Positions 1 to 64,000 of a stretch of DNA of 64,000 bases are shown piece after piece. A program made the position numbers and the translations under genes. The stretch covers positions 100,668 through 164,667 of the IMG/VR virus record IMGVR_UViG_3300037333_000013. One strand, written 5' to 3'. The stretch comes from a virus. The number at the start of each line of letters is the position of its first letter. The first letter of the stretch is position 1. The notes beneath the pieces are model-generated. The model had not been told where the DNA came from. It saw nothing but the letters and a program-made list of their open reading frames with translations, and made no database searches.

Positions 1-1316
1 AATATTTCTTTTCTGCTGATTTTTCCAACGGACTTACCACCAGTAAACGCTGATACAGCACGCATGATATCATCGAGTGCATTTTCATCTCCTTGTGCAG
101 CAAGAACGAATGTAGATAGTACACCTGCACCAAAACCAAACTTCTCGCTATCTAATACCAAGAGAGCTTTGTCATAATATGCCTTGTTGATATCGGCAAT
201 ACGCTTATCGATGGTATTTTGAACACCTTTCTTCTGCGGTTTCTTGCCTTGACTAATATCATTATCCATATCAAGTAGTTGATTTAGGGCACCTGGGTTT
301 CTACCAACTTTAATATTCTGTGCAAGGATTTCTTTCCATCGTTTGGCTACTTCCAACATACCAATTAGAAGTGACAAGACAGTAGATATTGTAGGTAAGT
401 TCGTTTCACTTACATCAAAGTTTATTGTAGGAATCAGCTTCGTTTTCTTAATAGTTTGCGTAACCATACCATACTGCCCATTTGGAACTGGTATGTCCAT
501 TTTCGATTCAGATGCTAATGAGCCAATATAACCATATGCAGTACCAATATGTACTTGACCGTTTGTTCTGTTAAGCTTCTCTTTTGTGTTACTTTTAGCA
601 ATGGATTTTACAGTCCATTCTGAGAAGTGCGTTTCTCCAAGAACATCTATTGTACAGTCTCCTGTAACGACACCAATATCGTAATGGACATTCTTTAGTT
701 TGTCCAGGGTGTTTCTAAAAATCTTGTCTAATGGGTAGTTGAAACCTTTAGATGTAGTTGATGCTAATGTTTCGTTTGCAATGACAACTGCCTGACTTAC
801 AAGTAAGTCTATGTTATTGATGTCAATATGTCTGATAACGTATCCTTTACCACTAACAATATCGTCATCATCTATTGCTAACTCCTTTCCGATATGAGAC
901 TTAGCAATGTCTAATAATGTCTTATCAAGCCCAAACGATGGCAACTTTACAAATTCTTTAACACGCATCTCGTCAGCATACTGTGATGGTGATACACCTG
1001 TCTGACCAGTCATGCTATATAATATGATAGATACACCAACTCTCTTCTCACTACCTTCCTGCATAGGAACATAAACAGCACTAAATGTGTAGTTAGTGTT
1101 GTATTTGTCAGATGCAAACGTATGCATCTTGAAGTTAGCCAATGTTTCGTGTCCCTTGAAAGCTGTTGTTAACAACTCTTCGAATTCATTAATCTCCTGA
1201 GGAACACTAGATGTTGGAGTTGCAAACATATCTGTAATGTCCTTATATTCTCTCCTTGTCATCTCGCTGTCAAATTCCTCTTCGTGCTGTTGTTTGATTT
1301 TTACGTCTACTGCCAT
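1..1316 (-). CDS. chmA: Chimallin, major phage nucleus shell protein (phiKZ gp54-like); 3' end runs off the window
   Basis: Not in the ORF track. Manual translation from ATG 1316 (SD AAGGAG) stays open for 438 codons to the edge. It contains DVLGETHFSEWTV, AYGYIG, LIPTINFD, TISTVLSLL, RNPGALN, LLVLDSEKFG and FVLAAQGDENALDDIMRAVSAFTGG, in the order recalled for chimallin blocks. It sits next to a gp52-like gene and near PhuZ. Confidence 0.82.
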   Translation of the reverse strand, partial: MAVDVKIKQQHEEEFDSEMTRREYKDITDMFATPTSSVPQEINEFEELLTTAFKGHETLANFKMHTFASDKYNTNYTFSAVYVPMQEGSEKRVGVSIILYSMTGQTGVSPSQYADEMRVKEFVKLPSFGLDKTLLDIAKSHIGKELAIDDDDIVSGKGYVIRHIDINNIDLLVSQAVVIANETLASTTSKGFNYPLDKIFRNTLDKLKNVHYDIGVVTGDCTIDVLGETHFSEWTVKSIAKSNTKEKLNRTNGQVHIGTAYGYIGSLASESKMDIPVPNGQYGMVTQTIKKTKLIPTINFDVSETNLPTISTVLSLLIGMLEVAKRWKEILAQNIKVGRNPGALNQLLDMDNDISQGKKPQKKGVQNTIDKRIADINKAYYDKALLVLDSEKFGFGAGVLSTFVLAAQGDENALDDIMRAVSAFTGGKSVGKISRKEI

Positions 1317-1378
1317 TTGTTTCTCCTTAGATTTATGTGTCTCCACTTATTTGTGTATAGCGTGCCATACATCATATC

Positions 1379-1387
1379 AATAATATC
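1379..1387 (-). promoter_or_regulatory. Early-promoter-like motif (GATATTATT) upstream of chimallin
   Basis: Variant of the repeated minus-strand ATATATTATT motif, with an upstream T-run. Confidence 0.45.
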
Positions 1388-1461
1388 CTGATGAAAAAAT
1401 ACCATATTACGATGCACTTCATTATGCGTGGTTTTACCCACAACATAACTACTTCATATAA

Positions 1462-1854
1462 CTATACAGTTAGCGAAGCTTTATAACCCATTCGTTTTAC
1501 ATAGTCAACAACGAACTTAGCTTCGTCTACTGAAATATCTTCTATATTAATGGTAGCGTTCTTCAGCAAGTCATCAAGAACGATGCTATCGTACACCACC
1601 CAATCCAAACAGAATACGTTCGTCTCGTCCAAATAGTCAAATGAGAAGAACCGTTTATCTTTTAAGTCAATGGGGTCTTCATTAATGTATTGATATAACT
1701 CTGCATTTGTTGTGTGTAAGTTTGGGTCGAGTTTAATAGCAGTCCGGTATGTCATATCAGCAATATCAATAACCACACCTTTATATTCAGAACCAATAGG
1801 TCCACCTAATGTTTTAAAACTCGCAGTCTTTCCAGAAACAAAGTTTGTCATCAT
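1462..1854 (-). CDS. Conserved phiKZ gp52-like protein
   Basis: G.EYKGV..I..M.YRTA and VFCLDW patterns, C-terminal KRMGY, and position immediately upstream of chimallin. Confidence 0.6.
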   Translation of the reverse strand: MMTNFVSGKTASFKTLGGPIGSEYKGVVIDIADMTYRTAIKLDPNLHTTNAELYQYINEDPIDLKDKRFFSFDYLDETNVFCLDWVVYDSIVLDDLLKNATINIEDISVDEAKFVVDYVKRMGYKASLTV

Positions 1855-2142
1855 TTATCCTTTTCTTATTAGTATTAGTTTATCGCCAACTAAGTCGTAT
1901 GGTGATAAGTTTGTTATGTCTATATCATAATCTGTCAATGTGGTGTTTAAGCCATCAATAACAGGGAGTATAGAATCAATCACATCACTATTCGAATATC
2001 TACACTGCGATACAATGAAATCAAGTGTCTCATATGTATAGGTATAGTCTATCAACTTTGTGATTAAACAAAGTATCTCGCTCTTTGACAAAACCTTAGC
2101 CAATGGAATCAAGTATCGTGAATCTAAGTCAACAACTACCAT
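1855..2142 (-). CDS. Small acidic hypothetical protein
   Basis: Coupled ORF in a tightly packed leftward operon. Confidence 0.7.
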   Translation of the reverse strand: MVVVDLDSRYLIPLAKVLSKSEILCLITKLIDYTYTYETLDFIVSQCRYSNSDVIDSILPVIDGLNTTLTDYDIDITNLSPYDLVGDKLILIRKG

Positions 2143-2516
2143 ACCGATAACTCCATCATTTCTCCATGTACCTTTTTTATAAGTGTGTCCTTACCCATTA
2201 AGTTAAGTCTACGCAGTTCTTCGAGAAGTTCAATGCCGGACATTATAAGTATGTCTTCATATCCAACTATTGTAGATGCAAGTAAGTTAATACTCTCTTC
2301 GATAGTATAATTAGATAGTGTCTCATATACATCCAGCATCAATCCTCTATCCAACTTATTCTGCAATAATTCATTCTTAGAAAGCAACAACGTATTCAAG
2401 ATGTTTACAATCAAAGCATCAACATCAATATTAATAGTCGTGTTATTAATCATATCTTTTACAATAATAATACTATCTGGAACACGTGCCACAATTGTTT
2501 TACTTAGTTCTTCCAT
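2136..2516 (-). CDS. Small acidic hypothetical protein
   Basis: Overlaps both neighbours; GGAG SD. Confidence 0.75.
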   Translation of the reverse strand: MEELSKTIVARVPDSIIIVKDMINNTTINIDVDALIVNILNTLLLSKNELLQNKLDRGLMLDVYETLSNYTIEESINLLASTIVGYEDILIMSGIELLEELRRLNLMGKDTLIKKVHGEMMELSVW

Positions 2517-2869
2517 ATTAACAACTCTCCATTTCCTAGATACTTTGTCATAATGACACTATCTATATCTTTTAGCAATACTCTGTATATAATGGTATGA
2601 ATATTGTTGACAATATTCATAAAGACTTCTATGTACTCCTCTACATAACCCTCTACAACATCATATGTGTCGTCAGTATCTGGTATATCTACTTCTGATA
2701 TAGCTTCGAATATTGGTCCGAAAATATCCTCTATATCTTCGTCTCCATTAATTTCACCAGCTACATTCCGAGAGATAATGTCAGTAATGCTATCAATGAC
2801 ATTTCCCATTGTTCTAGTACCTAGTACCTCTTCTATAATACATAGTAATGAGTCAGTTACCTTTATCAT
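2504..2869 (-). CDS. Small acidic hypothetical protein
   Basis: ATGA overlap with the upstream ORF; D/E-rich. Confidence 0.75.
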   Translation of the reverse strand: MIKVTDSLLCIIEEVLGTRTMGNVIDSITDIISRNVAGEINGDEDIEDIFGPIFEAISEVDIPDTDDTYDVVEGYVEEYIEVFMNIVNNIHTIIYRVLLKDIDSVIMTKYLGNGELLIWKN

Positions 2870-3216
2870 AACTCAACCACCACAACTTCTGACTTCGTTA
2901 CACATGATAGTTCCATATCTTTACCTTTAAAATTATCAAATATAAATGAATACCATTCATCATAGACATCATCGATAAGTGAACTGATAGTGTCATCTAG
3001 TTCCTCACGAATGTTGATATGATACAATATCATCGTTCCGTTGTATGATGCTATATCTGATATACACTCATCTATTTCATCATTTGTGAGATTTGTGTTA
3101 GTGTATGATAACATTGCATCGACAAGTGATGTAATAGTCGCAATGCCAATATCTTTATCTAAAGACATAAGTGATACTGAGTATTGCATTAAGTCAATGC
3201 GGTGTACTTTACTCAT
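2866..3216 (-). CDS. Small acidic hypothetical protein (start revised to ATG 3216, MSKVHRID)
   Basis: The revised start overlaps the end of the upstream ORF (translational coupling). Confidence 0.7.
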   Translation of the reverse strand: MSKVHRIDLMQYSVSLMSLDKDIGIATITSLVDAMLSYTNTNLTNDEIDECISDIASYNGTMILYHINIREELDDTISSLIDDVYDEWYSFIFDNFKGKDMELSCVTKSEVVVVEL

Positions 3217-3553
3217 CTTTAAAGACCAGATATCCAGACACCATGTCAACTGTGAATTTTGACGGTATATTAATGCGTTTAAATAGCTCATTGCTAATAT
3301 CTGAGATGAGTGACACTGACTTTTTTCTATCTTCTAACACATCATCTATCAAGTCACATAGTGAACCGAAGACGTCGCATTCAATCGTTCCGTGCATAAC
3401 AAACTCATCTCTACATGAAATCACATTCTCGTACACTCCACAAATAAACGCTCTCCTACTACCGCCAACAGCTGTCTTCTTCTTTAACTTGGCTTTATCA
3501 TAAAGCTCAGTTAGCTCAGTTATACCAAGTAACCCATCCATATAGATAGTCAT
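3209..3553 (-). CDS. Small hypothetical protein
   Basis: AGGAGG SD; operon packing. Confidence 0.75.
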   Translation of the reverse strand: MTIYMDGLLGITELTELYDKAKLKKKTAVGGSRRAFICGVYENVISCRDEFVMHGTIECDVFGSLCDLIDDVLEDRKKSVSLISDISNELFKRINIPSKFTVDMVSGYLVFKDE

Positions 3554-3554
3554 A

Positions 3555-3902
3555 CTACCTCCTTATACATATTGTTGCATATATTGTGTCACCAATATCT
3601 TCGAATTTTAAAACAAACAAACATTTTAAGTCGTCTGGTACCTTGTAGATAGGAAATAGTTCACCAAACGTAGACTCAAGCGATGTCATTACATTATCAT
3701 ACAATGCACTCGCTTCTTGATAGCAGAGTTCTGACACACTTGGAAGGAAAGACATAATCTCTCTCATACTATCAACGACATTAAATGCTTGTAATATCAC
3801 AGCGTGCTTTGGTTCGATAGAATGGACTTCAACCATCACCACACCATCACACTCTACATAGTCAAAATCATACATAGCATATAGTTCATTTACTATTTTC
3901 AT
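3555..3902 (-). CDS. Small acidic hypothetical protein
   Basis: Operon packing; ATGA overlap. Confidence 0.7.
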   Translation of the reverse strand: MKIVNELYAMYDFDYVECDGVVMVEVHSIEPKHAVILQAFNVVDSMREIMSFLPSVSELCYQEASALYDNVMTSLESTFGELFPIYKVPDDLKCLFVLKFEDIGDTIYATICIRR

Positions 3903-4210
3903 AATAGAACATGAATCACTACCGTCACTTCGTGTTCACCACTCTTCACGAACTCTTTGATAAAACAGCAGTGTCGTGTAGAAACATTAGGGGTCGGTAA
4001 CATAGGTTTACTAATGAGTAACTTAAATGTCTTCTCTAAATGCATAGTAATATCATTATAAGTACTTACATACTCATCCATATCTGTAATATCACTATCG
4101 AACAATAACGAGTTTATCTCGTGTTCGTTTAAGTTGTTGTTTACGATGTTTAATCCATCGCACGCTAAATCTGTATCTACCTTAATGAGTAATGTACCAC
4201 AAAGAGTCAT
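3899..4210 (-). CDS. Small hypothetical protein
   Basis: AAGGAG SD; operon packing. Confidence 0.7.
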   Translation of the reverse strand: MTLCGTLLIKVDTDLACDGLNIVNNNLNEHEINSLLFDSDITDMDEYVSTYNDITMHLEKTFKLLISKPMLPTPNVSTRHCCFIKEFVKSGEHEVTVVIHVLL

Positions 4211-4859
4211 TCTCTTTCTCCTTCAATCTGTTATTTTCATCACGTATTTTTATAAGAGATTCGTCGAACCTCAACTCTTTTGCTGAACCTAATGGAACAA
4301 CTTCTAACATACTTCCACCATAGTCAACATTGTATACAATAGAACTATCAAAATGAACAGTGTCTATAATACACGCCAATATATAATGTACAATAGCAAG
4401 TGTCTCGTCGTCGATATTATAATATGAGTGTATAGATGATATGAGTGCATCATTAAGTGTCTCCGTTGTTGGAATCACAGGTATGAGTTGTGTATCCTCA
4501 TTGGTTAGGGGATTAAACATAATAAGCTCTTTATGGTCGTGCCTAAAATACTGTGCTAAGTTTAAAGCATCAACAATGAGCATAGCTGGCGATATGTGAA
4601 GATAGGGAACCAGGCGTAAGTTTCGATTATCCTCTTTTCGTACGATAACGTGCTTACTTTCATCTACAATATCAAGATATAGATACCGAATCTGTTTGTT
4701 CTCGTCCAGAATAGGTTCACCATTGTCGTAGCTCAGTCCGCCTAGTTTAATGGCATCTCTCCTATCTGGAAGATAGATACCAATATCTACATCAAAGTTT
4801 GACATACCACACAATGATGCTATCCTGATTACTTCTGTCTCGAAATTAAAAACTCTCAT
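4182..4859 (-). CDS. Hypothetical protein, first full gene of an early operon
   Basis: 225-aa ORF with AAGGAG SD, downstream of the early motif. Confidence 0.8.
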   Translation of the reverse strand: MRVFNFETEVIRIASLCGMSNFDVDIGIYLPDRRDAIKLGGLSYDNGEPILDENKQIRYLYLDIVDESKHVIVRKEDNRNLRLVPYLHISPAMLIVDALNLAQYFRHDHKELIMFNPLTNEDTQLIPVIPTTETLNDALISSIHSYYNIDDETLAIVHYILACIIDTVHFDSSIVYNVDYGGSMLEVVPLGSAKELRFDESLIKIRDENNRLKEKENDSLWYITH

Positions 4860-4974
4860 TGTTCTCCTTTATCATAGAAGCCTACTCCTATCTAAAATAG
4901 GTACTATCTATACTTATGTACTCTTCAATCATTTTATCTCCTTTATACGTTGTTTTTGTCTCATTAGACACTAT

Positions 4975-4984
4975 AATAATATAT
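4975..4984 (-). promoter_or_regulatory. Early-promoter-like motif ATATATTATT
   Basis: Repeated motif resembling the phiKZ early TATATTAC element. Confidence 0.55.
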
Positions 4985-4998
4985 GACTAAAAAGAAAC

Positions 4999-5030
4999 AA
5001 TAGTCTGTGTGCATATGCACACAGACTATT
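4999..5030. terminator. 32-bp perfect palindrome, probable terminator
   Basis: AATAGTCTGTGTGCAT|ATGCACACAGACTATT at the stop of 5029..5805, followed by a T-rich tract on the minus strand. Confidence 0.7.
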
Positions 5031-5805
5031 AACTTAATCCACCAAAACACAAACGTGTGTAATTCCTCATGCGTGTTCTGTCAGCCATAAATAACTGTTT
5101 CTTTGTCTTCTTGTTAATGAGTTCGAAATATTCATTAAAGGAGTTAGAGTAGCTATTGATAATGTTATCTACTTCACCAAGTTCATAACCGTTATATAAG
5201 TGAGCAGTACCCTTTCTAATAATGAGTGTATTGTAGATATATAACTCAACAGCTTTCATTGCTGTCAAAGCAAGGTCAGGATAAAACCCATTTCCTATTT
5301 CGCTAAATGACTCTGAGTAACTAACGAGTATCTTCACGTCAGTATTTGAGAAGTCACTGATGACTTCGTTTACAAGAAACTCATTGCCACTTATTTTCTC
5401 AATGGCAGTTGTCATAAAGGAGTTTTGCCTTACCTCTTTTTGAAATGCTCTTCTTCCAACATTATCAATTCCAGAACCATAGATATCAATGTCGAAATCG
5501 TAACTTGTGACTAAGTTAAGCACATTAATAATGTATCTTCCATTTAGTGCTTCGTCTGGCACTCGCATTAACATAGACCTATCTGTCTCATATACAACAG
5601 TACAAACATCTAACGGTACTGTTATCTCAACACCAGAGATATAGTTCATATCCAGAAAGAACCTAGGTTCCAATGCTCTAGAGCTTATTTTATAATCTAA
5701 ACTGTAGACGCTGTCATTAATCTCTCTATTAAAGAATGCCATCTGCAATACCTGTTCAGGTATACCTTGACGAATGACACCTAAACAATACTGTTTAAAA
5801 CTCAT
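5029..5805 (-). CDS. Conserved phiKZ gp42-like protein
   Basis: IPEQVLQMAF, SLDYKI...PRFFLDMN..G and GYELG motifs; synteny downstream of PhuZ. Confidence 0.6.
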   Translation of the reverse strand: MSFKQYCLGVIRQGIPEQVLQMAFFNREINDSVYSLDYKISSRALEPRFFLDMNYISGVEITVPLDVCTVVYETDRSMLMRVPDEALNGRYIINVLNLVTSYDFDIDIYGSGIDNVGRRAFQKEVRQNSFMTTAIEKISGNEFLVNEVISDFSNTDVKILVSYSESFSEIGNGFYPDLALTAMKAVELYIYNTLIIRKGTAHLYNGYELGEVDNIINSYSNSFNEYFELINKKTKKQLFMADRTRMRNYTRLCFGGLS

Positions 5806-5807
5806 CG

Positions 5808-6830
5808 TTATCCTTTTATATTTTTAAAGAATGAATAGATAGTGTCTCTATCCATCTCAAATAACGAACACTCAAGTTTTCCAACATCGGCTGACTTTGC
5901 TACCAAAAAGAACTGTTTTAGTCCACGTGTGTTACTGAAGAACTGCTTTTTACTCACGCGACTCAATGTATCATAGAGACGCATGACAAGAGACCCATAA
6001 ATAATAAAGTATGGTAGTGTATCATACCTATTGAAGTATGGGAAACTCACTTGCATATATTCTAGTGCCGTACTATGGGTACTCGGTATGTTGTGCAAGA
6101 CAGAATCATAAGTAGCACTTTTGTCCTTTATCTTACGCAATAGTAGTTTCTTATCCTCTTCAAAGATATCTGTGTAGTCTGTAACATAGAACGGATGTAA
6201 ATTTACATTAAAAGGAGAAGCATCAAAGAGGTAGAAATTCATCAGTGATATATTAAACATTCCACATATGGCGTTTGTATAGACGTATCTATACAAGAAC
6301 TCTCTTTCTGAGTATCCTAAGTTACTACCATTTCTTACCCTACAAAAATCTAAATATTGCAGTGCCATTAACGTAATGTCAATGGTATAAAAACAGAACG
6401 AATACGACGCGTCTAGTGGATGTGGGTGTGTGAAACTACAATGGTCAGAATATAATGGCTTTAACGCAACAGCATTATCATACTTTATATCTCTTAGATA
6501 ATCACTTTTCGTATGGATAAAAATATCTCTGTCGTCGTAGTCGGTATATGAAACACGACTCGCTATATTATGTAACCTTACTAACTTCGGTATCATATAT
6601 TCGCACCTATCAATGACATCAAACTTTGTCAATGTTGGCTCTACACCAATAGCGTGTAAAATCTTATATAAAGTATCGTTATGCGATACTCTATCTATCC
6701 TTCCACTGTAATACTCTTTTACTTTTGAAATATCTTTTTTTATCTTCTCTATGTATTGTGGTACTTTACCAGACCCAGAGATATTTAATATCTTATCTGG
6801 AGTAAATCCTATTCTGAAAGCATCTAACAT
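5808..6830 (-). CDS. Conserved phiKZ-like hypothetical protein between PhuZ and the gp42-like gene
   Basis: KVKEYY...VSHNDTL..IL and IDITLMALQY motifs; synteny. Confidence 0.55.
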   Translation of the reverse strand: MLDAFRIGFTPDKILNISGSGKVPQYIEKIKKDISKVKEYYSGRIDRVSHNDTLYKILHAIGVEPTLTKFDVIDRCEYMIPKLVRLHNIASRVSYTDYDDRDIFIHTKSDYLRDIKYDNAVALKPLYSDHCSFTHPHPLDASYSFCFYTIDITLMALQYLDFCRVRNGSNLGYSEREFLYRYVYTNAICGMFNISLMNFYLFDASPFNVNLHPFYVTDYTDIFEEDKKLLLRKIKDKSATYDSVLHNIPSTHSTALEYMQVSFPYFNRYDTLPYFIIYGSLVMRLYDTLSRVSKKQFFSNTRGLKQFFLVAKSADVGKLECSLFEMDRDTIYSFFKNIKG

Positions 6831-6865
6831 TGTTATCCCCTTTGTATAATCAAAAAAGAAAAGTC

Positions 6866-6893
6866 TGATACTAGGACAAATGTCCTAGTATCA
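6866..6893 (-). terminator. Hairpin terminator after phuZ
   Basis: TGATACTAGGACA-AA-TGTCCTAGTATCA followed by a minus-strand T-rich tract. Confidence 0.7.
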
Positions 6894-6895
6894 TA

Positions 6896-7900
6896 TTATA
6901 GTACGAACTCTTCGTCAGTGACCTCCATATCATCATCTTCGAATGTATATTGTTGTGCGTCTTTAATCTGCTTCAAGTTTGTCATGATTGTACCCATTAG
7001 ACCAATGCGTGAGTGCATAGTAAGTGGTAAGCTACCTTTGTCTCCAAGGTTATCTAAGACAGACTTATCTAAAATGACACCTTGTCTATTTGACATAGAT
7101 GGTACATCAATGGTTGTGTTGTTATTGTCCGTCAATACTCTCGTTACGACGTATTGGTCATCTCCAAAGTTATCCCCACTTGTTACGTCTACGATAGAGA
7201 TTCCACTAGGTACATTGAACTTCTTAGCGAGCATATGTGGTTTGAAGAATACTGCCATGTCAGCAGGGTCTAACTGTTCATTCTCGCCACTCACAAAGAT
7301 TGACGTAGCAACAACAAATGATACTACATCTAAGTTTACAGATGTGAGTGTATCGGACATCGCATTGTCCCTGAACATCATACTGATATTTTTTCTGTTC
7401 TTTTTTGCCAAGTTGTGGAATGTCTGGAGCGTGTCAACGGTATTAGATGTGACATGCAATGTACTACTATCACCTATTGTAATCGTTCCAAAGTTCACAT
7501 CTCTCTCTAGGAATTCTTTCACAATGATTGGTGCCGCAACAGAACCAGTTGCACCACTAGCACTATGTACAAGTAGTGCAAAGTTTGTTTCGTTCTCTTC
7601 AAAGATTCCAGTATTATTCAAGAACTTCACAACCCCATTCTTAATCACATCTAAGTTCTCCCCACGAATTGTCCCACTACCAACAACACCTTTACTTCCA
7701 ATTCTGGTGTCGTCAATCTTGAAGAACTCGGCATCAATAGCAGTTGCTTTATGTTTGTTTGCCTCACTTGTGTCTAGCACTAAGTACTCAATATCAGCAA
7801 TCCCATTTCCAGTAATATCTAATGCGTCGAAGTAATCTTTGATTTCGTATGCAATATTTGCACCTGTCCCACCTAATGCGATGATTCTTAATTTTACCAT
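6896..7900 (-). CDS. phuZ: Phage tubulin PhuZ
   Basis: N-terminal IIALGGTGANI, LDTS, GSGTIRGEN, tubulin signature SASGATGS, T7 loop ENEQLDPAD, acidic C-tail ending EEFVL. Confidence 0.92.
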   Translation of the reverse strand: MVKLRIIALGGTGANIAYEIKDYFDALDITGNGIADIEYLVLDTSEANKHKATAIDAEFFKIDDTRIGSKGVVGSGTIRGENLDVIKNGVVKFLNNTGIFEENETNFALLVHSASGATGSVAAPIIVKEFLERDVNFGTITIGDSSTLHVTSNTVDTLQTFHNLAKKNRKNISMMFRDNAMSDTLTSVNLDVVSFVVATSIFVSGENEQLDPADMAVFFKPHMLAKKFNVPSGISIVDVTSGDNFGDDQYVVTRVLTDNNNTTIDVPSMSNRQGVILDKSVLDNLGDKGSLPLTMHSRIGLMGTIMTNLKQIKDAQQYTFEDDDMEVTDEEFVL

Positions 7901-7949
7901 ATTGTCTCCTTTAGACGTTGTTTTAGTTTATGTGTTTATCACACACACC

Positions 7950-7959
7950 AATAATATAT
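7950..7959 (-). promoter_or_regulatory. Early-promoter-like motif upstream of phuZ
   Basis: ATATATTATT on the minus strand, about 50 nt before the ATG. Confidence 0.55.
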
Positions 7960-7969
7960 AAGTCTCTTT

Positions 7970-8341
7970 TTATGCTGTGATTGTCTCTCTGATAAAGAAA
8001 GCAACAACAATAAACTGTTCATGAGTTAACTTATCAAGCTCTGGAATTAAGACAGCTTTAGATAACGTATCATCGATGAACTCTTTGTAAATCTCATTAT
8101 ACGATTCAATGTATCTTCTCACCTCATTTGGAACCTCTTTATGTAGTGTTAATGAGAAGTACGTAGAGAATATCGCTTCTCTTTTAAGCCAAGTATCCTC
8201 AATGCTCTCTGACCCATCACTTTCTAATCCATTTAGAATCTCATATAGGTTAAGTTCAGAACAACTAACCAACAACTCTTCGATGTAATCTGTGTATGGT
8301 GTAGACTTAACAATATTATTTACTACTTCAATTACTTTCAT
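7970..8341 (-). CDS. Hypothetical protein
   Basis: 123-aa ORF with AGGAG SD. Confidence 0.75.
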   Translation of the reverse strand: MKVIEVVNNIVKSTPYTDYIEELLVSCSELNLYEILNGLESDGSESIEDTWLKREAIFSTYFSLTLHKEVPNEVRRYIESYNEIYKEFIDDTLSKAVLIPELDKLTHEQFIVVAFFIRETITA

Positions 8342-8389
8342 TATTTCTCCTAGGACGATATGTCAAGAAAAGAAAGTGAAAACAATTTA

Positions 8390-8413
8390 ACATACTGTCC
8401 GAAGACAGTATGT
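8390..8413 (-). terminator. Intrinsic terminator with cUUCGg tetraloop after nrdB
   Basis: Minus strand reads ACATACTGTC-TTCG-GACAGTATGT, then a T-rich tract. Confidence 0.7.
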
Positions 8414-8480
8414 CATTTTTTAACACCGTGTAGAAAAAGCAGAGCAGTTAATTGTAAATCATTCGGAGAAAATGTGAACT

Positions 8481-9656
8481 CTACACGGTCATATAAATGG
8501 ACTTTAGGTTCTCCCAGTCTTCATCTACTAATGGTATAGTCATTCCAATCTTATATTGCGTGGGGTCCATCTCTTGTAAGAGTTCTTGTACTCTATCTCC
8601 ACCTAGCCACTTATTCATATACGGTAAGTCTGAACACTCATCACTAGGATAAATAATATCCTCTTTGATTGCACGTAAACGTATATTTGCTAAGTGCTTA
8701 ATATAACGTGTCAATACAATGGTATTTAGTCCTAACAGTGGGCCGTTTTCAAATAGGTAACCAGCCCACTCAATCTCATCTTGAACAGCTTCTGCATAGA
8801 GTCTACGCACTTTATCTTTACATTGGTGTGCTATCTCTACAAATCCTTCACTCTCGTTTGTCTTGAGAATCTTGACGAGTTTCTGGGAGATGTTCAAGTG
8901 ATTAAGCTCATCCCTAGCAATCAACTTCAACTCTTGACCATTCCCACTGAAAATCTTATTGTCCGCCATCTTAAAAGTACATGCAAATGAGACAAAGAAC
9001 CGTATGCCCTCAATGATGTTCCATGCAATAATAGCAAGGTACACAGACTCCTTCAGTTCATCTTCTGTTATAAAGTGGTAGAGTCCCATCTTAGATAAGA
9101 TACGTTTAACTTTATATTCGTTAGAGTTGGTGGACTTCTCATACTCATCAGCTTCCCACTTAGCTAACTTGATATATAAGTCTTCATAGAGTTCTTTAAT
9201 CTTACTAGCATGTGATGTAATGACTTTATCCACAGCAATTTGGTCAAAGATATCTGATGGGTTGTTATAGACATTACGTAAGATATATGTATAAGTATCG
9301 CTATGGTTTACTTCTTGTTGTTGCAGGATTGTTAGTGCTTTCTCAATCTCTGTGTTACAGAGCACTCTACCAATAGTAGATAGCAAACTCCTACCTTGAA
9401 TGGTATCCATAATAGATTGTCTTTTAATGTTTAAATCAAAGACCCTACGAATAGCAGAGTCCGCATTATCGTAGTCTGATTTATCGTTAATAAGTTTTAC
9501 CTCTTGCTTCTTCCAGAAGTCCTCTAACATACTCTCGCTTATGTCTTCAAATCTAGAATACTTTACAGTATCATATCTCTGTATACCTTTACCACTACCG
9601 AAGAAAATCTTCTCTTCGTGTGGGTTTGTTTTGTTTAATTCGTCATAGATATTCAT
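8481..9656 (-). CDS. nrdB: Ribonucleotide reductase class Ia beta subunit
   Basis: QRYD..KY, FW..EV, EVNHSDTY (iron ligands and radical Tyr), EGIRFFVSF, DELNH. Confidence 0.95.
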   Translation of the reverse strand: MNIYDELNKTNPHEEKIFFGSGKGIQRYDTVKYSRFEDISESMLEDFWKKQEVKLINDKSDYDNADSAIRRVFDLNIKRQSIMDTIQGRSLLSTIGRVLCNTEIEKALTILQQQEVNHSDTYTYILRNVYNNPSDIFDQIAVDKVITSHASKIKELYEDLYIKLAKWEADEYEKSTNSNEYKVKRILSKMGLYHFITEDELKESVYLAIIAWNIIEGIRFFVSFACTFKMADNKIFSGNGQELKLIARDELNHLNISQKLVKILKTNESEGFVEIAHQCKDKVRRLYAEAVQDEIEWAGYLFENGPLLGLNTIVLTRYIKHLANIRLRAIKEDIIYPSDECSDLPYMNKWLGGDRVQELLQEMDPTQYKIGMTIPLVDEDWENLKSIYMTV

Positions 9657-9687
9657 CTTTTATACTACCTTCAGTTTGTTATTTATC

Positions 9688-11898
9688 TTATACACCACAT
9701 CCACCACCAGCACAACCACTATCTATAACCACATCACCATTGTTAAATGTAGAGTAATAGAGTGAGTTCAGCCCTAGTGCATCTGCTTCATAAAGTACTT
9801 CAATCATTTTAAAGAGCTTAAACTTATCAACATCCTCACCCTCTTTCTCGATGTCTGTCTCAAACCAATCAACGTCAACTGATATCCCTTGGTCTATAAA
9901 CTCATTAATCACACCAATGGTTTTCAAGTACCTCTTGTTATCTATCTCTGTTCCGAATACATAGTACTCACTATACTTTTCAAACTCAGGAACAACAACA
10001 GGAATTGCACCATACTTTGTTGCTTTTAAGTAGAATGGGGATAGTGGTACTTTCACACCGTTCGTAGCACCGCTGATATCTCCAGATGTACCAGCTGGTG
10101 GAATAGCACTCAACGACAAGTTATATAATCCATACTGAATAATATCAGTGTTTAGTTTATCGATATCGTCTTCTGATACGTATTCCCAATTAAGTGTCTT
10201 GAGATACCCATCAGAGTATCTAGATTTCTCTCTAAACCATTTAGCTTCACCGTTCTCTTTTGCTAGTTTACAAGAAGCAACCAACAACCAATACTGAAAG
10301 TGTTCAATATACTCTTTTATTTTTGCATCTGCTTCATCTGTACCGAACTTCGTTTTAGACTTAGCTGTAAAGTGTGACAAGTCCGATACGCCCATACCTA
10401 AGTACCTACCATTCATCATTGTTCTTCGAATCATCTCATGTGGATACTCTTGCATATCTATGACTCTATTTCCCATCTTCACAAGTAGTTCACACACTCG
10501 TTTTAATCTATCTAAAGAACAGAATCCCATATTAACATTACCCAATATACAAAGTGGTAACTCTGCATTTGTATCATTAATAGATTGGATAGGGGTTGTC
10601 GGTAAGAATATCTCTACACATAGATTTGTGGTTCTGATAGCGACTTTAAATGGTCCATCGTTTGCGTTGCTAATAAAGATAGGGTGTATTCTACCTGTTT
10701 CGAAGAACTCAACAGCATATCTCTCTAATAGTTCCCTTGCAGAGATTTGTTTCTTTTTGATACTCTCATTACTCTCGTAGTTCTTATACGTCTCTTCCCA
10801 TAGTTCTGTGTCATAAAGGTTATCTAAAAGTAACCTAGTCTCATGTGAGCTAAAGAGTGTCCACATCTCATCGTTTAATGCTCTCTTTAATAATAGTTTA
10901 GGAATCAAAACAGAATATGTTAAACCTTTGACAGAGTTCTCCTCTGTTGACTTATTACTCTTTAGAGTAAGAAGCTTCTCAATATCCCAGTCCCATATTG
11001 CATTAATGTTATTTGCGGAGTTGTTTCTAGCACCCTGAGAGAATGGGTTAATCGATACTTCAAACCACCTCAATATAGGTATCTTTCCAGTATGTTTGAT
11101 AGTTCCATTTGAAATAGGCATACCATCACCTCTAATGTTCGCACTTGATAGACCAATACCAGAACGTAATGCACCCATATCTGTTAAGATTGTGACAGTT
11201 GCACTTATACCTTTTTTCGTATCCCCTGTTTCAATAACACAACACGAGGCATACCCATCTTTATTTGTTCTAAATCCTGACATAATTGGTGATGGTAAAC
11301 TGATTTCAAATCTATTAAAACTGTGATACATATCTATGATATCATCTTTATTTTTCGTATCTGAAAATGCCATCATTGCGATAAGCATATATGCCTCTTG
11401 TGGTGTCTCGATAAACCTACCAGAATCTTTATCTCCAACGAGATACTTATCTATGAATGTTCTTACGCCTATATACTTAATGTTTCTATTATAAGTATAA
11501 TCAATCTCATTTCCAAAAGCGTTTATCTCTTCTTCCGTATAAAGCTCTAGTATCTTGTTTGTATAGAACCCATCTTTAATGTTTCTCTTTACAATATCTA
11601 ATAGTGGCAATGGTGTTTTACCACCATAGACAGACTTATAAACACCTATCATTAATGCTCTCGACGAAGCATATTGGAAGTCAGGATATCTCAATGATAT
11701 TTTGTCTTTTAATAACGTCGATAGGGTATCTTGAATATCTCTTGTATGTATCCCACTATCCAAATGGAAAGACATCTCTTTCTTCACTTCATCGACTGGT
11801 ACTTTGAGTCCATGGCAAAGGTAATCAATCATTCTGTCAATTTTCCCTCTATCGAGGAGTTGCTTCTCCCCATTTTGTTTAATTACATATTGTTGCAT
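9688..11898 (-). CDS. nrdA: Ribonucleotide reductase class Ia alpha subunit
   Basis: N-terminal ATP-cone-like region, ETPQ, SLPSPIM, ASCC, TNLCVEI, SLYY and C-terminal CAGGGC. Confidence 0.95.
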   Translation of the reverse strand: MQQYVIKQNGEKQLLDRGKIDRMIDYLCHGLKVPVDEVKKEMSFHLDSGIHTRDIQDTLSTLLKDKISLRYPDFQYASSRALMIGVYKSVYGGKTPLPLLDIVKRNIKDGFYTNKILELYTEEEINAFGNEIDYTYNRNIKYIGVRTFIDKYLVGDKDSGRFIETPQEAYMLIAMMAFSDTKNKDDIIDMYHSFNRFEISLPSPIMSGFRTNKDGYASCCVIETGDTKKGISATVTILTDMGALRSGIGLSSANIRGDGMPISNGTIKHTGKIPILRWFEVSINPFSQGARNNSANNINAIWDWDIEKLLTLKSNKSTEENSVKGLTYSVLIPKLLLKRALNDEMWTLFSSHETRLLLDNLYDTELWEETYKNYESNESIKKKQISARELLERYAVEFFETGRIHPIFISNANDGPFKVAIRTTNLCVEIFLPTTPIQSINDTNAELPLCILGNVNMGFCSLDRLKRVCELLVKMGNRVIDMQEYPHEMIRRTMMNGRYLGMGVSDLSHFTAKSKTKFGTDEADAKIKEYIEHFQYWLLVASCKLAKENGEAKWFREKSRYSDGYLKTLNWEYVSEDDIDKLNTDIIQYGLYNLSLSAIPPAGTSGDISGATNGVKVPLSPFYLKATKYGAIPVVVPEFEKYSEYYVFGTEIDNKRYLKTIGVINEFIDQGISVDVDWFETDIEKEGEDVDKFKLFKMIEVLYEADALGLNSLYYSTFNNGDVVIDSGCAGGGCGV

Positions 11899-11989
11899 TA
11901 TAGTCCTTTTTAGTCTGATTTAGTCAGCTAAAATCTTTCTTAAATTATTAATGTATGCCTTAAGTGATAATAAATAATAGGATAATAAA

Positions 11990-13012
11990 ATGTTTCATGT
12001 GATTTCAATATTTAGTGGTGCCGGCGGGATGGATTTAGGGTTTTGTGGTGGTTTTCGATACTTAGATAACTATTATAGAAAGTTGAAGTTTAAGACAACA
12101 TTGATGGTTGAGAGAGACAAGGAAGCCTGTGATACATTAAAGAACAATAAATGGTTTAAAGATGCAGATATAAAGAATGCAGATATTACAACAATGGATA
12201 AGAAACAATATAGTTGCGATGTATTGATAGGTGGATTTCCGTGTGTAACGTTTAGTGTGGTTGGTAATAGGAATGGTGTAAATGATGATATTAATGGTAA
12301 GTTATATCTATCGTTTGTTGACTACATTACTTTTTACAAACCAAAAGTGTTTGTGGCTGAGAACGTAAAAGGAATACTAAGTTCTAATAAGGGGAGAGAC
12401 AAGGAGATTATACTAAAGTCATTTGAAGATTTAGGGTATGTTGTATCAGTATATCTAGTCAACTTTGCAGATTACGGTGTCCAACAACTGAGAGAAAGAG
12501 TTTTGTTTATTGGGGTGTGTAATAACATTAAAGAGAAGTTTATTCCACCAACAAAGATAACAACAAAACATACCACATCAAGAGAAGCATTATCATCCAT
12601 AAGTGATAATATTGCAAATAATGAAATTGGTATTGTATCTGATAATGTGAAGAAGAAGTTAGAACATATTCCTGAGGGTGGTAACTTTAAAGATTTGCCT
12701 GTTCACTTATCTGTTAAAGGAATGATGTCTAACATATATAGAAAGTTAGACAGGAATAAACCAAGCACAACCGTCATTGCATCTGGTGGTGGTGGGACAT
12801 ATGGGTATCATTACGAAGAACATAGACCACTCACAAACAGAGAACGTGCAAGGTTGCAATCGTTTCCAGATGATTTTGTATTCTATGGTACTGGAAAATC
12901 TGTACGAAGGCAAATCGGAAATGCAGTCCCGCCAGTTGGTATATTCTGGTTTGCACAAGCGATTGAAGCACTGTTATGCAAGATTGATATGAATACGAAA
13001 AAAATAAAGTAG
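11990..13012 (+). CDS. C5 cytosine DNA methyltransferase (orphan)
   Basis: FSGAGG (I), GGFPC (IV), ENVKG (VI), QLRERV (VIII), RARLQSFPD (IX) and QIGNAVP (X). Confidence 0.95.
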   Translation: MFHVISIFSGAGGMDLGFCGGFRYLDNYYRKLKFKTTLMVERDKEACDTLKNNKWFKDADIKNADITTMDKKQYSCDVLIGGFPCVTFSVVGNRNGVNDDINGKLYLSFVDYITFYKPKVFVAENVKGILSSNKGRDKEIILKSFEDLGYVVSVYLVNFADYGVQQLRERVLFIGVCNNIKEKFIPPTKITTKHTTSREALSSISDNIANNEIGIVSDNVKKKLEHIPEGGNFKDLPVHLSVKGMMSNIYRKLDRNKPSTTVIASGGGGTYGYHYEEHRPLTNRERARLQSFPDDFVFYGTGKSVRRQIGNAVPPVGIFWFAQAIEALLCKIDMNTKKIK

Positions 13013-13023
13013 TGCCTAAGGAT

Positions 13024-14745
13024 TTACATCCCTAGGTCTTTCTTCGTTCTTTGTAGTGCCTCCATCACTACCATCTTAAACCGTCCATCTTCATCCGTTA
13101 GATGGTCTATAATCTTCTCTAACCCTATAATTCCATCTGTCGGCAATCCTCGTAATCTTAACCACTCTAGTGTGCCTGGAAGGCAGTTACCAGCACTCTT
13201 GCTTGTTTCCATCGTTACCAATGGACATGCTAAGTCAGAGACTCTCTCGAACTCTCTTTTTAGCATTGATACAGGTTTAGTATCTAACCATTTCAGGTGA
13301 GCTTCATTAGCATCACTAATAGCATAGGCAATGCGGTTAGAAGTTGAGTGGTATGTGAAGCCGTCATCGAACTCGATGACGAATCCATCATATATGTACG
13401 GTGTATTAACCCACTGGGCTTTGTGTATTTTTAGACCACCACGTACAAATGTACGTAATATCGCCGTTTCAACACCGTCAACTATAGTCTTCTCAGACTT
13501 TAACCATCCCAGTATTAATGAAGTTTCCTCAAAAATCCCTCTCTTTGATGGGTGCCTCCAGTCAGAGTCCTCTCTTAACCACCCTGGAACAAGGCATTTG
13601 TCATCATGTCTCATTCTTCTAGTCCAATAGACAGCATCATTGTAGTTACCACAAAAGTCTACAACTTTACCTTTACTGGCTTTTTGGATTGCCAGCTTAT
13701 CTATTGACGCTTTGTGGTGGTCAAAGGTTCCACGCCAATATCCCTCGCACCAAGATTGGCGATTGAGCAGGTCACCAAGCTTTAGGTTAAGCTCTTTAAG
13801 CTTAGGCATAAACTCTACCAGAGCTTGTCTTGCTCTTTGGTAGCTTGATGTCACTACGCCAGCTCTGTTAGCTAGCATAATGATTACAGCCTTTCTAGGG
13901 ACTAGACTGTAGCCCATAGCATCAAGAGCAAGCTCATATGACACATTACGCCCTGTGATGCGTTTGAATGCATCAACCACTTTCCAGAGCATATTGTCTA
14001 TCGCTTGTGGTGAAGCGAAGAACCCACGCTCCTTGAATAGAGTGTATTCAAAGAGAGGCTTTCCAGTATGTGGGCTGTTAGCACCACACCCTGAGTATGC
14101 CCTTCTCTGGATTTCAAACAGGGGGCTATACCCATCAGCCATTGAAATGGCTTTGTGGAACCCAACAAACTCTCTGAGCTTTATGACTTTCATCCCTCGT
14201 TCAGAGTGTCTGCATTCAGTTCCATACTCGAACCCAACACTACGGACGAACTCCGTTACCGTGTTGTGTTCGAAGTATGGGTATATATTCCCAATATCAC
14301 CACCAGCTATTGACCAGAGCTTTCTTAACCCATAGCTGGTATCACACTTGACAAGGTTGTCAAGTGTGATAGTTGGACGTTCGTCCAATGGGGATACCCA
14401 TACGTCTCCCCACACTGGAGCTGGGTCGCTCCAGTTTTTTACTTCTTCCGAGTGCCTGCTCGGAAGAAATTCAGCTACGAATGCTCTCGCGTTCGTAGCT
14501 GAGGCAGTCTTAACTGCTTTTCTCTTTGCGTCATAAGACGCAAAGAGAGTCTTGTTCTTTTTGGCACGTTTCCGTGCCAAATTGGCACGTCTTCGCAGAC
14601 GTGCCTCCTTTAGTGCTGACTTAAAGTCAGCACTAATTACCTCCTCTACTAGAGGAGCAGAAGCTCCTCTAGTAGAAAGTTTAGGAGAGCCTGTAGACTC
14701 TCCTAGGAATGTAGAATAAATATCTTTATTTGTAACTTGTCTCAT
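13024..14745 (-). CDS. Hypothetical protein with an Arg/Lys-rich N-terminal segment and a C-terminal SAGNCLPGT motif (start 14745 or 14793)
   Basis: Long ORF, visibly more GC-rich than its flanks; ATG 14745 is preceded by AAAGGT. Confidence 0.8.
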   Translation of the reverse strand: MRQVTNKDIYSTFLGESTGSPKLSTRGASAPLVEEVISADFKSALKEARLRRRANLARKRAKKNKTLFASYDAKRKAVKTASATNARAFVAEFLPSRHSEEVKNWSDPAPVWGDVWVSPLDERPTITLDNLVKCDTSYGLRKLWSIAGGDIGNIYPYFEHNTVTEFVRSVGFEYGTECRHSERGMKVIKLREFVGFHKAISMADGYSPLFEIQRRAYSGCGANSPHTGKPLFEYTLFKERGFFASPQAIDNMLWKVVDAFKRITGRNVSYELALDAMGYSLVPRKAVIIMLANRAGVVTSSYQRARQALVEFMPKLKELNLKLGDLLNRQSWCEGYWRGTFDHHKASIDKLAIQKASKGKVVDFCGNYNDAVYWTRRMRHDDKCLVPGWLREDSDWRHPSKRGIFEETSLILGWLKSEKTIVDGVETAILRTFVRGGLKIHKAQWVNTPYIYDGFVIEFDDGFTYHSTSNRIAYAISDANEAHLKWLDTKPVSMLKREFERVSDLACPLVTMETSKSAGNCLPGTLEWLRLRGLPTDGIIGLEKIIDHLTDEDGRFKMVVMEALQRTKKDLGM

Positions 14746-15075
14746 CCGAGACCTTTCACTATTTGACCTATACGAATACCGTGTAGCTTTCACATCACGT
14801 ATCTATTAATCCATCAGTGCTTTGTATAGTGTTCTCTGTAACTCCTGCCAATGGCTCGGTAGTTACTTTCTACATCGATAGATGCTTACTAACTATAACA
14901 AAGTTTACTAATAGTAGACTTCGGTCTGGCGTTACCCTGTTTACGTGTTCATAAACGTTCATCTTCAATCACCATAGAGCAGGTGTGCCTTGGGTCATCA
15001 TATCCTGAGTTATGGGATACTCTCCAGAGAAGATATAGAGTTTATACAATAGCAGTCGCTATCCATCACACTCTT
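14645..15075 (-). other. Hairpin-rich long leader or candidate structured RNA
   Basis: About 330 nt untranslated between the early motif and the start, plus multiple stems including a 14-bp perfect stem at 14645-14676. Confidence 0.4.
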
Positions 15076-15080
15076 GCATT

Positions 15081-15090
15081 AATAATATAT
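15081..15090 (-). promoter_or_regulatory. Early-promoter-like motif ATATATTATT
   Basis: Exact motif preceded by T9 on the minus strand. Confidence 0.55.
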
Positions 15091-15134
15091 AAAAAAAAAT
15101 AATCGTATACACAACCCAACGAGTGGGCTATGTA

Positions 15135-16337
15135 TTAACGGTTGAAGAACGAGACAAATGGATTTTCGATTCCTACCTTTTCAGATAGTTTCTTGTTTCT
15201 CTCCTTTCTCTTTCTTTCTTTATCATTTATATTTCGTTCTTTCTTAATAAGATACCGGAGTTTCTTCTCCTCGTCATGTATCATTTTTAGAGCTTCCCTT
15301 TCCTCCCTATTCGCATAACCAACGCCATCAAGCCACGTAAGTAATTTCTTACTGTACTTGTACCCACTGTATGATGTTAAGTCATACGGGATTTCGAAGT
15401 CTTGTAACTTCAAGTCCGATATATTAATTCCTCTATATCTTTCGATTATAAACTCATCCATCTCTACTGTGAAGTGCTTTTTCTCTTTTCTACCTCTTTC
15501 GTGTAGGAAGTACCACCCCTTATCAGAGTATTGTGGTCTACCACATCTTCCAATTTTTTGTTCAATTATCTCCCACTCATCCCATTCGTTGTATTCAATA
15601 AGAACAACTTCGGCAGGAAAGTTTACCCCTTGGGCTAACACATTTGTCGAAATCATTATTTTGATTTCACCTCTTTTGAAAGCTAACTGTAACTCTAACC
15701 TTTCAGACGTTGGTGTGTCTGCCGATATAGTTGCGATATCTTCGAAGTCAATGCCTAGTAGGTTTGCATAGTACCGTCTGTGACCATCATCTGGTACATA
15801 TTTACTAAATATTAGAGTTGATTTCGTCTTAGCCAACTCTTTAATCTCCTCTAAGTTTTCAAGCTGAATCTTTTTAACCTCTTTGAAAGGTTTTAATTCA
15901 ATAACCTCTATATTCAGTAACTCTTTCAGCTCATCACTTAGTGAATCTGTCGCTGTGAGCAACACAACCTCAACTCCTAAGTTCTTTGCTTTTATGATGT
16001 TATTGAGTAACATCAAACCTCTATCTTCATCATTGATGAAGTGGCATTCATCAATGATTACTGTTTCGTATGTGTCTATTGCGTTTGGGATACTCTCATA
16101 GACACATACTTGAGAGCCTCCTTTCCCATCTTTTGAGAGGTTTATATTCACCTCTCCGGTATTGCATATGGTGAATTTATTGTAATCCACCATTATCTCG
16201 TACGCTAGCTGTCTGGTTGGGACTGCTATTAAGGTCTTTCCTTTACTCTCTTTAATAGCGGTATATGTCTTACCGCTACCTGTCCCCCCTACAAGCATTT
16301 TTGTTTTGCTATTATTCGTTAATTTATTTAATTTCAT
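15135..16337 (-). CDS. Superfamily 2 DExH helicase (compact, Ski2/Suv3-like)
   Basis: GTGSGKT, VPTRQLA, DECH, TAT, STNVLAQGVNFP and QKIGRCGR. Confidence 0.9.
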   Translation of the reverse strand: MKLNKLTNNSKTKMLVGGTGSGKTYTAIKESKGKTLIAVPTRQLAYEIMVDYNKFTICNTGEVNINLSKDGKGGSQVCVYESIPNAIDTYETVIIDECHFINDEDRGLMLLNNIIKAKNLGVEVVLLTATDSLSDELKELLNIEVIELKPFKEVKKIQLENLEEIKELAKTKSTLIFSKYVPDDGHRRYYANLLGIDFEDIATISADTPTSERLELQLAFKRGEIKIMISTNVLAQGVNFPAEVVLIEYNEWDEWEIIEQKIGRCGRPQYSDKGWYFLHERGRKEKKHFTVEMDEFIIERYRGINISDLKLQDFEIPYDLTSYSGYKYSKKLLTWLDGVGYANREEREALKMIHDEEKKLRYLIKKERNINDKERKRKERNKKLSEKVGIENPFVSFFNR

Positions 16338-16447
16338 TTGTTATCCTTTTAGGTTTACTTTATATTCTGCATTACCAGATACACGACTATGACTCTTTTA
16401 ACTTAACACCGCGTGACAAAGTGTTAACAGTAATTCAATTACACCAT

Positions 16448-16457
16448 AATAATATAT
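16448..16457 (-). promoter_or_regulatory. Early-promoter-like motif upstream of the helicase
   Basis: ATATATTATT with an upstream T9. Confidence 0.55.
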
Positions 16458-16476
16458 AGGTAAAAAAAAAGGTATG

Positions 16477-16499
16477 CACAGTAGGATTATCCTACTGTG
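16477..16499 (-). terminator. Hairpin terminator
   Basis: CACAGTAGGA-TTA-TCCTACTGTG, with T9 shortly after on the minus strand. Confidence 0.7.
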
Positions 16500-16602
16500 T
16501 ATTATGTTTGGATAAGATGAAAGTCATAAATCGTTTTCTGAACCTTCCAATAACAAGATAATTTCCTGGTAAAGTCATTCTCTTATTTAATTTAGCTTTC
16601 AT
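16492..16602 (-). CDS. 36-aa basic peptide MKAKLNKRMTLPGNYLVIGRFRKRFMTFILSKHNTQ
   Basis: AGGAGG SD; TAATG coupling to the upstream ORF; stop lies inside the terminator hairpin. Confidence 0.5.
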   Translation of the reverse strand: MKAKLNKRMTLPGNYLVIGRFRKRFMTFILSKHNTQ

Positions 16603-17282
16603 TAGCAATTCCTCCTATCATCTTCTGCGTCGTCGAAGTATCCAAAGTCATCCATAACCATACACGGCATAGTTAAACCGCGACCAGCGAGTGAATGTGG
16701 TCTCGCACTTATAAGTTGTAGAACATCAAACCATAACTTATCGTTATATAGTAACGTATCACACGTATCTCTTTCATCTTCAGCTTTAATCTCCAAGTGT
16801 TCGTGATTTATGAGCTTATTGAGAAATTTGTTCAGTACCAATATACTTTCATTACTTGTTGTGTTGAAATTTAAACTACCAACCTTACCAGTAGATAAAT
16901 CCAATACATATAAAGTAACAAACAAACTAAAGTTTCCGAAGATTAGTTGTTGTTTGTTCAGATTTAAGTAATATTGTTCTATGCAAAGCCAAGATTTTCG
17001 AGATATTTCTATTCCACCTGTTATAACAAGTGTTTCAAAACTTAATGGTGTGCGATGGTTTAATTCCAAGAACTTACGAACTTCAATGTTGTTTAATGGT
17101 TTTATCTTGATGTTATTCAGTTTCTTCATTATAGTTGTGATTTTATCATCTGTTGTTATTTTTGAACTTTTATCTGGACTTACCTCAAGTCCAGATAAAC
17201 TGTATGTGTAATTATGTAAATCTTGTGAATTTTTAAACTCTTTCATTATTTTCTCCATATAAGTGTATTTGTTAGGGTTCAT
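16602..17282 (-). CDS. Hypothetical protein with a C-terminal terminase-Walker-B-like peptide
   Basis: ORF ends AGRGLTMPCMVMDDFGYF. Confidence 0.75.
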   Translation of the reverse strand: MNPNKYTYMEKIMKEFKNSQDLHNYTYSLSGLEVSPDKSSKITTDDKITTIMKKLNNIKIKPLNNIEVRKFLELNHRTPLSFETLVITGGIEISRKSWLCIEQYYLNLNKQQLIFGNFSLFVTLYVLDLSTGKVGSLNFNTTSNESILVLNKFLNKLINHEHLEIKAEDERDTCDTLLYNDKLWFDVLQLISARPHSLAGRGLTMPCMVMDDFGYFDDAEDDRRNC

Positions 17283-17590
17283 TTACAATCCCACCAGAAT
17301 ACTTCCAAATAGTAATGTAATGAACATCCTTTTTGTCTTTCTGATTGTCGATAAACATCATCGTTTCTAAATTTGTCACCGAGTCTTCTGGCAGCATCAT
17401 CTCTAAATGTTTCGTCGTAGATAGATGGACAATTCTCAACCTTCTCAAATCTAATGACTCCACTGTCATCTAGATAGAGTTTCTCTGGTACCCCATCTAA
17501 CTCTTTTAAGAACTCTGGATATAATTCAAATTCCTCTATAAAATCTTTTATAACGCTATCTCTTACATCATTTGATACAAACATTTTCAA
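17279..17590 (-). CDS. Hypothetical protein
   Basis: Coupled ORF in the operon. Confidence 0.65.
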   Translation of the reverse strand: MKMFVSNDVRDSVIKDFIEEFELYPEFLKELDGVPEKLYLDDSGVIRFEKVENCPSIYDETFRDDAARRLGDKFRNDDVYRQSERQKGCSLHYYLEVFWWDCK

Positions 17591-18197
17591 TTCCTTTTAC
17601 TCTAATTTTTCTAGCTAATTTGACATCGCTCGTTGTGTCAACCTCTACGAAGTAACGATAATGGTAACTCTCAAGGATACTCTTATCTTTCTTACCAAGC
17701 TCATATGATTTACCATTACCATCTTTACCATTAAAGCCTATCATATATTCAATGGGACACACAGTATCGCCATACATAAATTGTATTGCGTTGTATCTGA
17801 GTTCCTTTTCACTACGTGTTAATTTAATTATATATAATTCAAAACTATGTCTTATGCCTTGTTTTCCGATCACGTACTTTGTATTAATTATGTTTGAGCG
17901 GTAGATCGCATACCACATATCATCATATGTTTTACGTTGTGTTGGTGCGACTTTGTTAAAAATTATATAATTTAAAACAAAATGTCTGTTTGGTCCTCTG
18001 TATTTTTCAATGTGTTTGTATTGTTTTTTTACATCGTTTAAGTTATTTAAGAATGTTGAAACATGCGAATACCCACCACATATTTCAAAGTCAAACTCTT
18101 TAAGTTCCTTATCTTCAACGTGTTTATATCCAAAAGCCATTACGTGCTCAACCTCTTTTAGTGCATCTCTATATGCCTTTATCGTTCCTTTTCTCAT
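17568..18197 (-). CDS. Hypothetical basic protein
   Basis: 209-aa ORF with AAGGA SD. Confidence 0.75.
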   Translation of the reverse strand: MRKGTIKAYRDALKEVEHVMAFGYKHVEDKELKEFDFEICGGYSHVSTFLNNLNDVKKQYKHIEKYRGPNRHFVLNYIIFNKVAPTQRKTYDDMWYAIYRSNIINTKYVIGKQGIRHSFELYIIKLTRSEKELRYNAIQFMYGDTVCPIEYMIGFNGKDGNGKSYELGKKDKSILESYHYRYFVEVDTTSDVKLARKIRVKGIENVCIK

Positions 18198-18282
18198 TTA
18201 TTGTTTTCCTTTATTGCTTATATTCTTCATTAACCTTTTGATAAGGCACAGTACTAACACCGTAGTAATGATATACAAACAA

Positions 18283-18310
18283 TTATTAGCTAGGAAATCC
18301 TAGCTAATAA
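18283..18310 (-). terminator. Hairpin overlapping the dUTPase stop
   Basis: TTATTAGCTAGGA-AA-TCCTAGCTAATAA. Confidence 0.6.
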
Positions 18311-18890
18311 CATCTTTGTAGATTTCCTCTAGTGCGTTATAGATACTATCAATATCTTTGTGAACTTCTATAGCTGCTGCAATGTAGGTATTATCTTCTA
18401 CACCACCCCACATCTTAATGTATTCTCCGTCAGCATACCCATAGTTCTTTCTGAGTTTGTTTAAAGCATACTTTCCATAATAGATTCTTAACAGTGTATT
18501 GGTATCTAGTTTATACATATCACATAGCAATTCTATAACAGTAAGTCTAGTATTGATGCGTCTATCAAAGATTAAGAGTGCTAAGAGTTCGTCTAATTCT
18601 TTTGTTGTAATCACACATTCACCACTACACGGATTCACGAGTTCCGAAGATAGAACGAAGTGCAACAAGTCAACAATCTCAATATGCACATTTTCAATAT
18701 CGTCTTTTCCATCTTTCCAATGCTTATAGTTTGTAGACTCGATGAGTTCACCTACTTCAGCTTGTATACATAATTCAAAGTTTATCTTCTTGCCTGTTCT
18801 TTTGCAGATTCCGTGTTTATACTCATTACATAGCTCTGTATTTAACTCGTCTTGTAATCTAAGTAACTGCTCTTTCTTCTCTAATAACAT
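18300..18890 (-). CDS. dut: Dimeric all-alpha dUTPase (dUTPase_2, Campylobacter-type); start revised to 18890
   Basis: LQDELN, E..ELIES..YKHWK, EIVDLLHF, YYGKYALN.LR..GY..G.Y.K.W.G.EDN; AAGGA SD. Confidence 0.9.
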   Translation of the reverse strand: MLLEKKEQLLRLQDELNTELCNEYKHGICKRTGKKINFELCIQAEVGELIESTNYKHWKDGKDDIENVHIEIVDLLHFVLSSELVNPCSGECVITTKELDELLALLIFDRRINTRLTVIELLCDMYKLDTNTLLRIYYGKYALNKLRKNYGYADGEYIKMWGGVEDNTYIAAAIEVHKDIDSIYNALEEIYKDVIS

Positions 18891-18939
18891 TTGTATCCTT
18901 TGTATTTTTTCATATAATGTCAATATTAATAATAAATTA

Positions 18940-20370
18940 CTATTGTCTAATAGAGTTTGCAATGATAACGATGTCTTTATCTATCTCTAGTGTTCCTGTA
19001 ACGATGATTGGTAACGACTCGTCGATTTCATTCTTCTTAAAGTATAATACAGTGAACTCTTGTTTTCCGTCTGTAACGGCAACCTTTGTCATAGAGGGGT
19101 AGTAGTGTACCTTCATTACTTCTAGGTCTTGTATCTCATAAGTTGGGTATGGATTACTATTTCCGAATGGTCGGTTCTCTTCAATCCATGCAACCTCTTC
19201 CATTATATCACAAGCATCTATCTTACTGCTCTCCACAGAGTCACTATACTCTATATTATGCTCTTCTAAGTACTTGCTAAAAAGAGTGATAAAGTTATCG
19301 ATTGCGTCATTTGTATATTTGATACTGACACCATTTGCCATATTATGTCCACCATAATGACCAATCGTACCCGGGGCATTGTCATTAATGTATTTGTAGA
19401 TGTCTAAAAGTGGCAGTTGCTGTATTGCACGAGCAGAACCATTCAGATACCCATCTTTATTCTTTAATACGAATGTCGGCTTATTCAGGTCATTACCAAT
19501 TCTACCGGCAACCAACCCTGCTAGAGAAGACATTGCGTCCGATGGCATAACGATAATAGACATTGTATCCAATGACTTGTTAGCTCTTAGTTGTGGTTTG
19601 ATGAAGTCAATCAGTTCCGTTGTCATCTTCTTACGCTCTTTGTTCAGTAAGTCTAATTCACACATAGACTGTTTATGTCCTAACAAGGCTCTCACAGCGA
19701 CTTCTGGTCTCCCCAATCTATGAGACGAATTAATAAGTGGTCCTAGGTTAATAGAAATCCATCTATCGTGCACTCTCTTCTTTCTAGATACTTTTAGCAT
19801 ATGTTTAATAAAGATATCCTCTTTGAGTTCATCAACATAGTGGTGATACAACGGTACGTTCCTACCTGTCATAGGCATCTGGTCCACTAAGTTTGCTACC
19901 ACGACGTACTGTGTCAATCTCTCAATATAGTCATCACCTATCTTCTCTTCCAAGTATTCTCGTAATACACCGGCACCAGATAATCCTTTATCATAATTAC
20001 ATTTTGAGTAGTATGGATTATAAATCTCATCACACACTTCTTCTAACGCTTCTTCATCTGGAATAATATGATGGTCTGTTACAACAATATATACGTTCTT
20101 TCTTTGTTCTCGTAAGTATACGAGTGCATCAACTGAGCTACTTCCATGGTCGGCAGTAAGGAAGATAAATGATTCATTGTTATCTGTCTTTTCTAATGTC
20201 ATATCGATAGTGTGTTTAGACACACCACGAGGATACTTATTGTTAAGTATAATATGTTCGAATGGTATACTACAATGTTTAAAACATTTAATTCCTATAA
20301 CGGCAGAGAGTATTCCGTCTGCATCGTAATCCGTACTTAATATCACTTTCGTCGCTTTATTTAATGTCAT
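18940..20370 (-). CDS. recJ: RecJ-like single-stranded DNA exonuclease (DHH/DHHA1); start revised to 20370
   Basis: DYDADG, TADHG, VTDHH, SGAGV, PLINSSHRLG, GSAR, GGH and RPFGNSNP. Confidence 0.93.
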   Translation of the reverse strand: MTLNKATKVILSTDYDADGILSAVIGIKCFKHCSIPFEHIILNNKYPRGVSKHTIDMTLEKTDNNESFIFLTADHGSSSVDALVYLREQRKNVYIVVTDHHIIPDEEALEEVCDEIYNPYYSKCNYDKGLSGAGVLREYLEEKIGDDYIERLTQYVVVANLVDQMPMTGRNVPLYHHYVDELKEDIFIKHMLKVSRKKRVHDRWISINLGPLINSSHRLGRPEVAVRALLGHKQSMCELDLLNKERKKMTTELIDFIKPQLRANKSLDTMSIIVMPSDAMSSLAGLVAGRIGNDLNKPTFVLKNKDGYLNGSARAIQQLPLLDIYKYINDNAPGTIGHYGGHNMANGVSIKYTNDAIDNFITLFSKYLEEHNIEYSDSVESSKIDACDIMEEVAWIEENRPFGNSNPYPTYEIQDLEVMKVHYYPSMTKVAVTDGKQEFTVLYFKKNEIDESLPIIVTGTLEIDKDIVIIANSIRQ

Positions 20371-20414
20371 AATGACTCCTTTATCATGAAACCTCCAAAG
20401 AAAGAAAAAGAGAG

Positions 20415-20446
20415 AGTATGTATGTGGGATATCCCACATACATACT
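20415..20446. terminator. 32-bp perfect palindrome, probable terminator
   Basis: AGTATGTATGTGGGAT|ATCCCACATACATACT. Confidence 0.7.
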
Positions 20447-20924
20447 AATTAAACGAATACTCATCATAGATTACAGATAATCCATTTATGAGTGTTTGGT
20501 ACTCACTCTCTTCCAAGTCAGACTTCAGTACTTCCGTCATCTTATCTAAAACAACCAATTGTTCATTATCGTCATCCTCAACTTCATCGAGTATCTTAAT
20601 TGTCTCATCAAGACCGAGTAGCTTTTTACAAATGACTAAGTGACTGTTGTCGACATCTGTTCCGATGGTTAACGTATCATAGATATGCACAATAGACTTC
20701 ACCATTGTATGTACAGAAATCTTTGTAAGAACAGAGTCTTTCTCAATCACTGTTTCCGTAAGTTTATCCATCAATAGTTTACCGACATCTAAGTTAGCTT
20801 CATACGCTTCTTCTACATTCATTCCGTCTTTAATATCGTCTAGTACAGCATATACTGATTTTAGACCAATAACAGTTGCTAGCTCTGCGAATGCAACATA
20901 ATCTTTACTCTTTAGTCTGTCCAT
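20445..20924 (-). CDS. Acidic hypothetical protein
   Basis: Start revised to ATG 20924, which has a GGAG SD. Confidence 0.75.
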   Translation of the reverse strand: MDRLKSKDYVAFAELATVIGLKSVYAVLDDIKDGMNVEEAYEANLDVGKLLMDKLTETVIEKDSVLTKISVHTMVKSIVHIYDTLTIGTDVDNSHLVICKKLLGLDETIKILDEVEDDDNEQLVVLDKMTEVLKSDLEESEYQTLINGLSVIYDEYSFN

Positions 20925-21591
20925 AGTTAATCTCCATAACATTTATTTTTAAGTTTCTCTCATTGAGTTTTCTTAACTCAATGTCTGTATCCTCGTTCAA
21001 CTTAGAAAAACTAAGTTTTCTTTTCAGCTCTCCATCAACGATAAAGAATGTGTGTTCTTTTTCATCTTTATCACTGATGATAAGTAATCCGTCAAGTGTT
21101 CTTATTTTCTCTTTATTATCGAACACAAAAGCGATATCTTGGTATCCATATCTCCTACTAGTAAAGATAGCTTCATCAGAGTCAGACCCATAAATCAGTA
21201 TCTCCCCATCTAGTCCTACATAAGCATCTCTAACAGAGCCACCTAAGTATGCTCTACACTTTGTGAGCTTTGTTGCTTTTGGTGCTTCGGTCACTGCAAT
21301 GATATCCCCGGATAATACCATAGCATTGTGGTCGTCGTTTGGTCTCTTTCTAAAGAGCATATATTTAGACTCTTTAAATTTAGAGTTCCAACCTTCGTAA
21401 CTTCTCACACATTTGAACCCCAAGTCAGTGTATGGTAAGATGTGTTCTCCAGGCTCAGTTGAGAGAACAAATGTTTTGTTCTCATCTTTCACATGGTGAA
21501 GAATTTCACCTTTCTCACAATGTACCTCGTTCTCACCATCTCCATAGACTAAGAAGTCGTCTCCGTATGTTACTTTATAGAAGTCTTTCAT
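20905..21591 (-). CDS. Hypothetical protein
   Basis: Start revised to ATG 21591, which has an AAGGA SD. Confidence 0.75.
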   Translation of the reverse strand: MKDFYKVTYGDDFLVYGDGENEVHCEKGEILHHVKDENKTFVLSTEPGEHILPYTDLGFKCVRSYEGWNSKFKESKYMLFRKRPNDDHNAMVLSGDIIAVTEAPKATKLTKCRAYLGGSVRDAYVGLDGEILIYGSDSDEAIFTSRRYGYQDIAFVFDNKEKIRTLDGLLIISDKDEKEHTFFIVDGELKRKLSFSKLNEDTDIELRKLNERNLKINVMEINYGQTKE

Positions 21592-22789
21592 CAATTTTCC
21601 TTTTCTCTTTAATTTTCTCTTTAATTGTTTCAATAGCGGTTGTTCTGTATACCAATGTTTTTTCTACATCAGTAATGTTCGTCTCTAACAAAGCTCTTTT
21701 TCTATTATCTATCTCTTTGTCAGTAAATCCTCGTTGTTTATAACATCGTTCAATGTCTTTCTCATCTGTATCTAGAAAGAATATGCTAGATTGTATGTTG
21801 ATAGATTTACTAAACTCAATAGCTCGCTTCATAGATATAAATGATACGACAGAGAGAGCACCAGTAGGTTCTCCATATCCATAGATTGTATCTTCTGTTG
21901 ACTCGAATGTATATGGTAAAGTCACACGCAACTTATCCATAACATCTTTCTCAACACACCACGTTGTATCATCGTCACTTCTCTTCTCTCTTGTGGAGAA
22001 TACCTTTACTGGAATAGCATCCAGTTCATTCGATAATGCGTTCTCTAGAGTTGTCTTACCACTGCACGATGCACCAACAAGTATGATGCAGTGCTTCTCA
22101 CGATATGAGAACATGCGTGTATCAGTTTTTACCATATTGATATGTCTATTTGATAAGAGTTCTCTAGCGATGTTCATATCTATCTCTTTTGTCGTTGTAA
22201 TTGCTCCATTCGAAGCACCACGTATGAATCTTCTACAATAGTCTTCACTCCGTATATCTGACGAGTTGTACTTTGCTGTTGCCCACGCTGGAGGAATGGT
22301 GTGTACAATACCCATGATGACCATAGTGTTTAAGTATCTAAGAGAAGCTGTTAAGAACTCAACACCTCCACCCATTATCACTGTTGTATCATCTTCAAGA
22401 GTGATGAGTGTTGATAAGAGTGAGAGTCCTTCGTGTGTGAAGTCTGTATAGATGCGTTCGCATCTACTCCCTTTTATCTTCGTTACTTTCTTCGTTACAC
22501 CAATATATGAGTCTTCAACTATCGTATAGTTAACACTTGGAAGTTTACTTACTTGCTTCGTCGCTGTGATAACTGTAATGTTGTTTACGCATTCGTTAAA
22601 TGCGACAGAACGCACAAGTGATTCGTCGTATGACCCTATGACAAAGACAGACATACTCTGATAATTCTTCAACGCGTTCTCTATGTTGTCTAATCCCTTT
22701 ACGAGTACTCTACAATTATCCCACTCCTCGAACATACTTGCTATGGTTATCCCATCTAGATTCTTTTCTACTATTACTATGTTTTTCAT
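21575..22789 (-). CDS. Two-domain protein with a C-terminal guanylate-kinase-like P-loop domain
   Basis: IILVGASCSGKTT, STREKR and IYGY in the C-terminal half. Confidence 0.7.
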   Translation of the reverse strand: MKNIVIVEKNLDGITIASMFEEWDNCRVLVKGLDNIENALKNYQSMSVFVIGSYDESLVRSVAFNECVNNITVITATKQVSKLPSVNYTIVEDSYIGVTKKVTKIKGSRCERIYTDFTHEGLSLLSTLITLEDDTTVIMGGGVEFLTASLRYLNTMVIMGIVHTIPPAWATAKYNSSDIRSEDYCRRFIRGASNGAITTTKEIDMNIARELLSNRHINMVKTDTRMFSYREKHCIILVGASCSGKTTLENALSNELDAIPVKVFSTREKRSDDDTTWCVEKDVMDKLRVTLPYTFESTEDTIYGYGEPTGALSVVSFISMKRAIEFSKSINIQSSIFFLDTDEKDIERCYKQRGFTDKEIDNRKRALLETNITDVEKTLVYRTTAIETIKEKIKEKRKIDERLL

Positions 22790-22841
22790 TTGGTTTCCTT
22801 ATAAATTTAATTTACGATTAACTACAAGTTAGTAGCACAGT

Positions 22842-22851
22842 AATAATATAT
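22842..22851 (-). promoter_or_regulatory. Early-promoter-like motif
   Basis: ATATATTATT with an upstream T7. Confidence 0.55.
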
Positions 22852-22868
22852 AGATAGAAAAAAATAGT

Positions 22869-22892
22869 AGTATGGTGCAGTTGCACCATACT
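22869..22892 (-). terminator. Hairpin terminator
   Basis: AGTATGGTGCA-GT-TGCACCATACT followed by a minus-strand T-run. Confidence 0.7.
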
Positions 22893-22893
22893 C

Positions 22894-23781
22894 TTAAAAT
22901 AGTTTGTCTACTTTATACTCACGCATCAAATTTAACATTTGATTATTGAACATATCCACTTTTAATGCGGATTTAAATGTTCCTACTGAGAATACGATGC
23001 CGGTCTTCTTATACAGTGGGTTATTTAAATATGTATAAACGATAGGTATGAGTGTGTATGGTGACTCTAAACCAATGAGTAACGGCAATCTATGTGTTCC
23101 AAACACGACACCACCGACAGCATCGTTTACTACCTCTTGAGTCACACTTCGCAATGTCTTAGAACAATCTTCTATTCCCGAGAGTACTTCACATACCTTC
23201 GCAATAGAGTCCATATTGACACCATTGATATACGTCTTCAAATCATTCTCGTGCAACTTCTCACCAATAGTATTCATTTGTGCTACACCGATACACGCAT
23301 CAATTCTATCATAGTCCGTTACCATATTAGTAGCGTAGACAGCTAAGATGTTATTGAGTACGAGACTGTCTGATATAGATAAATTGAGAGCATTCTTCAA
23401 TCTCCCACCAACGAGTATCTGAATGACTTTGATGTAGAACTGTTTGAACATATCAATCTCATTATTGTCAACAAGTATTCCTGAAAGCAACGGTATGCCA
23501 AAAGATAGTCGTAAGTTAATAATCTCTTCTAACTCAAACTTCTCAGTATTTTTTACGTAAGGTCTTAAGTCAATAATTGTCTTGTCATCTATCTTATAGG
23601 GGTAATGGAAAACAGGTAGTTCCTTTTCTATTACATTTCTTCCAGTAATGATAGAGATACCTCTCTTTGGTCTCACACCATAGGTTAAGTCAGAACCAAG
23701 TAACTCTGACCTTAACATGTGTTCATCATACATAATAAGAGAGCCAAGTGTAGTCTCTTGTGGTAATTTTATCATAATCAT
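22894..23781 (-). CDS. Conserved phiKZ gp32-like virion-associated protein
   Basis: P.ETT.GS, LPVFHYP, IIDLRPY and GLESPYT motifs; divergent from the terminase. Confidence 0.55.
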   Translation of the reverse strand: MIMIKLPQETTLGSLIMYDEHMLRSELLGSDLTYGVRPKRGISIITGRNVIEKELPVFHYPYKIDDKTIIDLRPYVKNTEKFELEEIINLRLSFGIPLLSGILVDNNEIDMFKQFYIKVIQILVGGRLKNALNLSISDSLVLNNILAVYATNMVTDYDRIDACIGVAQMNTIGEKLHENDLKTYINGVNMDSIAKVCEVLSGIEDCSKTLRSVTQEVVNDAVGGVVFGTHRLPLLIGLESPYTLIPIVYTYLNNPLYKKTGIVFSVGTFKSALKVDMFNNQMLNLMREYKVDKLF

Positions 23782-23839
23782 CCTTTTTATAATCTCATTA
23801 AAGCCAGAATCGACTTTATTGACATAGAAAAGGATAATT

Positions 23840-25954
23840 ATGATTCTATTTAAAAAAGATTGGAAGAAGTATAAGGGTGCGATTGTTGACTATAAAACAA
23901 CAAATATCGAAGCACTAAAGACGGCATTCATATATGAGAAGATGGGTGTGAAGAATTGGCAGTTTATACTCGCACTTCATAATCCAGAACTACAAGGTAT
24001 TGACCCACTAGCAAATGACTTACCTAGACACATTAGAGACATGATTCACGATGAGATGAGTGAGAATCCATGGTACTATTTTAGGGAAGTGGCTAGGGTC
24101 CCAGCAAAAGGTGCGATTGAACCAGTTAGGTTTAGACTCAACCGTGCCAATGTGGCACTCTATTGGTGTTACTTTAACCATAAGACAACACTGCTGATAC
24201 AAGCTAGACAAACAGGAAAGTCACTCTCTACAAACCAACTCTATGTATGGATAATAATGTTTGGTTCTGAGAATTATAGTATAGAACTCTTAACGAAAGA
24301 TAACAAGCTACGTGTAGAGAACATTGATGTACTAAAGAAGATTATTGACTTATTACCATCGTGGATGAACTTCCGTTCCAAGAAAGACTCCAACAATAAT
24401 GAATATATCAGCATTAATGCAAAACGCAATAGTTTTAACACAAACGTAGCACAGATGACAGAGACAGGTGCATTTAAAGTAGGTAGGGGTCTTACTGCAC
24501 CAACAGTTGGGGTGGATGAGATTTGTTTTATCTCAAACCTTAGCATTACGTTATCTGCACTACTACCATCAATGGGTGCTGCGAGAGATTCAGCAAGAGA
24601 TTCTGGACAACCATATGGTACTATGTTCTATACGACAGCTGGTTTTCTAGACGACCCTGTTGGAGAATATGTTTACGATGAGATATACTCAAAGGCATAC
24701 CCATTTAGAGAAGAACTCTTTGATTGCGAAGATGTGAAAGCAGTTGATGATGTTGTTGGCAAAGTATCAAAAGCTGGTATTGCACTCATAGAGATGAACC
24801 ACAGGAAATTAGGGTATACCGATGAATGGGTTAAAGATAAGATGGCAACAGCATTGGCTAAAGGAGAACGTGCCGCCGCAGACTACCTTTTGATATGGTC
24901 TAGGGGTAAAGTAACATCTGCACTAGATAAAAATATTATTAAGAGGTTGGAGAACTCTATTCGTGACTCAGAGTCAAATGAGATAACCCCAGAGAACTTA
25001 ACAATAGAGTGGTATATAAGCGACGAGAAACGCGACGAGTATCGCAATAAACCATTCGTGATTGGTCTAGATACATCGAGTGCATTTGGCGATGATGATA
25101 TTGGTATGCATCTACGATGCCCACTATCAGGAGAAACGTTAGGGAAAGGGAAGTATAACAATATCTCACTCAGTACGTTTGGTGAGTTCATGTATAACTT
25201 TATGATGAAGTATAAGAAATCTATCTTAGTGATAGAACGACACTCGTCAGCTATGGGCATATTAGACCACTTAGAGTCACTCTTCCGTGCATCCGGAGAA
25301 AATATCTTCAAACGTGTCTTTAACTGGGTAGTAGATGATTACAAAGCAAGGGAGAATGAATATAGAGAGCTACTATACGGCGATGGTCAACGCAATCCAG
25401 AAGTTTTCTACATTAAACATAGAAAGAAGTTTGGGTTTGTCACAGCTGGTGCAGGTAAATCATCTCGTAATATGCTTTACTCCGAAGTACTGATGGAGTC
25501 TATTAAGTATACTGGTGACTTAACACACGATAGGAACTTGGTATACCAAATGATTAAACTAGAAGTGAAAGATGGTAGAATTGACCACAAAAGTGGTGAA
25601 CACGATGACCTCGTCTTTGCTTATATGTTGACGTACTGGTTCTTGACACGTGCGAAGAACTTAAAATATTATGGTATCAACCCAAACTTGGTATTAAGTA
25701 GCGTGGTGATTAAAGATGAAGAGATGATAGATGAACGTGCGGATATGCAAGATAGAGCAAAACGTAAAAAGCTCATTGATGAGATGGCTAGCATTCTAGA
25801 CACTATGGAAGTGACTGGTGACAGGGTACTTGTTTACAAGTTAAATCATAGATTAAAGATTTTAAAGACGAAGCTAAAAGATTCGGATATCTTGAGTTTA
25901 AACATAGAGGAGAGAATCAGTGAGTTATCGAAAAGACATAAGGTTGGATTATGA
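23840..25954 (+). CDS. terL: Terminase large subunit (phiKZ gp25-like)
   Basis: NPWYYFREV, Walker A RQTGKS, GRGLT..VGVDE Walker B, TTAG, nuclease GLDTS and HDDLVFA. Confidence 0.95.
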   Translation: MILFKKDWKKYKGAIVDYKTTNIEALKTAFIYEKMGVKNWQFILALHNPELQGIDPLANDLPRHIRDMIHDEMSENPWYYFREVARVPAKGAIEPVRFRLNRANVALYWCYFNHKTTLLIQARQTGKSLSTNQLYVWIIMFGSENYSIELLTKDNKLRVENIDVLKKIIDLLPSWMNFRSKKDSNNNEYISINAKRNSFNTNVAQMTETGAFKVGRGLTAPTVGVDEICFISNLSITLSALLPSMGAARDSARDSGQPYGTMFYTTAGFLDDPVGEYVYDEIYSKAYPFREELFDCEDVKAVDDVVGKVSKAGIALIEMNHRKLGYTDEWVKDKMATALAKGERAAADYLLIWSRGKVTSALDKNIIKRLENSIRDSESNEITPENLTIEWYISDEKRDEYRNKPFVIGLDTSSAFGDDDIGMHLRCPLSGETLGKGKYNNISLSTFGEFMYNFMMKYKKSILVIERHSSAMGILDHLESLFRASGENIFKRVFNWVVDDYKARENEYRELLYGDGQRNPEVFYIKHRKKFGFVTAGAGKSSRNMLYSEVLMESIKYTGDLTHDRNLVYQMIKLEVKDGRIDHKSGEHDDLVFAYMLTYWFLTRAKNLKYYGINPNLVLSSVVIKDEEMIDERADMQDRAKRKKLIDEMASILDTMEVTGDRVLVYKLNHRLKILKTKLKDSDILSLNIEERISELSKRHKVGL

Positions 25955-26277
25955 GAGCAAGTATAAATGAGATAGAAGTATACGTACAAGAAGGAGAACA
26001 TGAAAAGACAGATTGGACGTTTTATGGAAAACTCAATGATGATGATGAGTATGAGAAGTACTTTGAGTCACTAGACAATGAGACATACTTATTGAATATC
26101 AGTATGTCTTTAAAAGATGAAGATGGTAACGACATTGACCCAGAGTTGATTACTTCTGGTAAACTTGTGGTTGCACTAACTATAAATGGTGAGAAAACAC
26201 AAGACTTTGAATTTGAATGTACACAGCATACCGGATTCCCATATGAATTCCCACTCACATTTCCAATAGAGGAGTAG
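25951..26277 (+). CDS. Small acidic beta-rich putative structural protein
   Basis: Coupled to the terminase; HEKTDW motif; C-terminal GFPYEFPLTF. Confidence 0.65.
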   Translation: MRASINEIEVYVQEGEHEKTDWTFYGKLNDDDEYEKYFESLDNETYLLNISMSLKDEDGNDIDPELITSGKLVVALTINGEKTQDFEFECTQHTGFPYEFPLTFPIEE

Positions 26278-26280
26278 TAA

Positions 26281-27897
26281 ATGATTAAGACAGTAAATGT
26301 ATCAGATATACCATTACCAGACGGTGTATCCATAGAGAGTGCAGATTGGTATTATAGCACGAAAGCAGACTTCTCAGATGAGGCTCTTCCAACAGAAGAA
26401 GAGTCTGATGATATCTATGAGAAGACATTCGAATATGACTTCTACGAGGACAGTATCTTATATGTAAAGGCAATTTTAAATGGCGGTGATGATAAAGAGT
26501 ACCATACGAATATTATCGTTGTAACAAAGCATTACAATAAGATGCTTGTGAATGGGATTGTCTATGCACCAATTGTTTCGTGTTCGCTTCGTGTAGATAG
26601 AGGTGGTGCAACACTAAACATTAACAGACCAATATTCTATTTCGACTCCTATGAACATACCAGTACAAGCTATCAAGTAGAAGATGCAAATGGGAACGTC
26701 GTTTATAGTAGAATGTATGATAAAGATAATCTACTTGGAATTACTATACCAATACCTGAGGCATACAGACGTTCTACACTCGTATTCTCAGTGAGATATG
26801 AGTTCCAAGATACAATAGAAGATGTATGGGGTAGGTCTCTTAAAGTCTATGTAGATGATAGTATCGATGTATCTCTGGATAAACAGTTTGTCTATCGAGG
26901 TGAAGATAGTGTGTTAACTGTTCTGGCAAACGATAATCATACAGGAAACTTGATTTATCATTTAGAAGATATGCGTGGTGTGAGACTCACAGATGATATG
27001 GAACTCTCTGATACACTATTTATTGGTGCGACGGATATTGCTGGCGTGAAGTTCTTTAACGTTTGTATAGAGGAAAAAGATGGTGTGGATAACGGTATTG
27101 TGAAGATAAAGATACAAGCAAAAGAGCCAAGAGCTATCTATGTAGATGAAATGATTAAGCCATCTGTTGTGGAAGTAACTGGGACGTCACCAGATACATT
27201 TAGTATCCGTGCCGTGAGAGAAAGTCATTTCTTGGATAAAAACAGTGATGACTATATTGATATCTACAAACAGTCTGATGATACTGTATCGTTGGTCTAT
27301 GAGGATGTTCTCTACTTAGATAAATTCGACAATGGGTTGTTTACAATGTATGTCAGCGATAACCACGTATTAATAGGGTATGTCAATAGTGATGATGAGA
27401 TGAAGTTGCTTTATTGTGAGTATAACAACAGTCTATCGTTACTGTCAGATTACACCGTGACCAGTGATGCTTTTGTAGTCATCTATAATCGTACAATCTA
27501 CTATAAAGAAGGTGATGTAGTAAAATATATTAAACCTTATAACGGAGAGTCTGGTGAAATTGATGGCGACTTCGATGCGATAGAAGATGTTACGCATGTG
27601 AGTCCAATTGGAGAAACGTTCTTTGTTGCAAACAAGAATGGCGAGTTTTATAACAGTGTGGATAGTGATACACAATACACATACAGTGACTCTGATGTTG
27701 ATTATCTCAGACTCTACCCTACACACACTGGTGTTGTTTTTGTATACGGAATTAAAGGAGATAGTTATATTGCTATCAAATACTTTGATAATGTAACACA
27801 AGAAATAGAGACACTTAAAGAGATAGATGGCGATGTTGATGATTATATGGCACTCTTTGATATTGTATCAGATACCATCAAAATGATGAAAGGATAG
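26281..27897 (+). CDS. Acidic beta-rich putative virion protein
   Basis: 538 aa; SADWYY and HTSTSY motifs; between terminase and sheath. Confidence 0.7.
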   Translation: MIKTVNVSDIPLPDGVSIESADWYYSTKADFSDEALPTEEESDDIYEKTFEYDFYEDSILYVKAILNGGDDKEYHTNIIVVTKHYNKMLVNGIVYAPIVSCSLRVDRGGATLNINRPIFYFDSYEHTSTSYQVEDANGNVVYSRMYDKDNLLGITIPIPEAYRRSTLVFSVRYEFQDTIEDVWGRSLKVYVDDSIDVSLDKQFVYRGEDSVLTVLANDNHTGNLIYHLEDMRGVRLTDDMELSDTLFIGATDIAGVKFFNVCIEEKDGVDNGIVKIKIQAKEPRAIYVDEMIKPSVVEVTGTSPDTFSIRAVRESHFLDKNSDDYIDIYKQSDDTVSLVYEDVLYLDKFDNGLFTMYVSDNHVLIGYVNSDDEMKLLYCEYNNSLSLLSDYTVTSDAFVVIYNRTIYYKEGDVVKYIKPYNGESGEIDGDFDAIEDVTHVSPIGETFFVANKNGEFYNSVDSDTQYTYSDSDVDYLRLYPTHTGVVFVYGIKGDSYIAIKYFDNVTQEIETLKEIDGDVDDYMALFDIVSDTIKMMKG

Positions 27898-27900
27898 ACA

Positions 27901-29553
27901 ATGTTGATAATGATGAAAAAATATGTCGGAGATAAGACACACGAGACAACTTCATGGTATCTCTTCGATACATCAGACACAAAGGATAAATCTAATGCGG
28001 TCTGGTCTGAAGAAGAGAGTGAGAAATACAGAGATGTTTTATCAGAAGATTTTGTTGTGCCAGAAGATGAAACATACTTTCTTTTAGCGGTTCGTAACTT
28101 TGACGATGATACAAGAGAGGAGACACTTTTACTTCCAATCACGTCGGAAGAGGCACTTGACGCATACCCAGTAGATACGTCTTCGTATGTGGAGTCACCG
28201 ATGCTCACTATAACAAAGAATAATATTCAAACAGGGGGTGACTTAGAGATAGGAACAACAACAATCAGACCTATCTACACACCATTTAAGTTTATGTCAG
28301 TGATAGTATACGCTGATGGTATGGTGATAGATGCTGTTGATACAACAGAATATACCTATACATTACAAAACAAGTATATACCAGAACATACACAGCGAAT
28401 TGAAATCAAAGTCACACACACATCTATTTACGGTCAGATGTCTAGTACTGGATACGTAACACTAAACATTAAAGGTAAGTCTATGGAACTCACCAATAAA
28501 GTAGTTGTTCCATCGCTTCCATATATTCCTAGGTTTAAAACAGACAAGGAGTTCGAGTTCGTATCTCTACAACTCATTGATGAGAGACGTATCACATATG
28601 AGTCTACATCGCTTTTAATACCAGCAGAATATCTTTCATACGGTAAACAATATCGGTTGATGATACAATGTTATATAGATGGTGTGAAGAGAAGAGAAGA
28701 GTACCAAATAGAGACAGTTAAACAATTTACACCATACTTTGATATTGACTACTCTTATGGTACGTTTCAGGAGTCAGACTTTGATATTTTAGAGAATGAT
28801 GGTGACTATACACATCTACTAAACAACAAGTGTTTTATCCCTATTGATAAGGATACATTCTCTATTAAGTTTCTGAATAGTGATGTTGACTTCATCAAGT
28901 CTGGATATACCCTAGAGAATGAACCTGACTTTGAGTTACCAATACAAGTATCTACAATCAGTATGTTTGAAGTACTTTTTGCATATATCTCTACGAATGG
29001 AGATAAAGTTCTCACAAAGTTTAGAATCGACCCAACCCTCTATCGAGCAACAAAGGTGTTTGAAACGAAAGTAAATGATGCACTTTCTACTATTGTCTAC
29101 AATAATGCTGATGATACAATGTATACTATATCAAAAGAGTCAGATGTTTATTATGTCTCAACAGTCTCTTCAGGTGGGTCTATCGATATCTTATCAGAGA
29201 TTCCAGATTTTGTAAATACTGGAGATAAGACATTCATTACGTCAGACGGCATGTACCTGTATATCTGCGGTGAAACAGATGGCATTATACAGTATGAATA
29301 TGGAACTGAGATGTTTCAAACATTGAAAGCATATGAAGACGATGTTCGTGGGAAGGATATCTCATTCCATACCACATGTAACAATGGGGTAGTGATGTTT
29401 ATAAAATCAACACGTGAGATATACGTCTACACAAAACAAGATGATACATTAACAGAGTTTGAGAATGAAATCGAACATATCGATAAAGTATTAAAACTAC
29501 CAAATGGTTCTTTCTTGTTAAAGAATGAATCAGAACAAATTATTTTTAAATAA
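27901..29553 (+). CDS. Acidic beta-rich putative virion protein, probable paralog of 26281..27897
   Basis: 550 aa; HETTSWY motif; similar size and composition. Confidence 0.7.
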   Translation: MLIMMKKYVGDKTHETTSWYLFDTSDTKDKSNAVWSEEESEKYRDVLSEDFVVPEDETYFLLAVRNFDDDTREETLLLPITSEEALDAYPVDTSSYVESPMLTITKNNIQTGGDLEIGTTTIRPIYTPFKFMSVIVYADGMVIDAVDTTEYTYTLQNKYIPEHTQRIEIKVTHTSIYGQMSSTGYVTLNIKGKSMELTNKVVVPSLPYIPRFKTDKEFEFVSLQLIDERRITYESTSLLIPAEYLSYGKQYRLMIQCYIDGVKRREEYQIETVKQFTPYFDIDYSYGTFQESDFDILENDGDYTHLLNNKCFIPIDKDTFSIKFLNSDVDFIKSGYTLENEPDFELPIQVSTISMFEVLFAYISTNGDKVLTKFRIDPTLYRATKVFETKVNDALSTIVYNNADDTMYTISKESDVYYVSTVSSGGSIDILSEIPDFVNTGDKTFITSDGMYLYICGETDGIIQYEYGTEMFQTLKAYEDDVRGKDISFHTTCNNGVVMFIKSTREIYVYTKQDDTLTEFENEIEHIDKVLKLPNGSFLLKNESEQIIFK

Positions 29554-29558
29554 AAAGC

Positions 29559-29586
29559 ATACTCAGATATTTTTTTATCTGAGTAT
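29559..29586. terminator. Hairpin upstream of the sheath gene
   Basis: ATACTCAGATA-T6-TATCTGAGTAT. Confidence 0.45.
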
Positions 29587-29628
29587 TAGCCACGTTTAAT
29601 GCTAATTACAGAAAAAAGGAACTAAAAA

Positions 29629-31800
29629 ATGGAATATGTAAACGGAGCACCAACTCACTATGCCTCCGGCGTAGAAGATGGTTCAACTCAGAAGTTATAC
29701 CCAACAGAGAAAAAGACTTGTCAATGTCATCCATTGATGTTTTTAAATACTAAGAAAGGACAATATAAAGAGACCACAGTCATTGGTGCTGAGTTTAATG
29801 CTACTTATGGATTAGATAGTCTTAATCCACTCAAGAAGTTCTTTAACCACCAATCACTCTTTGCGTTAGAAGCAATCGGTTTGGCTGCACAAGTGACAGT
29901 GATGAGAGCAATGTATGTACCGATTGACCCAGACGACAATCCCACAAATGGTAGAGCAAACATTACTATCTTTGTTACACGTACATCAAGTGACTTAGCA
30001 GACTCATACCCTATCAAAAGAGATGAGAATGGTTTTGGTGTCTGGGAAGATGGCGAGTGGACAGTGGACGATAGTGACGATGACGCAAAGGTGCCAGTAC
30101 AATACTACCAACTATCAGCTCGATTTATGTCTGATGAAGATATTGATGCACTGCAAGTCAGAACATTTGAAGATGCTATTACAAAAGGTGATGAGACAGT
30201 AGATGGCGAAGTGACACCTATCATGACAATCAAATCTATTGCACACGGGGACTACTACAATGGTATTGGACTGAAGCTCTATCCATTAACAGGTGACAGT
30301 GCAGATAAAGATATGATGGATAAAGCACGTAATATGGCGTACTTTATAGGTCTTGTTGATATGGAGAGTGGTGAAGAGACGATTATTAAAACAATCCAAT
30401 CGACAGACGGCTATACTGTTACATTTGACCCAAATGCATCACACCCTGTCACTGGTGTCACAACAACATTAGAAGACTTGTTCCCTAAAGGATTTGAGAA
30501 TACAACGCGTCCAGAGTACGAATATAAGGCACCTATCATCGGAGAAGTCATCTATCACAGGATTGGTATTCGTCCACTATTTGAGAATATCTTGACGAAA
30601 GAAGCGGAAAACTTCGATGGAACAGTGATTCCCTGGAGTGACTTTACCGAGTTTGAGTCAGAAGCAGCAAAAGAAGAAGCACTCGCTGTACCATACATCT
30701 TAAACTTCATTAACTGTATCTACACATCTGGTGCACCTATGGAGAACACACGTCGTTCTGATAACCTCGTACTTAATGATGAGTCATTGGCATATGCTGG
30801 TAACAGAATCAATATGACAAAAGATACCACACTATTCTTAGAAGGTGGTCTAGATGGAATGAATATTGTAGACAACTACGATGACTATCTTGTAGAACAC
30901 GAAGCAGACTTAATTCGTAGACTCACGGCATATGCAGACAAGGACAGTGAACAGACACACTTAGCACTCTCTACTGTCTCAGAGTTTGTAGATACTGGTT
31001 ATACATTAGACACGACCTTGAAGATGGGTATTTTTACTTCATATCGTACTGATGTGAGACTGATTGCGTCTACATATGATGTCAACCCACTAAATAAAGA
31101 TATCAGTGTACAAGAACATATCTCTAGAGGTGTATTACTGAATGCTATCTTATCTTTATCTATCGAGTCAGCTGACTTTAATACACCTGGATTTAGGACA
31201 GCTATCTTAGCAGGTTCTGGGCTAAGTACCACTGGCTTCTTTAGATACAGAGTATCAACCGCATTAGACTTTGCACTCAAGAATGTAAAGATGTTCCGTG
31301 GAGATACGTGGGATACAACATATGAGTTCAGCTACGATGAGGGAAATATTGTAGAGTACCTGACTGATGTAACACCTAGACGTATGCCTGAGAGCCAGAA
31401 GACAAATGCGTGGGATGCTGGGATTATTTGGACAGATGCTGCAGACACACTGAAAGTAAGATACCCACAAATTGGAACGATATATCCTGATGATACTTCT
31501 ATCTTAAAGAACTGGTATATTGCTGTGGCTGTCTGTTACATAGAGAAGAAACTTGATGAAGCACACAGAGAAGTTCAAGGTGCTGCTGTATTTACACAAG
31601 CACAGCAAATCAAGAAGACACAAGAGAAGATTGTAGATAAAATCAGTGGTAAGTTTGCGAACATTGTAAATCCAACTGTTGAAGTCTTCAAGACACCTAG
31701 AGACATGTCCGCTGGATATGCTGTAACTGCCAGAGTTAAAATCTGGGGTCCATCGATGCTCACTGTACTAAACAGTAGTATCTTAGCGTTAAGAGCGTAA
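29629..31800 (+). CDS. Tail sheath protein (phiKZ gp29-like)
   Basis: NGAP....GVED, HPLMFL..KKG, YG.DS.....FFNHQ, LEGGLDG, DTGYTL, ESADFNTP and TIYPDDTSIL. Confidence 0.88.
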   Translation: MEYVNGAPTHYASGVEDGSTQKLYPTEKKTCQCHPLMFLNTKKGQYKETTVIGAEFNATYGLDSLNPLKKFFNHQSLFALEAIGLAAQVTVMRAMYVPIDPDDNPTNGRANITIFVTRTSSDLADSYPIKRDENGFGVWEDGEWTVDDSDDDAKVPVQYYQLSARFMSDEDIDALQVRTFEDAITKGDETVDGEVTPIMTIKSIAHGDYYNGIGLKLYPLTGDSADKDMMDKARNMAYFIGLVDMESGEETIIKTIQSTDGYTVTFDPNASHPVTGVTTTLEDLFPKGFENTTRPEYEYKAPIIGEVIYHRIGIRPLFENILTKEAENFDGTVIPWSDFTEFESEAAKEEALAVPYILNFINCIYTSGAPMENTRRSDNLVLNDESLAYAGNRINMTKDTTLFLEGGLDGMNIVDNYDDYLVEHEADLIRRLTAYADKDSEQTHLALSTVSEFVDTGYTLDTTLKMGIFTSYRTDVRLIASTYDVNPLNKDISVQEHISRGVLLNAILSLSIESADFNTPGFRTAILAGSGLSTTGFFRYRVSTALDFALKNVKMFRGDTWDTTYEFSYDEGNIVEYLTDVTPRRMPESQKTNAWDAGIIWTDAADTLKVRYPQIGTIYPDDTSILKNWYIAVAVCYIEKKLDEAHREVQGAAVFTQAQQIKKTQEKIVDKISGKFANIVNPTVEVFKTPRDMSAGYAVTARVKIWGPSMLTVLNSSILALRA

Positions 31801-31823
31801 TAACACAATAAAGGAAAGATGAT

Positions 31824-32714
31824 ATGCAATTAACAGATGAAGTCTTAAGTATTGATATTGGTGGTGGTGCAACAACATCACCTATCGCGAACCTGAACTA
31901 TGGAAACAATGGTGGGTATCTCCCATCATTGACAAGGGAGATAGATGGGTACTACTTTGAGGAGTACTTCTCGGCCGAAGCACATATGAACCAAGATGTG
32001 ATTCCGTTCGTTATAAGAACACCAAAACTCTTTGACATCTTAACAGATGAAGCACTTGGTGCAAGGCTCAGGGACTACTGGATTAACTTGATGACAGTAG
32101 CACCAAAGAAGATTGATGGTCTAAATAGAACACTCTCTTTCACACACTCAGAGGTAAATATTGACGGCTCACAAATACTACAACAAGTCACTGGTTCTAA
32201 AAGAGAACGTTCAGCACCGGTAAACTACTATGTAGAACGTAAAGGTAAGACCATTGAGAGACTGTTCACATTCTTGATGGGATATGGTTCGGTAGACAGT
32301 GCCACTGGGATGAACATTATAGCAACACTAGACCTTAAACCAGGATATGTAGAGAAAGGTAAGTTACCATCAAATATATTCTTTACAGGGACAATGTTAT
32401 ATGTTCAACCAGACGCGTGGATGAAGAACGTGATTGAAGCCTACGTATGTGGGAATATGTCACCAATGGGACCATTCGAAAGTACAGCTTCTAGGGAGGA
32501 GAGAGGAACTGAGAGACAAATCTCTGAACTCAGTGTACCGTTTACGTCAATCGATATGAACAATGAAGCGTGTAGAATTATCGGACAGTATGCGTTGGAT
32601 AACTTGACAAACATTAGTAAAGACCCAGACCTAATGCCTGCGTTCATCAATAACAATGATATTGATAATGCACTCAGCGAGCAGTTTGGTTTCCATGCAG
32701 AGGCTTGGAAATAG
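31824..32714 (+). CDS. Tail tube protein (phiKZ gp30-like)
   Basis: IDGLNRTL, RERSAP, ERKG, TMLYVQPD and NMSP motifs; follows the sheath. Confidence 0.82.
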   Translation: MQLTDEVLSIDIGGGATTSPIANLNYGNNGGYLPSLTREIDGYYFEEYFSAEAHMNQDVIPFVIRTPKLFDILTDEALGARLRDYWINLMTVAPKKIDGLNRTLSFTHSEVNIDGSQILQQVTGSKRERSAPVNYYVERKGKTIERLFTFLMGYGSVDSATGMNIIATLDLKPGYVEKGKLPSNIFFTGTMLYVQPDAWMKNVIEAYVCGNMSPMGPFESTASREERGTERQISELSVPFTSIDMNNEACRIIGQYALDNLTNISKDPDLMPAFINNNDIDNALSEQFGFHAEAWK

Positions 32715-32731
32715 AAAAATAAAGAAGATAG

Positions 32732-32759
32732 GTATAGGTTGGGATATCCCAACCTATAC
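32732..32759. terminator. 28-bp perfect palindrome between convergent genes
   Basis: GTATAGGTTGGGAT|ATCCCAACCTATAC. Confidence 0.7.
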
Positions 32760-32761
32760 TC

Positions 32762-33217
32762 TTATAGTTCTTTTGCTAGTCTTTCACGGAGACTCTTCAT
32801 CTCATCTTTCTTGCTGAACTGGTCAGACGTTATTGCAGACGAAACATATGGCATCGCTTTGTCCATGATTTGTCTCTCTCTAACAGCAGTGACAGATACA
32901 GCTAGACCTCTTGTGAGCTTTGTACTCTTTTGCTTCACCTTTACTTTTTGAATCACTTTATCGTCATTCATCAACTTAGCAGACTCTGTGACAGCCCAAT
33001 CATTGAGTTGCTTCTGGTATCTACCAATCTCTTCGATGACCTCTTTTGACTTCTCTGCATCTTTAGCTTGTGCTAAATAAGATGACTTCTCGCTAAGAGT
33101 TAATGTTACTTCGTTCTGACTGTTCTTGTCAGAAACTTTTTCTTGTTCAAACTTAAACGTTTGCTCTTCTTTAGTCTCTACTGCTTCTACTTCTGTTCTT
33201 TCTTCTACGTTACTCAT
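32762..33217 (-). CDS. Hypothetical charged protein
   Basis: AAAAGGA SD; early-like motif at 33264-33271. Confidence 0.8.
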   Translation of the reverse strand: MSNVEERTEVEAVETKEEQTFKFEQEKVSDKNSQNEVTLTLSEKSSYLAQAKDAEKSKEVIEEIGRYQKQLNDWAVTESAKLMNDDKVIQKVKVKQKSTKLTRGLAVSVTAVRERQIMDKAMPYVSSAITSDQFSKKDEMKSLRERLAKEL

Positions 33218-33329
33218 ATGAGTCCTTTTATTATTATACTAGCAACTCTTGTTACTGCACATAAATAATATGCAAATGTTTTTATCCAATACGCTAGAGG
33301 TCTTAACTGATTATAGAAAAGGAGTTTGT

Positions 33330-34490
33330 ATGGCACAAGATTTTGGTACGAACAAGTTAAGAGATGATATAGTAAGAATGGAGTCGAAGTTTGACATCGG
33401 TTCATATACACATAAGAGCGATGCGTTTAAGTTTGCATCAGAGTTACCTGGTGTAGAAGACTTAATTGGTGTCATAGAGAATATTGTTGGTGAAGTCACT
33501 GGGTTTATTAATACATTATTAAAAGCACTAAACGATTTACTGGAGTGGCTTAATCTTAATAATATATTCGATGCATTGGGGTTAAACAAACTTTTAGAAT
33601 TTATCTTTGGTCTTGTTGACTTTGCGTCGAATACATTTGGTCTCCCGATAGACATAAAGAATGGGTTGCTAAACTTCTTTAAGGAGGCTTGTATTGAAGT
33701 TGATAGTGATGTATATACACGAGACAACATTGAGCAGTTTGCACTGGCATCACTACTCATAGCTTTTGCGTGTTCTGGTTATGAGAAGACGTTCTCAACA
33801 ACATTAGACCTCTATATGAATACACCAACACTGACAACACTGCGAGACGAACGAGACACGCTATCATCAGAACGTGCGATTATTAAAGATGTTCCAGAGT
33901 ATGTCTATAATGAAGAGATTAATGCGTATGAACCAACAGTCACAAACAGCAAGGTAATCCCATACGATGAACAGATAGCTTCATTGGATAAACAGATTGA
34001 GGATGAAGAGTATAAAGTGAATGTTCTCTTTGCATCCACTGTACCACATATATTTACAACAAACACAAAGAAAGAGACACCGACAAATCAAACTGTGTCG
34101 TCTGTCAATGATATTGCTTCTACATCTGCTGGAAGATTGTATGGTGAAACGCATAGAGGAATCACGTCATCAATCACAGAGTCACTCGATAAGAATGGCG
34201 AAGCACTCACAACTACACAGACAGAAACAGAATTAAGAACGGGCAGTGGTGGGTTACTAATAGGTAGAGATAGTCTGCATACATTGAAAGAACCATCAGT
34301 GGTGGAGATGAAACCAGAAGAGTTTGAAACATTCGAAAACTCATTACTGGTGTTAGACCCAAGTCTATCAGAACAGGATTACCATAATTCATCAACACTA
34401 AAAGGGATGAAGATAGCATCACTTAACGATAAGGAGCTAGAAACACTAGAGCCAGGCTCTACCATAGATACGTTACAATATTGCATTTGA
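33330..34490 (+). CDS. Hypothetical, putative structural protein; start revised to 33330
   Basis: AAAAGGAG SD; amphipathic N-terminal helices. Confidence 0.75.
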   Translation: MAQDFGTNKLRDDIVRMESKFDIGSYTHKSDAFKFASELPGVEDLIGVIENIVGEVTGFINTLLKALNDLLEWLNLNNIFDALGLNKLLEFIFGLVDFASNTFGLPIDIKNGLLNFFKEACIEVDSDVYTRDNIEQFALASLLIAFACSGYEKTFSTTLDLYMNTPTLTTLRDERDTLSSERAIIKDVPEYVYNEEINAYEPTVTNSKVIPYDEQIASLDKQIEDEEYKVNVLFASTVPHIFTTNTKKETPTNQTVSSVNDIASTSAGRLYGETHRGITSSITESLDKNGEALTTTQTETELRTGSGGLLIGRDSLHTLKEPSVVEMKPEEFETFENSLLVLDPSLSEQDYHNSSTLKGMKIASLNDKELETLEPGSTIDTLQYCI

Positions 34491-34514
34491 ATAGTCCGTG
34501 TGGACTATTCAAAT
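34485..34514. terminator. Hairpin containing both convergent stop codons
   Basis: ATTTGAATAGTCC-GTGT-GGACTATTCAAAT. Confidence 0.6.
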
Positions 34515-36571
34515 ATCTTTGTAATACTATTATTTACATTTCCAATCTTCATGACGTCACCAATGATACTATCTCCTACCATTGTTGCCCACTTAGCCGG
34601 GTTTCTGATATCGTTTAAACCCTTCTCAATCGATGCGAGTCTGTACTTCGCATTCTTTAACATATAGCGAGAATTGCTATAACTTCTAGCACCCATTGTA
34701 CGTAAGAACTTGGATAGTACATCGTGGTCATTCATTTCACCACCCATCACACCAAAGAAACCACTGTTTACCGGTGCAGTACCGACATCACTAAAGTCAG
34801 ATATTGTAAATGTCACTTCTACTTCTAATGGTTGACCATAAATATTTCTTCCTGCACCATCTCCTGCTTTATAACTAAGGCTCGTAATCATACCAAAGTC
34901 TATATCTAATATACCACGCAAGAACGCTCTACATAGGTAAGGTGAAGTATACGATGATGGGCCAGTAGAGAGTGGTGCGACACCTGCAAACAACAATGCA
35001 GTAATGACATCGATATCCAAACATAATGATAATGGGTTCCCATAAGGTCCACCTAGCCTCATTTTGAATGTATGTGTTGGTACGGTGACACTACTGGTAT
35101 CGTGCATCTTTGGAAATTGTAAGTATCCACCACCAATCAACCCTAGAATGACGTTCGATAAGCCGAATGTCGCACCATTGAGTGTTCCTGCTACAATATC
35201 GCGTGCTGCCTTTCCAACAGTATCTACGAAGTCATTGATTACGTTTCCTCCAGATAAAGAGAAGCGAACATCTCTACTCATTGTTCCTATGTTATTGATG
35301 ACAGACTTTGCAGGAATATCTTTAGTGGAGTTTGTAAATGTAATTTCGCTAGGCCCAACATAGTCTACGTAGAGTGATATATTCTCCATTCCATACTTGC
35401 GAACGACGTCTAGGTAACTACTGAAATCAGTTGACCACTCATCGTCATCGTGTGGTAGTCTTTTTGTTTGTCCGTTTGCATCTTTTATCTTATACTCATC
35501 AACATCCCCAGCATCTAACGATGTAGGTATCTGCGATTTATCTACCAAGACATTACCATATTTATCTACATCTTTTGTACTACTAGATAAGTTACTAATA
35601 GTCTCTATGGCATCTTTAAATGGTTTCAATACTGGATTCGCTACACGAATAACTGTACTAATACCTTTAAGAAGTATTCCCTCTTCTTGTTTTATTAAGT
35701 TGTTTACCATCAACTGTGGTCTAGCAATAATTTTATATATATCTAACCCATATCGTTTATCGAAAATCTCTGGCATTAAATCAGCAAACTCTTCTATATA
35801 GGATGTATCTAGTGTGATACTCACACCATACCTATCAGTAGACTTACTAGTCTTTGTAGGGTCTACAATAGATTTTACTAATCCTCTCTCAATCTGTAAC
35901 TGTGTGAGTATGATGTTTGCAGTCTGTAAGTAGTTATGCATATCTGGCTTAAATGAGTAGTACCTATCATCTGTAAAGTTTAGTATGTGATTGATAAGTT
36001 TGCCAATAAAGTAAAGTGCCATTAATCCGGGTCGTACCAAGAACGCTCCTATCGTACCAGCAACTAACCCAGTCTTATACCAGAATGTGGTTCTACCTTC
36101 ATTGGCGATAATCGCTTTTCCATAATCCACACTAGAACTAAAGAATGCAAACATACTACGAAACTTAGGCTTACCAAACTCTAGTACGAGTATCCTAGGT
36201 TTAGAGTTTATCTGGAACATCTCAGCATACGCTCTAGACATTCCTAACTTATGGGAATCTGGTTCATCGATATACTCTGGTCTTCCCGCTAATAATCCAA
36301 CGCGTGGCGGTTCTGCGTGCCTTGTAAAAGCATATGGCATTCCAAGAGCAATGTGTCCACCAACGCTAGAGTCCATAAACTCTGAGTCTGCTACTGTCTT
36401 GAAATAAGCTTGTCTTGATAAATCATCTGGGTCTTCTGGTAATGTTTCGATACTGGCTAAAAATCCACTATCTCCTATATTATAATCATTTGTAGAGGTA
36501 TCTAAGATAGGTGATATATACTGTGTTAATGGGTCATAATCAAATTGAGGTAATGAGTATATAACTGACAT
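34505..36571 (-). CDS. Conserved virion structural protein (phiKZ gp182-like)
   Basis: DSSVGG....P..FTRHA, GMSRAY, FGKP.F..M..FF, YYSFKPDMHNY, PYGNP and SYTSPYLC motifs. Confidence 0.6.
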   Translation of the reverse strand: MSVIYSLPQFDYDPLTQYISPILDTSTNDYNIGDSGFLASIETLPEDPDDLSRQAYFKTVADSEFMDSSVGGHIALGMPYAFTRHAEPPRVGLLAGRPEYIDEPDSHKLGMSRAYAEMFQINSKPRILVLEFGKPKFRSMFAFFSSSVDYGKAIIANEGRTTFWYKTGLVAGTIGAFLVRPGLMALYFIGKLINHILNFTDDRYYSFKPDMHNYLQTANIILTQLQIERGLVKSIVDPTKTSKSTDRYGVSITLDTSYIEEFADLMPEIFDKRYGLDIYKIIARPQLMVNNLIKQEEGILLKGISTVIRVANPVLKPFKDAIETISNLSSSTKDVDKYGNVLVDKSQIPTSLDAGDVDEYKIKDANGQTKRLPHDDDEWSTDFSSYLDVVRKYGMENISLYVDYVGPSEITFTNSTKDIPAKSVINNIGTMSRDVRFSLSGGNVINDFVDTVGKAARDIVAGTLNGATFGLSNVILGLIGGGYLQFPKMHDTSSVTVPTHTFKMRLGGPYGNPLSLCLDIDVITALLFAGVAPLSTGPSSYTSPYLCRAFLRGILDIDFGMITSLSYKAGDGAGRNIYGQPLEVEVTFTISDFSDVGTAPVNSGFFGVMGGEMNDHDVLSKFLRTMGARSYSNSRYMLKNAKYRLASIEKGLNDIRNPAKWATMVGDSIIGDVMKIGNVNNSITKIFE

Positions 36572-36613
36572 TATTGTCCTTTTTCTGTAAATTCAGGAAA
36601 AATCAAATGGTTA

Positions 36614-36639
36614 CATACATAGCCATATGGCTATGTATG
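36614..36639. terminator. 26-bp perfect palindrome
   Basis: CATACATAGCCAT|ATGGCTATGTATG after the protease stop. Confidence 0.65.
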
Positions 36640-36644
36640 ATGTA

Positions 36645-37409
36645 TTAATAGGCTAAGAAGACACAACTGTCGTCATCACACCCAGTCAAAGCGGTTGCGA
36701 GTGTTGAATAGAATGAACGGTCAGCATCACTCTCAGTATCTGTCATAGATTTCGCTCTACTGTACTCATAGAGTTTTAATGCATCTCTATCACTAATGAC
36801 AGACTCTTCACTTTCAATATCAAAGTCTAACCACTGACTCTGTCTAGCTACTCTTATGCCTGGACGACTCACTCTATCATACCCAACAATAAAGTAAGAC
36901 TCTTTGTAAAGGACACCATTAATCGTTTGTCTATTACTAAACCCACGAAGACTAAATGCTACGTCAATAGTGTTGTCTTTCAAGTCAGAACGTAACTTAG
37001 CACCGAGTGGAGAATCTGTTGGTGTGATATTTGCTCTTACCAAATAAACAGGTTCTTCTTGGAATGCTACCCTTGTTGGATTAACGTCTAATGTAATTTT
37101 ATTCATAACACAACATGTGTTATTTTCGTCAAAAGAACGAAACCTCTCTACAAACTCTTCTACTCTTTCATCAAATCTCATTGTTGGGTGTTCCACCTCT
37201 GATTTGATATTACCAGCACTCGCTTCCTTGTTGAGTCTATCCGTAGATGAGAACAGATTACGCACACTGTCGCTGATGACATAGAATGCACCCTCTGAGC
37301 TTGAAACGTTGTATGCACCACAGATGATATCAAATGAACCATCACTATGTTCCTTAGAGCTTAAGTTAGCACCCTCTATCGTAATATTGTCAAATGAGAA
37401 TTTACTCAT
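36645..37409 (-). CDS. Prohead maturation protease (phiKZ gp175-like)
   Basis: GAYNV.S..G.FY, EVEHP (catalytic His), AFSLRG (Ser) and YDRVSRPGI; synteny with the vRNAP genes. Confidence 0.85.
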   Translation of the reverse strand: MSKFSFDNITIEGANLSSKEHSDGSFDIICGAYNVSSSEGAFYVISDSVRNLFSSTDRLNKEASAGNIKSEVEHPTMRFDERVEEFVERFRSFDENNTCCVMNKITLDVNPTRVAFQEEPVYLVRANITPTDSPLGAKLRSDLKDNTIDVAFSLRGFSNRQTINGVLYKESYFIVGYDRVSRPGIRVARQSQWLDFDIESEESVISDRDALKLYEYSRAKSMTDTESDADRSFYSTLATALTGCDDDSCVFLAY

Positions 37410-37410
37410 A

Positions 37411-38112
37411 CTATCTCCTAAATACTTTTTCTAATTCTGTTACTTCTGTTTTATCTTTTAAGATACCAACAGCAAGACCCTTGTTGAAGTACCCACCAAC
37501 AATACGTGCAAAGTTGTTATTGTAGATAGAGGATGCATCAACAAGACCTACCCATTTTCTCACTTTGATATCTTTCATATGCCTTGTCTCAATGTTTCCT
37601 GTTTCATCTCTATCAATGACTGCTAACAACGAACTAAATCGGTTGAGTACAGTACCAAACTTTGTACTCGTCGTATCAATAGATTTCGTAATGATTTGTA
37701 AGACTTCATCTTTAGTCAAAAAGAATGGTACGTTAGCCCACGCTGCCCAATCTTCTAACATGACGAATACTGGGTCGGCATTATCGATAACTTGTGTAGA
37801 TTCGATAAACATAGGTGGTTTGAACTCCATCTTGAAATACTCTTTCCCATCAATCTCTTCCATATCGATAGCGATAGGTGAGAAACGAATAAGGTTAGGG
37901 AGCTTAAAGACAGTATAGTTGTAATCTTTATCCACCACTAGGCAGACACCAAATACTTCGACAGTGTCATCAATGTTTGCTAATCCTTTGGTTTCATAAC
38001 GTTTAGGAAAGAGTACGAAGAGTGTATTGCTACACTCAATCATACCATTCCTCTTCGTTAACATAGATTTAATCTTCTTATCATTCCTTTTAAGAAGCTG
38101 TTTGTTAAACAT
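37411..38112 (-). CDS. phiKZ gp176-like protein, probable vRNAP beta' C-terminal fragment
   Basis: FPKRY...GLA, VPFFL and C-terminal FARIVGGYF..GL; synteny; start revised to 38112. Confidence 0.6.
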   Translation of the reverse strand: MFNKQLLKRNDKKIKSMLTKRNGMIECSNTLFVLFPKRYETKGLANIDDTVEVFGVCLVVDKDYNYTVFKLPNLIRFSPIAIDMEEIDGKEYFKMEFKPPMFIESTQVIDNADPVFVMLEDWAAWANVPFFLTKDEVLQIITKSIDTTSTKFGTVLNRFSSLLAVIDRDETGNIETRHMKDIKVRKWVGLVDASSIYNNNFARIVGGYFNKGLAVGILKDKTEVTELEKVFRR

Positions 38113-39340
38113 TGTATATTTCCATATTATCCACAACCATATCAGTAATCATCTCCATCAATGCAACATTTGCCAATGACTGCATATCAATTTCTGGTGT
38201 CTCTCTGCGATAGTGCTCGATATACTTTACGAATGTCCCAAAGTCATAGTTCTCTAATAGCTTTGACATGATGAACGTCACAATGGGTTTAATCTTTGCA
38301 ATATCAACCGTGTGCATCGGTGCAATGAGTCTATGAAATTCAATCTTCATATTCTTGTTTGTATAGGCAAATGAGATATCTTCTTTCTGGTCTGCAAAGA
38401 GTCTATCAATGAGTTCTAAATATGCCTTTGTATAAATACCTCTTGATGAAGAGAGTCTAGACATATTGATAGTCGTCTCTGCCTCTTTAAATGCTTGTAA
38501 GAGTGGTGACTTGAACTCTAGGATACGTTTAATAGACTTTGGTCTATCCTTTACGTAAGCTAGACCATATAACATTTCAATTTCACCACCACGACTATAA
38601 AACAAGCCTTTGAGTGCACCAACCACATAGATAGTATTGTCTCTAACGTCGATAAGGAGAATCTCATTTTCCATCATCTGTTCATACTTGTTGATATTCA
38701 TACGTAGTGCTTCAGTGACATTTGTTAACAGGGCATTTGTGTCGTGTTTATAATTGCTAACTGTTCCAAGAGAGCCACGCAATGGTTCAGATGCAACCAC
38801 ACACTTCATCAAGTAGAAGATATTTGTGAGCTTCTCTGTATTAGCACCAGTCTCTTTAAAGATACTGTCGCCTCGCATAATGCGGTTGACAGACGCAATC
38901 GTTTCATCAATCGTCTTCTTATCCATCAGAGATAGCTTCTCTTTAGCTACAACATCTCCGTTCAATGTGTTTACATCGAATGTGTCTGGTAGACTAGAAC
39001 TATGTGAGATAACAATATGTTGCATTTTGATACTGTTAGATACAAGCTCAACCATATCTTGGTCGTGTGATACATAGACAACACTTGGTATCGCTGTACG
39101 GTTATCCTTATTGAAAGCCTCTTCAGCATACGTCTTGACAAAATCGATACTGTCTCTTACCATAGCAAATCCATCATTCTTAATAAAGAAGAGCAATTCT
39201 GCATATGCTCTTGATGCTCTTTCAATAATTTCATCTCTCTCAGCTTTACTGTGACTAGCAATACCTGAGATATCGGCGTGGTTCTTAAATGCAAAGCGTC
39301 TACCATTACTCATCTGTTCGTGTATTAAGTTCTTTAACAT
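38105..39340 (-). CDS. Virion protein at the phiKZ gp177 position
   Basis: 411-aa ORF between vRNAP beta and the gp176-like gene; GGEIEMLYG motif. Confidence 0.55.
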   Translation of the reverse strand: MLKNLIHEQMSNGRRFAFKNHADISGIASHSKAERDEIIERASRAYAELLFFIKNDGFAMVRDSIDFVKTYAEEAFNKDNRTAIPSVVYVSHDQDMVELVSNSIKMQHIVISHSSSLPDTFDVNTLNGDVVAKEKLSLMDKKTIDETIASVNRIMRGDSIFKETGANTEKLTNIFYLMKCVVASEPLRGSLGTVSNYKHDTNALLTNVTEALRMNINKYEQMMENEILLIDVRDNTIYVVGALKGLFYSRGGEIEMLYGLAYVKDRPKSIKRILEFKSPLLQAFKEAETTINMSRLSSSRGIYTKAYLELIDRLFADQKEDISFAYTNKNMKIEFHRLIAPMHTVDIAKIKPIVTFIMSKLLENYDFGTFVKYIEHYRRETPEIDMQSLANVALMEMITDMVVDNMEIYNV

Positions 39341-39507
39341 TATAGTCCTTTTAGTCTATCAGAGATTTTAGCGTGTAATAAGAGCTGTACGCGTAATTTG
39401 TCTTTCTTGTCAGCATCTACCTTAATGTGTCTATCATCGAGATGCTCTCTCACTCCGTGGAGTATCGAAACGATACTCTCTGTGATGTTGTCAATACGTG
39501 TTACCAT
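39340..39507 (-). CDS. 55-aa protein MVTRIDNITESIVSILHG...RLKGL (not in the ORF track)
   Basis: AAAAGGA SD; stop overlaps the next ATG (TAATG); fills the gap in the operon. Confidence 0.7.
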   Translation of the reverse strand: MVTRIDNITESIVSILHGVREHLDDRHIKVDADKKDKLRVQLLLHAKISDRLKGL

Positions 39508-39531
39508 ATGTATTCCTTTTCATAAGTTCAG

Positions 39532-42500
39532 TTAAATTTTGTCTAGCTCAAGAATCTTCTCTGTTGCCACCATCAGTACTGTTGTTGTAGATGCGATGTC
39601 ATAGGGGGAGTTTACAATCCTCGCACCAATACTCCTATCACTGGTAGTATAATCTACTCTTCTTCCATCAGCTGTTTCAATTCTATCTGCCACTTCACCA
39701 ATCGTCATCTTTAGTTGGTTCATCGCAATAGCTTTGTCACCGACATTCATGCCATTCTTCTTCTCTAAGAAGAACTTTATCTCTACTTGGTCTTCATCAA
39801 GTGGTCTGGCTTTAATAGAGTATGTATGGTCTACCTTTCCAGTAAACCCTTTCTCCTCTATCATCATTTTATCTATCTCTTCGATAAACTTTCTGATACT
39901 AGGACTCATCTCTTTTTGTTCGGCTCTGTAATAGACTTCAATATTTATCACAACCCCCTTTGCTTCAGAACGTAATGCATTGTTATCTAAAGAAGCAATA
40001 AACTCTTTACCATCTTTAGAGTTTAGTGTACCGTCATCAAATCCATTGTTGTTTACAAAGTCAATGAGTGTATCTCCAAACGATATCTTATCACCGACAG
40101 AGGACACAAACTTCAATTTGCAGTCAATTGGTATAGTATATGAGAAAACCGATGTTAAGTTTGTCACAAACTTCTTAGCATACTCTCTATCAATCGTGGC
40201 AGAATCTTCGTATGTCTCTTGGTTCTCATTGAGTGCTACTAAGCAGGTATCTCCACCCTTATAGACTACCGTTTTGTCGTCAAAGATATCAACACCAAAG
40301 AATGCGGTATCATAGTAGATAAAATCGTACAGTTTGAGTTTATCTCCTTTCTTTAATGGTGTTACCAATGTATGTTTATACGATAATCCACCTATCTCTT
40401 TCGTATTCCATGTGGCTAGTTTGTACCTCTTCTTCTTTCCACTTTTATACTTTACAGAGACATACTTATTAGAAACAGCTTCAACCACACCCTCTTCTGT
40501 CGCATAAGCTACGAACTTTTTACCCATCCTATACGGTATAAGCAATTCATAACCAGTCCCAACTGGCCATACACGTTGTGTCTCCGTTGGAACGACAGAA
40601 CTGTTTTGTACAGAGATGTATAATTGCCTTTTGTTGTCATCTTTATCTGCATATGGGAATGCTAACATACTACTACTCACGATGTTTGAGATAGAGAGTT
40701 CATTGTGTTCTTTCATTACACCAAACATATTATCCATCTTAGAACTACCTGGTAGATATGTTGTGACACCTACTTGACCACTATCCTTTGTTGCCTCGCT
40801 GACATACCCCATACTACTCTTATCGAATACTCTGTCTCTTGATGCGATACTAGCTTTGTCTCTACCAAATTTACCTATTAATGTAATCTCTTCTTCTTGT
40901 TTTAACTTTGTGAATGGGTTTAAGTCATCTACTAAGGTAAATGTTCCATCTTCTGCGAGCATAGCTTTGAGTTCATATGGGTTAACAGTGAGCTTTGTCT
41001 TCACCATACCTGTTTTATGTTCGTTGTCTCGTACAGCTTTAGCCATAATGTGGTAGAGCATACCATTGAGTCTCTCGTGTCTACGCATCACTAACCCAGA
41101 AACATCATTCTGTTTCTTATGGAAGTCATCCTTTAACATATCGATACTTCGATAGAGTAATCCGACAAATGTTGTGGGTTCTTTCATTCTCTTTAGTAAG
41201 TCATATGTCATAGGGTCTACCCATAAACGTTTCATCAGGGACAACTCTGTGAAGAGTCTTCTACTATTGATATTCATATTGTTCACAACATCAATCATAC
41301 CACTCTCACTATTCATAGCATCAAAAGTGTAGTACTTTAGGTCATTCATAGAGAGTAATCCACCAATGACAATATCATACCAATCACTTTCGATAATGAG
41401 TTTCCTATCTTTAAAACGTAAGACGTATTCCTTCTCTGTTGGTGTGTATCGTTCTCTTTCACCAATGGATTTATAACGTACTTTCAGAGTTTTCATCAGT
41501 GACGTTATACCATCATAGTATGATAAGATGATAGCCATTGGAATCGTCGTTCCCATAATCTTCATACTAGCATACTCTTTTGGTAAGTCTGCATAACGTA
41601 ACCCTATGAACGTAATGATATCGCCTAAATCTTCAGGTTTCTTATTTGTCACCTTAATGAGATGATTTGACATATTGATATAGTATGTACTCTTCCCATG
41701 TTGTGCTACGACGACACCGAACTTCTCATCAACATCTTTAAACTTATTCAGTCTCGTTTTGTAGTCAAATGATAATCCTATTCCTTTATACTTTAAGAGT
41801 TTTATCTTCCGACCTATGACTTGATACATATGAGGGAGTTTGACAGCCGCCACAGTACAAGTACCAACAATCATCAGACCAATGTTCTTGTCGCCATTAT
41901 CAACAGCTTTCTTCAACTGTTTATGTATGGCGATAGAGATATCCTCTCTTGATGAGATAACTTTAGAAATGAACGATTTGCTATAATAACTGTTTAATGC
42001 AACAGTGCTATATGAAATCTTCTTAATAGGGACATCTGCTTTCTGTCCAACCATAATCATCTCGTTACTATTTAACTTAAAAACTCCACCTTCGTCCATT
42101 GCAGGTACAATAATAGGTATCTTTATCTCTCTCCCTTTATTGTTAATGTAAGAGATGATATGGGTATCTTCAGCATATGCCACATCTCGCTTTTCTACTA
42201 CTTCGTGATTTGTCATCACCATACCAATACGAGCAAACTGATTAAAGACACGTTTCTGATGCTTCTTATACCCTTTCTCTAGGTACTGTTTAGCAAAGGC
42301 AGTATTTGTGTTTTTGAGCATCTCTTTATCCTTAATGATGATGGAGTCCGGATACTCTTCAATCATCAGATTTGCGTCTTCATCTGTGATAATATTTTCT
42401 TCTTCAATACGTTTACTCTCTTTGATAGACTCCATGACTTTATCAAAGTGTTTCTTTGTGATGATTCCCTTCTCTAGTTTCTCTTCTAAGAACTCTCTGG

Positions 42501-43545
42501 CATCTGCATCTATTCCTTTCTCTTCAGTTAGTATCTCTTCTAAGCTTTTCTCTTTCTCTGTAACGACACTCTCTTCAATAGTCACCTCTTTCTGTCTTTC
42601 ATTGTGGTCTTCAATCATTGTGTCAATATCGTCATTTACAGTACCACCAACACCTACATCGGTTGATGTATCTTTATCCAGCTCTTTCAATGTCTTTGTA
42701 GACCTTGTGGTAATTGTTAAAAGATAGTATAAGAATAACTTTATTGCTTGGTTCTCATCCACGCCCTTTACTTTGGATATAATATCATTCTCTTTATAAA
42801 GTGCGAAGAGATTTTGGATAGAACATACTGTGATAGAACCATTTAATCCAAAGATAAACTTTAAGTCAGACTCTTGGATATTGGTGATTCTATTAAAGAT
42901 AGATGTGTTATTATACTTAGAAGTGAGTTTCTTTATCATCTCTAGGATAAGTAGCATATCCTTGTCTTTTACGAGTTGTAGTGTCTTATAATTACTATAC
43001 TTGAGTGCTTCCTTAATAATAGCTAGTTTAGGGATGTACTTTGGTATTGGTACCGGAATATAGATAGTCCTGCTAGTAGCTCTATCTGGTTCAATTGACG
43101 CAGATAGGATAGTATTCAACAGGTTCATCTGTTTATCATACTCTTCACCACGATACTTTTGATACTTATATAAGTACTCCAATCGATAGAAGTCGAAGAC
43201 GATAGGAACACGTCTATCCACTAAGAACAACTTTCCTTTAGAAGAGACAAAATCAAATTGCTTCTCGGTATCCATCTTCTTTAATTTCTGTATCATTGCT
43301 GGTAACTCTAGTGAGAGACGTCTAAACTTTCCTGGCTTCTCTTTAAAGTACTTCATAATAGGAAGCACCTTTGGTTTATTCTTTACCTTTAAGAATAGAT
43401 TATTTCCAATATACTCTTTGTGATACCATAATACTGCACTGTTTATAGGCATCTCTAACTCTAAACTCTTTGTAACTCTAGGGTTTGTAAAGTCAGATAC
43501 TTTTCTCACACCAATGAGTCTCTCTAATTGTTCATATGTAAACAC
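39532..43545 (-). CDS. Virion RNA polymerase beta subunit, large fragment (phiKZ gp178-like)
   Basis: Beta motifs SEATKDSGQVG, DDNKR...Q...VP, ETYEDS and GDKA...NQLK. Confidence 0.9.
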   Translation of the reverse strand: MFTYEQLERLIGVRKVSDFTNPRVTKSLELEMPINSAVLWYHKEYIGNNLFLKVKNKPKVLPIMKYFKEKPGKFRRLSLELPAMIQKLKKMDTEKQFDFVSSKGKLFLVDRRVPIVFDFYRLEYLYKYQKYRGEEYDKQMNLLNTILSASIEPDRATSRTIYIPVPIPKYIPKLAIIKEALKYSNYKTLQLVKDKDMLLILEMIKKLTSKYNNTSIFNRITNIQESDLKFIFGLNGSITVCSIQNLFALYKENDIISKVKGVDENQAIKLFLYYLLTITTRSTKTLKELDKDTSTDVGVGGTVNDDIDTMIEDHNERQKEVTIEESVVTEKEKSLEEILTEEKGIDADAREFLEEKLEKGIITKKHFDKVMESIKESKRIEEENIITDEDANLMIEEYPDSIIIKDKEMLKNTNTAFAKQYLEKGYKKHQKRVFNQFARIGMVMTNHEVVEKRDVAYAEDTHIISYINNKGREIKIPIIVPAMDEGGVFKLNSNEMIMVGQKADVPIKKISYSTVALNSYYSKSFISKVISSREDISIAIHKQLKKAVDNGDKNIGLMIVGTCTVAAVKLPHMYQVIGRKIKLLKYKGIGLSFDYKTRLNKFKDVDEKFGVVVAQHGKSTYYINMSNHLIKVTNKKPEDLGDIITFIGLRYADLPKEYASMKIMGTTIPMAIILSYYDGITSLMKTLKVRYKSIGERERYTPTEKEYVLRFKDRKLIIESDWYDIVIGGLLSMNDLKYYTFDAMNSESGMIDVVNNMNINSRRLFTELSLMKRLWVDPMTYDLLKRMKEPTTFVGLLYRSIDMLKDDFHKKQNDVSGLVMRRHERLNGMLYHIMAKAVRDNEHKTGMVKTKLTVNPYELKAMLAEDGTFTLVDDLNPFTKLKQEEEITLIGKFGRDKASIASRDRVFDKSSMGYVSEATKDSGQVGVTTYLPGSSKMDNMFGVMKEHNELSISNIVSSSMLAFPYADKDDNKRQLYISVQNSSVVPTETQRVWPVGTGYELLIPYRMGKKFVAYATEEGVVEAVSNKYVSVKYKSGKKKRYKLATWNTKEIGGLSYKHTLVTPLKKGDKLKLYDFIYYDTAFFGVDIFDDKTVVYKGGDTCLVALNENQETYEDSATIDREYAKKFVTNLTSVFSYTIPIDCKLKFVSSVGDKISFGDTLIDFVNNNGFDDGTLNSKDGKEFIASLDNNALRSEAKGVVINIEVYYRAEQKEMSPSIRKFIEEIDKMMIEEKGFTGKVDHTYSIKARPLDEDQVEIKFFLEKKNGMNVGDKAIAMNQLKMTIGEVADRIETADGRRVDYTTSDRSIGARIVNSPYDIASTTTVLMVATEKILELDKI

Positions 43546-45146
43546 TATCTTCTCCTTGTCATAAATTGCATCACGTTCTTTAAAATTTTATCTCCGAAGT
43601 CCATAGCAGACGTACCATCCGGTTTTAAGTAAATTTCCCAACTATCAAAGAGTTTGTTTGTCTCATCGATGGACTCTTCCATTAAAGCAACTGTCAATGA
43701 CATCTGGTCACCATCTCTATCTGCACCAAGACCAGTCAATCTGAAGTGAGGAATGTTCATACCATTTATCCACTCATCTTCTTGTGATGGGTATTTTGGT
43801 ATCTCTAACTGTTTTCCAATGCCTTTGAATGTGAATGTCACAGGTCTTGTGTTTGTTGTGGTATGTACACCTACCTTTACAGGAACAACAGAGCCTTGTT
43901 CCGTTACTGGGTAACGTACCATAAACCCAGGTAACTGTTTTACCTTATCGTAGATAGAGACATAAAACATCTCACCATATGTGAGTGGTCTCATATACTT
44001 TTTATCGTCTTCAGGAATCATAGAGACATCTGGGTAGTAATCTATCTCTCTTCCTTTATCCACAATCACTGCCAAGTAGTAATCACCTATTCTTACTGGT
44101 TCATTGTTTACACTGGCGTCCATAAGCGTGTTCATAACTTTATCGAGACCATCATTTGTTACCCAAGTCTCTTGCATTTTGATACTGATAGGGACCTCTC
44201 TCTTTTTGAAATCTTTCGTTAATAAGAGTGCTGTTGAGATACCCTCTCTAAAGGCATTGCTGATAAAGTACTTTGTGATACTATGTTTTGTAATGGGGTC
44301 AATTGCCTTTACGTACTGCTTCAGACCAACATCACATGTGTCGATGATATCGATGTCTACTTTAGAGAGGTCATCGATTCTAATCGGCGTACCTGTAATG
44401 ACAGTCCTACTCCTAAACTCGACCGCCCTACTTGCCCAACTCCCTTGAATAAATCCACGTTTTCCTTGTTCTACGTTTAAGAAGTGTAAGTAAAGCTCAT
44501 GAACTTTCTTTTGTAAATTGTATCGGAATGCATCAGCATATTCTATATTAGAGATATTCTTTAAGAGTACAGCACTGTTAAAGACAGCACGATAGATATC
44601 ATTCACCTCATCTTCGACTAATTTCCCTTTACTGTCAATTTGGAAATCCCTCAGTCCAGCAGGTAATACCATTAGTTTATCGTTCAACAATGTTCCTCTA
44701 CCTAAGTACTTATAGATAGTATCTATCATATCTTGTCTCTCTTTAGAACCTGTCTCTCTAAACTTTACTTCGTGTAAGTGCTTCATAAAGAAGTAATATC
44801 CTGTCTCACCATCTTTAATATCAGAGAGTACAAAGTCTTTCTTTTTCTTATCAAAGATAGCAAATGCTTTACCAGAAAGTATCTTATCATATAGCATACC
44901 TAGTTTCGTAATATAAAAGTATATTCTAGGGTGAAGTATAGGGATATTTAAATCGATATATGCCCACGCATTCATACGCATCTCAGAACCAACAACACCG
45001 AAAATACGTTGCGAGTATAAACCATCTTCATCAATCTCTCTACCCATATTTGTAAATAAGTTAACGTTTGTGACTTCATTCATATATTGTACGTATTTCT
45101 TATTTGGGAAAAATAGCTCTATCTTTAATTCTCCAATATGTTCCAT
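43545..45146 (-). CDS. Virion RNA polymerase beta' catalytic fragment (phiKZ gp180-like)
   Basis: DGLYSQRIFG, YIDL..PILHP, VLPAGLRD, GKRGFI, RTVI, RYP and catalytic ADRDGDQM. Confidence 0.92.
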   Translation of the reverse strand: MEHIGELKIELFFPNKKYVQYMNEVTNVNLFTNMGREIDEDGLYSQRIFGVVGSEMRMNAWAYIDLNIPILHPRIYFYITKLGMLYDKILSGKAFAIFDKKKKDFVLSDIKDGETGYYFFMKHLHEVKFRETGSKERQDMIDTIYKYLGRGTLLNDKLMVLPAGLRDFQIDSKGKLVEDEVNDIYRAVFNSAVLLKNISNIEYADAFRYNLQKKVHELYLHFLNVEQGKRGFIQGSWASRAVEFRSRTVITGTPIRIDDLSKVDIDIIDTCDVGLKQYVKAIDPITKHSITKYFISNAFREGISTALLLTKDFKKREVPISIKMQETWVTNDGLDKVMNTLMDASVNNEPVRIGDYYLAVIVDKGREIDYYPDVSMIPEDDKKYMRPLTYGEMFYVSIYDKVKQLPGFMVRYPVTEQGSVVPVKVGVHTTTNTRPVTFTFKGIGKQLEIPKYPSQEDEWINGMNIPHFRLTGLGADRDGDQMSLTVALMEESIDETNKLFDSWEIYLKPDGTSAMDFGDKILKNVMQFMTRRR

Positions 45147-45226
45147 TGTTTTCCTTTGTCAATTAGTCATTGAAACCATCTCTGTCATTGGTTTTTTCTG
45201 ACATATACTTACATAAAGGACATAAA

Positions 45227-48200
45227 ATGGCAGATGATTTTGACTTTCCAGATGATTTTGATATTGATGATGATGGGTCTGGTGACTTAGGAGATGGTCG
45301 AGAACCAGTAAACTCCACTGCCGGAAATATAAAGACAACGTTTATATCGAAGATAACTGGTGAAGGGAATACAATCAAAGACAAAGCGATGAACAATGCT
45401 TTAGATGCGATTGATAGGGGGATACCCGCGTTGGCAGGAGACGAACGTGGTGGTGAAATAAAAGATGCTATCTCTGACGTGCGTAGTGAGATAGACAATG
45501 CTAAAGATGAGATGGTCAAAGGGACAGAACCACTTTTAAAAACCATTAAAGAGATAGCACCAAATGACGGAATTATCTCTAAAATAACAGATAAGTTTGC
45601 ATCGCTCATTGGTGCAGACATTGAGAAGAAACGTGGTTCGAGTGGACCGAATGAAGATAAGCTAATTGCTGATAGTATATCTGGGACGATGGGTGACTTC
45701 ACCGATAGGTTAGAAGAGTCAAATACAAAACTAGCAGCACTAACAGCATCTATCACAGATGAGAACTTAAAGAAGATAAACGAAACAATTATTAATGGTA
45801 ATGTGACACAACTACAAGCTATCAGTATGAACAACAAGTTCTACCGTGAGTCACTACGTCTAGGATTTAAGCAACTCTACGAACTCAAGTCTATCAATAA
45901 GAACCAAGCTGAGATAGCAAAAGATATGGTGAAGAAGCTCGATGCAGTGATTCACAATACAGCACTACCAGATGGATTAAAGATGCAGACAACAGAGGCT
46001 ATCGCCATGCAGATGAAGATGTCAGCAGGAGAATCACTCTATAACAATATCTTTAGTGGAAACAACTGGGTAGATGACGTTAAACGTAACACAAAACGGA
46101 AACTCTCTAATATTACATCTGCTGTATTAGATGGCATCGGAATGGGTCAGATGGGTGCTGATGCGATTGTTGACATTAATGACATGAATGACCCGGAGAT
46201 GTTAGCGATGATGAGTCCTGCTGAACGTGCCGTTGCAACGAAAGAAGGAATGGCTACTACGATGGCTACAGAGAGAGTACGTGGTGGTCTTCTTGGTATG
46301 GCCGCAAATAAACTGTCTAAAACAAAGTTAGGTAAGAAAGTACGTTACCATTCAGACAAGTTCTTCTCAAACCCATACGATACATTAAAACATAAAGCGA
46401 ATACCTCTGATTCTGACTTTGCATCAGGTACATATAACTTCTTGGCATCTCTATTCAAGACAGAGACAGGTAACTACGATACAAAAGCATATGAGGATAA
46501 GAAGAACCTATCCGGACTAGCAACATTTGATAATAGAACATATGAGACGATTAACAAAGTCCTACCAGAATATTTGTCATTACAGTTATTAGAGTTAAAA
46601 AAGCTCAATGGTGATAAGAATGCGAAGCAACAGAAGTACTACTATTTAGAGTCAAAGATGATGACAAACGATGATGCTTTGAGTAACTTAAAAACAGACC
46701 TGACAGATAAGTATAAAGAGGATAATGTCAATGTGAAGTTCAGAAGTGTTGTGAACGGGCTAGAAGCACTCTCTGGTGAGAAACTCACCACTGATGAGAA
46801 ACGTAAGTTTGTAGAGTCTATGGCAAAGTATGATGGTAAGATATCAATAGACCATATTGATACACAGATAAATAAAGAAGATGGTCTCTTTTCAGACTTG
46901 TCGGCTGAAGAGAAGAAGAAGTTCTCTACTATCATTAAGAAAGCTGGTGAGACAGAGTTTGAAACAACAGACGAGAACGGAAAGAAAGTAAAGGCAATAG
47001 ACTCAGAGAGACGATATGAAGCAGACAGTTTACTTTCAGCATTTAATGCTTCTAAGTTAGAGTCTACGAAAAAGATTACCTCTCTAATAGAAGATGGATT
47101 TGCAGATAACCTGATAGGGTCTGGTATTGTGACATATGATAAGCGTACGCGTGTGTATAGTATTGATTGGGATAACTATAAGAAGTTCAATGTCGATGCA
47201 ATGTTAGATGCCTATGATGATACTGAAGTGGTTATTACAAATGAGGACAGAGAGCGTGCAAACATCTCTAATGAGTCACGCGTCGTAAAAGACCAATTCG
47301 AAGAGAAGTTATCAAAGTATTATAAGTCTACAAAAGACTTTGTGAAAGACAAGAAGCTTGATGTATACTTTAAAGATAAGATAGGTATCGTCAAAGGTGA
47401 AGTCTCATCTCTTGTATCAAAGTTAGATAAGAATCTATCACAATATGAGAAGTACAATATTGCTGTCGGATATATTGAGAAGAAATATGACGTTGCTAAG
47501 AAAGAGTACCAAAGATTAGAAGGAGAACTCAGAGCAACAAAAGATGATGTAGAAGCAAAAGGCATTAAAGCAAAACTAGAGATACTCAAGACAACGATTA
47601 CTGATATAGCAAAAGAGAAGACACACTACGAGTCACTCAAGCAGAAAGCAGAGGTTGCGAAAGAGTATATCAAAGAGAATGACGTCTACACATTTGAGAA
47701 AGATGTTATCAATACATCTAAAACACTCTATGAGAAAGGTGGTGAATTAGCAAAAGACAAAGAGCTTGACTTACTATTTGAAGATATCAAGAAGCTAGGA
47801 AAGTTCTCTAAAGATAAGGGACAAGCTGTATACAAGAGTCTAAAAGGCAAGGTAGAAGATACCGAGGCATACCAAACCGTTGAATCATTCTATACAACAA
47901 AGATTAAAGTACTCGTTGATGAAGAGGAGAAGTTACAGAAGCTCATTGATAGTATACCAGACTCAAAGAGAAAGAAGAAGTACTTAAAGAAACTCAATGA
48001 GCTAAGGAAGTCAACAGAGAAGCTCGTTAAAGAGAGAAACAAGAAGTTAAAGTCATTTACATTTAAAGATGCGAAAGAGCGTATTGCGTCTGGTGTCGAT
48101 GCAATGAAAGACCTCAAGTACTCTGACATTAAGAATGGTACAGCAGACCTTACAGGTAAAGTAGGAAGTAAGTACCAGGAAGAGAAGAAGAAAGAGGGTT

Positions 48201-51200
48201 CTTTTATTAACCGTGTCGTTTCTGGCGTCTCAGATGCACTCAAGAAGAAAGATAAAGTTGCTGGAGATAATGATGGTGATGGAGACAGAGATGGTGGTTG
48301 GTTAGACAGACTATCTAGTTTTGGGAAGGGTGATAAAGATAAAAAGAGCAAAGATGCTACCCCAGTGACAAAGAATGAGAAGTCAGGTAGCTGGCTCATA
48401 CGACTATTAGGGAGTGCATTCACACTGATACCAAAAACACTTGGTGTTCTAAGTGAAACAGTGATGTCATCTGGTAGAGTATTGAAGACAATGGGTATGG
48501 GGCTAGCGGCACTTGTTGGGTTCTTTACAAAAGGTGGGTTGCTCAAAGCCATAGGTATGGGGTTAAAGAAACCAATCACTTGGTTATCAAAGACACTCGG
48601 AATGACCATCACTTCTAGCACAGGGATACTCGCACAGATACTAGGTGGTATGGTATCTTTACTTGGATTTAAAACACTAGGTGGAAAAATATCTGGTGCA
48701 GGTAGAAGTATAAACAACAAAACAATGAAGCCAGGACTCTTAAAATCTGCTATTAATCTCATTGCTAAGAACAAGGGGAAACTAGCAATAGGTGCATTAC
48801 TGACCTATATGATGTCTGGTACAGATGCAAATGCAGGAGAGTTAGAGCCAACACTGGTCGATGAGATGGTTGAAGCATCATATGCACCAGACACCGAAGT
48901 AGATGATTATGAAGCATCTTTGACTGGTACTCAAGAGCAAGACAGTCTCACTGATGAAGATGTGAGTATGACTGATGTAGCAATGATGGCAGGTGGGGCA
49001 TACGGTGCAAAGAAAGCGTATGATTATGGCTCATCGATTAAAAGAAGAAGCAATGCAAGAAAGCGATTAGAACGTATCAAAGCAACACCACAAAAGACAG
49101 AGACGGCTATCAAGGAGGAGATAGAGAAAGAGTCCAAGAAGATAAAAGATACAGAGATAAAGAAGCAAAAGACTGCACTAAAGGCGGATGTAGTCAAGGT
49201 AGAGAAAGCAGAGAAAGGGATGTGGTCGTGGCTCACGAAACGTATTCCTAAATCGGCTACAAAAGTAATGAAGAGGATACCTGGTGTAGGAACAGCTATC
49301 AACCTTGGCTTGGCTGCGAAGAACATCGCTTCTGGAGACTATGCAAAGGCAGGTTTGAATGTATTGAGTTCTGTGGTATCAATGATTCCTGTGATTGGTC
49401 TTGCTGGCTCATTTGCAGTTGATGCTTACGCTACAACGTTACCTAGTGCATCAGGAACACCAACAGAAGCAGTAGCAAAAGAGAAAGTAGAAAGCACACA
49501 TACTCCAGGAACAAACAGAGCATCTGGAGCCACACAAGTAGCTCCACATATGATGACAAAGATGAACAGCGAATATGGAAAGACAACAAAAGAGCCTGAT
49601 AGAGAGAAAGTAAAAGAAGTTCAAGATGAAAAGATAGGTACATGGAATCCAAATATCTCATTAGACCAAATACGTACAGAGAAACCAACACTACCATCAC
49701 CACAACATATTACAAAAGGTGACAGGTATCTATTAGAGTCTATCTCGCAGTATGAATCTGGTAAGGGCGATAAAGGGTATGATATCATTAACAATGAACA
49801 GGTGCTAGGTGCGAAGGAGAAACTCAAACCTACAAGTATGACATTGACAGAAATTTTCATACTACAAAAGGCACTCGTGAAAAAAGGAAAGAGTGGTGCA
49901 ATAGGAAAGTACCAGTTCATTCCGGTGACATTGAAAGAGGTTTATAAAAAAGCAGGAGTACGTGAGTCAGACTTATTTAATAGTAAAACACAAGATAAAC
50001 TTATTATCAAACGCTTAATGATAACGCGAAAATATAGGGAATGGAAAGAGGGTATCATCTCAGACAGACACTTTGTCTACTTATTATCAAAAGAGTTTGC
50101 ATCTATTGAGAACCCAGGTACTGGAAAGACATACTACACCAAGACAAATAACGTAGCACACAACAGTTATGATAATATGAAACAAGTCTTAAAGAGAGTG
50201 AGAGCATTAGACAAGCTACCTGACTCAGGCATTGTTGATGAAGTGGATGAACAGAAAAATAAGAAAAAAGAAGAAGGTGGAGGTAGTGGAAATGGTCTTA
50301 TATCAAGTGTGAAAGATGCTATTAAAGGGGCGATAGATTTCTTCTTTGGTTCATCAGCAGATAAGAATACGAGAGAGTACTTTGAAAAGACTGAGTTAGA
50401 AGGAGATGCTGAAGAGAGTCGCCCTGGTTCTAAATATAAAGAGAGAGCGAGTGGTGGTACAATCGAAGTATCTTTACCAAAAGAGACTATTGTCGACAAA
50501 GACCTCTGTGGACTCACTATCAAAAAGATGCCACCTATTAAGAAGGCAGTTGAGAAAGCTGGAAACCTGCACTTTAACGGTGACCCAAAATACCTCATTA
50601 TCCACAATACAGCAGGGAGTAATCTCTACTTCGGGAGAATGAAGTCAGATGGTTATGGAACACAACTCTGGATTGATAAAGATGGCACAATATTTCTAGT
50701 TGGAGATATTACATCTGTTGTCTACCACGTAGGCAAGAGACGTCCAGAGTACCACGAAGTAAGCTCTCTCGTATCCATAGGGATAGAGATGGTATGTAAC
50801 CACTCAAAAGAGAAGGGATGGGACCCATACACTGATAAGCAGAAAGAGTCTCTCTTAAAAGTAGGTGCTTGTCTGATGAAGAACTTTAACATTACTCCAG
50901 ATAGAGTGCTATGGCATGCGTTGGTATCGTATAAAACAAAAGATGAGGGTAAAGAGGGTGTGATGCTTTTACGTGGCTCTAATATAGCACCAACAGCACA
51001 CATTGACAAGATGAAGAGCGACAATGTAGGAACACCACCACGACAATCAGTCAGCACACCTAGATTGATGAGTGATAAGCGACCAACAAACCCACAAGTA
51101 GAAAGAGAAGGTGCTGAGAAAGAAACAGTAGTACAAACACTAGTAAAGAAGACAACCGTAGCAAAACAAGAAGCATTAAAAGAAGACAAAGAGAAGATTG

Positions 51201-51418
51201 TAGCAACAAAGAAGCCTATGACGGAAGTGCATACGGGGTCAATGAGCTTAAATATTGGAAAGTTAGAGAAACTAGCCATAGAGAGGAATGAGATACTAAC
51301 ATCGATTGATGCAAACATTAAGACACTAGCAAACAACCAAGGTGCAAAACAAGCAGAAAAAAAGAAAATCAGTTTACCAGAAACACAACCACCAATGAGT
51401 ACATCAAGACGTAGATAG
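45227..51418 (+). CDS. Large tail/tape-measure protein (phiKZ gp181-like) with lysozyme-like and Amidase_2 domains; start revised to 45227
   Basis: HNTALPD, FDNRT...I..VLPEYLS and DGDGDRDGGW motifs; ES..GY...SGAIGKYQF (about 49730-50210); IIHNTAG...YHVG..SIGIEM...VLWH (about 50585-50960). Confidence 0.85.
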   Translation: MADDFDFPDDFDIDDDGSGDLGDGREPVNSTAGNIKTTFISKITGEGNTIKDKAMNNALDAIDRGIPALAGDERGGEIKDAISDVRSEIDNAKDEMVKGTEPLLKTIKEIAPNDGIISKITDKFASLIGADIEKKRGSSGPNEDKLIADSISGTMGDFTDRLEESNTKLAALTASITDENLKKINETIINGNVTQLQAISMNNKFYRESLRLGFKQLYELKSINKNQAEIAKDMVKKLDAVIHNTALPDGLKMQTTEAIAMQMKMSAGESLYNNIFSGNNWVDDVKRNTKRKLSNITSAVLDGIGMGQMGADAIVDINDMNDPEMLAMMSPAERAVATKEGMATTMATERVRGGLLGMAANKLSKTKLGKKVRYHSDKFFSNPYDTLKHKANTSDSDFASGTYNFLASLFKTETGNYDTKAYEDKKNLSGLATFDNRTYETINKVLPEYLSLQLLELKKLNGDKNAKQQKYYYLESKMMTNDDALSNLKTDLTDKYKEDNVNVKFRSVVNGLEALSGEKLTTDEKRKFVESMAKYDGKISIDHIDTQINKEDGLFSDLSAEEKKKFSTIIKKAGETEFETTDENGKKVKAIDSERRYEADSLLSAFNASKLESTKKITSLIEDGFADNLIGSGIVTYDKRTRVYSIDWDNYKKFNVDAMLDAYDDTEVVITNEDRERANISNESRVVKDQFEEKLSKYYKSTKDFVKDKKLDVYFKDKIGIVKGEVSSLVSKLDKNLSQYEKYNIAVGYIEKKYDVAKKEYQRLEGELRATKDDVEAKGIKAKLEILKTTITDIAKEKTHYESLKQKAEVAKEYIKENDVYTFEKDVINTSKTLYEKGGELAKDKELDLLFEDIKKLGKFSKDKGQAVYKSLKGKVEDTEAYQTVESFYTTKIKVLVDEEEKLQKLIDSIPDSKRKKKYLKKLNELRKSTEKLVKERNKKLKSFTFKDAKERIASGVDAMKDLKYSDIKNGTADLTGKVGSKYQEEKKKEGSFINRVVSGVSDALKKKDKVAGDNDGDGDRDGGWLDRLSSFGKGDKDKKSKDATPVTKNEKSGSWLIRLLGSAFTLIPKTLGVLSETVMSSGRVLKTMGMGLAALVGFFTKGGLLKAIGMGLKKPITWLSKTLGMTITSSTGILAQILGGMVSLLGFKTLGGKISGAGRSINNKTMKPGLLKSAINLIAKNKGKLAIGALLTYMMSGTDANAGELEPTLVDEMVEASYAPDTEVDDYEASLTGTQEQDSLTDEDVSMTDVAMMAGGAYGAKKAYDYGSSIKRRSNARKRLERIKATPQKTETAIKEEIEKESKKIKDTEIKKQKTALKADVVKVEKAEKGMWSWLTKRIPKSATKVMKRIPGVGTAINLGLAAKNIASGDYAKAGLNVLSSVVSMIPVIGLAGSFAVDAYATTLPSASGTPTEAVAKEKVESTHTPGTNRASGATQVAPHMMTKMNSEYGKTTKEPDREKVKEVQDEKIGTWNPNISLDQIRTEKPTLPSPQHITKGDRYLLESISQYESGKGDKGYDIINNEQVLGAKEKLKPTSMTLTEIFILQKALVKKGKSGAIGKYQFIPVTLKEVYKKAGVRESDLFNSKTQDKLIIKRLMITRKYREWKEGIISDRHFVYLLSKEFASIENPGTGKTYYTKTNNVAHNSYDNMKQVLKRVRALDKLPDSGIVDEVDEQKNKKKEEGGGSGNGLISSVKDAIKGAIDFFFGSSADKNTREYFEKTELEGDAEESRPGSKYKERASGGTIEVSLPKETIVDKDLCGLTIKKMPPIKKAVEKAGNLHFNGDPKYLIIHNTAGSNLYFGRMKSDGYGTQLWIDKDGTIFLVGDITSVVYHVGKRRPEYHEVSSLVSIGIEMVCNHSKEKGWDPYTDKQKESLLKVGACLMKNFNITPDRVLWHALVSYKTKDEGKEGVMLLRGSNIAPTAHIDKMKSDNVGTPPRQSVSTPRLMSDKRPTNPQVEREGAEKETVVQTLVKKTTVAKQEALKEDKEKIVATKKPMTEVHTGSMSLNIGKLEKLAIERNEILTSIDANIKTLANNQGAKQAEKKKISLPETQPPMSTSRRR

Positions 51419-51440
51419 TGTGCATATGCACACTATCTAC
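51411..51440. terminator. 30-bp perfect palindrome at a convergent junction
   Basis: GTAGATAGTGTGCAT|ATGCACACTATCTAC. Confidence 0.65.
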
Positions 51441-51706
51441 TATTTGACATACGTCTCATACTCTGGTGCTACCTCTTTCAATAGCGACTTCTTCACTTTG
51501 AAGAAATCTTTTCTTCTTCCATCAGACTCTCTAAAAACAGCTAGCTCATCTTCTGAGTATGCTACCCCAATAACATAGAAGATAACGTTGTCTATAAGAC
51601 AGCAGATAAGCGTGTCTGCATCTTTCTCAAATGTTGGGTTCTTTACCATCTCACCGTTTTCAGTACACCAATTTGCTTTATCATTTACTTCTACATATAG
51701 TCCCAT
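51440..51706 (-). CDS. Small hypothetical protein
   Basis: AAGGA SD; CLIDN...GVAY...EL..F...DGR pattern. Confidence 0.75.
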   Translation of the reverse strand: MGLYVEVNDKANWCTENGEMVKNPTFEKDADTLICCLIDNVIFYVIGVAYSEDELAVFRESDGRRKDFFKVKKSLLKEVAPEYETYVK

Positions 51707-51708
51707 AT

Positions 51709-53427
51709 CTAATCCTTTAAAATTCCATCATCTGATGTTGCTAATGAACTGACATATTCAGTCGCCGCGTCGTTGTCTTTGATTACATTGTTTAGTGCCA
51801 CGTCTATTAAGTGGCAATTAATCTTCTCTTGTTCTGTTAATAGCACCTCACCATTTTTGCCGAACATTGCATTTGGGTTGAGTCTGAGTAGTGGAGATGG
51901 TGCTGTCTTATTCAGCCCAAACATACTCCCTACATACACATGACCACCTCTGAGTTTCTTAATGCTTGGTGGGAAAACATTACTGCTGTTCTTCGATGGT
52001 GCTTTAACACCTGTCCCTCTCTCTTGTACGTCCATCATACAGGTAACTTTGAAGTACCTATTCGCACTTGTTGATGTGACCAATAAGCTAGAGAGAATCT
52101 TTGAACTACTCTGTACAATCTTTAAGATAGACATAGGTTTAATCTTCTCACCATTGACAATCTTGTTAGCCGACTCCCAACTGATTGAGTTTGCTTTGAC
52201 TTGCTTGGTAATGTCAGCGAACGCTTTGTTAAAACCCTCTATCATATGATACATCACATAGTAGTTCACTTCTAAGTGCTTCTCACTGATGTCAAATCGA
52301 TTGCTGAGAGATTGCCTCTTTAACTTCTTAAATACTTTACCAGATGTATATATAAAGTCCCAGAAATCCTTGATGTTGTATCCTGCTGACTTTGCTTGGT
52401 CTGATGAGATACTATCAACATACCTACCCATGGCTTCTTCAAACTCACGCATAGCAGGTACATAGCCTGTACTCGATAAATCATCTCTAAACTCAATCTT
52501 CCCAACCAAGAACTTCCAATACTCAATGTCATCTTCCAAACATCGTATCTCTTCGAATGCATTAGCGATGTCTGGAAAGATGTCAAATGCATAGATGACA
52601 GACGTGGCTAGTATCCGTATGAAGTCATTGGAATTACTATCTATAATGACAGCTTTGTCGTGCGTCTCATACTTGATGTCCTTTAGTCGTTTAATCTTTG
52701 AATGTGCTGTTGTAAATATAAGATGTTTTCCATCATTGTACTTTGCGATTTCCTCCTTATCTCTCGTAATAATAAAGGTCTTGTTCTTGATATACTTCTT
52801 CAATACGCCACTGAGTCCGTACTTAGCAAGTGTATATAGTAAGAACGGTACGTTGGGTGTACCAAATGCAGGGTTGCTAATTTTACGTAGTTGGTAGAAC
52901 TTGTCAGCGTATAGGATAATCTCCGTGCTAGCTACACCATTGACATTCAACAACCACTCAAAGTCTCTCACATTCAATTTCGTATTGAATGGCTTAAAGA
53001 AGAGTGCTCCACCGAAGAAGGCTATAATCTTATCGGAGAGTACTGGCATATTGTACCACTCGGTATCTGAGATATGGTATGTCCCTTCATTGTTGAGTGC
53101 TAAGACATAGAGTGGTTTATATATAGGTCTGTCATCATAAGCGAACTCAAAGATGACTTTCCTAATAGATGTTTTGCTAATATCTAACTTGACCTTTCCT
53201 TGTTTTGGTTTTCCGTCTCCTTGTGTTAGGAGTGAGTCAAACTCTTCAAAAGGCGTCATATATCGATAACCAACATAACGAAACTTCTCAATGTTTCTCG
53301 TAGATGTTTGTAAAATACCACCTAAGTACTCAGCACTATCCTTGAGGTCTATTGATGCCCTACCTAATTTTACTTCTTGTGAGAACTCAGTGTCACTAAA
53401 TGCGAGTTCTTCAAACAGTTCATTCAT
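51709..53427 (-). CDS. Virion RNA polymerase beta N-terminal fragment (phiKZ gp149-like)
   Basis: RYVGYRYMTPFEE, YHISD.....PVLSD, YTLAKYG and RLNP motifs. Confidence 0.75.
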   Translation of the reverse strand: MNELFEELAFSDTEFSQEVKLGRASIDLKDSAEYLGGILQTSTRNIEKFRYVGYRYMTPFEEFDSLLTQGDGKPKQGKVKLDISKTSIRKVIFEFAYDDRPIYKPLYVLALNNEGTYHISDTEWYNMPVLSDKIIAFFGGALFFKPFNTKLNVRDFEWLLNVNGVASTEIILYADKFYQLRKISNPAFGTPNVPFLLYTLAKYGLSGVLKKYIKNKTFIITRDKEEIAKYNDGKHLIFTTAHSKIKRLKDIKYETHDKAVIIDSNSNDFIRILATSVIYAFDIFPDIANAFEEIRCLEDDIEYWKFLVGKIEFRDDLSSTGYVPAMREFEEAMGRYVDSISSDQAKSAGYNIKDFWDFIYTSGKVFKKLKRQSLSNRFDISEKHLEVNYYVMYHMIEGFNKAFADITKQVKANSISWESANKIVNGEKIKPMSILKIVQSSSKILSSLLVTSTSANRYFKVTCMMDVQERGTGVKAPSKNSSNVFPPSIKKLRGGHVYVGSMFGLNKTAPSPLLRLNPNAMFGKNGEVLLTEQEKINCHLIDVALNNVIKDNDAATEYVSSLATSDDGILKD

Positions 53428-53475
53428 TGTTTCTCCTTATTACTTTTATTACAGTTAATATATCGTGTCTGACTT

Positions 53476-55092
53476 TTATATCAAGACACGTGCGATATCT
53501 CCAAGTACCTCTTTCCCATGTGCATAAGCTTCTCTGTCTGCTCTGATGTTGTTGAGTTCATTTTCAGCAGTGGCTTTCTCATATTTTAGTTTCTCTACAG
53601 CTAATGTATTCTTATCGCTTGCACTGATGAGCTTCAATACGTTTGTGATAGTACTAATCTTTGCGTTGAGTTGTGCCTTGTAGAGTGAGAGTTTAAGTGT
53701 TAACTCTTTATTCTTTAACTCTTTTTCGCGTATCTCTAGTTCTCTATTCTGATGTGATGCGTGATTACTGCCACCATTGACACACTTCTGTGGACTATCG
53801 TAAATCCCATACTTTTCAAACTCATCCTCTGTGATACGCATTTTTGTCTTATATCTATTTGAGATAGTGATTGTAGCAGTGGTAAAGTCTGCATAGACAG
53901 TATCTACTTTATGTAGCGTGTTACAGATGTTTATATAGTAGTCTTTCTTCTCCTTTGTAAAGACAGTGACATTCAAGTTCTTACCACTTGTGATGACGTG
54001 ATAGACACTATCTTGTACGTAGAGTGTGTCATCAGAGAGTTTCCCTACTTGGTATGTATCAGACCAATAGAGATTACCATCTTCTATATCACGCTTCTTA
54101 ATAAACTCTACCTCTACAATCACCTCTTCTGTGTCTACAACAGAGTAGATATGAGATAACTCTTCTACTGCGTGGTCAATGAGTTTATCTAGAATTCTAC
54201 CCTCTACGAGTCTATGCTCCTCATAATCTTCAGTTCCTGGTATCTGTACAACATAGAACCCATCTCTTGGAATGACGTGTTCCTCTATGACATCACAAAT
54301 CTTAATGATAATATTCTTGAGCTTCTTCATTCGTTCTATCGCTGCTGTACCTCTAGAGTAGATATCGTTATGGTCTAGCTCCTTTGCAATAGAACGTATC
54401 TTATCTAAGTCTAAGTTATAGTCTTGTAAGAGCTTTCGGATACTCATCTCCCTTACTCTATATAACCCATCTAAGTACGAGGGTCTCTCAATACCCTCAT
54501 CAACATTAGAGTTGTATGGTCTATATTCACAAGACTCCCCTCTAGCCATTAATATCTTAGTCACTAACATATTATCAGTGTGTAGCTCCCCTTGCCTCTT
54601 GAACGTATTAAACTCCAGTTCTTTAATCAGGAGTCTCGTTCCATTCTTGTAGATTTCTCTATCAATATCCCCAATTGAGAAGATATCATCAATCATCGTC
54701 TTCTGGTATCCAATAGAGTGTGCAACCACATTCTCAGCACCTGCTTTAAATCTATGTGTAAGAGAAGCAACGAGTGACTTTCCAGTAATGAGTGTAAAGT
54801 ATCTCTTTGTCTTTGGACATGATGCATCTTGACTCTGTACAGTAGCAATATCTCTAAAAGATAAGTTCACAAAGTCAGCAGTAATCTCATCAATGCTTCT
54901 TCCTTTTAATTCTTGTTCTTGATAATATCTATCTACACTCTCACTTACTCGGTTGTATAACTCCTCTGCTCTCTTATCATCTTCCTCTTGTTCTATCTCT
55001 TGATAGTCTCTTAGTTCATCTTTTAATACTGTTACACCATCTACTGTGGTGAAATCCTCTTTTCTATACTCTCTTCCGTTTACTCTTACCAT
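53476..55092 (-). CDS. Hypothetical protein with a C-terminal coiled coil
   Basis: 538-aa ORF; AAAAGGA SD; heptad-like C-terminus. Confidence 0.8.
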   Translation of the reverse strand: MVRVNGREYRKEDFTTVDGVTVLKDELRDYQEIEQEEDDKRAEELYNRVSESVDRYYQEQELKGRSIDEITADFVNLSFRDIATVQSQDASCPKTKRYFTLITGKSLVASLTHRFKAGAENVVAHSIGYQKTMIDDIFSIGDIDREIYKNGTRLLIKELEFNTFKRQGELHTDNMLVTKILMARGESCEYRPYNSNVDEGIERPSYLDGLYRVREMSIRKLLQDYNLDLDKIRSIAKELDHNDIYSRGTAAIERMKKLKNIIIKICDVIEEHVIPRDGFYVVQIPGTEDYEEHRLVEGRILDKLIDHAVEELSHIYSVVDTEEVIVEVEFIKKRDIEDGNLYWSDTYQVGKLSDDTLYVQDSVYHVITSGKNLNVTVFTKEKKDYYINICNTLHKVDTVYADFTTATITISNRYKTKMRITEDEFEKYGIYDSPQKCVNGGSNHASHQNRELEIREKELKNKELTLKLSLYKAQLNAKISTITNVLKLISASDKNTLAVEKLKYEKATAENELNNIRADREAYAHGKEVLGDIARVLI

Positions 55093-55137
55093 TTGAAATC
55101 CTTTTTTTCATTTCTTATTTATGCGTACAAAAAGTAC

Positions 55138-55163
55138 TGAGGTGGACTTATAAGTCCACCTCA
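55138..55163. terminator. 26-bp perfect palindrome overlapping the stop
   Basis: TGAGGTGGACTTA|TAAGTCCACCTCA. Confidence 0.65.
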
Positions 55164-55504
55164 TACTCTACCTCTGTCTCTTTATCTTGTTTGTCTGTAA
55201 TAGTCACTTTAATCGTGAGTTTCTTTGCTTGTAGCAATGTCACGATATGATGAATGAATGACTTGAATGTCATGTCAGTCGATAAAGCACTCTGTTTCAA
55301 AGCACTGGGACTGAACGTCTTGACATCTTTGCTATTCATCTTTTTGAGAATAGCAAGTTTACTTACTTCCATAGCAATGAGTAACTCTAACTTTCCCTCT
55401 GTATCTACGCCAGCCTTATTGAGGAGAAGTCTCCACATATTCGCTAGCACACCATTATACGAAGTCCTGCCCTCTGGCAAGATTCTTTTGTCTTCCTGTA
55501 CCAT
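55148..55504 (-). CDS. Conserved phiKZ-like hypothetical protein (gp171-like)
   Basis: GVLANMWR and DMTFKSF motifs; early motif at 55530-55539. Confidence 0.55.
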   Translation of the reverse strand: MVQEDKRILPEGRTSYNGVLANMWRLLLNKAGVDTEGKLELLIAMEVSKLAILKKMNSKDVKTFSPSALKQSALSTDMTFKSFIHHIVTLLQAKKLTIKVTITDKQDKETEVEYEVDL

Positions 55505-55546
55505 ATTTTCTCCTTATAGTATCTACTCTAATAATATATAGATATA

Positions 55547-55924
55547 TTAAAGTACTCCGATTGTCTCTAGTACCTCTTTGGTATGTTTTCTTATCATCAT
55601 ATGCATTCTCCTTTCTATGGTGACCCTTCCTTTAAACCGCTCTTCATAGTCATCTTCTAAGTAGAGTCTTTTTAATCTATTTATTTTATCCAATACATTT
55701 GGTATGAGTTTACCCCCTGTGGAGAGGTAGGTCGAGAGGGTGAGATGATTGATTCCATTCTGTACCTTGTTTTTATTCTCGTAGTATTCTATCTCATCAG
55801 TGACTGTACTGAAGAATGTGGTTATCTCTTCGAATAGCTTGTCATCAATCTCTATCTTATTCCCTCTACGAAACCAGTTCATAAAGTTAAACACTGTCTC
55901 TCCTTTTATATCTTTCATTAACAT
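55547..55924 (-). CDS. Hypothetical protein
   Basis: ORF present; true start may be the internal GTG after AAGGAG. Confidence 0.65.
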   Translation of the reverse strand: MLMKDIKGETVFNFMNWFRRGNKIEIDDKLFEEITTFFSTVTDEIEYYENKNKVQNGINHLTLSTYLSTGGKLIPNVLDKINRLKRLYLEDDYEERFKGRVTIERRMHMMIRKHTKEVLETIGVL

Positions 55925-55976
55925 TAAAAAAGGCTGATAAATCTTTTAGTGAAATGACCAATGAAAGGATAGATAA

Positions 55977-56387
55977 ATGGAAAACAAAGTAGAAGAACAA
56001 GAAATCATTGACACTATGTCAGATGAGGAACTCAACCGTAGGTTAGCTGTAAACTTGAGTAGAAAAGCAAGGATAGGCGATGCACTCTGTAAAGGTGGTG
56101 TGCCAACAGACCCAAAAGAGATAAGACTTTACTTGGATGTAACGAGGGATGAAGAAGCCACGATGTTAGAGATGAAGAAACAACGTGCAGAAGAATCCAG
56201 AAATGAGTCTGACGACGAGTACAAAGCGACTATCCTAGAGGTACTTCGAGAGACAAAGAGGAAACGAAAAGATGTAGAAGTAATTGAGAAGATACCAGAT
56301 GAGATAGCCAGTAAGATAAAGTACCTGGAGACTGAACTGAACCAAGAGAAAGAGACATTAGATTTAGCAGACTTTGTAGAGGATTAG
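55977..56387 (+). CDS. Hypothetical charged helical protein
   Basis: AAGGA SD; first gene of a rightward operon. Confidence 0.75.
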   Translation: MENKVEEQEIIDTMSDEELNRRLAVNLSRKARIGDALCKGGVPTDPKEIRLYLDVTRDEEATMLEMKKQRAEESRNESDDEYKATILEVLRETKRKRKDVEVIEKIPDEIASKIKYLETELNQEKETLDLADFVED

Positions 56388-56390
56388 GAT

Positions 56391-57161
56391 ATGGTAACAC
56401 GAACAATACATAGTATGGCACTACAAGGAGCATCTTTTATAAAAGATGCTACATACTCACCAATGCCATACACAACACTCAATGAGAAGTATGATATAGA
56501 ATACACATACGATACAGAAGAACTTCCGCAACTAGGTTGGTATGGTCTAGGGATAGACTTTAGTCCTCTCATTGATGACGATGAAGCAGACTTGAAAGAT
56601 TACGTTCATAGTGTAGCAGACTTTGATACATTCTTACCACTCCCATTTATTGTAAGAGATAAATCGGTTGGATTAACGCAGGATGAGAAAGACCGATATG
56701 GAATTTTTGTAGAGAAGACAATCGATGATACAGATTACATACTATGCTATTTAAGAAAGATAGATGCATTAGAGTCAACAGTGAAGATATCAGAAGTAGA
56801 AAGGGATGAAGATGGTAGGTACAATACTGTTGAACACGTACAAGAGAACCCTCCCACACCAAAACTGAGTGGCGATGAATCAAACAGAGGAATGATTACT
56901 TCAACAAATGCAGTGGTTGAACTCTCAGAGTATGATGTAGGAAAGCTCTTAGAAGCATCAGACTTACTCTACCCAGAAATAGATGAAGATGTTAGACACA
57001 GTGTACGTGAAATTGCACTCTACTCTGGTATACGTGTACCTGATGATATTGTGGTTGCACAGGCACTATTCTTTAAGTATATTGAACTCAACACCGAGAA
57101 TGAAGAAGCATACTCCACGAGGGTGAGTATCGGTTCACTAACACCAAAGGTAAAACTATGA
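56391..57161 (+). CDS. Virion structural protein (phiKZ gp139-like)
   Basis: TRTI.S..LQ, TTLNEKY.I, LPFIVR, CYLRKI and EIALYSG motifs. Confidence 0.65.
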   Translation: MVTRTIHSMALQGASFIKDATYSPMPYTTLNEKYDIEYTYDTEELPQLGWYGLGIDFSPLIDDDEADLKDYVHSVADFDTFLPLPFIVRDKSVGLTQDEKDRYGIFVEKTIDDTDYILCYLRKIDALESTVKISEVERDEDGRYNTVEHVQENPPTPKLSGDESNRGMITSTNAVVELSEYDVGKLLEASDLLYPEIDEDVRHSVREIALYSGIRVPDDIVVAQALFFKYIELNTENEEAYSTRVSIGSLTPKVKL

Positions 57162-57691
57162 CGATTATGGGAATAGACCCAGGGACGACAACAGTTGGTG
57201 TCTCTATTTTTATCTTAAACGATAACTTAGAGATTGTTGATAGATACTCTGAGTTATTGGATATGAAACGTGTAGGATATGTAAATAGGCTAAATAACAA
57301 AACAGACTATAAACTTGAACGTATCGAACGTAGGGTATCTGAACTCATTCATATCTATAAACCATTCGCTATGGTGGTAGAAATGCCATTTATGAACAAT
57401 AGTAGACCACAAGCAGTTATACCACTCGCACGCTCACTACAAGCTATTATTGGTGCAATGGTGCGTGCTTCTCCGAATACGCCAGTACTGAGACCTAGTC
57501 CAAGTAATATTAAAAATGCAGTGGGTGTTTCTGGAGGGAGTAAGAACAAAGGGGATATGACAGTCGCTACGGTAAAGTTAGGTATTGCTAATGGTGATGA
57601 GTCTGAACACGAGATTGATGCTATTGCTGCTAATTGGTATCTACTATCAATCGTACGACACAATTATATGTTACCATACTTAATGGACTAG
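57158..57691 (+). CDS. ruvC: RuvC-like Holliday junction resolvase
   Basis: MGIDPGTTTVG, VVEMPF, PSNIKNAVG, K.DM and EHEIDAIA. Confidence 0.9.
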   Translation: MTIMGIDPGTTTVGVSIFILNDNLEIVDRYSELLDMKRVGYVNRLNNKTDYKLERIERRVSELIHIYKPFAMVVEMPFMNNSRPQAVIPLARSLQAIIGAMVRASPNTPVLRPSPSNIKNAVGVSGGSKNKGDMTVATVKLGIANGDESEHEIDAIAANWYLLSIVRHNYMLPYLMD

Positions 57692-57693
57692 AT

Positions 57694-58500
57694 ATGCGTG
57701 GATATAAACTATACGGATATGGTGTTGTAACAAAAGACATCGAGGTCAATGATAAGTACGCAACTATTGCTATCTATGAAGCAGTAAGTGGAAATGAAAC
57801 ATTTGATAACAGTGATACCACAATCGATGAGAAATCAGGTGTAGTCTCTGACGCTACCGGATTTAAAACAACAAAACACGTCAAAAGAGAGATGACAGTA
57901 GAAGCACTCTGGCTCAATGAGGGGAGTACACGTATCAATATACCCATGATGAGTATGGGTGAGCTAGTAAAAGTCTATAACTATGATGGTACAGATAGGT
58001 TCTACTTTAAACCACATCATCTAGAGAAAGACCTAAGACGTAAAGAAGTCGTCATACATGCATTCAGTAACTTAGACAAAGAGAAAAACTTTGGACAGTC
58101 GTTTGATGAATCCACGAGTTACCACTTTATGGTAGATACCGTGAATAAACTGAGCCGTTTCAAGACTGCTACAAATGATGGTGAGCCAGTGCTATGGGAG
58201 ATACTGTTAGATAGTGGTAAAGGGAAGCTCTCTATCTTAGTAAACGGAAAAGAGAAGATAGTGTTAGATGGTGTATCTGATAAGCTAACAATTAATGTCA
58301 AAGATACGATATTAAATGGTAGTACCTTATTAGCCAACTTATCAAATACTTTCACACTCGTTGCTAGTAAGTTCTTGAATAAATCAAGGTCAATGATAGT
58401 CTACGCCACAACGACAGTCAAGAAGAGTGTTGACTTTAAAAGTAAGTGTAAATTTAATATGTTGAGTAAAACAGGGGTAAAAAAAGAACCATTAGAGTAG
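57694..58500 (+). CDS. Baseplate central spike/tail tip protein (phiKZ gp164-like); start revised to 57694
   Basis: TVEALWL...STR..IP...GE.V.VY....TDRFYF, DLRRKE and T..GEP motifs. Confidence 0.72.
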   Translation: MRGYKLYGYGVVTKDIEVNDKYATIAIYEAVSGNETFDNSDTTIDEKSGVVSDATGFKTTKHVKREMTVEALWLNEGSTRINIPMMSMGELVKVYNYDGTDRFYFKPHHLEKDLRRKEVVIHAFSNLDKEKNFGQSFDESTSYHFMVDTVNKLSRFKTATNDGEPVLWEILLDSGKGKLSILVNGKEKIVLDGVSDKLTINVKDTILNGSTLLANLSNTFTLVASKFLNKSRSMIVYATTTVKKSVDFKSKCKFNMLSKTGVKKEPLE

Positions 58501-58524
58501 TGTGGCAAGTGCCACACTACTCTA
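58493..58524. terminator. Hairpin containing both convergent stops
   Basis: TAGAGTAGTGTGGCA-AG-TGCCACACTACTCTA. Confidence 0.65.
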
Positions 58525-58909
58525 CCTTTCTATAAATATCTTTGTTTAGCCTATCTATATGTGTACAGATAGGACACACTTCTTTACGAAGTGTTTGGTA
58601 ATTCAGTACCATTGTGTTCTCACACTTTGTACACAGCACTTTCGCAAACCAGTGATAACTGTACGACTCTTTGTCGAATCGTTTTAAATTGTTCTCTAAC
58701 ACGTTTAGTGTAGAGAACTTTGCACCTACTACCACGGATTTTGCACCACGACATCTCGCACATGGTTGTGCAAATGCCTTGTCTGAGTACACTTTATTTT
58801 TCTTCTGTCCACATACTGGACAGCTTGCGATACAACGTTTCACAGTTGTAAGTTTACCCTTCGGTGACACGTTCGTGAACATCACGAATACCCATCCATT
58901 AAATTTCAT
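58517..58909 (-). CDS. Double zinc-ribbon protein (four CxxC)
   Basis: CPVC, CARC, CTKC and CPIC; AAGGAG SD; early motif at 58979-58988. Confidence 0.8.
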   Translation of the reverse strand: MKFNGWVFVMFTNVSPKGKLTTVKRCIASCPVCGQKKNKVYSDKAFAQPCARCRGAKSVVVGAKFSTLNVLENNLKRFDKESYSYHWFAKVLCTKCENTMVLNYQTLRKEVCPICTHIDRLNKDIYRKVE

Positions 58910-59050
58910 ATCTTTCTCCTTACTACTTATTTAAGATAATCAAACCTACTATCTAGGAACAGCAATTCAATACATTACAATAATATACCAGTAAAAAAAA
59001 AGCCATACAAATATGGGAACAAACACGCTTACTTGATAAAAGGAGATACT

Positions 59051-61384
59051 ATGTTAATCCATAAAATAACACTTATAAATTTTGAGAGAATGTCTCTAAA
59101 TAATATTAAAACATTTGAATACAAACCATCAAAGTCAGAGACAATTATCGGTGGAAACGGGAGTGGGAAGACTTCCCTACTAGAACAACTCACACCATAT
59201 ATAGACGGAAAAGACTTTAAGTCAGGTGGCGAGAAAGTCATCGTCTTCTCACATAGAGACAGCGACTACACATTATCATTTACAAACAACAAATACTCTT
59301 TCATAAAGAATGGTAAAGAACTCAATGATGGGCATACAATGAAAGTCCAAAACAAATTGATAGTAGAACACCTACAACTCACACCAATGATGAATGATAT
59401 GTTTCTAAATAGAAAACAGTTTGTAACAATGTCTGTAAAGGAACGTAAAGAGTGGCTAACGCTCATATCTCCATCAGACTATACCTATGTCCTATCCGTC
59501 TACCAAAACACAAAGACAAAGCTTAGAGACCTACAAGGACTTAAGCGAGAATATGCAACTAGACTCAAGAAGATAGAAGAGAACCTAGAAGATGAAGAAG
59601 TATACACTCGTTTAAAATCTTATATCGATACACTGAAAGAGACACTCTCTTCATTACATACAGATATGTCAAACCTTGAAGAAGTAGATGATGTGATAAA
59701 ACAGTGTCACTCTACTATACAAACAATAAGAACACTAAAGAGAAAGCAATGTTATTACCAACCATCACCTATAATCAATGAGAAGTTGAATGCAAATACA
59801 AGAGCATTAGAAGAGATAAAGAAGTCATTGACTACTGTTGGAAAGATTGAACTAACAGATAAAGAGATACTCTATAAAGAGAAACAAGAAGTAGTTGATG
59901 CAATCACACATACAAACACATTAGCTATTCCGCTAGAGAAGATAGAGAAGATAGATGAACTCGTACAACGAGAAGAAGATAAGATACGCACGCTACTCAA
60001 TCAGTATTTTGAGAAACAAGTAGTTTATCAAGAGAATGAACTAGAGAAGCACCTGAAAGATATCACACTCATCACTACGAGACTTCAGACACACACGAAG
60101 ACGTTAGATGAACTCAGGTATAAATACACGACGCTAATAGATAGAAAATCAAAGGAGTCAATCTCTTGCCCTAGTTGTCATACAGAGTTTAAAGTAGGTT
60201 ATAATGAGAATGATGAAGTGTCTATAAAGGTAGAGTTGAATAAGCATACTGTTATTGTTGACGAGTTAACATTAGAACTCTCTAAACTAAATGCAAGAGT
60301 ATCAGAGATAACAATCTTTATGGATATAGAGAATGCTCTAAAAGAGTTAGCATACTTAACAGATGGTGTGGTAGACTACACAGATAGTAAAGAGGTATAT
60401 GATAGGTTTACAAACATACTCCAAGAGAAAGAGATGTTATCAAAACTTGTATATCTAAAGAAGAGAATATCTGAATTAGAAGAGAAGATAAAAGTATCTG
60501 AGTCAACAGACGAACAATTACAAAAGATAGCACTCTCACAACGAGAGGAACTCTTACAAAAAGAGAAGAGGCTCTTTCGAAAAGAGTACCTATTAAAACG
60601 TAATATCAAGACATCACTAGAACAAGAAAATTTAAGGAAGAGAATCTCTGAATTAGAAGAGGACCTAACGTTACTGACAGCTCAGTTCACTCAGTTCGAG
60701 CGGTATGCGTATAATAGAGTAAAGAATGAATATATACAAACACTCATTCGTCTACTAGAAAGTGAACTTACAAAGTGCGAAGAGCAACTACGAAGGGTAG
60801 ACAATGACTATCTTATTTATAAAAGAATGTCTGCAGAAGTAGAAGACACAAACAAACAGATAGTTATCTTTGCAGATATAGAGAAAGCACTCAGTCCAAA
60901 CAAAGGACTCATAGCAAAGTCTATCATTGGATTCTTGAACGTCTTTATCAACCACGTCAATGAGATTATTCGTACAACGTGGTCATATGATATGCGTGTC
61001 TTAGTGCCAGAAGTCACTGAGTCTGACTTAGACTATAAGTTCCCTGTCTATGTAGAAGGAAAGATACGAAAAGACATTAGTCAAACATCTACTGGAATGA
61101 GGGCTATCATTAACTTAGCATTTAAGTTAGCTTCTATGTCATTTCTAAAGATGAATGACTTTCCTATCTACCTAGATGAGTTTGGTAGTTCATTCGATGT
61201 AGAGCATAGAAGAAAGACCATTGAACTCATTAAGAGAATACAAGATGACTACCCACAAGTCTTTATCATCTCTCATTATGATGACGTACTCTACTCACTA
61301 GATAACAATGTCATTAACCTCAGTGGAGATAGTATGACACTCGCTAAAAATAAAAAACACAATCAGAATGTATCTATCTCCTAG
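59051..61384 (+). CDS. sbcC: SbcC/Rad50-like SMC ATPase (phiKZ gp165-like); start revised to 59051
   Basis: Walker A GGNGSGKT, coiled coil with CPSC zinc hook, STG signature, YLDEFG and IISH. Confidence 0.93.
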   Translation: MLIHKITLINFERMSLNNIKTFEYKPSKSETIIGGNGSGKTSLLEQLTPYIDGKDFKSGGEKVIVFSHRDSDYTLSFTNNKYSFIKNGKELNDGHTMKVQNKLIVEHLQLTPMMNDMFLNRKQFVTMSVKERKEWLTLISPSDYTYVLSVYQNTKTKLRDLQGLKREYATRLKKIEENLEDEEVYTRLKSYIDTLKETLSSLHTDMSNLEEVDDVIKQCHSTIQTIRTLKRKQCYYQPSPIINEKLNANTRALEEIKKSLTTVGKIELTDKEILYKEKQEVVDAITHTNTLAIPLEKIEKIDELVQREEDKIRTLLNQYFEKQVVYQENELEKHLKDITLITTRLQTHTKTLDELRYKYTTLIDRKSKESISCPSCHTEFKVGYNENDEVSIKVELNKHTVIVDELTLELSKLNARVSEITIFMDIENALKELAYLTDGVVDYTDSKEVYDRFTNILQEKEMLSKLVYLKKRISELEEKIKVSESTDEQLQKIALSQREELLQKEKRLFRKEYLLKRNIKTSLEQENLRKRISELEEDLTLLTAQFTQFERYAYNRVKNEYIQTLIRLLESELTKCEEQLRRVDNDYLIYKRMSAEVEDTNKQIVIFADIEKALSPNKGLIAKSIIGFLNVFINHVNEIIRTTWSYDMRVLVPEVTESDLDYKFPVYVEGKIRKDISQTSTGMRAIINLAFKLASMSFLKMNDFPIYLDEFGSSFDVEHRRKTIELIKRIQDDYPQVFIISHYDDVLYSLDNNVINLSGDSMTLAKNKKHNQNVSIS

Positions 61385-61396
61385 GAGATAGATACA
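61369..61396. repeat. 28-bp perfect palindrome centred on overlapping TAG stops
   Basis: TGTATCTATCTCCT|AGGAGATAGATACA. Confidence 0.85.
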
Positions 61397-62502
61397 CATT
61401 CTTTATTCAAACAGAATAGGTTTCCATTCTTCTCGGTGAGATTATGATGGCATCTAGGACACTGCGTAGGTACAATGACAGCATTACCATTATGCTTAGA
61501 GAATACAATCTTTGGTATCACTTCACCAGATAAAATAACTGTCACGGTTGCACCAGTGCATACACCAACATTCATTAAGTTTCCAGTGTTGTATAAGTTG
61601 ACTTTTGTGATACGCTTCCCTTTCAAAGTGACAGGTTGTATCGTTGCTTTCGGTATGAGCATACCACGTTTGTTGTGTGTGTATGTAATCTCTAAGACAT
61701 CTGTATCAATAGAGATAGGTTTTGGTTTGAGTGCTATCTTACTACCACTGTACTTCTTTGTGTCTTTAAATGTATTGGATAGTATGTAGTCATTGACTTC
61801 TATCACAAGACCGTCAGTGGGGTATGTACACGTTATACGTTCCATCTTCATAATGTTCTCGTCATTATAAGGAAGGTATGTGAGTACGGAGAACCCATTG
61901 CGTTGAAGTTCATCAATACGTTTAAGCTTATCCGTTTGTGTGTCAGACCCATATGCAATGAACTCAACATACGACAAGAGTGTTTCATCTGGTTTATCTG
62001 TGTTAAAGAGACCAGCAACAAATGAACATTCGTTGACATACTCTGTCATTCCTTTCTCTTTAAGCATCTTGAAGTGTTCAATTGAGATAACCAATTCACC
62101 CCGAACAGAGTGCATTCCGTCAAATTTAGTAACAAGATTACGTATATATCTGATATGGTTATAGACAGATTTTCCTTTCGCACCATCTCCTCTTAGGATA
62201 GCGTCTTGTAATCTATTATCGTAGACTAATTCAACAGCAATGCCATCTATCTTTTTAGAGATGAGTGAATCTCCATGTTTATCTACCCACATCCGCAAGT
62301 CTTGTTTATTGTATACATTCTTAATAGAGGTCATTTGTACTTTATGCACCACCTTTCCATCTGAAGTACCTATGGTTAGACAAGTGCTGTTTTCGTCATC
62401 TAGTAGTTTGTTATACAACACATCATATTCAGCATCGGATACAACTGGTTTTCCTTTCTCATATGCGTTTCTATATTTCTCTAATCTATCATTGTCATTC
62501 AT
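61381..62502 (-). CDS. ligA: NAD-dependent DNA ligase, truncated (Ia + adenylation + OB + C4 zinc finger only)
   Basis: Y....P.VSDAEYD, KIDG, LRGDG..G, VRGE, TDGLVI, SGEVIPKI and CPRC...C...C. Confidence 0.88.
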   Translation of the reverse strand: MNDNDRLEKYRNAYEKGKPVVSDAEYDVLYNKLLDDENSTCLTIGTSDGKVVHKVQMTSIKNVYNKQDLRMWVDKHGDSLISKKIDGIAVELVYDNRLQDAILRGDGAKGKSVYNHIRYIRNLVTKFDGMHSVRGELVISIEHFKMLKEKGMTEYVNECSFVAGLFNTDKPDETLLSYVEFIAYGSDTQTDKLKRIDELQRNGFSVLTYLPYNDENIMKMERITCTYPTDGLVIEVNDYILSNTFKDTKKYSGSKIALKPKPISIDTDVLEITYTHNKRGMLIPKATIQPVTLKGKRITKVNLYNTGNLMNVGVCTGATVTVILSGEVIPKIVFSKHNGNAVIVPTQCPRCHHNLTEKNGNLFCLNKECVSIS

Positions 62503-62542
62503 TAGCTCTCCTTTGTATTAAAATTATATACAAATAAAGTTT

Positions 62543-62570
62543 ATACACATGCGGATAACCGCATGTGTAT
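62543..62570 (-). terminator. Hairpin terminator
   Basis: ATACACATGCGG-ATAA-CCGCATGTGTAT. Confidence 0.65.
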
Positions 62571-62574
62571 CTAC

Positions 62575-63702
62575 CTATTCTTTTAAAGATTCAAACTCTC
62601 GTAATAATCTAACCTCATCTGTTAACGAAGATGCAAAGTCATTCAGTGAGAATACATAAGCTTGTACATTTTTTACCATTATTTTCTTGGCATCGGTGGC
62701 TCGTTTATTATACCTTTTACAACTTCTATCAAGTGGTGACTTACCATATGCCGCGTATATTTTTTTATGGTAATCATAAATCTCATCTCCAGTAATGTCG
62801 TACTTCTCAACTTTATCTAATAACTTTCTTGCTTCTCCCAATTTTTTAATAAAGTACTCTTTCATCTTTAAGTGTTCGTCAATCTTATTATCCTTTACAA
62901 GTCTTGGTAATGACATATAAAATTCCTCATCAAGTGTAAATGGCTCTAGTTTATCTTCAATAGTACCTGTTGCATGTGTAAGAGAAATTACTTTACCAGT
63001 TTTCGATAACTCAGGAGTAAACGTTTTAACTCTTTGTGTATAGGTAAGTTTATTAATATCTATATCGACTCTATAATCGATGATTATTCTACCATTATTT
63101 GTTATATTGAAGTTGGTATCAAATATACCATCGACCAATTTTTCAACTTCGTTTATAATCGGTTTAGCATTATCATAAATTTTACTCTTTGATAGCACCC
63201 CATTTTCAACTTTATCAAATATGAGTAGTGTTAAATAATACAACCCTACTTTAGAAACCTTTCTTTTTTCTTTATCTGTTAAATCAGAGAACTTCTTCAT
63301 TTTAACAATCTCTTCGACTTTAGATGTGTGACTACCACCACCACCACTAGAGCTACCAATACCGAAGATTGTCTTAATTAAATCTATCGTAAAGTCGATG
63401 AGTGCTTTAATGGCACCAATGATAGCACTAAAGACACCCTCTCTATCCATCTCCATAAGCATAAGCGTCTCTCTATTTACACCATGTGTATATGCAATAG
63501 ATGAGATGACATCTTTATACATAGATGCATTCTCTGCATCCAGCGTGGCAATAAAGTCCAAGTCATCCATCACATACTGTGCTCTTTCATTGTCTAAAGC
63601 ACAGCCATCGATAGCATGTGACAATCTATCGATTCTTCGCATAAAGTCATTGATGTCCAGTTTACCTGCTTCGTATTGTTTCTTAATAATATCTGCGTAC
63701 AT
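62575..63702 (-). CDS. Putative internal head protein with a cleavable acidic propeptide
   Basis: xxE|G followed by amphipathic VFSAIIGAIKALIDFTIDLIKTIFG and a Gly/Ser linker, the layout of phiKZ-like inner-head paralogs. Confidence 0.55.
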   Translation of the reverse strand: MYADIIKKQYEAGKLDINDFMRRIDRLSHAIDGCALDNERAQYVMDDLDFIATLDAENASMYKDVISSIAYTHGVNRETLMLMEMDREGVFSAIIGAIKALIDFTIDLIKTIFGIGSSSGGGGSHTSKVEEIVKMKKFSDLTDKEKRKVSKVGLYYLTLLIFDKVENGVLSKSKIYDNAKPIINEVEKLVDGIFDTNFNITNNGRIIIDYRVDIDINKLTYTQRVKTFTPELSKTGKVISLTHATGTIEDKLEPFTLDEEFYMSLPRLVKDNKIDEHLKMKEYFIKKLGEARKLLDKVEKYDITGDEIYDYHKKIYAAYGKSPLDRSCKRYNKRATDAKKIMVKNVQAYVFSLNDFASSLTDEVRLLREFESLKE

Positions 63703-63704
63703 TT

Positions 63705-63968
63705 TTAGTCTTCCTTTTTGAGTAGTTCAAGTAGTTTTGCTTTCTTATCTTGCATATCAGCCATCTCTTTTAAGATAATGCCAATAGTACTAGAAACCTC
63801 TTTTAATCCACTAAACAACAGCATAGACTCTTCGCTAGCACTAAGACTAATCGTATCAAAGAGATGTTTATTCTCACTTGTTAGTTTTTCAAGTTCTTCA
63901 ACACTAATATCATCTTTGTTTACCAACTTCTTCTCTATCATATCTATGTGCTTGTCTACTTTGTCCAT
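63705..63968 (-). CDS. Small helical hypothetical protein
   Basis: ORF co-oriented with the head protein gene. Confidence 0.6.
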   Translation of the reverse strand: MDKVDKHIDMIEKKLVNKDDISVEELEKLTSENKHLFDTISLSASEESMLLFSGLKEVSSTIGIILKEMADMQDKKAKLLELLKKED

Positions 63969-64000
63969 AATATCTTTGATTGCAGATACAATGTTTTTAG

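Follow-up and report, generated by a model that had tools for sequence, protein, structure and literature searches.

The window analysed here is a stretch of 64,000 nucleotides from IMG/VR record IMGVR_UViG_3300037333_000013, a record of 164,667 bp that is about 62% complete. At its left edge, on the minus strand, lies an open reading frame that is very probably chmA, the gene for chimallin (ChmA/PhuN), the major shell protein of the phage nucleus. This frame had been missing from the ORF track because it is listed only when open ends are allowed. The preliminary description had noticed an ORF starting at 1316 and running past the left edge, and allowing open-ended ORFs indeed recovered a minus-strand frame at 3..1346. 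Within the window, chmA covers 1..1316 (minus strand), the first 438 of its 603 codons. The whole gene, encoding 603 aa, sits at 100172-101983 of the parent record, with the part left of the window at 100172-100667.

The signals around chmA are those of an intact gene. We placed the true start at the ATG at 1316, which gives the N-terminus MAV common to its relatives, and read a Shine-Dalgarno sequence, AAGGAG (1323..1328, minus strand), directly from the sequence 6-7 nt before this ATG. A terminator, consisting of a 14-bp hairpin and a T-tract, follows the gene (contig ~100137-100167). A probable early promoter variant of the virion-RNAP type, GATATTATT, is found 70 nt before the ATG (1378..1387, minus strand). 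It is one base off the phage's TATATTATT core, which occurs in 31 copies on the contig (26/31 intergenic and 29/31 on the minus strand), and the chmA copy is the sole intergenic ATATTATT on the gene strand without the leading T. A scan for sigma-70 promoters around chmA returned sites no more numerous than in shuffled sequence.

Directly upstream of chmA is a gene for a 130-aa SH3DP-domain protein (1462..1854, minus strand; Pfam PF20287, 26.3 bits, cut-off 25; phrog_3235). Further upstream are eight small to medium orphan ORFs with almost no PHROG matches (1855..4859, minus strand), which reach to a gene for a DUF7484 protein homologous to phiKZ gp42 (5029..5805, minus strand; PF24302 E = 9e-43, phrog_3179 E = 8e-38, tblastn with phiKZ gp42 E = 1e-12). 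Paralogy among the small ORFs that separate chmA from phuZ gained no support: the best all-versus-all E values were ~0.002-0.01 in a 14-sequence database, with no significant similarity. Next come a conserved jumbo-phage protein gene, phrog_3938 (5808..6830, minus strand), and the gene for the tubulin PhuZ (6896..7900, minus strand), the latter having a TATATTATT early promoter of consensus sequence (7949-7957). The PhuZ assignment draws on a full-length match to phrog_4733 (E = 5e-37), 24.6% identity to phiKZ gp39 (E = 2e-9) and a tubulin GTPase domain whose Pfam tubulin score, 26.8 bits, is under the gathering cut-off of 33.

PHROGs profiles recovered every hallmark gene that had been proposed for the window from the letters alone: besides PhuZ, these were the phiKZ-type terminase (23840-25954), sheath (29629-31800) and protease (36645-37409), and the split RNAP genes. 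Split multisubunit RNAP genes are a hallmark of phiKZ-type phages. Here, two adjoining beta-type genes lie at 39532-43545 and 43545-45146 on the minus strand (phrog_3148, E = 2.5e-251; phrog_2986, E = 4e-133), and their best cultured relative is only ~25% identical. A subunit of the non-virion RNAP (nvRNAP) is encoded at 51709..53427 (minus strand; phrog_2943); it is phiKZ gp123-like, and phiKZ gp123 has the same product name. In phiKZ numbering, homologues of gp55, gp68, gp71, gp73, gp74, gp80, gp82, gp50 and gp75 are also present on the ~62% complete contig. The full Chimalliviridae core comprises 68-72 genes, and from this core the record, at ~62% completeness, carries chimallin, both virion and non-virion multisubunit RNAPs and the conserved structural genes. 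The phage is an uncultured, deeply branching member of the Chimalliviridae.

Pairwise similarity of the chmA product to any characterised chimallin is essentially nil. Searching 50,697 phage records with tblastn gave no match, BLAST against phiKZ gp54 gave none at E ≤ 1, and BLASTP against the Goslar chimallin reached only E = 0.006 over 181 aa. The full-length product had no match in Pfam, and the 438-aa fragment in the window had none in Pfam, PHROGs, PDB or by tblastn. The full-length protein did match the PHROG "nuclear shell protein" (phrog_4795, E = 1.6e-8); this match needs the whole protein because the matching region is mostly in the C-terminal half. Other queries were equally silent: a two-sequence profile of the candidate and one close relative had no PDB match at E ≤ 10, a tblastn search of phages with P0005, the nearest distant relative, was empty, and a related-locus search of IMG/VR with the two-sequence profile, P0022 and P0009 returned nothing.

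Homology also emerged when families were compared with families. Aligning the candidate and its nearest relative against eight cultured chimallins with hhalign gave a probability of 97.9% (E = 3.7e-13) over 494 columns at 14% identity, a significant profile homology over the full length. Among 1.84 billion representatives we found 42 full-length relatives (570-654 aa), and a profile of these matched the PhuN/chimallin entries of PDB end-to-end (E = 9e-45 to 3e-38). None of the 42 is more than 25% identical to any cultured chimallin, and the profile was therefore not seeded by canonical sequences. The preliminary description had named the ORF a strongly diverged chimallin, to be abandoned if neither a profile nor a structural match to chimallin were found; we obtained matches of both kinds. 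Its ordered motif blocks are present, at columns conserved across the family (P296, G342 in NPGAL, D389, and T425 in FTGG). Its DVLG block corresponds in the alignment to D..G.P.R.D of the cultured chimallins, where P, R and D are invariant in 8/8 references; all three are replaced here. In a phylogenetic tree, the chmA product falls within a fully supported 19-member branch made up of metagenomic sequences only, with all eight cultured references on the opposite side.

The predicted structure points the same way. An AF2 model of the 603-aa protein (pLDDT 79.5, pTM 0.80) had chimallins at Foldseek ranks 1-9 (TM 0.67-0.74) and showed the two-domain core of an alpha/beta N-domain and a GNAT-like C-domain. 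This model depends on the family alignment; with an alignment of the tight clade only, the fold collapses (pLDDT 35). Secondary fold matches were to TacT/AtaT/KacT for the C-domain and to E. faecalis EF_1977 for the N-domain, the same as those published for chimallin (PMC9365700). The AtaT/TacT/KacT proteins are tRNA-acetylating GNAT toxins of one ~170-aa domain and, unlike the chmA product, have neither the N-terminal domain nor lattice tails. Judged by the solved structures of its 201phi2-1, Goslar and PhiPA3 homologues, the protein would have its alpha/beta N-terminal domain at residues ~40-195 and its GNAT-like C-terminal domain at ~197-550, flanked by putatively flexible N- and C-terminal tails. 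In chimallin, the segments NTS, CTS1 and CTS2 extend as tails onto adjacent protomers, where they dock (Laughlin 2022). A CTS1-like motif, RFADNS...AV...G, aligns with residues 590-611 of 201phi2-1, and members of the clade also conserve an NTS-like DI..MF and a terminal NPYAY. Assignment of a CTS2 counterpart is uncertain, since the 201phi2-1 protein extends ~10 aa further at its C-terminus.

We compared the locus with those of the cultured chimallins (201phi2-1 gp105, Goslar gp189/gp246, PhiPA3 gp53 and phiKZ gp54; PDB 7SQQ-7SQV, 8FNE and 8IGG). The chmA product is only 10-15% identical to these proteins and differs from them in its shorter C-terminus, in the replaced P, R and D, and in the separation of its gene from that for nvRNAP beta'. 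In 8/8 cultured references, chmA directly precedes the gene for the N-terminal subunit of nvRNAP beta', an adjacency that is typical of chimallin genes and not defining. It is absent here. A gp55-like nvRNAP beta' gene had been expected next downstream; it is actually ~11.7 kb off, behind the DNA polymerase (DNAP) gene. DNAP and nvRNAP beta'-N adjoin, and chmA lies ~9.5 kb upstream of DNAP, with ~9.5 kb of orphan genes inserted between the two. The expected gp52/gp54 synteny also failed to materialise: no gp52 or gp53 homologue is nearby, and the neighbours match phiKZ gp42 and gp39 instead. As a candidate for such a homologue, the upstream SH3DP gene showed no BLAST or Pfam link to phiKZ gp51, gp52 or gp53.

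The nearest branch-mate with a long contig, L016 (IMGVR_UViG_3300026521_000466), shares a co-directional order of PhuZ, phrog_3938 (adjoining PhuZ there too), DUF7484, small ORFs, SH3DP (likewise paired with chmA), chmA, DNAP and nvRNAP beta'-N. Its chmA is only 22.5% identical to the present one, and it is without the ~9.5-kb orphan block that parts chmA from DNAP in the present phage. The order of this metagenome-only branch is probably SH3DP, chmA, DNA polymerase and nvRNAP beta', unlike that of all cultured chimalliviruses. Because the L016 orthologue occupies the same SH3DP-chmA-DNAP-beta' block, this site is where the branch ancestrally carried chmA.

An alternative is that the gene is a paralogue with the chimallin fold whose role is minor or different, for example as an accessory shell component, with the true major shell gene in the unsequenced ~38%. 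The incompleteness of the record, the extreme divergence with its loss of residues invariant in cultured chimallins, and a position away from nvRNAP beta' would all fit such a paralogue. We nonetheless regard it as highly improbable: chmA is the only chimallin-like locus in the 165 kb searched of this ~62% complete record, no chimallin occupies the phiKZ-type position between DNAP and beta', and the gene sits at the ancestral locus. In addition, the protein is full length with three tail segments present (the CTS2-like one a candidate), and known chimalliviruses have one chmA (PMC10299810).

We compared chmA with that of a sister strain; both alleles come from one metagenome. The flanks of the two strains are 99.6% identical, and chmA is 17.5% diverged at the nucleotide level; unexpectedly, it is for chmA alone that the sister strain has a far more ancient version. 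Between the alleles, dS is 0.80 and dN/dS 0.115, indicating purifying selection. These values, with changes spread gene-wide, led us to reject local hypermutation or positive selection as the source of the divergence. The boundaries of divergence are sharp and located inside chmA: identity runs through at least 99-102 nt of flank and a further 24-35 nt within each end of the gene, and a 137-nt perfectly identical tract lies inside it. Allele exchange by homologous recombination, which moved almost exactly the coding sequence, best explains this pattern.

An assembly chimera, in which the 84% allele came from a different, generally diverged phage and was joined to this backbone, is rather unlikely. 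Both contigs were assembled from short metagenomic reads, the alternative allele takes the form of a 2-kb "bubble" contig, and linkage of allele to flank is verifiable over only ~100-140 nt, all of which would suit a chimera. Against this, a genome diverged by 17% in general would not share identical tracts at both gene ends, and the 137-nt tract lies within the gene itself. Because of these shared tracts, the switch from 0% to ~20% divergence exists in real molecules, whichever the backbone, and such a switch is itself a recombination signature.

The purifying selection also argues against a decaying relic in a phage that no longer builds a nucleus. The lost invariant residues and the promoter core one base off consensus might hint at decay, but the frame is uninterrupted over its 603 codons, a strong Shine-Dalgarno sequence and a terminator are present, and the PhuZ, nvRNAP and vRNAP genes are intact as well. 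The gene is, moreover, kept in a close relative of 42% identity (P0004, on a 19.5-kb contig). We consider decay extremely unlikely.

For chmA, we demonstrated homology, fold, intact gene signals, purifying selection and a surrounding core-gene set. The gene would most likely be expressed very early, by way of its own virion-RNAP-type promoter. Its product would form tetramers, with the NTS-like tail docking on a neighbour, and the tetramers would be joined by the CTS1- and CTS2-like tails into a square lattice. The resulting shell would surround replicating phage DNA and exclude host nucleases, and PhuZ, encoded ~5.6 kb upstream on the same strand, would position it.

Divergent chimallins have already been mined from metagenomes (~2,000 genomes), and the present phage adds a distant but not unexpected member to a known family. 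Sun et al. (2025, BMC Genomics) reported 2,001 genomes encoding chimallin, drawn from IMG/VR v4.1 among other sources (PMC12625630). The present record is an object of the kind they describe: a jumbo-phage contig in IMG/VR whose chimallin and PhuZ are recognised by HMM and structure prediction. By text search, that paper makes no mention of synteny, and "recombination" occurs five times in a generic sense, for DNA repair and recombination functions or within the title of a cited work; chimallin allele exchange is not described.

Our annotation sets an uncultured phage firmly among the nucleus-forming phages. It indicates that chimallin sequence can drift to 10-15% identity with the fold and, probably, the lattice tails kept, which helps to build better chimallin profiles. 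Beyond routine annotation stand the probably branch-wide gene order differing from that of cultured chimalliviruses and the exchange of the shell gene alone. We suggest, tentatively and at low probability, that natural populations of chimalliviruses maintain chmA as a balanced, exchangeable "cassette", with two old alleles (dS 0.80) on backbones differing by ~0.4% and internal tracts still exchanged. If so, either of two selective pressures could preserve both alleles. They might fail to co-assemble, so that the shell would tell self from non-self and each co-infecting genome would stay in its own nucleus; or the shell protein might be a target of recognition by host defence. In both cases, if true, this would conflict with the idea of core nucleus genes undergoing little horizontal transfer and of a nucleus that limits recombination. 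The phage nucleus is thought to restrict recombination (PMC10299810; PMC13282480), and exchange of the shell gene only, between near-identical strains, is evidence from nature that a core gene of the nucleus does recombine.

The preliminary description reported an ORF that is absent from the ORF track and stays open past the left edge of the window, and the parent record, a linear IMG/VR virus record of 164,667 bp with an estimated completeness of ~62%, confirmed this reading. In an ORF listing that admits open ends, the minus-strand frame spans window positions 3..1346 and reaches the left edge without closing; the ORF was missing from the track because its frame runs off the window. Translated from the ATG at 1316, the window part gives 438 stop-free residues, and on the whole contig the frame ends at position 100172, yielding a gene for 603 aa. 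We consider this ATG to be the real start because an AAGGAG box precedes it by 6 nt and the N-terminal MAV is common to the protein's relatives. Directly past the stop codon is a perfect 14-bp hairpin, then a T-run; two small opposite-strand ORFs converge at this terminator.

The 438-aa fragment alone had no match in Pfam, PHROGs, PDB sequences or 50,697 phage records, and the full-length protein matched phrog_4795, "nuclear shell protein" (E = 1.6e-8). We performed an exhaustive phmmer search across 1.84 billion representatives and found 42 relatives. One fragment excepted, they are 570-654 aa long, and they align with the candidate over nearly their entire length, with 21-28% identity. The only close relative among them, P0004, is likewise 603 aa long and 42% identical. 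Every one of the 42 relatives is at most 25% identical to any cultured-phage chimallin. A profile of the 42 relatives matched PDB PhuN/chimallin entries of PhiPA3, Goslar and 201phi2-1 over their full length (E = 9e-45 to 3e-38). As a stricter, non-transitive test, we compared a profile of eight annotated cultured-phage chimallins (phiKZ, PhiPA3, 201phi2-1, Goslar, RAY, Eowyn, RP12 and LucasX) with one built from only the candidate and P0004; the two matched with a probability of 97.9% (E = 3.7e-13, 494 columns, 14% identity). The two-sequence profile found no match in a PDB search.

We then modeled the protein with AlphaFold2 from the 42-sequence alignment (pLDDT 79.5, pTM 0.80); residues 1-36 and about 555-603 are disordered in the model. 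Foldseek against the PDB placed chimallin at all of ranks 1-9 (E = 4e-22 to 4e-15, TM 0.67-0.74, 10-15% identity), with rank 10 at E = 8e-3 and TM 0.08. Weaker fold matches were to the tRNA-acetylating GNAT toxins TacT3, AtaT and KacT (residues about 200-545) and to E. faecalis EF_1977 (residues 40-195), the same likenesses that Laughlin et al. 2022 (PMC9365700) described for the C- and N-domains of chimallin. A fold from the tight-clade alignment alone was unusable (pLDDT 35); with this outcome and no PDB match for the two-sequence profile, the structural evidence leans on the family alignment that the candidate itself recruited.

In 201phi2-1, the tail segments NTS (residues 48-61), CTS1 (590-611) and CTS2 (622-631) link protomers into tetramers and tetramers into the lattice (Laughlin et al., PMC9365700). 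The candidate's IRFADNSQLLRHAV...G aligns with the CTS1 motif QRF.GNS...VSG of 201phi2-1, PhiPA3 and phiKZ, and DI..MF ahead of its first helix resembles the NTS motif (I/V)N..(F/L/M). A C-terminal NPYAY(M/Q)M is present in 3/3 clade members. The counterpart of CTS2 is uncertain because the candidate's tail is ~10 aa shorter than that of 201phi2-1. The protein has 80 acidic and 69 basic residues, an acidic excess also found in the references. In the D..G.P.R.D block, P, R and D are invariant in the eight cultured references, whereas the candidate has T, F and E. The preliminary reading of a strongly diverged chimallin holds on phrog_4795, the profile-profile comparison and Foldseek ranks 1-9: the protein is almost certainly a chimallin homologue, and very probably the functional major shell protein. 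The parent record (~62% complete) contains no second chimallin-like locus.

We built a maximum-likelihood tree from the eight references and the 42 relatives. In it, the candidate pairs with P0004 on a long stem (1.54 changes per column), and both belong to a 19-member branch of metagenomic singletons only (SH-aLRT 100); the opposite side of the tree holds all cultured references. Because the branches are long and the tree has no root, we limit our claim to separation from the cultured references.

PHROGs, Pfam and phiKZ mapping agreed with the preliminary description that PhuZ (window 6896-7900), split RNAP genes, terminase, sheath and protease lie in the window. The protease is a head protease and two RNAP genes are beta-type; a gp123-like gene, SbcC, ligase, ribonucleotide reductase, DNA methyltransferase, helicase and RecJ genes are also present. 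Elsewhere on the contig are homologues of phiKZ gp50, 55, 65, 66, 68, 71, 73, 74, 75, 80, 82 and 84. Among 313 matching phage records, none has a large RNAP subunit more than about 25% identical to that of this phage; the divergence is therefore deep across the whole phage. A 2,082-aa ORF (window 45170-51418) joins a phiKZ-type tail-fibre N-terminal region (phrog_3201) to a C-terminal endolysin-like region (phrog_880). The DNA methyltransferase (window 11990-13012; phrog_116, E = 2e-69) is on the plus strand, surrounded by a minus-strand early-gene region, with a local shift in GC and GC skew at 12-14 kb.

Gene order around chmA differed from expectation. In 8/8 cultured references the nvRNAP beta' gene immediately follows chmA, and the preliminary description expected it there, along with gp52/gp54 synteny. 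Instead, the gp55-like beta'-N gene (contig 87174-88385) adjoins a gp50-like DNA polymerase gene (contig 88519-90615) that chmA precedes by ~9.5 kb. No gp52 or gp53 homologue was found near chmA, whose direct upstream neighbour (window 1462-1854) matches Pfam SH3DP just above cut-off, described as "SH3 fold domain associated with phage DNA polymerases". Among branch-mates with long contigs the nearest is IMGVR_UViG_3300026521_000466 (chmA 22.5% identical to the candidate), which has PhuZ, phrog_3938, DUF7484, small ORFs, SH3DP, chmA, DNA polymerase and beta'-N, all in one direction. The two phages share this order, but in ours an insertion of ~9.5 kb, made up of orphan ORFs and located immediately beyond the window's left edge, separates chmA from the polymerase gene (contig 90616-100171 = L017:3717-13272, L017 being the locus that covers it); no homologues of the block were found in the branch-mate. 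The common order indicates that chmA stands before, not after, the DNA polymerase gene in this branch; core-block gene order is reported to be conserved (Prichard et al. 2023, PMC10299810). Between the SH3DP gene and a gp42-like gene lie eight co-directional small ORFs (window 1855-4859) with almost no PHROG match, and the branch-mate has a comparable run of six at the same position. A paralogue array here was without sequence support, as all-vs-all BLASTP and phmmer gave nothing significant.

Candidate early promoters were found throughout the contig. The motif TATATTATT occurs 31 times, with 29/31 copies on the minus strand and 26/31 in intergenic sequence, which makes up roughly 6% of the contig. 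Most copies lie 33-140 nt ahead of a start codon, often with TTAC or ATAT upstream and GTGTA downstream; examples are at window 4974-4982, 7949-7957, 15080-15088, 16447-16455, 22841-22849, 55529-55537 and 58978-58986, and four lie inside the orphan block. We take this phage-specific motif to resemble the TATATTAC early promoter core known from phiKZ-type phages. PhuZ carries one consensus copy and chmA a one-off variant, GATATTATT, 70 nt ahead of its ATG, which makes early expression of chmA plausible.

Finally, a metagenome scan identified two contigs from one sample, Ga0256828, that carry different chmA alleles. L012, a 2,010-bp contig with chmA only, encodes a protein 3 residues different from the candidate. 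L013, from a 26.9-kb contig, encodes one 84% identical (L013:10001-11815), and its ~35 flanking ORFs over 19.6 kb are 97-100% identical to those of this phage, most of them 100%. The L013 and candidate genes differ at 318 of 1,812 nt (17.5%), compared with 67 mismatches in ~17.8 kb (0.38%) outside chmA. Both edges of the diverged block fall within the gene: it opens with a one-codon indel in codon 9 and closes 35 nt short of the stop codon. Ahead of it, the promoter, leader, SD and initial eight codons show no difference, and the terminators differ by a single loop base. Nei-Gojobori estimates (dS 0.805, dN 0.092, dN/dS 0.115) rule out local hypermutation as the source of the divergence, and we infer from them that the two alleles are old and under purifying selection. 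Where the surrounding divergence is roughly 20%, codons 61-106 form a perfectly identical tract of 137 nt that looks like the product of later gene conversion. Since the L012 and L013 flanks are identical, one sample contains both alleles on a shared immediate backbone, with contig-supported linkage of about 100-140 nt; the 2-kb contig represents the other path through an assembly bubble. We interpret the sharp switches in divergence at chmA as a recombination signature. Published work argues that core chimallivirus genes undergo little horizontal transfer and that recombination between co-infecting phages is limited by the nucleus (PMC10299810; PMC13282480). Our full-text literature search did not yield any account of allele exchange at chimallin.

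Chimallin and PhuZ are well known, as is the family Chimalliviridae. Applying HMMER and structure prediction to IMG/VR v4.1 and other sources, a study from 2025 collected 2,001 chimallin-encoding genomes (PMC12625630); this phage therefore joins a known group. What it adds beyond the identification of a chimallin is a branch-specific gene order and the apparent exchange of chmA alleles.

Follow-up and report, generated by a model that had tools for sequence, protein, structure and literature searches.

A very divergent chimallivirus with a dimeric dUTPase, purged restriction sites and a possible host among the Campylobacterota

The stretch of DNA analysed here, called the window below, is the final 64 kb (positions 100,668-164,667) of a linear contig of 164,667 bp, IMG/VR record IMGVR_UViG_3300037333_000013. 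The contig has a G+C content of 36.4%, its completeness was estimated by CheckV at about 62%, and a search of the whole contig for tRNA genes found none. The features of the window used in the analysis are listed in Table 1. The ORF under study lies on the minus strand, with its ATG at 18890 and its stop at 18300; AAAGGA is located 5 bases 5' of the ATG, and the ORF sits in a block of nucleotide and DNA metabolism genes together with NrdA, NrdB, the C5 methyltransferase, a helicase and RecJ.

Table 1. Annotated features of the window, with coordinates counted from its first nucleotide.
Feature	Coordinates	Strand	Basis
Chimallin (phage-nucleus shell protein), N-terminal 448 codons	1..1346	-	phrog_4795 E 1.6e-8; hhalign
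PhuZ tubulin	6896..7900	-	phrog_4733 E 5.3e-37
NrdB, ribonucleotide reductase small subunit	8481..9656	-	PF00268 E 1.2e-34
NrdA, class I ribonucleotide reductase large subunit	9688..11898	-	phrog_84 E 1.6e-190
C5 cytosine DNA methyltransferase, 340 aa	11990..13012	+	PF00145 E 1.9e-68
Dimeric (all-alpha) dUTPase, 196 aa	18300..18890	-	PF08761; PDB 1W2Y; AAAGGA upstream
RecJ-like ssDNA exonuclease (DHH, DHHA1, RecJ_OB), 499 aa	18940..20439	-	Pfam; phrog_2484 E 2.6e-50
Terminase large subunit	23840..25954	+	phrog_2
Tail sheath	29629..31800	+	phrog_3242 E 4e-82
phiKZ-type multisubunit RNA polymerase beta subunit, 1337 aa	39532..43545	-	phrog_3148 E 2.5e-251
Short NAD-dependent DNA ligase LigA (adenylation + OB domains only), 373 aa	61381..62502	-	PF01653, PF03120

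The chimallin gene crosses the left edge of the window and encodes 613 aa in full (L007:5172-7013). Its PHROG match to 'nuclear shell protein' is weak (E 1.6e-8), the ORF gave no match in Pfam, PDB or INPHARED (BLAST), and a single-sequence AlphaFold model reached a pLDDT of 32 only. We therefore quote the profile comparison, in which the contig protein combined with its 38% identical sister-phage counterpart was aligned by hhalign with a second profile, built from five known chimallins (phiKZ gp54, PS119XW, DT01, Simmy50 and Eowyn), with a probability of 96.2% and an E value of 2e-9 over 505 columns. The remaining contig encodes the PhiKZ_MCP, divDNApol (divergent PolB), divDNAB (divergent DnaB) and tail-tube families. 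Chimallin, PhuZ, a split phiKZ-type RNA polymerase, a phiKZ-type capsid, terminase, sheath and S80 protease are all shared with the Chimalliviridae (phiKZ, 201phi2-1, Goslar and RAY). The contig differs from the cultured members of the family by its extreme divergence, as the terminase is at most 38.5% identical to theirs and the RNA polymerase beta subunit 23-27%, and the chimallin is invisible to BLAST and in the PDB. Its dimeric dUTPase and C5 methyltransferase are extra features, and the putative host phylum differs as well. We conclude that the contig comes from a true chimallivirus, a jumbo phage that has diverged very far, and a phage nucleus is predicted from its genes; the chimallin, the PhuZ and the phiKZ-like gene set support the nucleus-forming phage that had been proposed in an earlier note on this DNA.

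Terminase matches were found in 314 of 50,697 phage records, and the cultured relatives by terminase and RNA polymerase all have hosts from the Gammaproteobacteria, the Betaproteobacteria or the Bacillota. The metagenome of origin (JGI Ga0256828) contains a strain with 97% identity and also a sister phage, Ga0256828_1000553, whose NrdA is 57% identical to that of the contig. Scans of IMG/VR for related phage contigs, by single proteins and by exact DNA, found nothing.

The Pfam family dUTPase_2 (PF08761) matched the dUTPase with 60.2 bits (E 4e-16, cut-off 22.9) over the N-terminal half only, and phmmer against 1W2Y aligned both halves. The closest solved structure is the Campylobacter jejuni enzyme (1W2Y/2CIC; E 2.4e-25, 92.9 bits); trypanosomatid dUTPase structures scored 52-57 bits. 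Two strings resembling the C. jejuni dimeric dUTPase had been quoted in the earlier note, and both are present in the translated ORF (...GICKRTGKKINFELCIQAEVGELIESTNYKHWK... and ...GYADGEYIKMWGGVEDN...), so that with 1W2Y as the top solved relative the resemblance itself is real. The C. jejuni enzyme has 229 aa and is longer than that of the phage; ELI(D/E)S..(Y/W)KHWK and GY.DG.Y.K.W.G.EDN blocks and four metal carboxylates are common to the two. In a 41-sequence alignment of homologues the carboxylates of the metal site (ExxE...ExxD; E45, E48, E71 and D74) never vary, and little or no variation is seen in the KHWK and GY.DG.Y.K.W..EDN blocks. The ESM Atlas model of the protein (pTM 0.88) has a TM score of 0.80 to a Campylobacterota cluster named 'dUTPase, dimeric'. 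The ORF is an all-alpha dimeric dUTPase, and as the metal carboxylates and conserved blocks are kept and the Atlas model fits the dimeric dUTPase cluster, the enzyme looks catalytically intact. By homology it would hydrolyse dUTP, and probably also dUDP, to dUMP with the help of metal ions bound by the four carboxylates. Its action would keep uracil out of the phage DNA and feed dUMP to thymidylate synthesis.

The likeness to C. jejuni had also been taken as a sign of a Campylobacterota host, and this use of the dUTPase did not hold up. Searched exhaustively with HMMER, 1.84 billion representatives gave one metagenome copy of 96% identity, and all other matches had at most 121 bits and at most 41% identity. 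Among ten top-scoring metagenome clusters that were looked up (the nine best and P0030) the sole named one is Sulfurimonadaceae/Thiovulaceae. A pattern-seeded scan of one genome per species (185,579 species) gave 576 cellular relatives, and the best 80 of these include 74 from Campylobacterota (Nitratiruptor, Sulfurovum, Sulfurimonas, Sulfuricurvum, Arcobacteraceae and Helicobacter), three from Flavobacteriales MAGs and one from a Bathymodiolus gill symbiont. The phage enzyme is about equally far from all cellular homologues, those of the Campylobacterota included (31-37% identity). In a tree of 218 rows it shares with its near-copy a stem of 1.36 substitutions per site; there is no supported nesting in Campylobacterota in this tree, and the pair joins a few unlabelled metagenome sequences without support.

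As a control we scored the dUTPase of a record named 'Acinetobacter phage MD-2021a' against the same 80 cellular proteins. The control reached 118 bits at best (37% identity) with a median of 100, and the phage dUTPase 116 bits (35%) with a median of 102; an enzyme from a phage assigned to another phylum is thus equally 'Campylobacter-like'. With the phage protein as query the family was found in 44 of 76 Campylobacterota genomes (about 58%) and in 5 of 101 Pseudomonadota genomes (about 5%), with overlapping score ranges, and it is mainly due to this difference in carriage that Campylobacterota fill the top of the match list. The C. jejuni-like look of the dUTPase is a property of the family and not of the host. 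That the gene may derive from a pool made up, on the cellular side, mostly of Campylobacterota is a weak point in favour of such a host. Feature neighbours in the ESM Atlas, whose taxa we took as leads only, are labelled mostly Pseudomonadota.

Dimeric dUTPases are also known from other phages, as S. aureus phages encode dimeric Duts (PMC5122711), and the enzymes of the MD-2021a record and of Synechococcus phage BUCT-ZZ01 belong to the same family as that of the contig, with 27-33% identity. A role in the phage nucleotide pool is common to all of these, and none of the phages concerned is a chimallivirus. The annotation of Campylobacter phage CP220 lists a trimeric, not a dimeric, dUTPase. In the set of 50,697 phage records only 3 match the contig dUTPase at E<=1e-5, and these are absent from the terminase matches listed; since so many more records match the terminase, the dUTPase gene was gained in this lineage.

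The C5 methyltransferase lies on the strand opposite to its neighbours and is missing at the syntenic junction of the sister phage, hence it is a lineage-specific gain. A search of 5.8 billion proteins gave some 120 best matches that are 55-61% identical over the full length. The organism names among them are Aliarcobacter cryaerophilus, A. butzleri, Poseidonibacter ostreae and Sulfurovum (twice), and further labels are one 'hydrothermal vent metagenome' and one Bacteroidetes MAG. Orthologues of 55-59% identity were detected in 3 of 301 sampled Campylobacterota genomes; the best match among 301 sampled Pseudomonadota is 48% identical and the best among the PLSDB plasmids 46%, which shows that the level of 55-61% is specific to the clade. 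In a tree rooted on Pseudomonadota sequences the phage copy is sister (support 96) to a Campylobacterota-rich clade of 117 members and not nested inside it. The phylogeny thus gives a moderate Campylobacterota signal, short of the nesting that the earlier note had looked to for support. The bacterial orthologues, from Arcobacteraceae and Sulfurovum, are methyltransferases of NgoFVII/NgoAVII-like restriction-modification systems and occur in mobile restriction-modification contexts, one next to Vsr and TniQ and another next to a relaxase and a nuclease with an RE_NgoFVII_C domain. In contrast, the phage gene is solitary with no neighbouring nuclease, and it branches outside the bacterial clade.

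The other host-like genes were compared with the Campylobacterota, Pseudomonadota and Bacteroidota. For RecJ the median best score was about 81 bits (maximum 133) over 121 Campylobacterota genomes and about 54 bits (maximum 99) over 121 Pseudomonadota genomes, and at E<=1e-23 about 55 of 121 Campylobacterota, 3 of 121 Pseudomonadota and 2 of 121 Bacteroidota genomes passed. LigA behaved similarly, with 53, 1 and 17 of 121 genomes, respectively, passing at E<=1e-25. Identity of the two proteins to anything is only 23-32%, composition-adjusted scoring narrows their lead (143/126/124 versus 119/112/111 bits), and phage homologues score equally well or better. The best phage matches of RecJ come from Bacillota phages, those of LigA include Clostridium and Streptococcus phages, and the ESM Atlas clusters nearest to RecJ are viral. 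RecJ and LigA, which the earlier note had named along with the dUTPase and the methyltransferase as genes to place in phylogenies, were compared here by score distributions; they do score higher against Campylobacterota than against the two comparison phyla, and this may be taken as a weak clue to the host. NrdA, judged by its sequence matches, gives no Campylobacterota signal, as none of 86 genomes of the phylum reached E 1e-95 and metagenome proteins that are unlabelled or labelled 'Clostridiales' reached 600-700 bits.

A further, independent clue is the loss of restriction sites. The contig has 5 GATC sites against a second-order Markov expectation of 717, 0 GCGC sites against 66, 197 CATG sites against 786 and 15 GGCC sites against 54, and the other twelve 4-bp palindromes are present at 0.6-1.2 of expectation. 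The sister phage shows a similar avoidance of the four sites and avoids ACGT too. No such palindrome avoidance was seen in the 26 kb of phiKZ examined, and the near-total loss of GATC and GCGC thereby sets the contig apart from that phage.

Possible hosts were represented by 40-kb samples of genomes from Campylobacterota (30), Pseudomonadota (30) and Bacteroidota (10). In the order Campylobacterota, Pseudomonadota, Bacteroidota, the medians of the observed/expected ratio were 0.61, 0.93 and 0.82 for GATC, 0.68, 1.05 and 0.94 for GCGC, 0.69, 0.94 and 0.82 for CATG, and 0.41, 0.87 and 0.68 for GGCC, and the four sites are the 4-bp palindromes most depleted in the sampled Campylobacterota. The combined score for the four sites was lower in the 30 Campylobacterota than in the 30 Pseudomonadota (p = 3e-9), in 10 low-GC Pseudomonadota (p = 0.0013) and in the 10 Bacteroidota (p = 0.0008), and the difference persisted after general palindrome avoidance had been subtracted (p = 0.0012). 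It should be noted that Campylobacterota genomes also avoid ACGT, GTAC and TCGA, which the contig does not. The correlation of the full profile of 16 palindromes was dropped as a host score, as that with Campylobacterota was not above that with GC-matched comparators (p = 0.31). Two Campylobacterota phages served as positive controls: CP220 avoids CATG, and the Helicobacter phage KHP30 avoids ACGT, GTAC, TCGA and GGCC, so both show strong 4-bp palindrome avoidance with only partial overlap with the sites of the contig. One sampled Campylobacterota genome (G058) avoids all four sites. A comparison of four H. pylori strains found only four motifs that all of them methylate, and GCGC, GATC and CATG are among these (Estibariz et al., PMC6412003).

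Other properties of the contig say less about the host. The use of an AAGGA Shine-Dalgarno, reported in the earlier note, is clear: within 15 bases 5' of 151 crude ORFs no pentamer is more frequent than AAGGA (67 of 151), and an SD-like tetramer stands upstream of 104 of them (69%), against 7.5% of random sites; this usage speaks for Campylobacterota no more than for other SD users. The DNA is AT-rich as stated there, and this clue is uninformative, since the examined phiKZ fragment itself has 38% G+C and the Pseudomonas host of phiKZ is GC-rich; G+C and k-mer composition were dropped as host evidence for this reason. The 'very acidic structural proteins' from which a marine origin had been suggested are found in part, with pI values of 4.65 for the sheath, 4.72 for the tube and 4.3-4.5 for two 540-aa proteins, but the proteome median is 5.5. 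No mis-binned relatives came to light when 401 Campylobacterota genomes were searched with the terminase, and a spanin and lipobox search of the partial contig for a sign of a diderm host gave no credible candidate.

Taken together, the best-supported single candidate is a host from the Campylobacterota, of the Sulfurovum, Sulfurimonas or Arcobacteraceae type, to which we give a probability of about 0.5. The reading rests on the methyltransferase gained in the lineage, on the RecJ and LigA scores and on the purging of GATC, GCGC, CATG and GGCC, each of them a weak clue. It does not rest on the dUTPase from which the earlier note had started, and NrdA does not agree with it.

A host among the Pseudomonadota, the phylum of the hosts of nearly all cultured chimalliviruses, seems unlikely to us and is the alternative that fares best; examples would be Gammaproteobacteria that share the habitat and live as sulfur oxidisers or heterotrophs. 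The Campylobacterota-like genes would then reflect the distribution of the families and lateral transfer in a common environment. The closest cultured relatives by terminase and RNA polymerase infect Xanthomonas, Erwinia, Burkholderia, Ralstonia, Vibrio and similar bacteria, but these hosts say little, as terminase identity to the relatives is only 38% at most. The accessible part of a published survey of 406 chimallin/PhuZ phages gives predicted hosts mainly from Enterobacterales, Alteromonadales, Pseudomonadales and Vibrionales, and in that part neither Campylobacter nor epsilon-proteobacteria are named. The dUTPase fits such a host too, by its Atlas neighbours, by the family's presence with overlapping scores in some 5% of the sampled Pseudomonadota and by the equal likeness of the enzyme in the Acinetobacter phage record. 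Methyltransferases of mobile restriction-modification systems do cross phyla; however, the best one in Pseudomonadota is 48% identical to that of the phage versus 59% in Campylobacterota, RecJ and LigA score lowest there, and GATC, GCGC and CATG are essentially undepleted in the 30 sampled genomes.

It is also possible, and in our view rather improbable, that the host belongs to a phylum outside the three compared (Bacillota/Clostridia, Aquificota, Desulfobacterota or Fusobacteriota), and that Campylobacterota stand out only for being closer than the other two. Other taxa rich in restriction-modification systems are likewise known to avoid 4-bp palindromes strongly, phages of Bacillus and Staphylococcus with phiKZ-like RNA polymerases exist, and the spanin and lipobox search yielded no gene that would prove a diderm host. 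The named relatives of NrdA are Clostridiales MAGs, and the phage matches of RecJ and LigA described above point to Bacillota phages or include phages of Clostridium and Streptococcus. Against this stand the 74 Campylobacterota among the best 80 dUTPase relatives from 185,579 species and the methyltransferase search of 5.8 billion proteins, in which the named top matches are almost only Campylobacterota. To our knowledge, chimallin together with PhuZ has so far been found only in phages of Gram-negative hosts. Marine Bacteroidota (Flavobacteriales) as hosts are very improbable: three Flavobacteriales MAGs among the best 80 dUTPase relatives, one top methyltransferase match named Bacteroidetes and the intermediate LigA count agree with them, but the strong SD usage disfavours them, as initiation led by an SD is largely absent from Bacteroidota and their phages, and RecJ passed its threshold in two genomes only and Bacteroidota genomes show no more than a mild depletion of the four avoided sites.

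Returning to the Campylobacterota as host, we found no substantive report in the literature searched that connects nucleus-forming phages with this phylum, and nothing relevant on chimallin in hydrothermal settings or on restriction-site avoidance in jumbo phages. We tentatively speculate, at somewhat less than even odds, that a chimallivirus lineage infecting Campylobacterota has, in contrast to phiKZ, purged nearly all GATC and GCGC and acquired a C5 methylase of host type, and that the phage nucleus may consequently not spare the phage from Type II restriction in these hosts rich in restriction-modification systems.

On the side of method, likeness to the C. jejuni dUTPase is a poor clue to the host, being a trait of the whole family. 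The extreme purging of sites in a phage with chimallin bears on how complete the protection of the shell against restriction enzymes is. If the Campylobacterota host is true, nucleus-based phage replication would reach a phylum to which major pathogens belong and which is dominant in sulfidic and hydrothermal habitats, and such jumbo phages would be candidates for study in Arcobacter, Sulfurovum and Campylobacter systems.

Restriction-site avoidance by the chimallin phage is extreme and selective. Over the whole contig (window 1-64000 together with its other pieces, L002-L007) GATC was observed 5 times against 717 expected and GCGC not once against 66, and both CATG (197 observed, 786 expected) and GGCC (15 observed, 54 expected) fall well short of expectation. 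Low counts were also found for the 6-mers CTATAG, CTGCAG, ACTAGT and GAGCTC. No such site avoidance was seen in 26 kb of phiKZ. All four sites shunned by the phage are also avoided in G058 (L128-L129; 37% G+C), one genome among the Campylobacterota sampled, where GATC, GCGC, CATG and GGCC reach 0.09, 0.36, 0.11 and 0.04 of expectation, respectively. In 40 kb of the Campylobacter phage CP220, CATG is strongly avoided as well (3 observed, 72 expected). This cultured, jumbo-sized phage differs from ours in its dUTPase, which is annotated as trimeric and not as dimeric.

Locations of the features considered, with strand where given
Feature	Location	Strand	Remark
NrdA	window 9688-11898	-	
C5-MTase	window 11990-13012	+	solitary, strand opposite to neighbours
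209-aa ORF	window 17568-18197	-	adjoins dUTPase
CP220 dUTPase	L260:5952-6410		annotated trimeric (PF00692)

The phage C5-MTase is flanked by the 589-aa 'hairpin' gene and NrdA. As the gene is missing from the corresponding junction in the sister phage L112 (L112:1515-1594), it was inserted specifically in this lineage. One C5-MTase orthologue has an NgoFVII-like neighbour, which suggests GCSGC as the site; this sequence is not depleted in the phage, with 19 observed against 14 expected. The sister phage (28% G+C) keeps the synteny from the 589-aa gene via NrdAB to chimallin; a PhuZ homologue was not found at the syntenic position (L112:4964-5607, compared with window 6896-7900) in this contig, half of which was covered.

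The phage NrdA falls into a lineage whose closest relatives share 43-46% identity with it. They comprise metagenome proteins without a label and MAG contigs, 3-4 kb long, named 'Clostridiales'; no closeness to the NrdA of the sampled Campylobacterota genomes was seen. Intein or Hint domains (PF14890, PF07591) are present in some of the distant matches.

The strain L111, from metagenome Ga0256828, is 96.9% identical to the present phage. Of the 209-aa ORF two short fragments are all that remains in L111, hence the two strains differ here by an indel. Proteins of the genes around chimallin are 98-100% identical, but chimallin itself is just 85% identical over 552 aa (L111:17278-18933 against window 1-1346 and L007:5172-7013). 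Judged from these sequence comparisons, the shell protein appears to be evolving much faster than the genes surrounding it.
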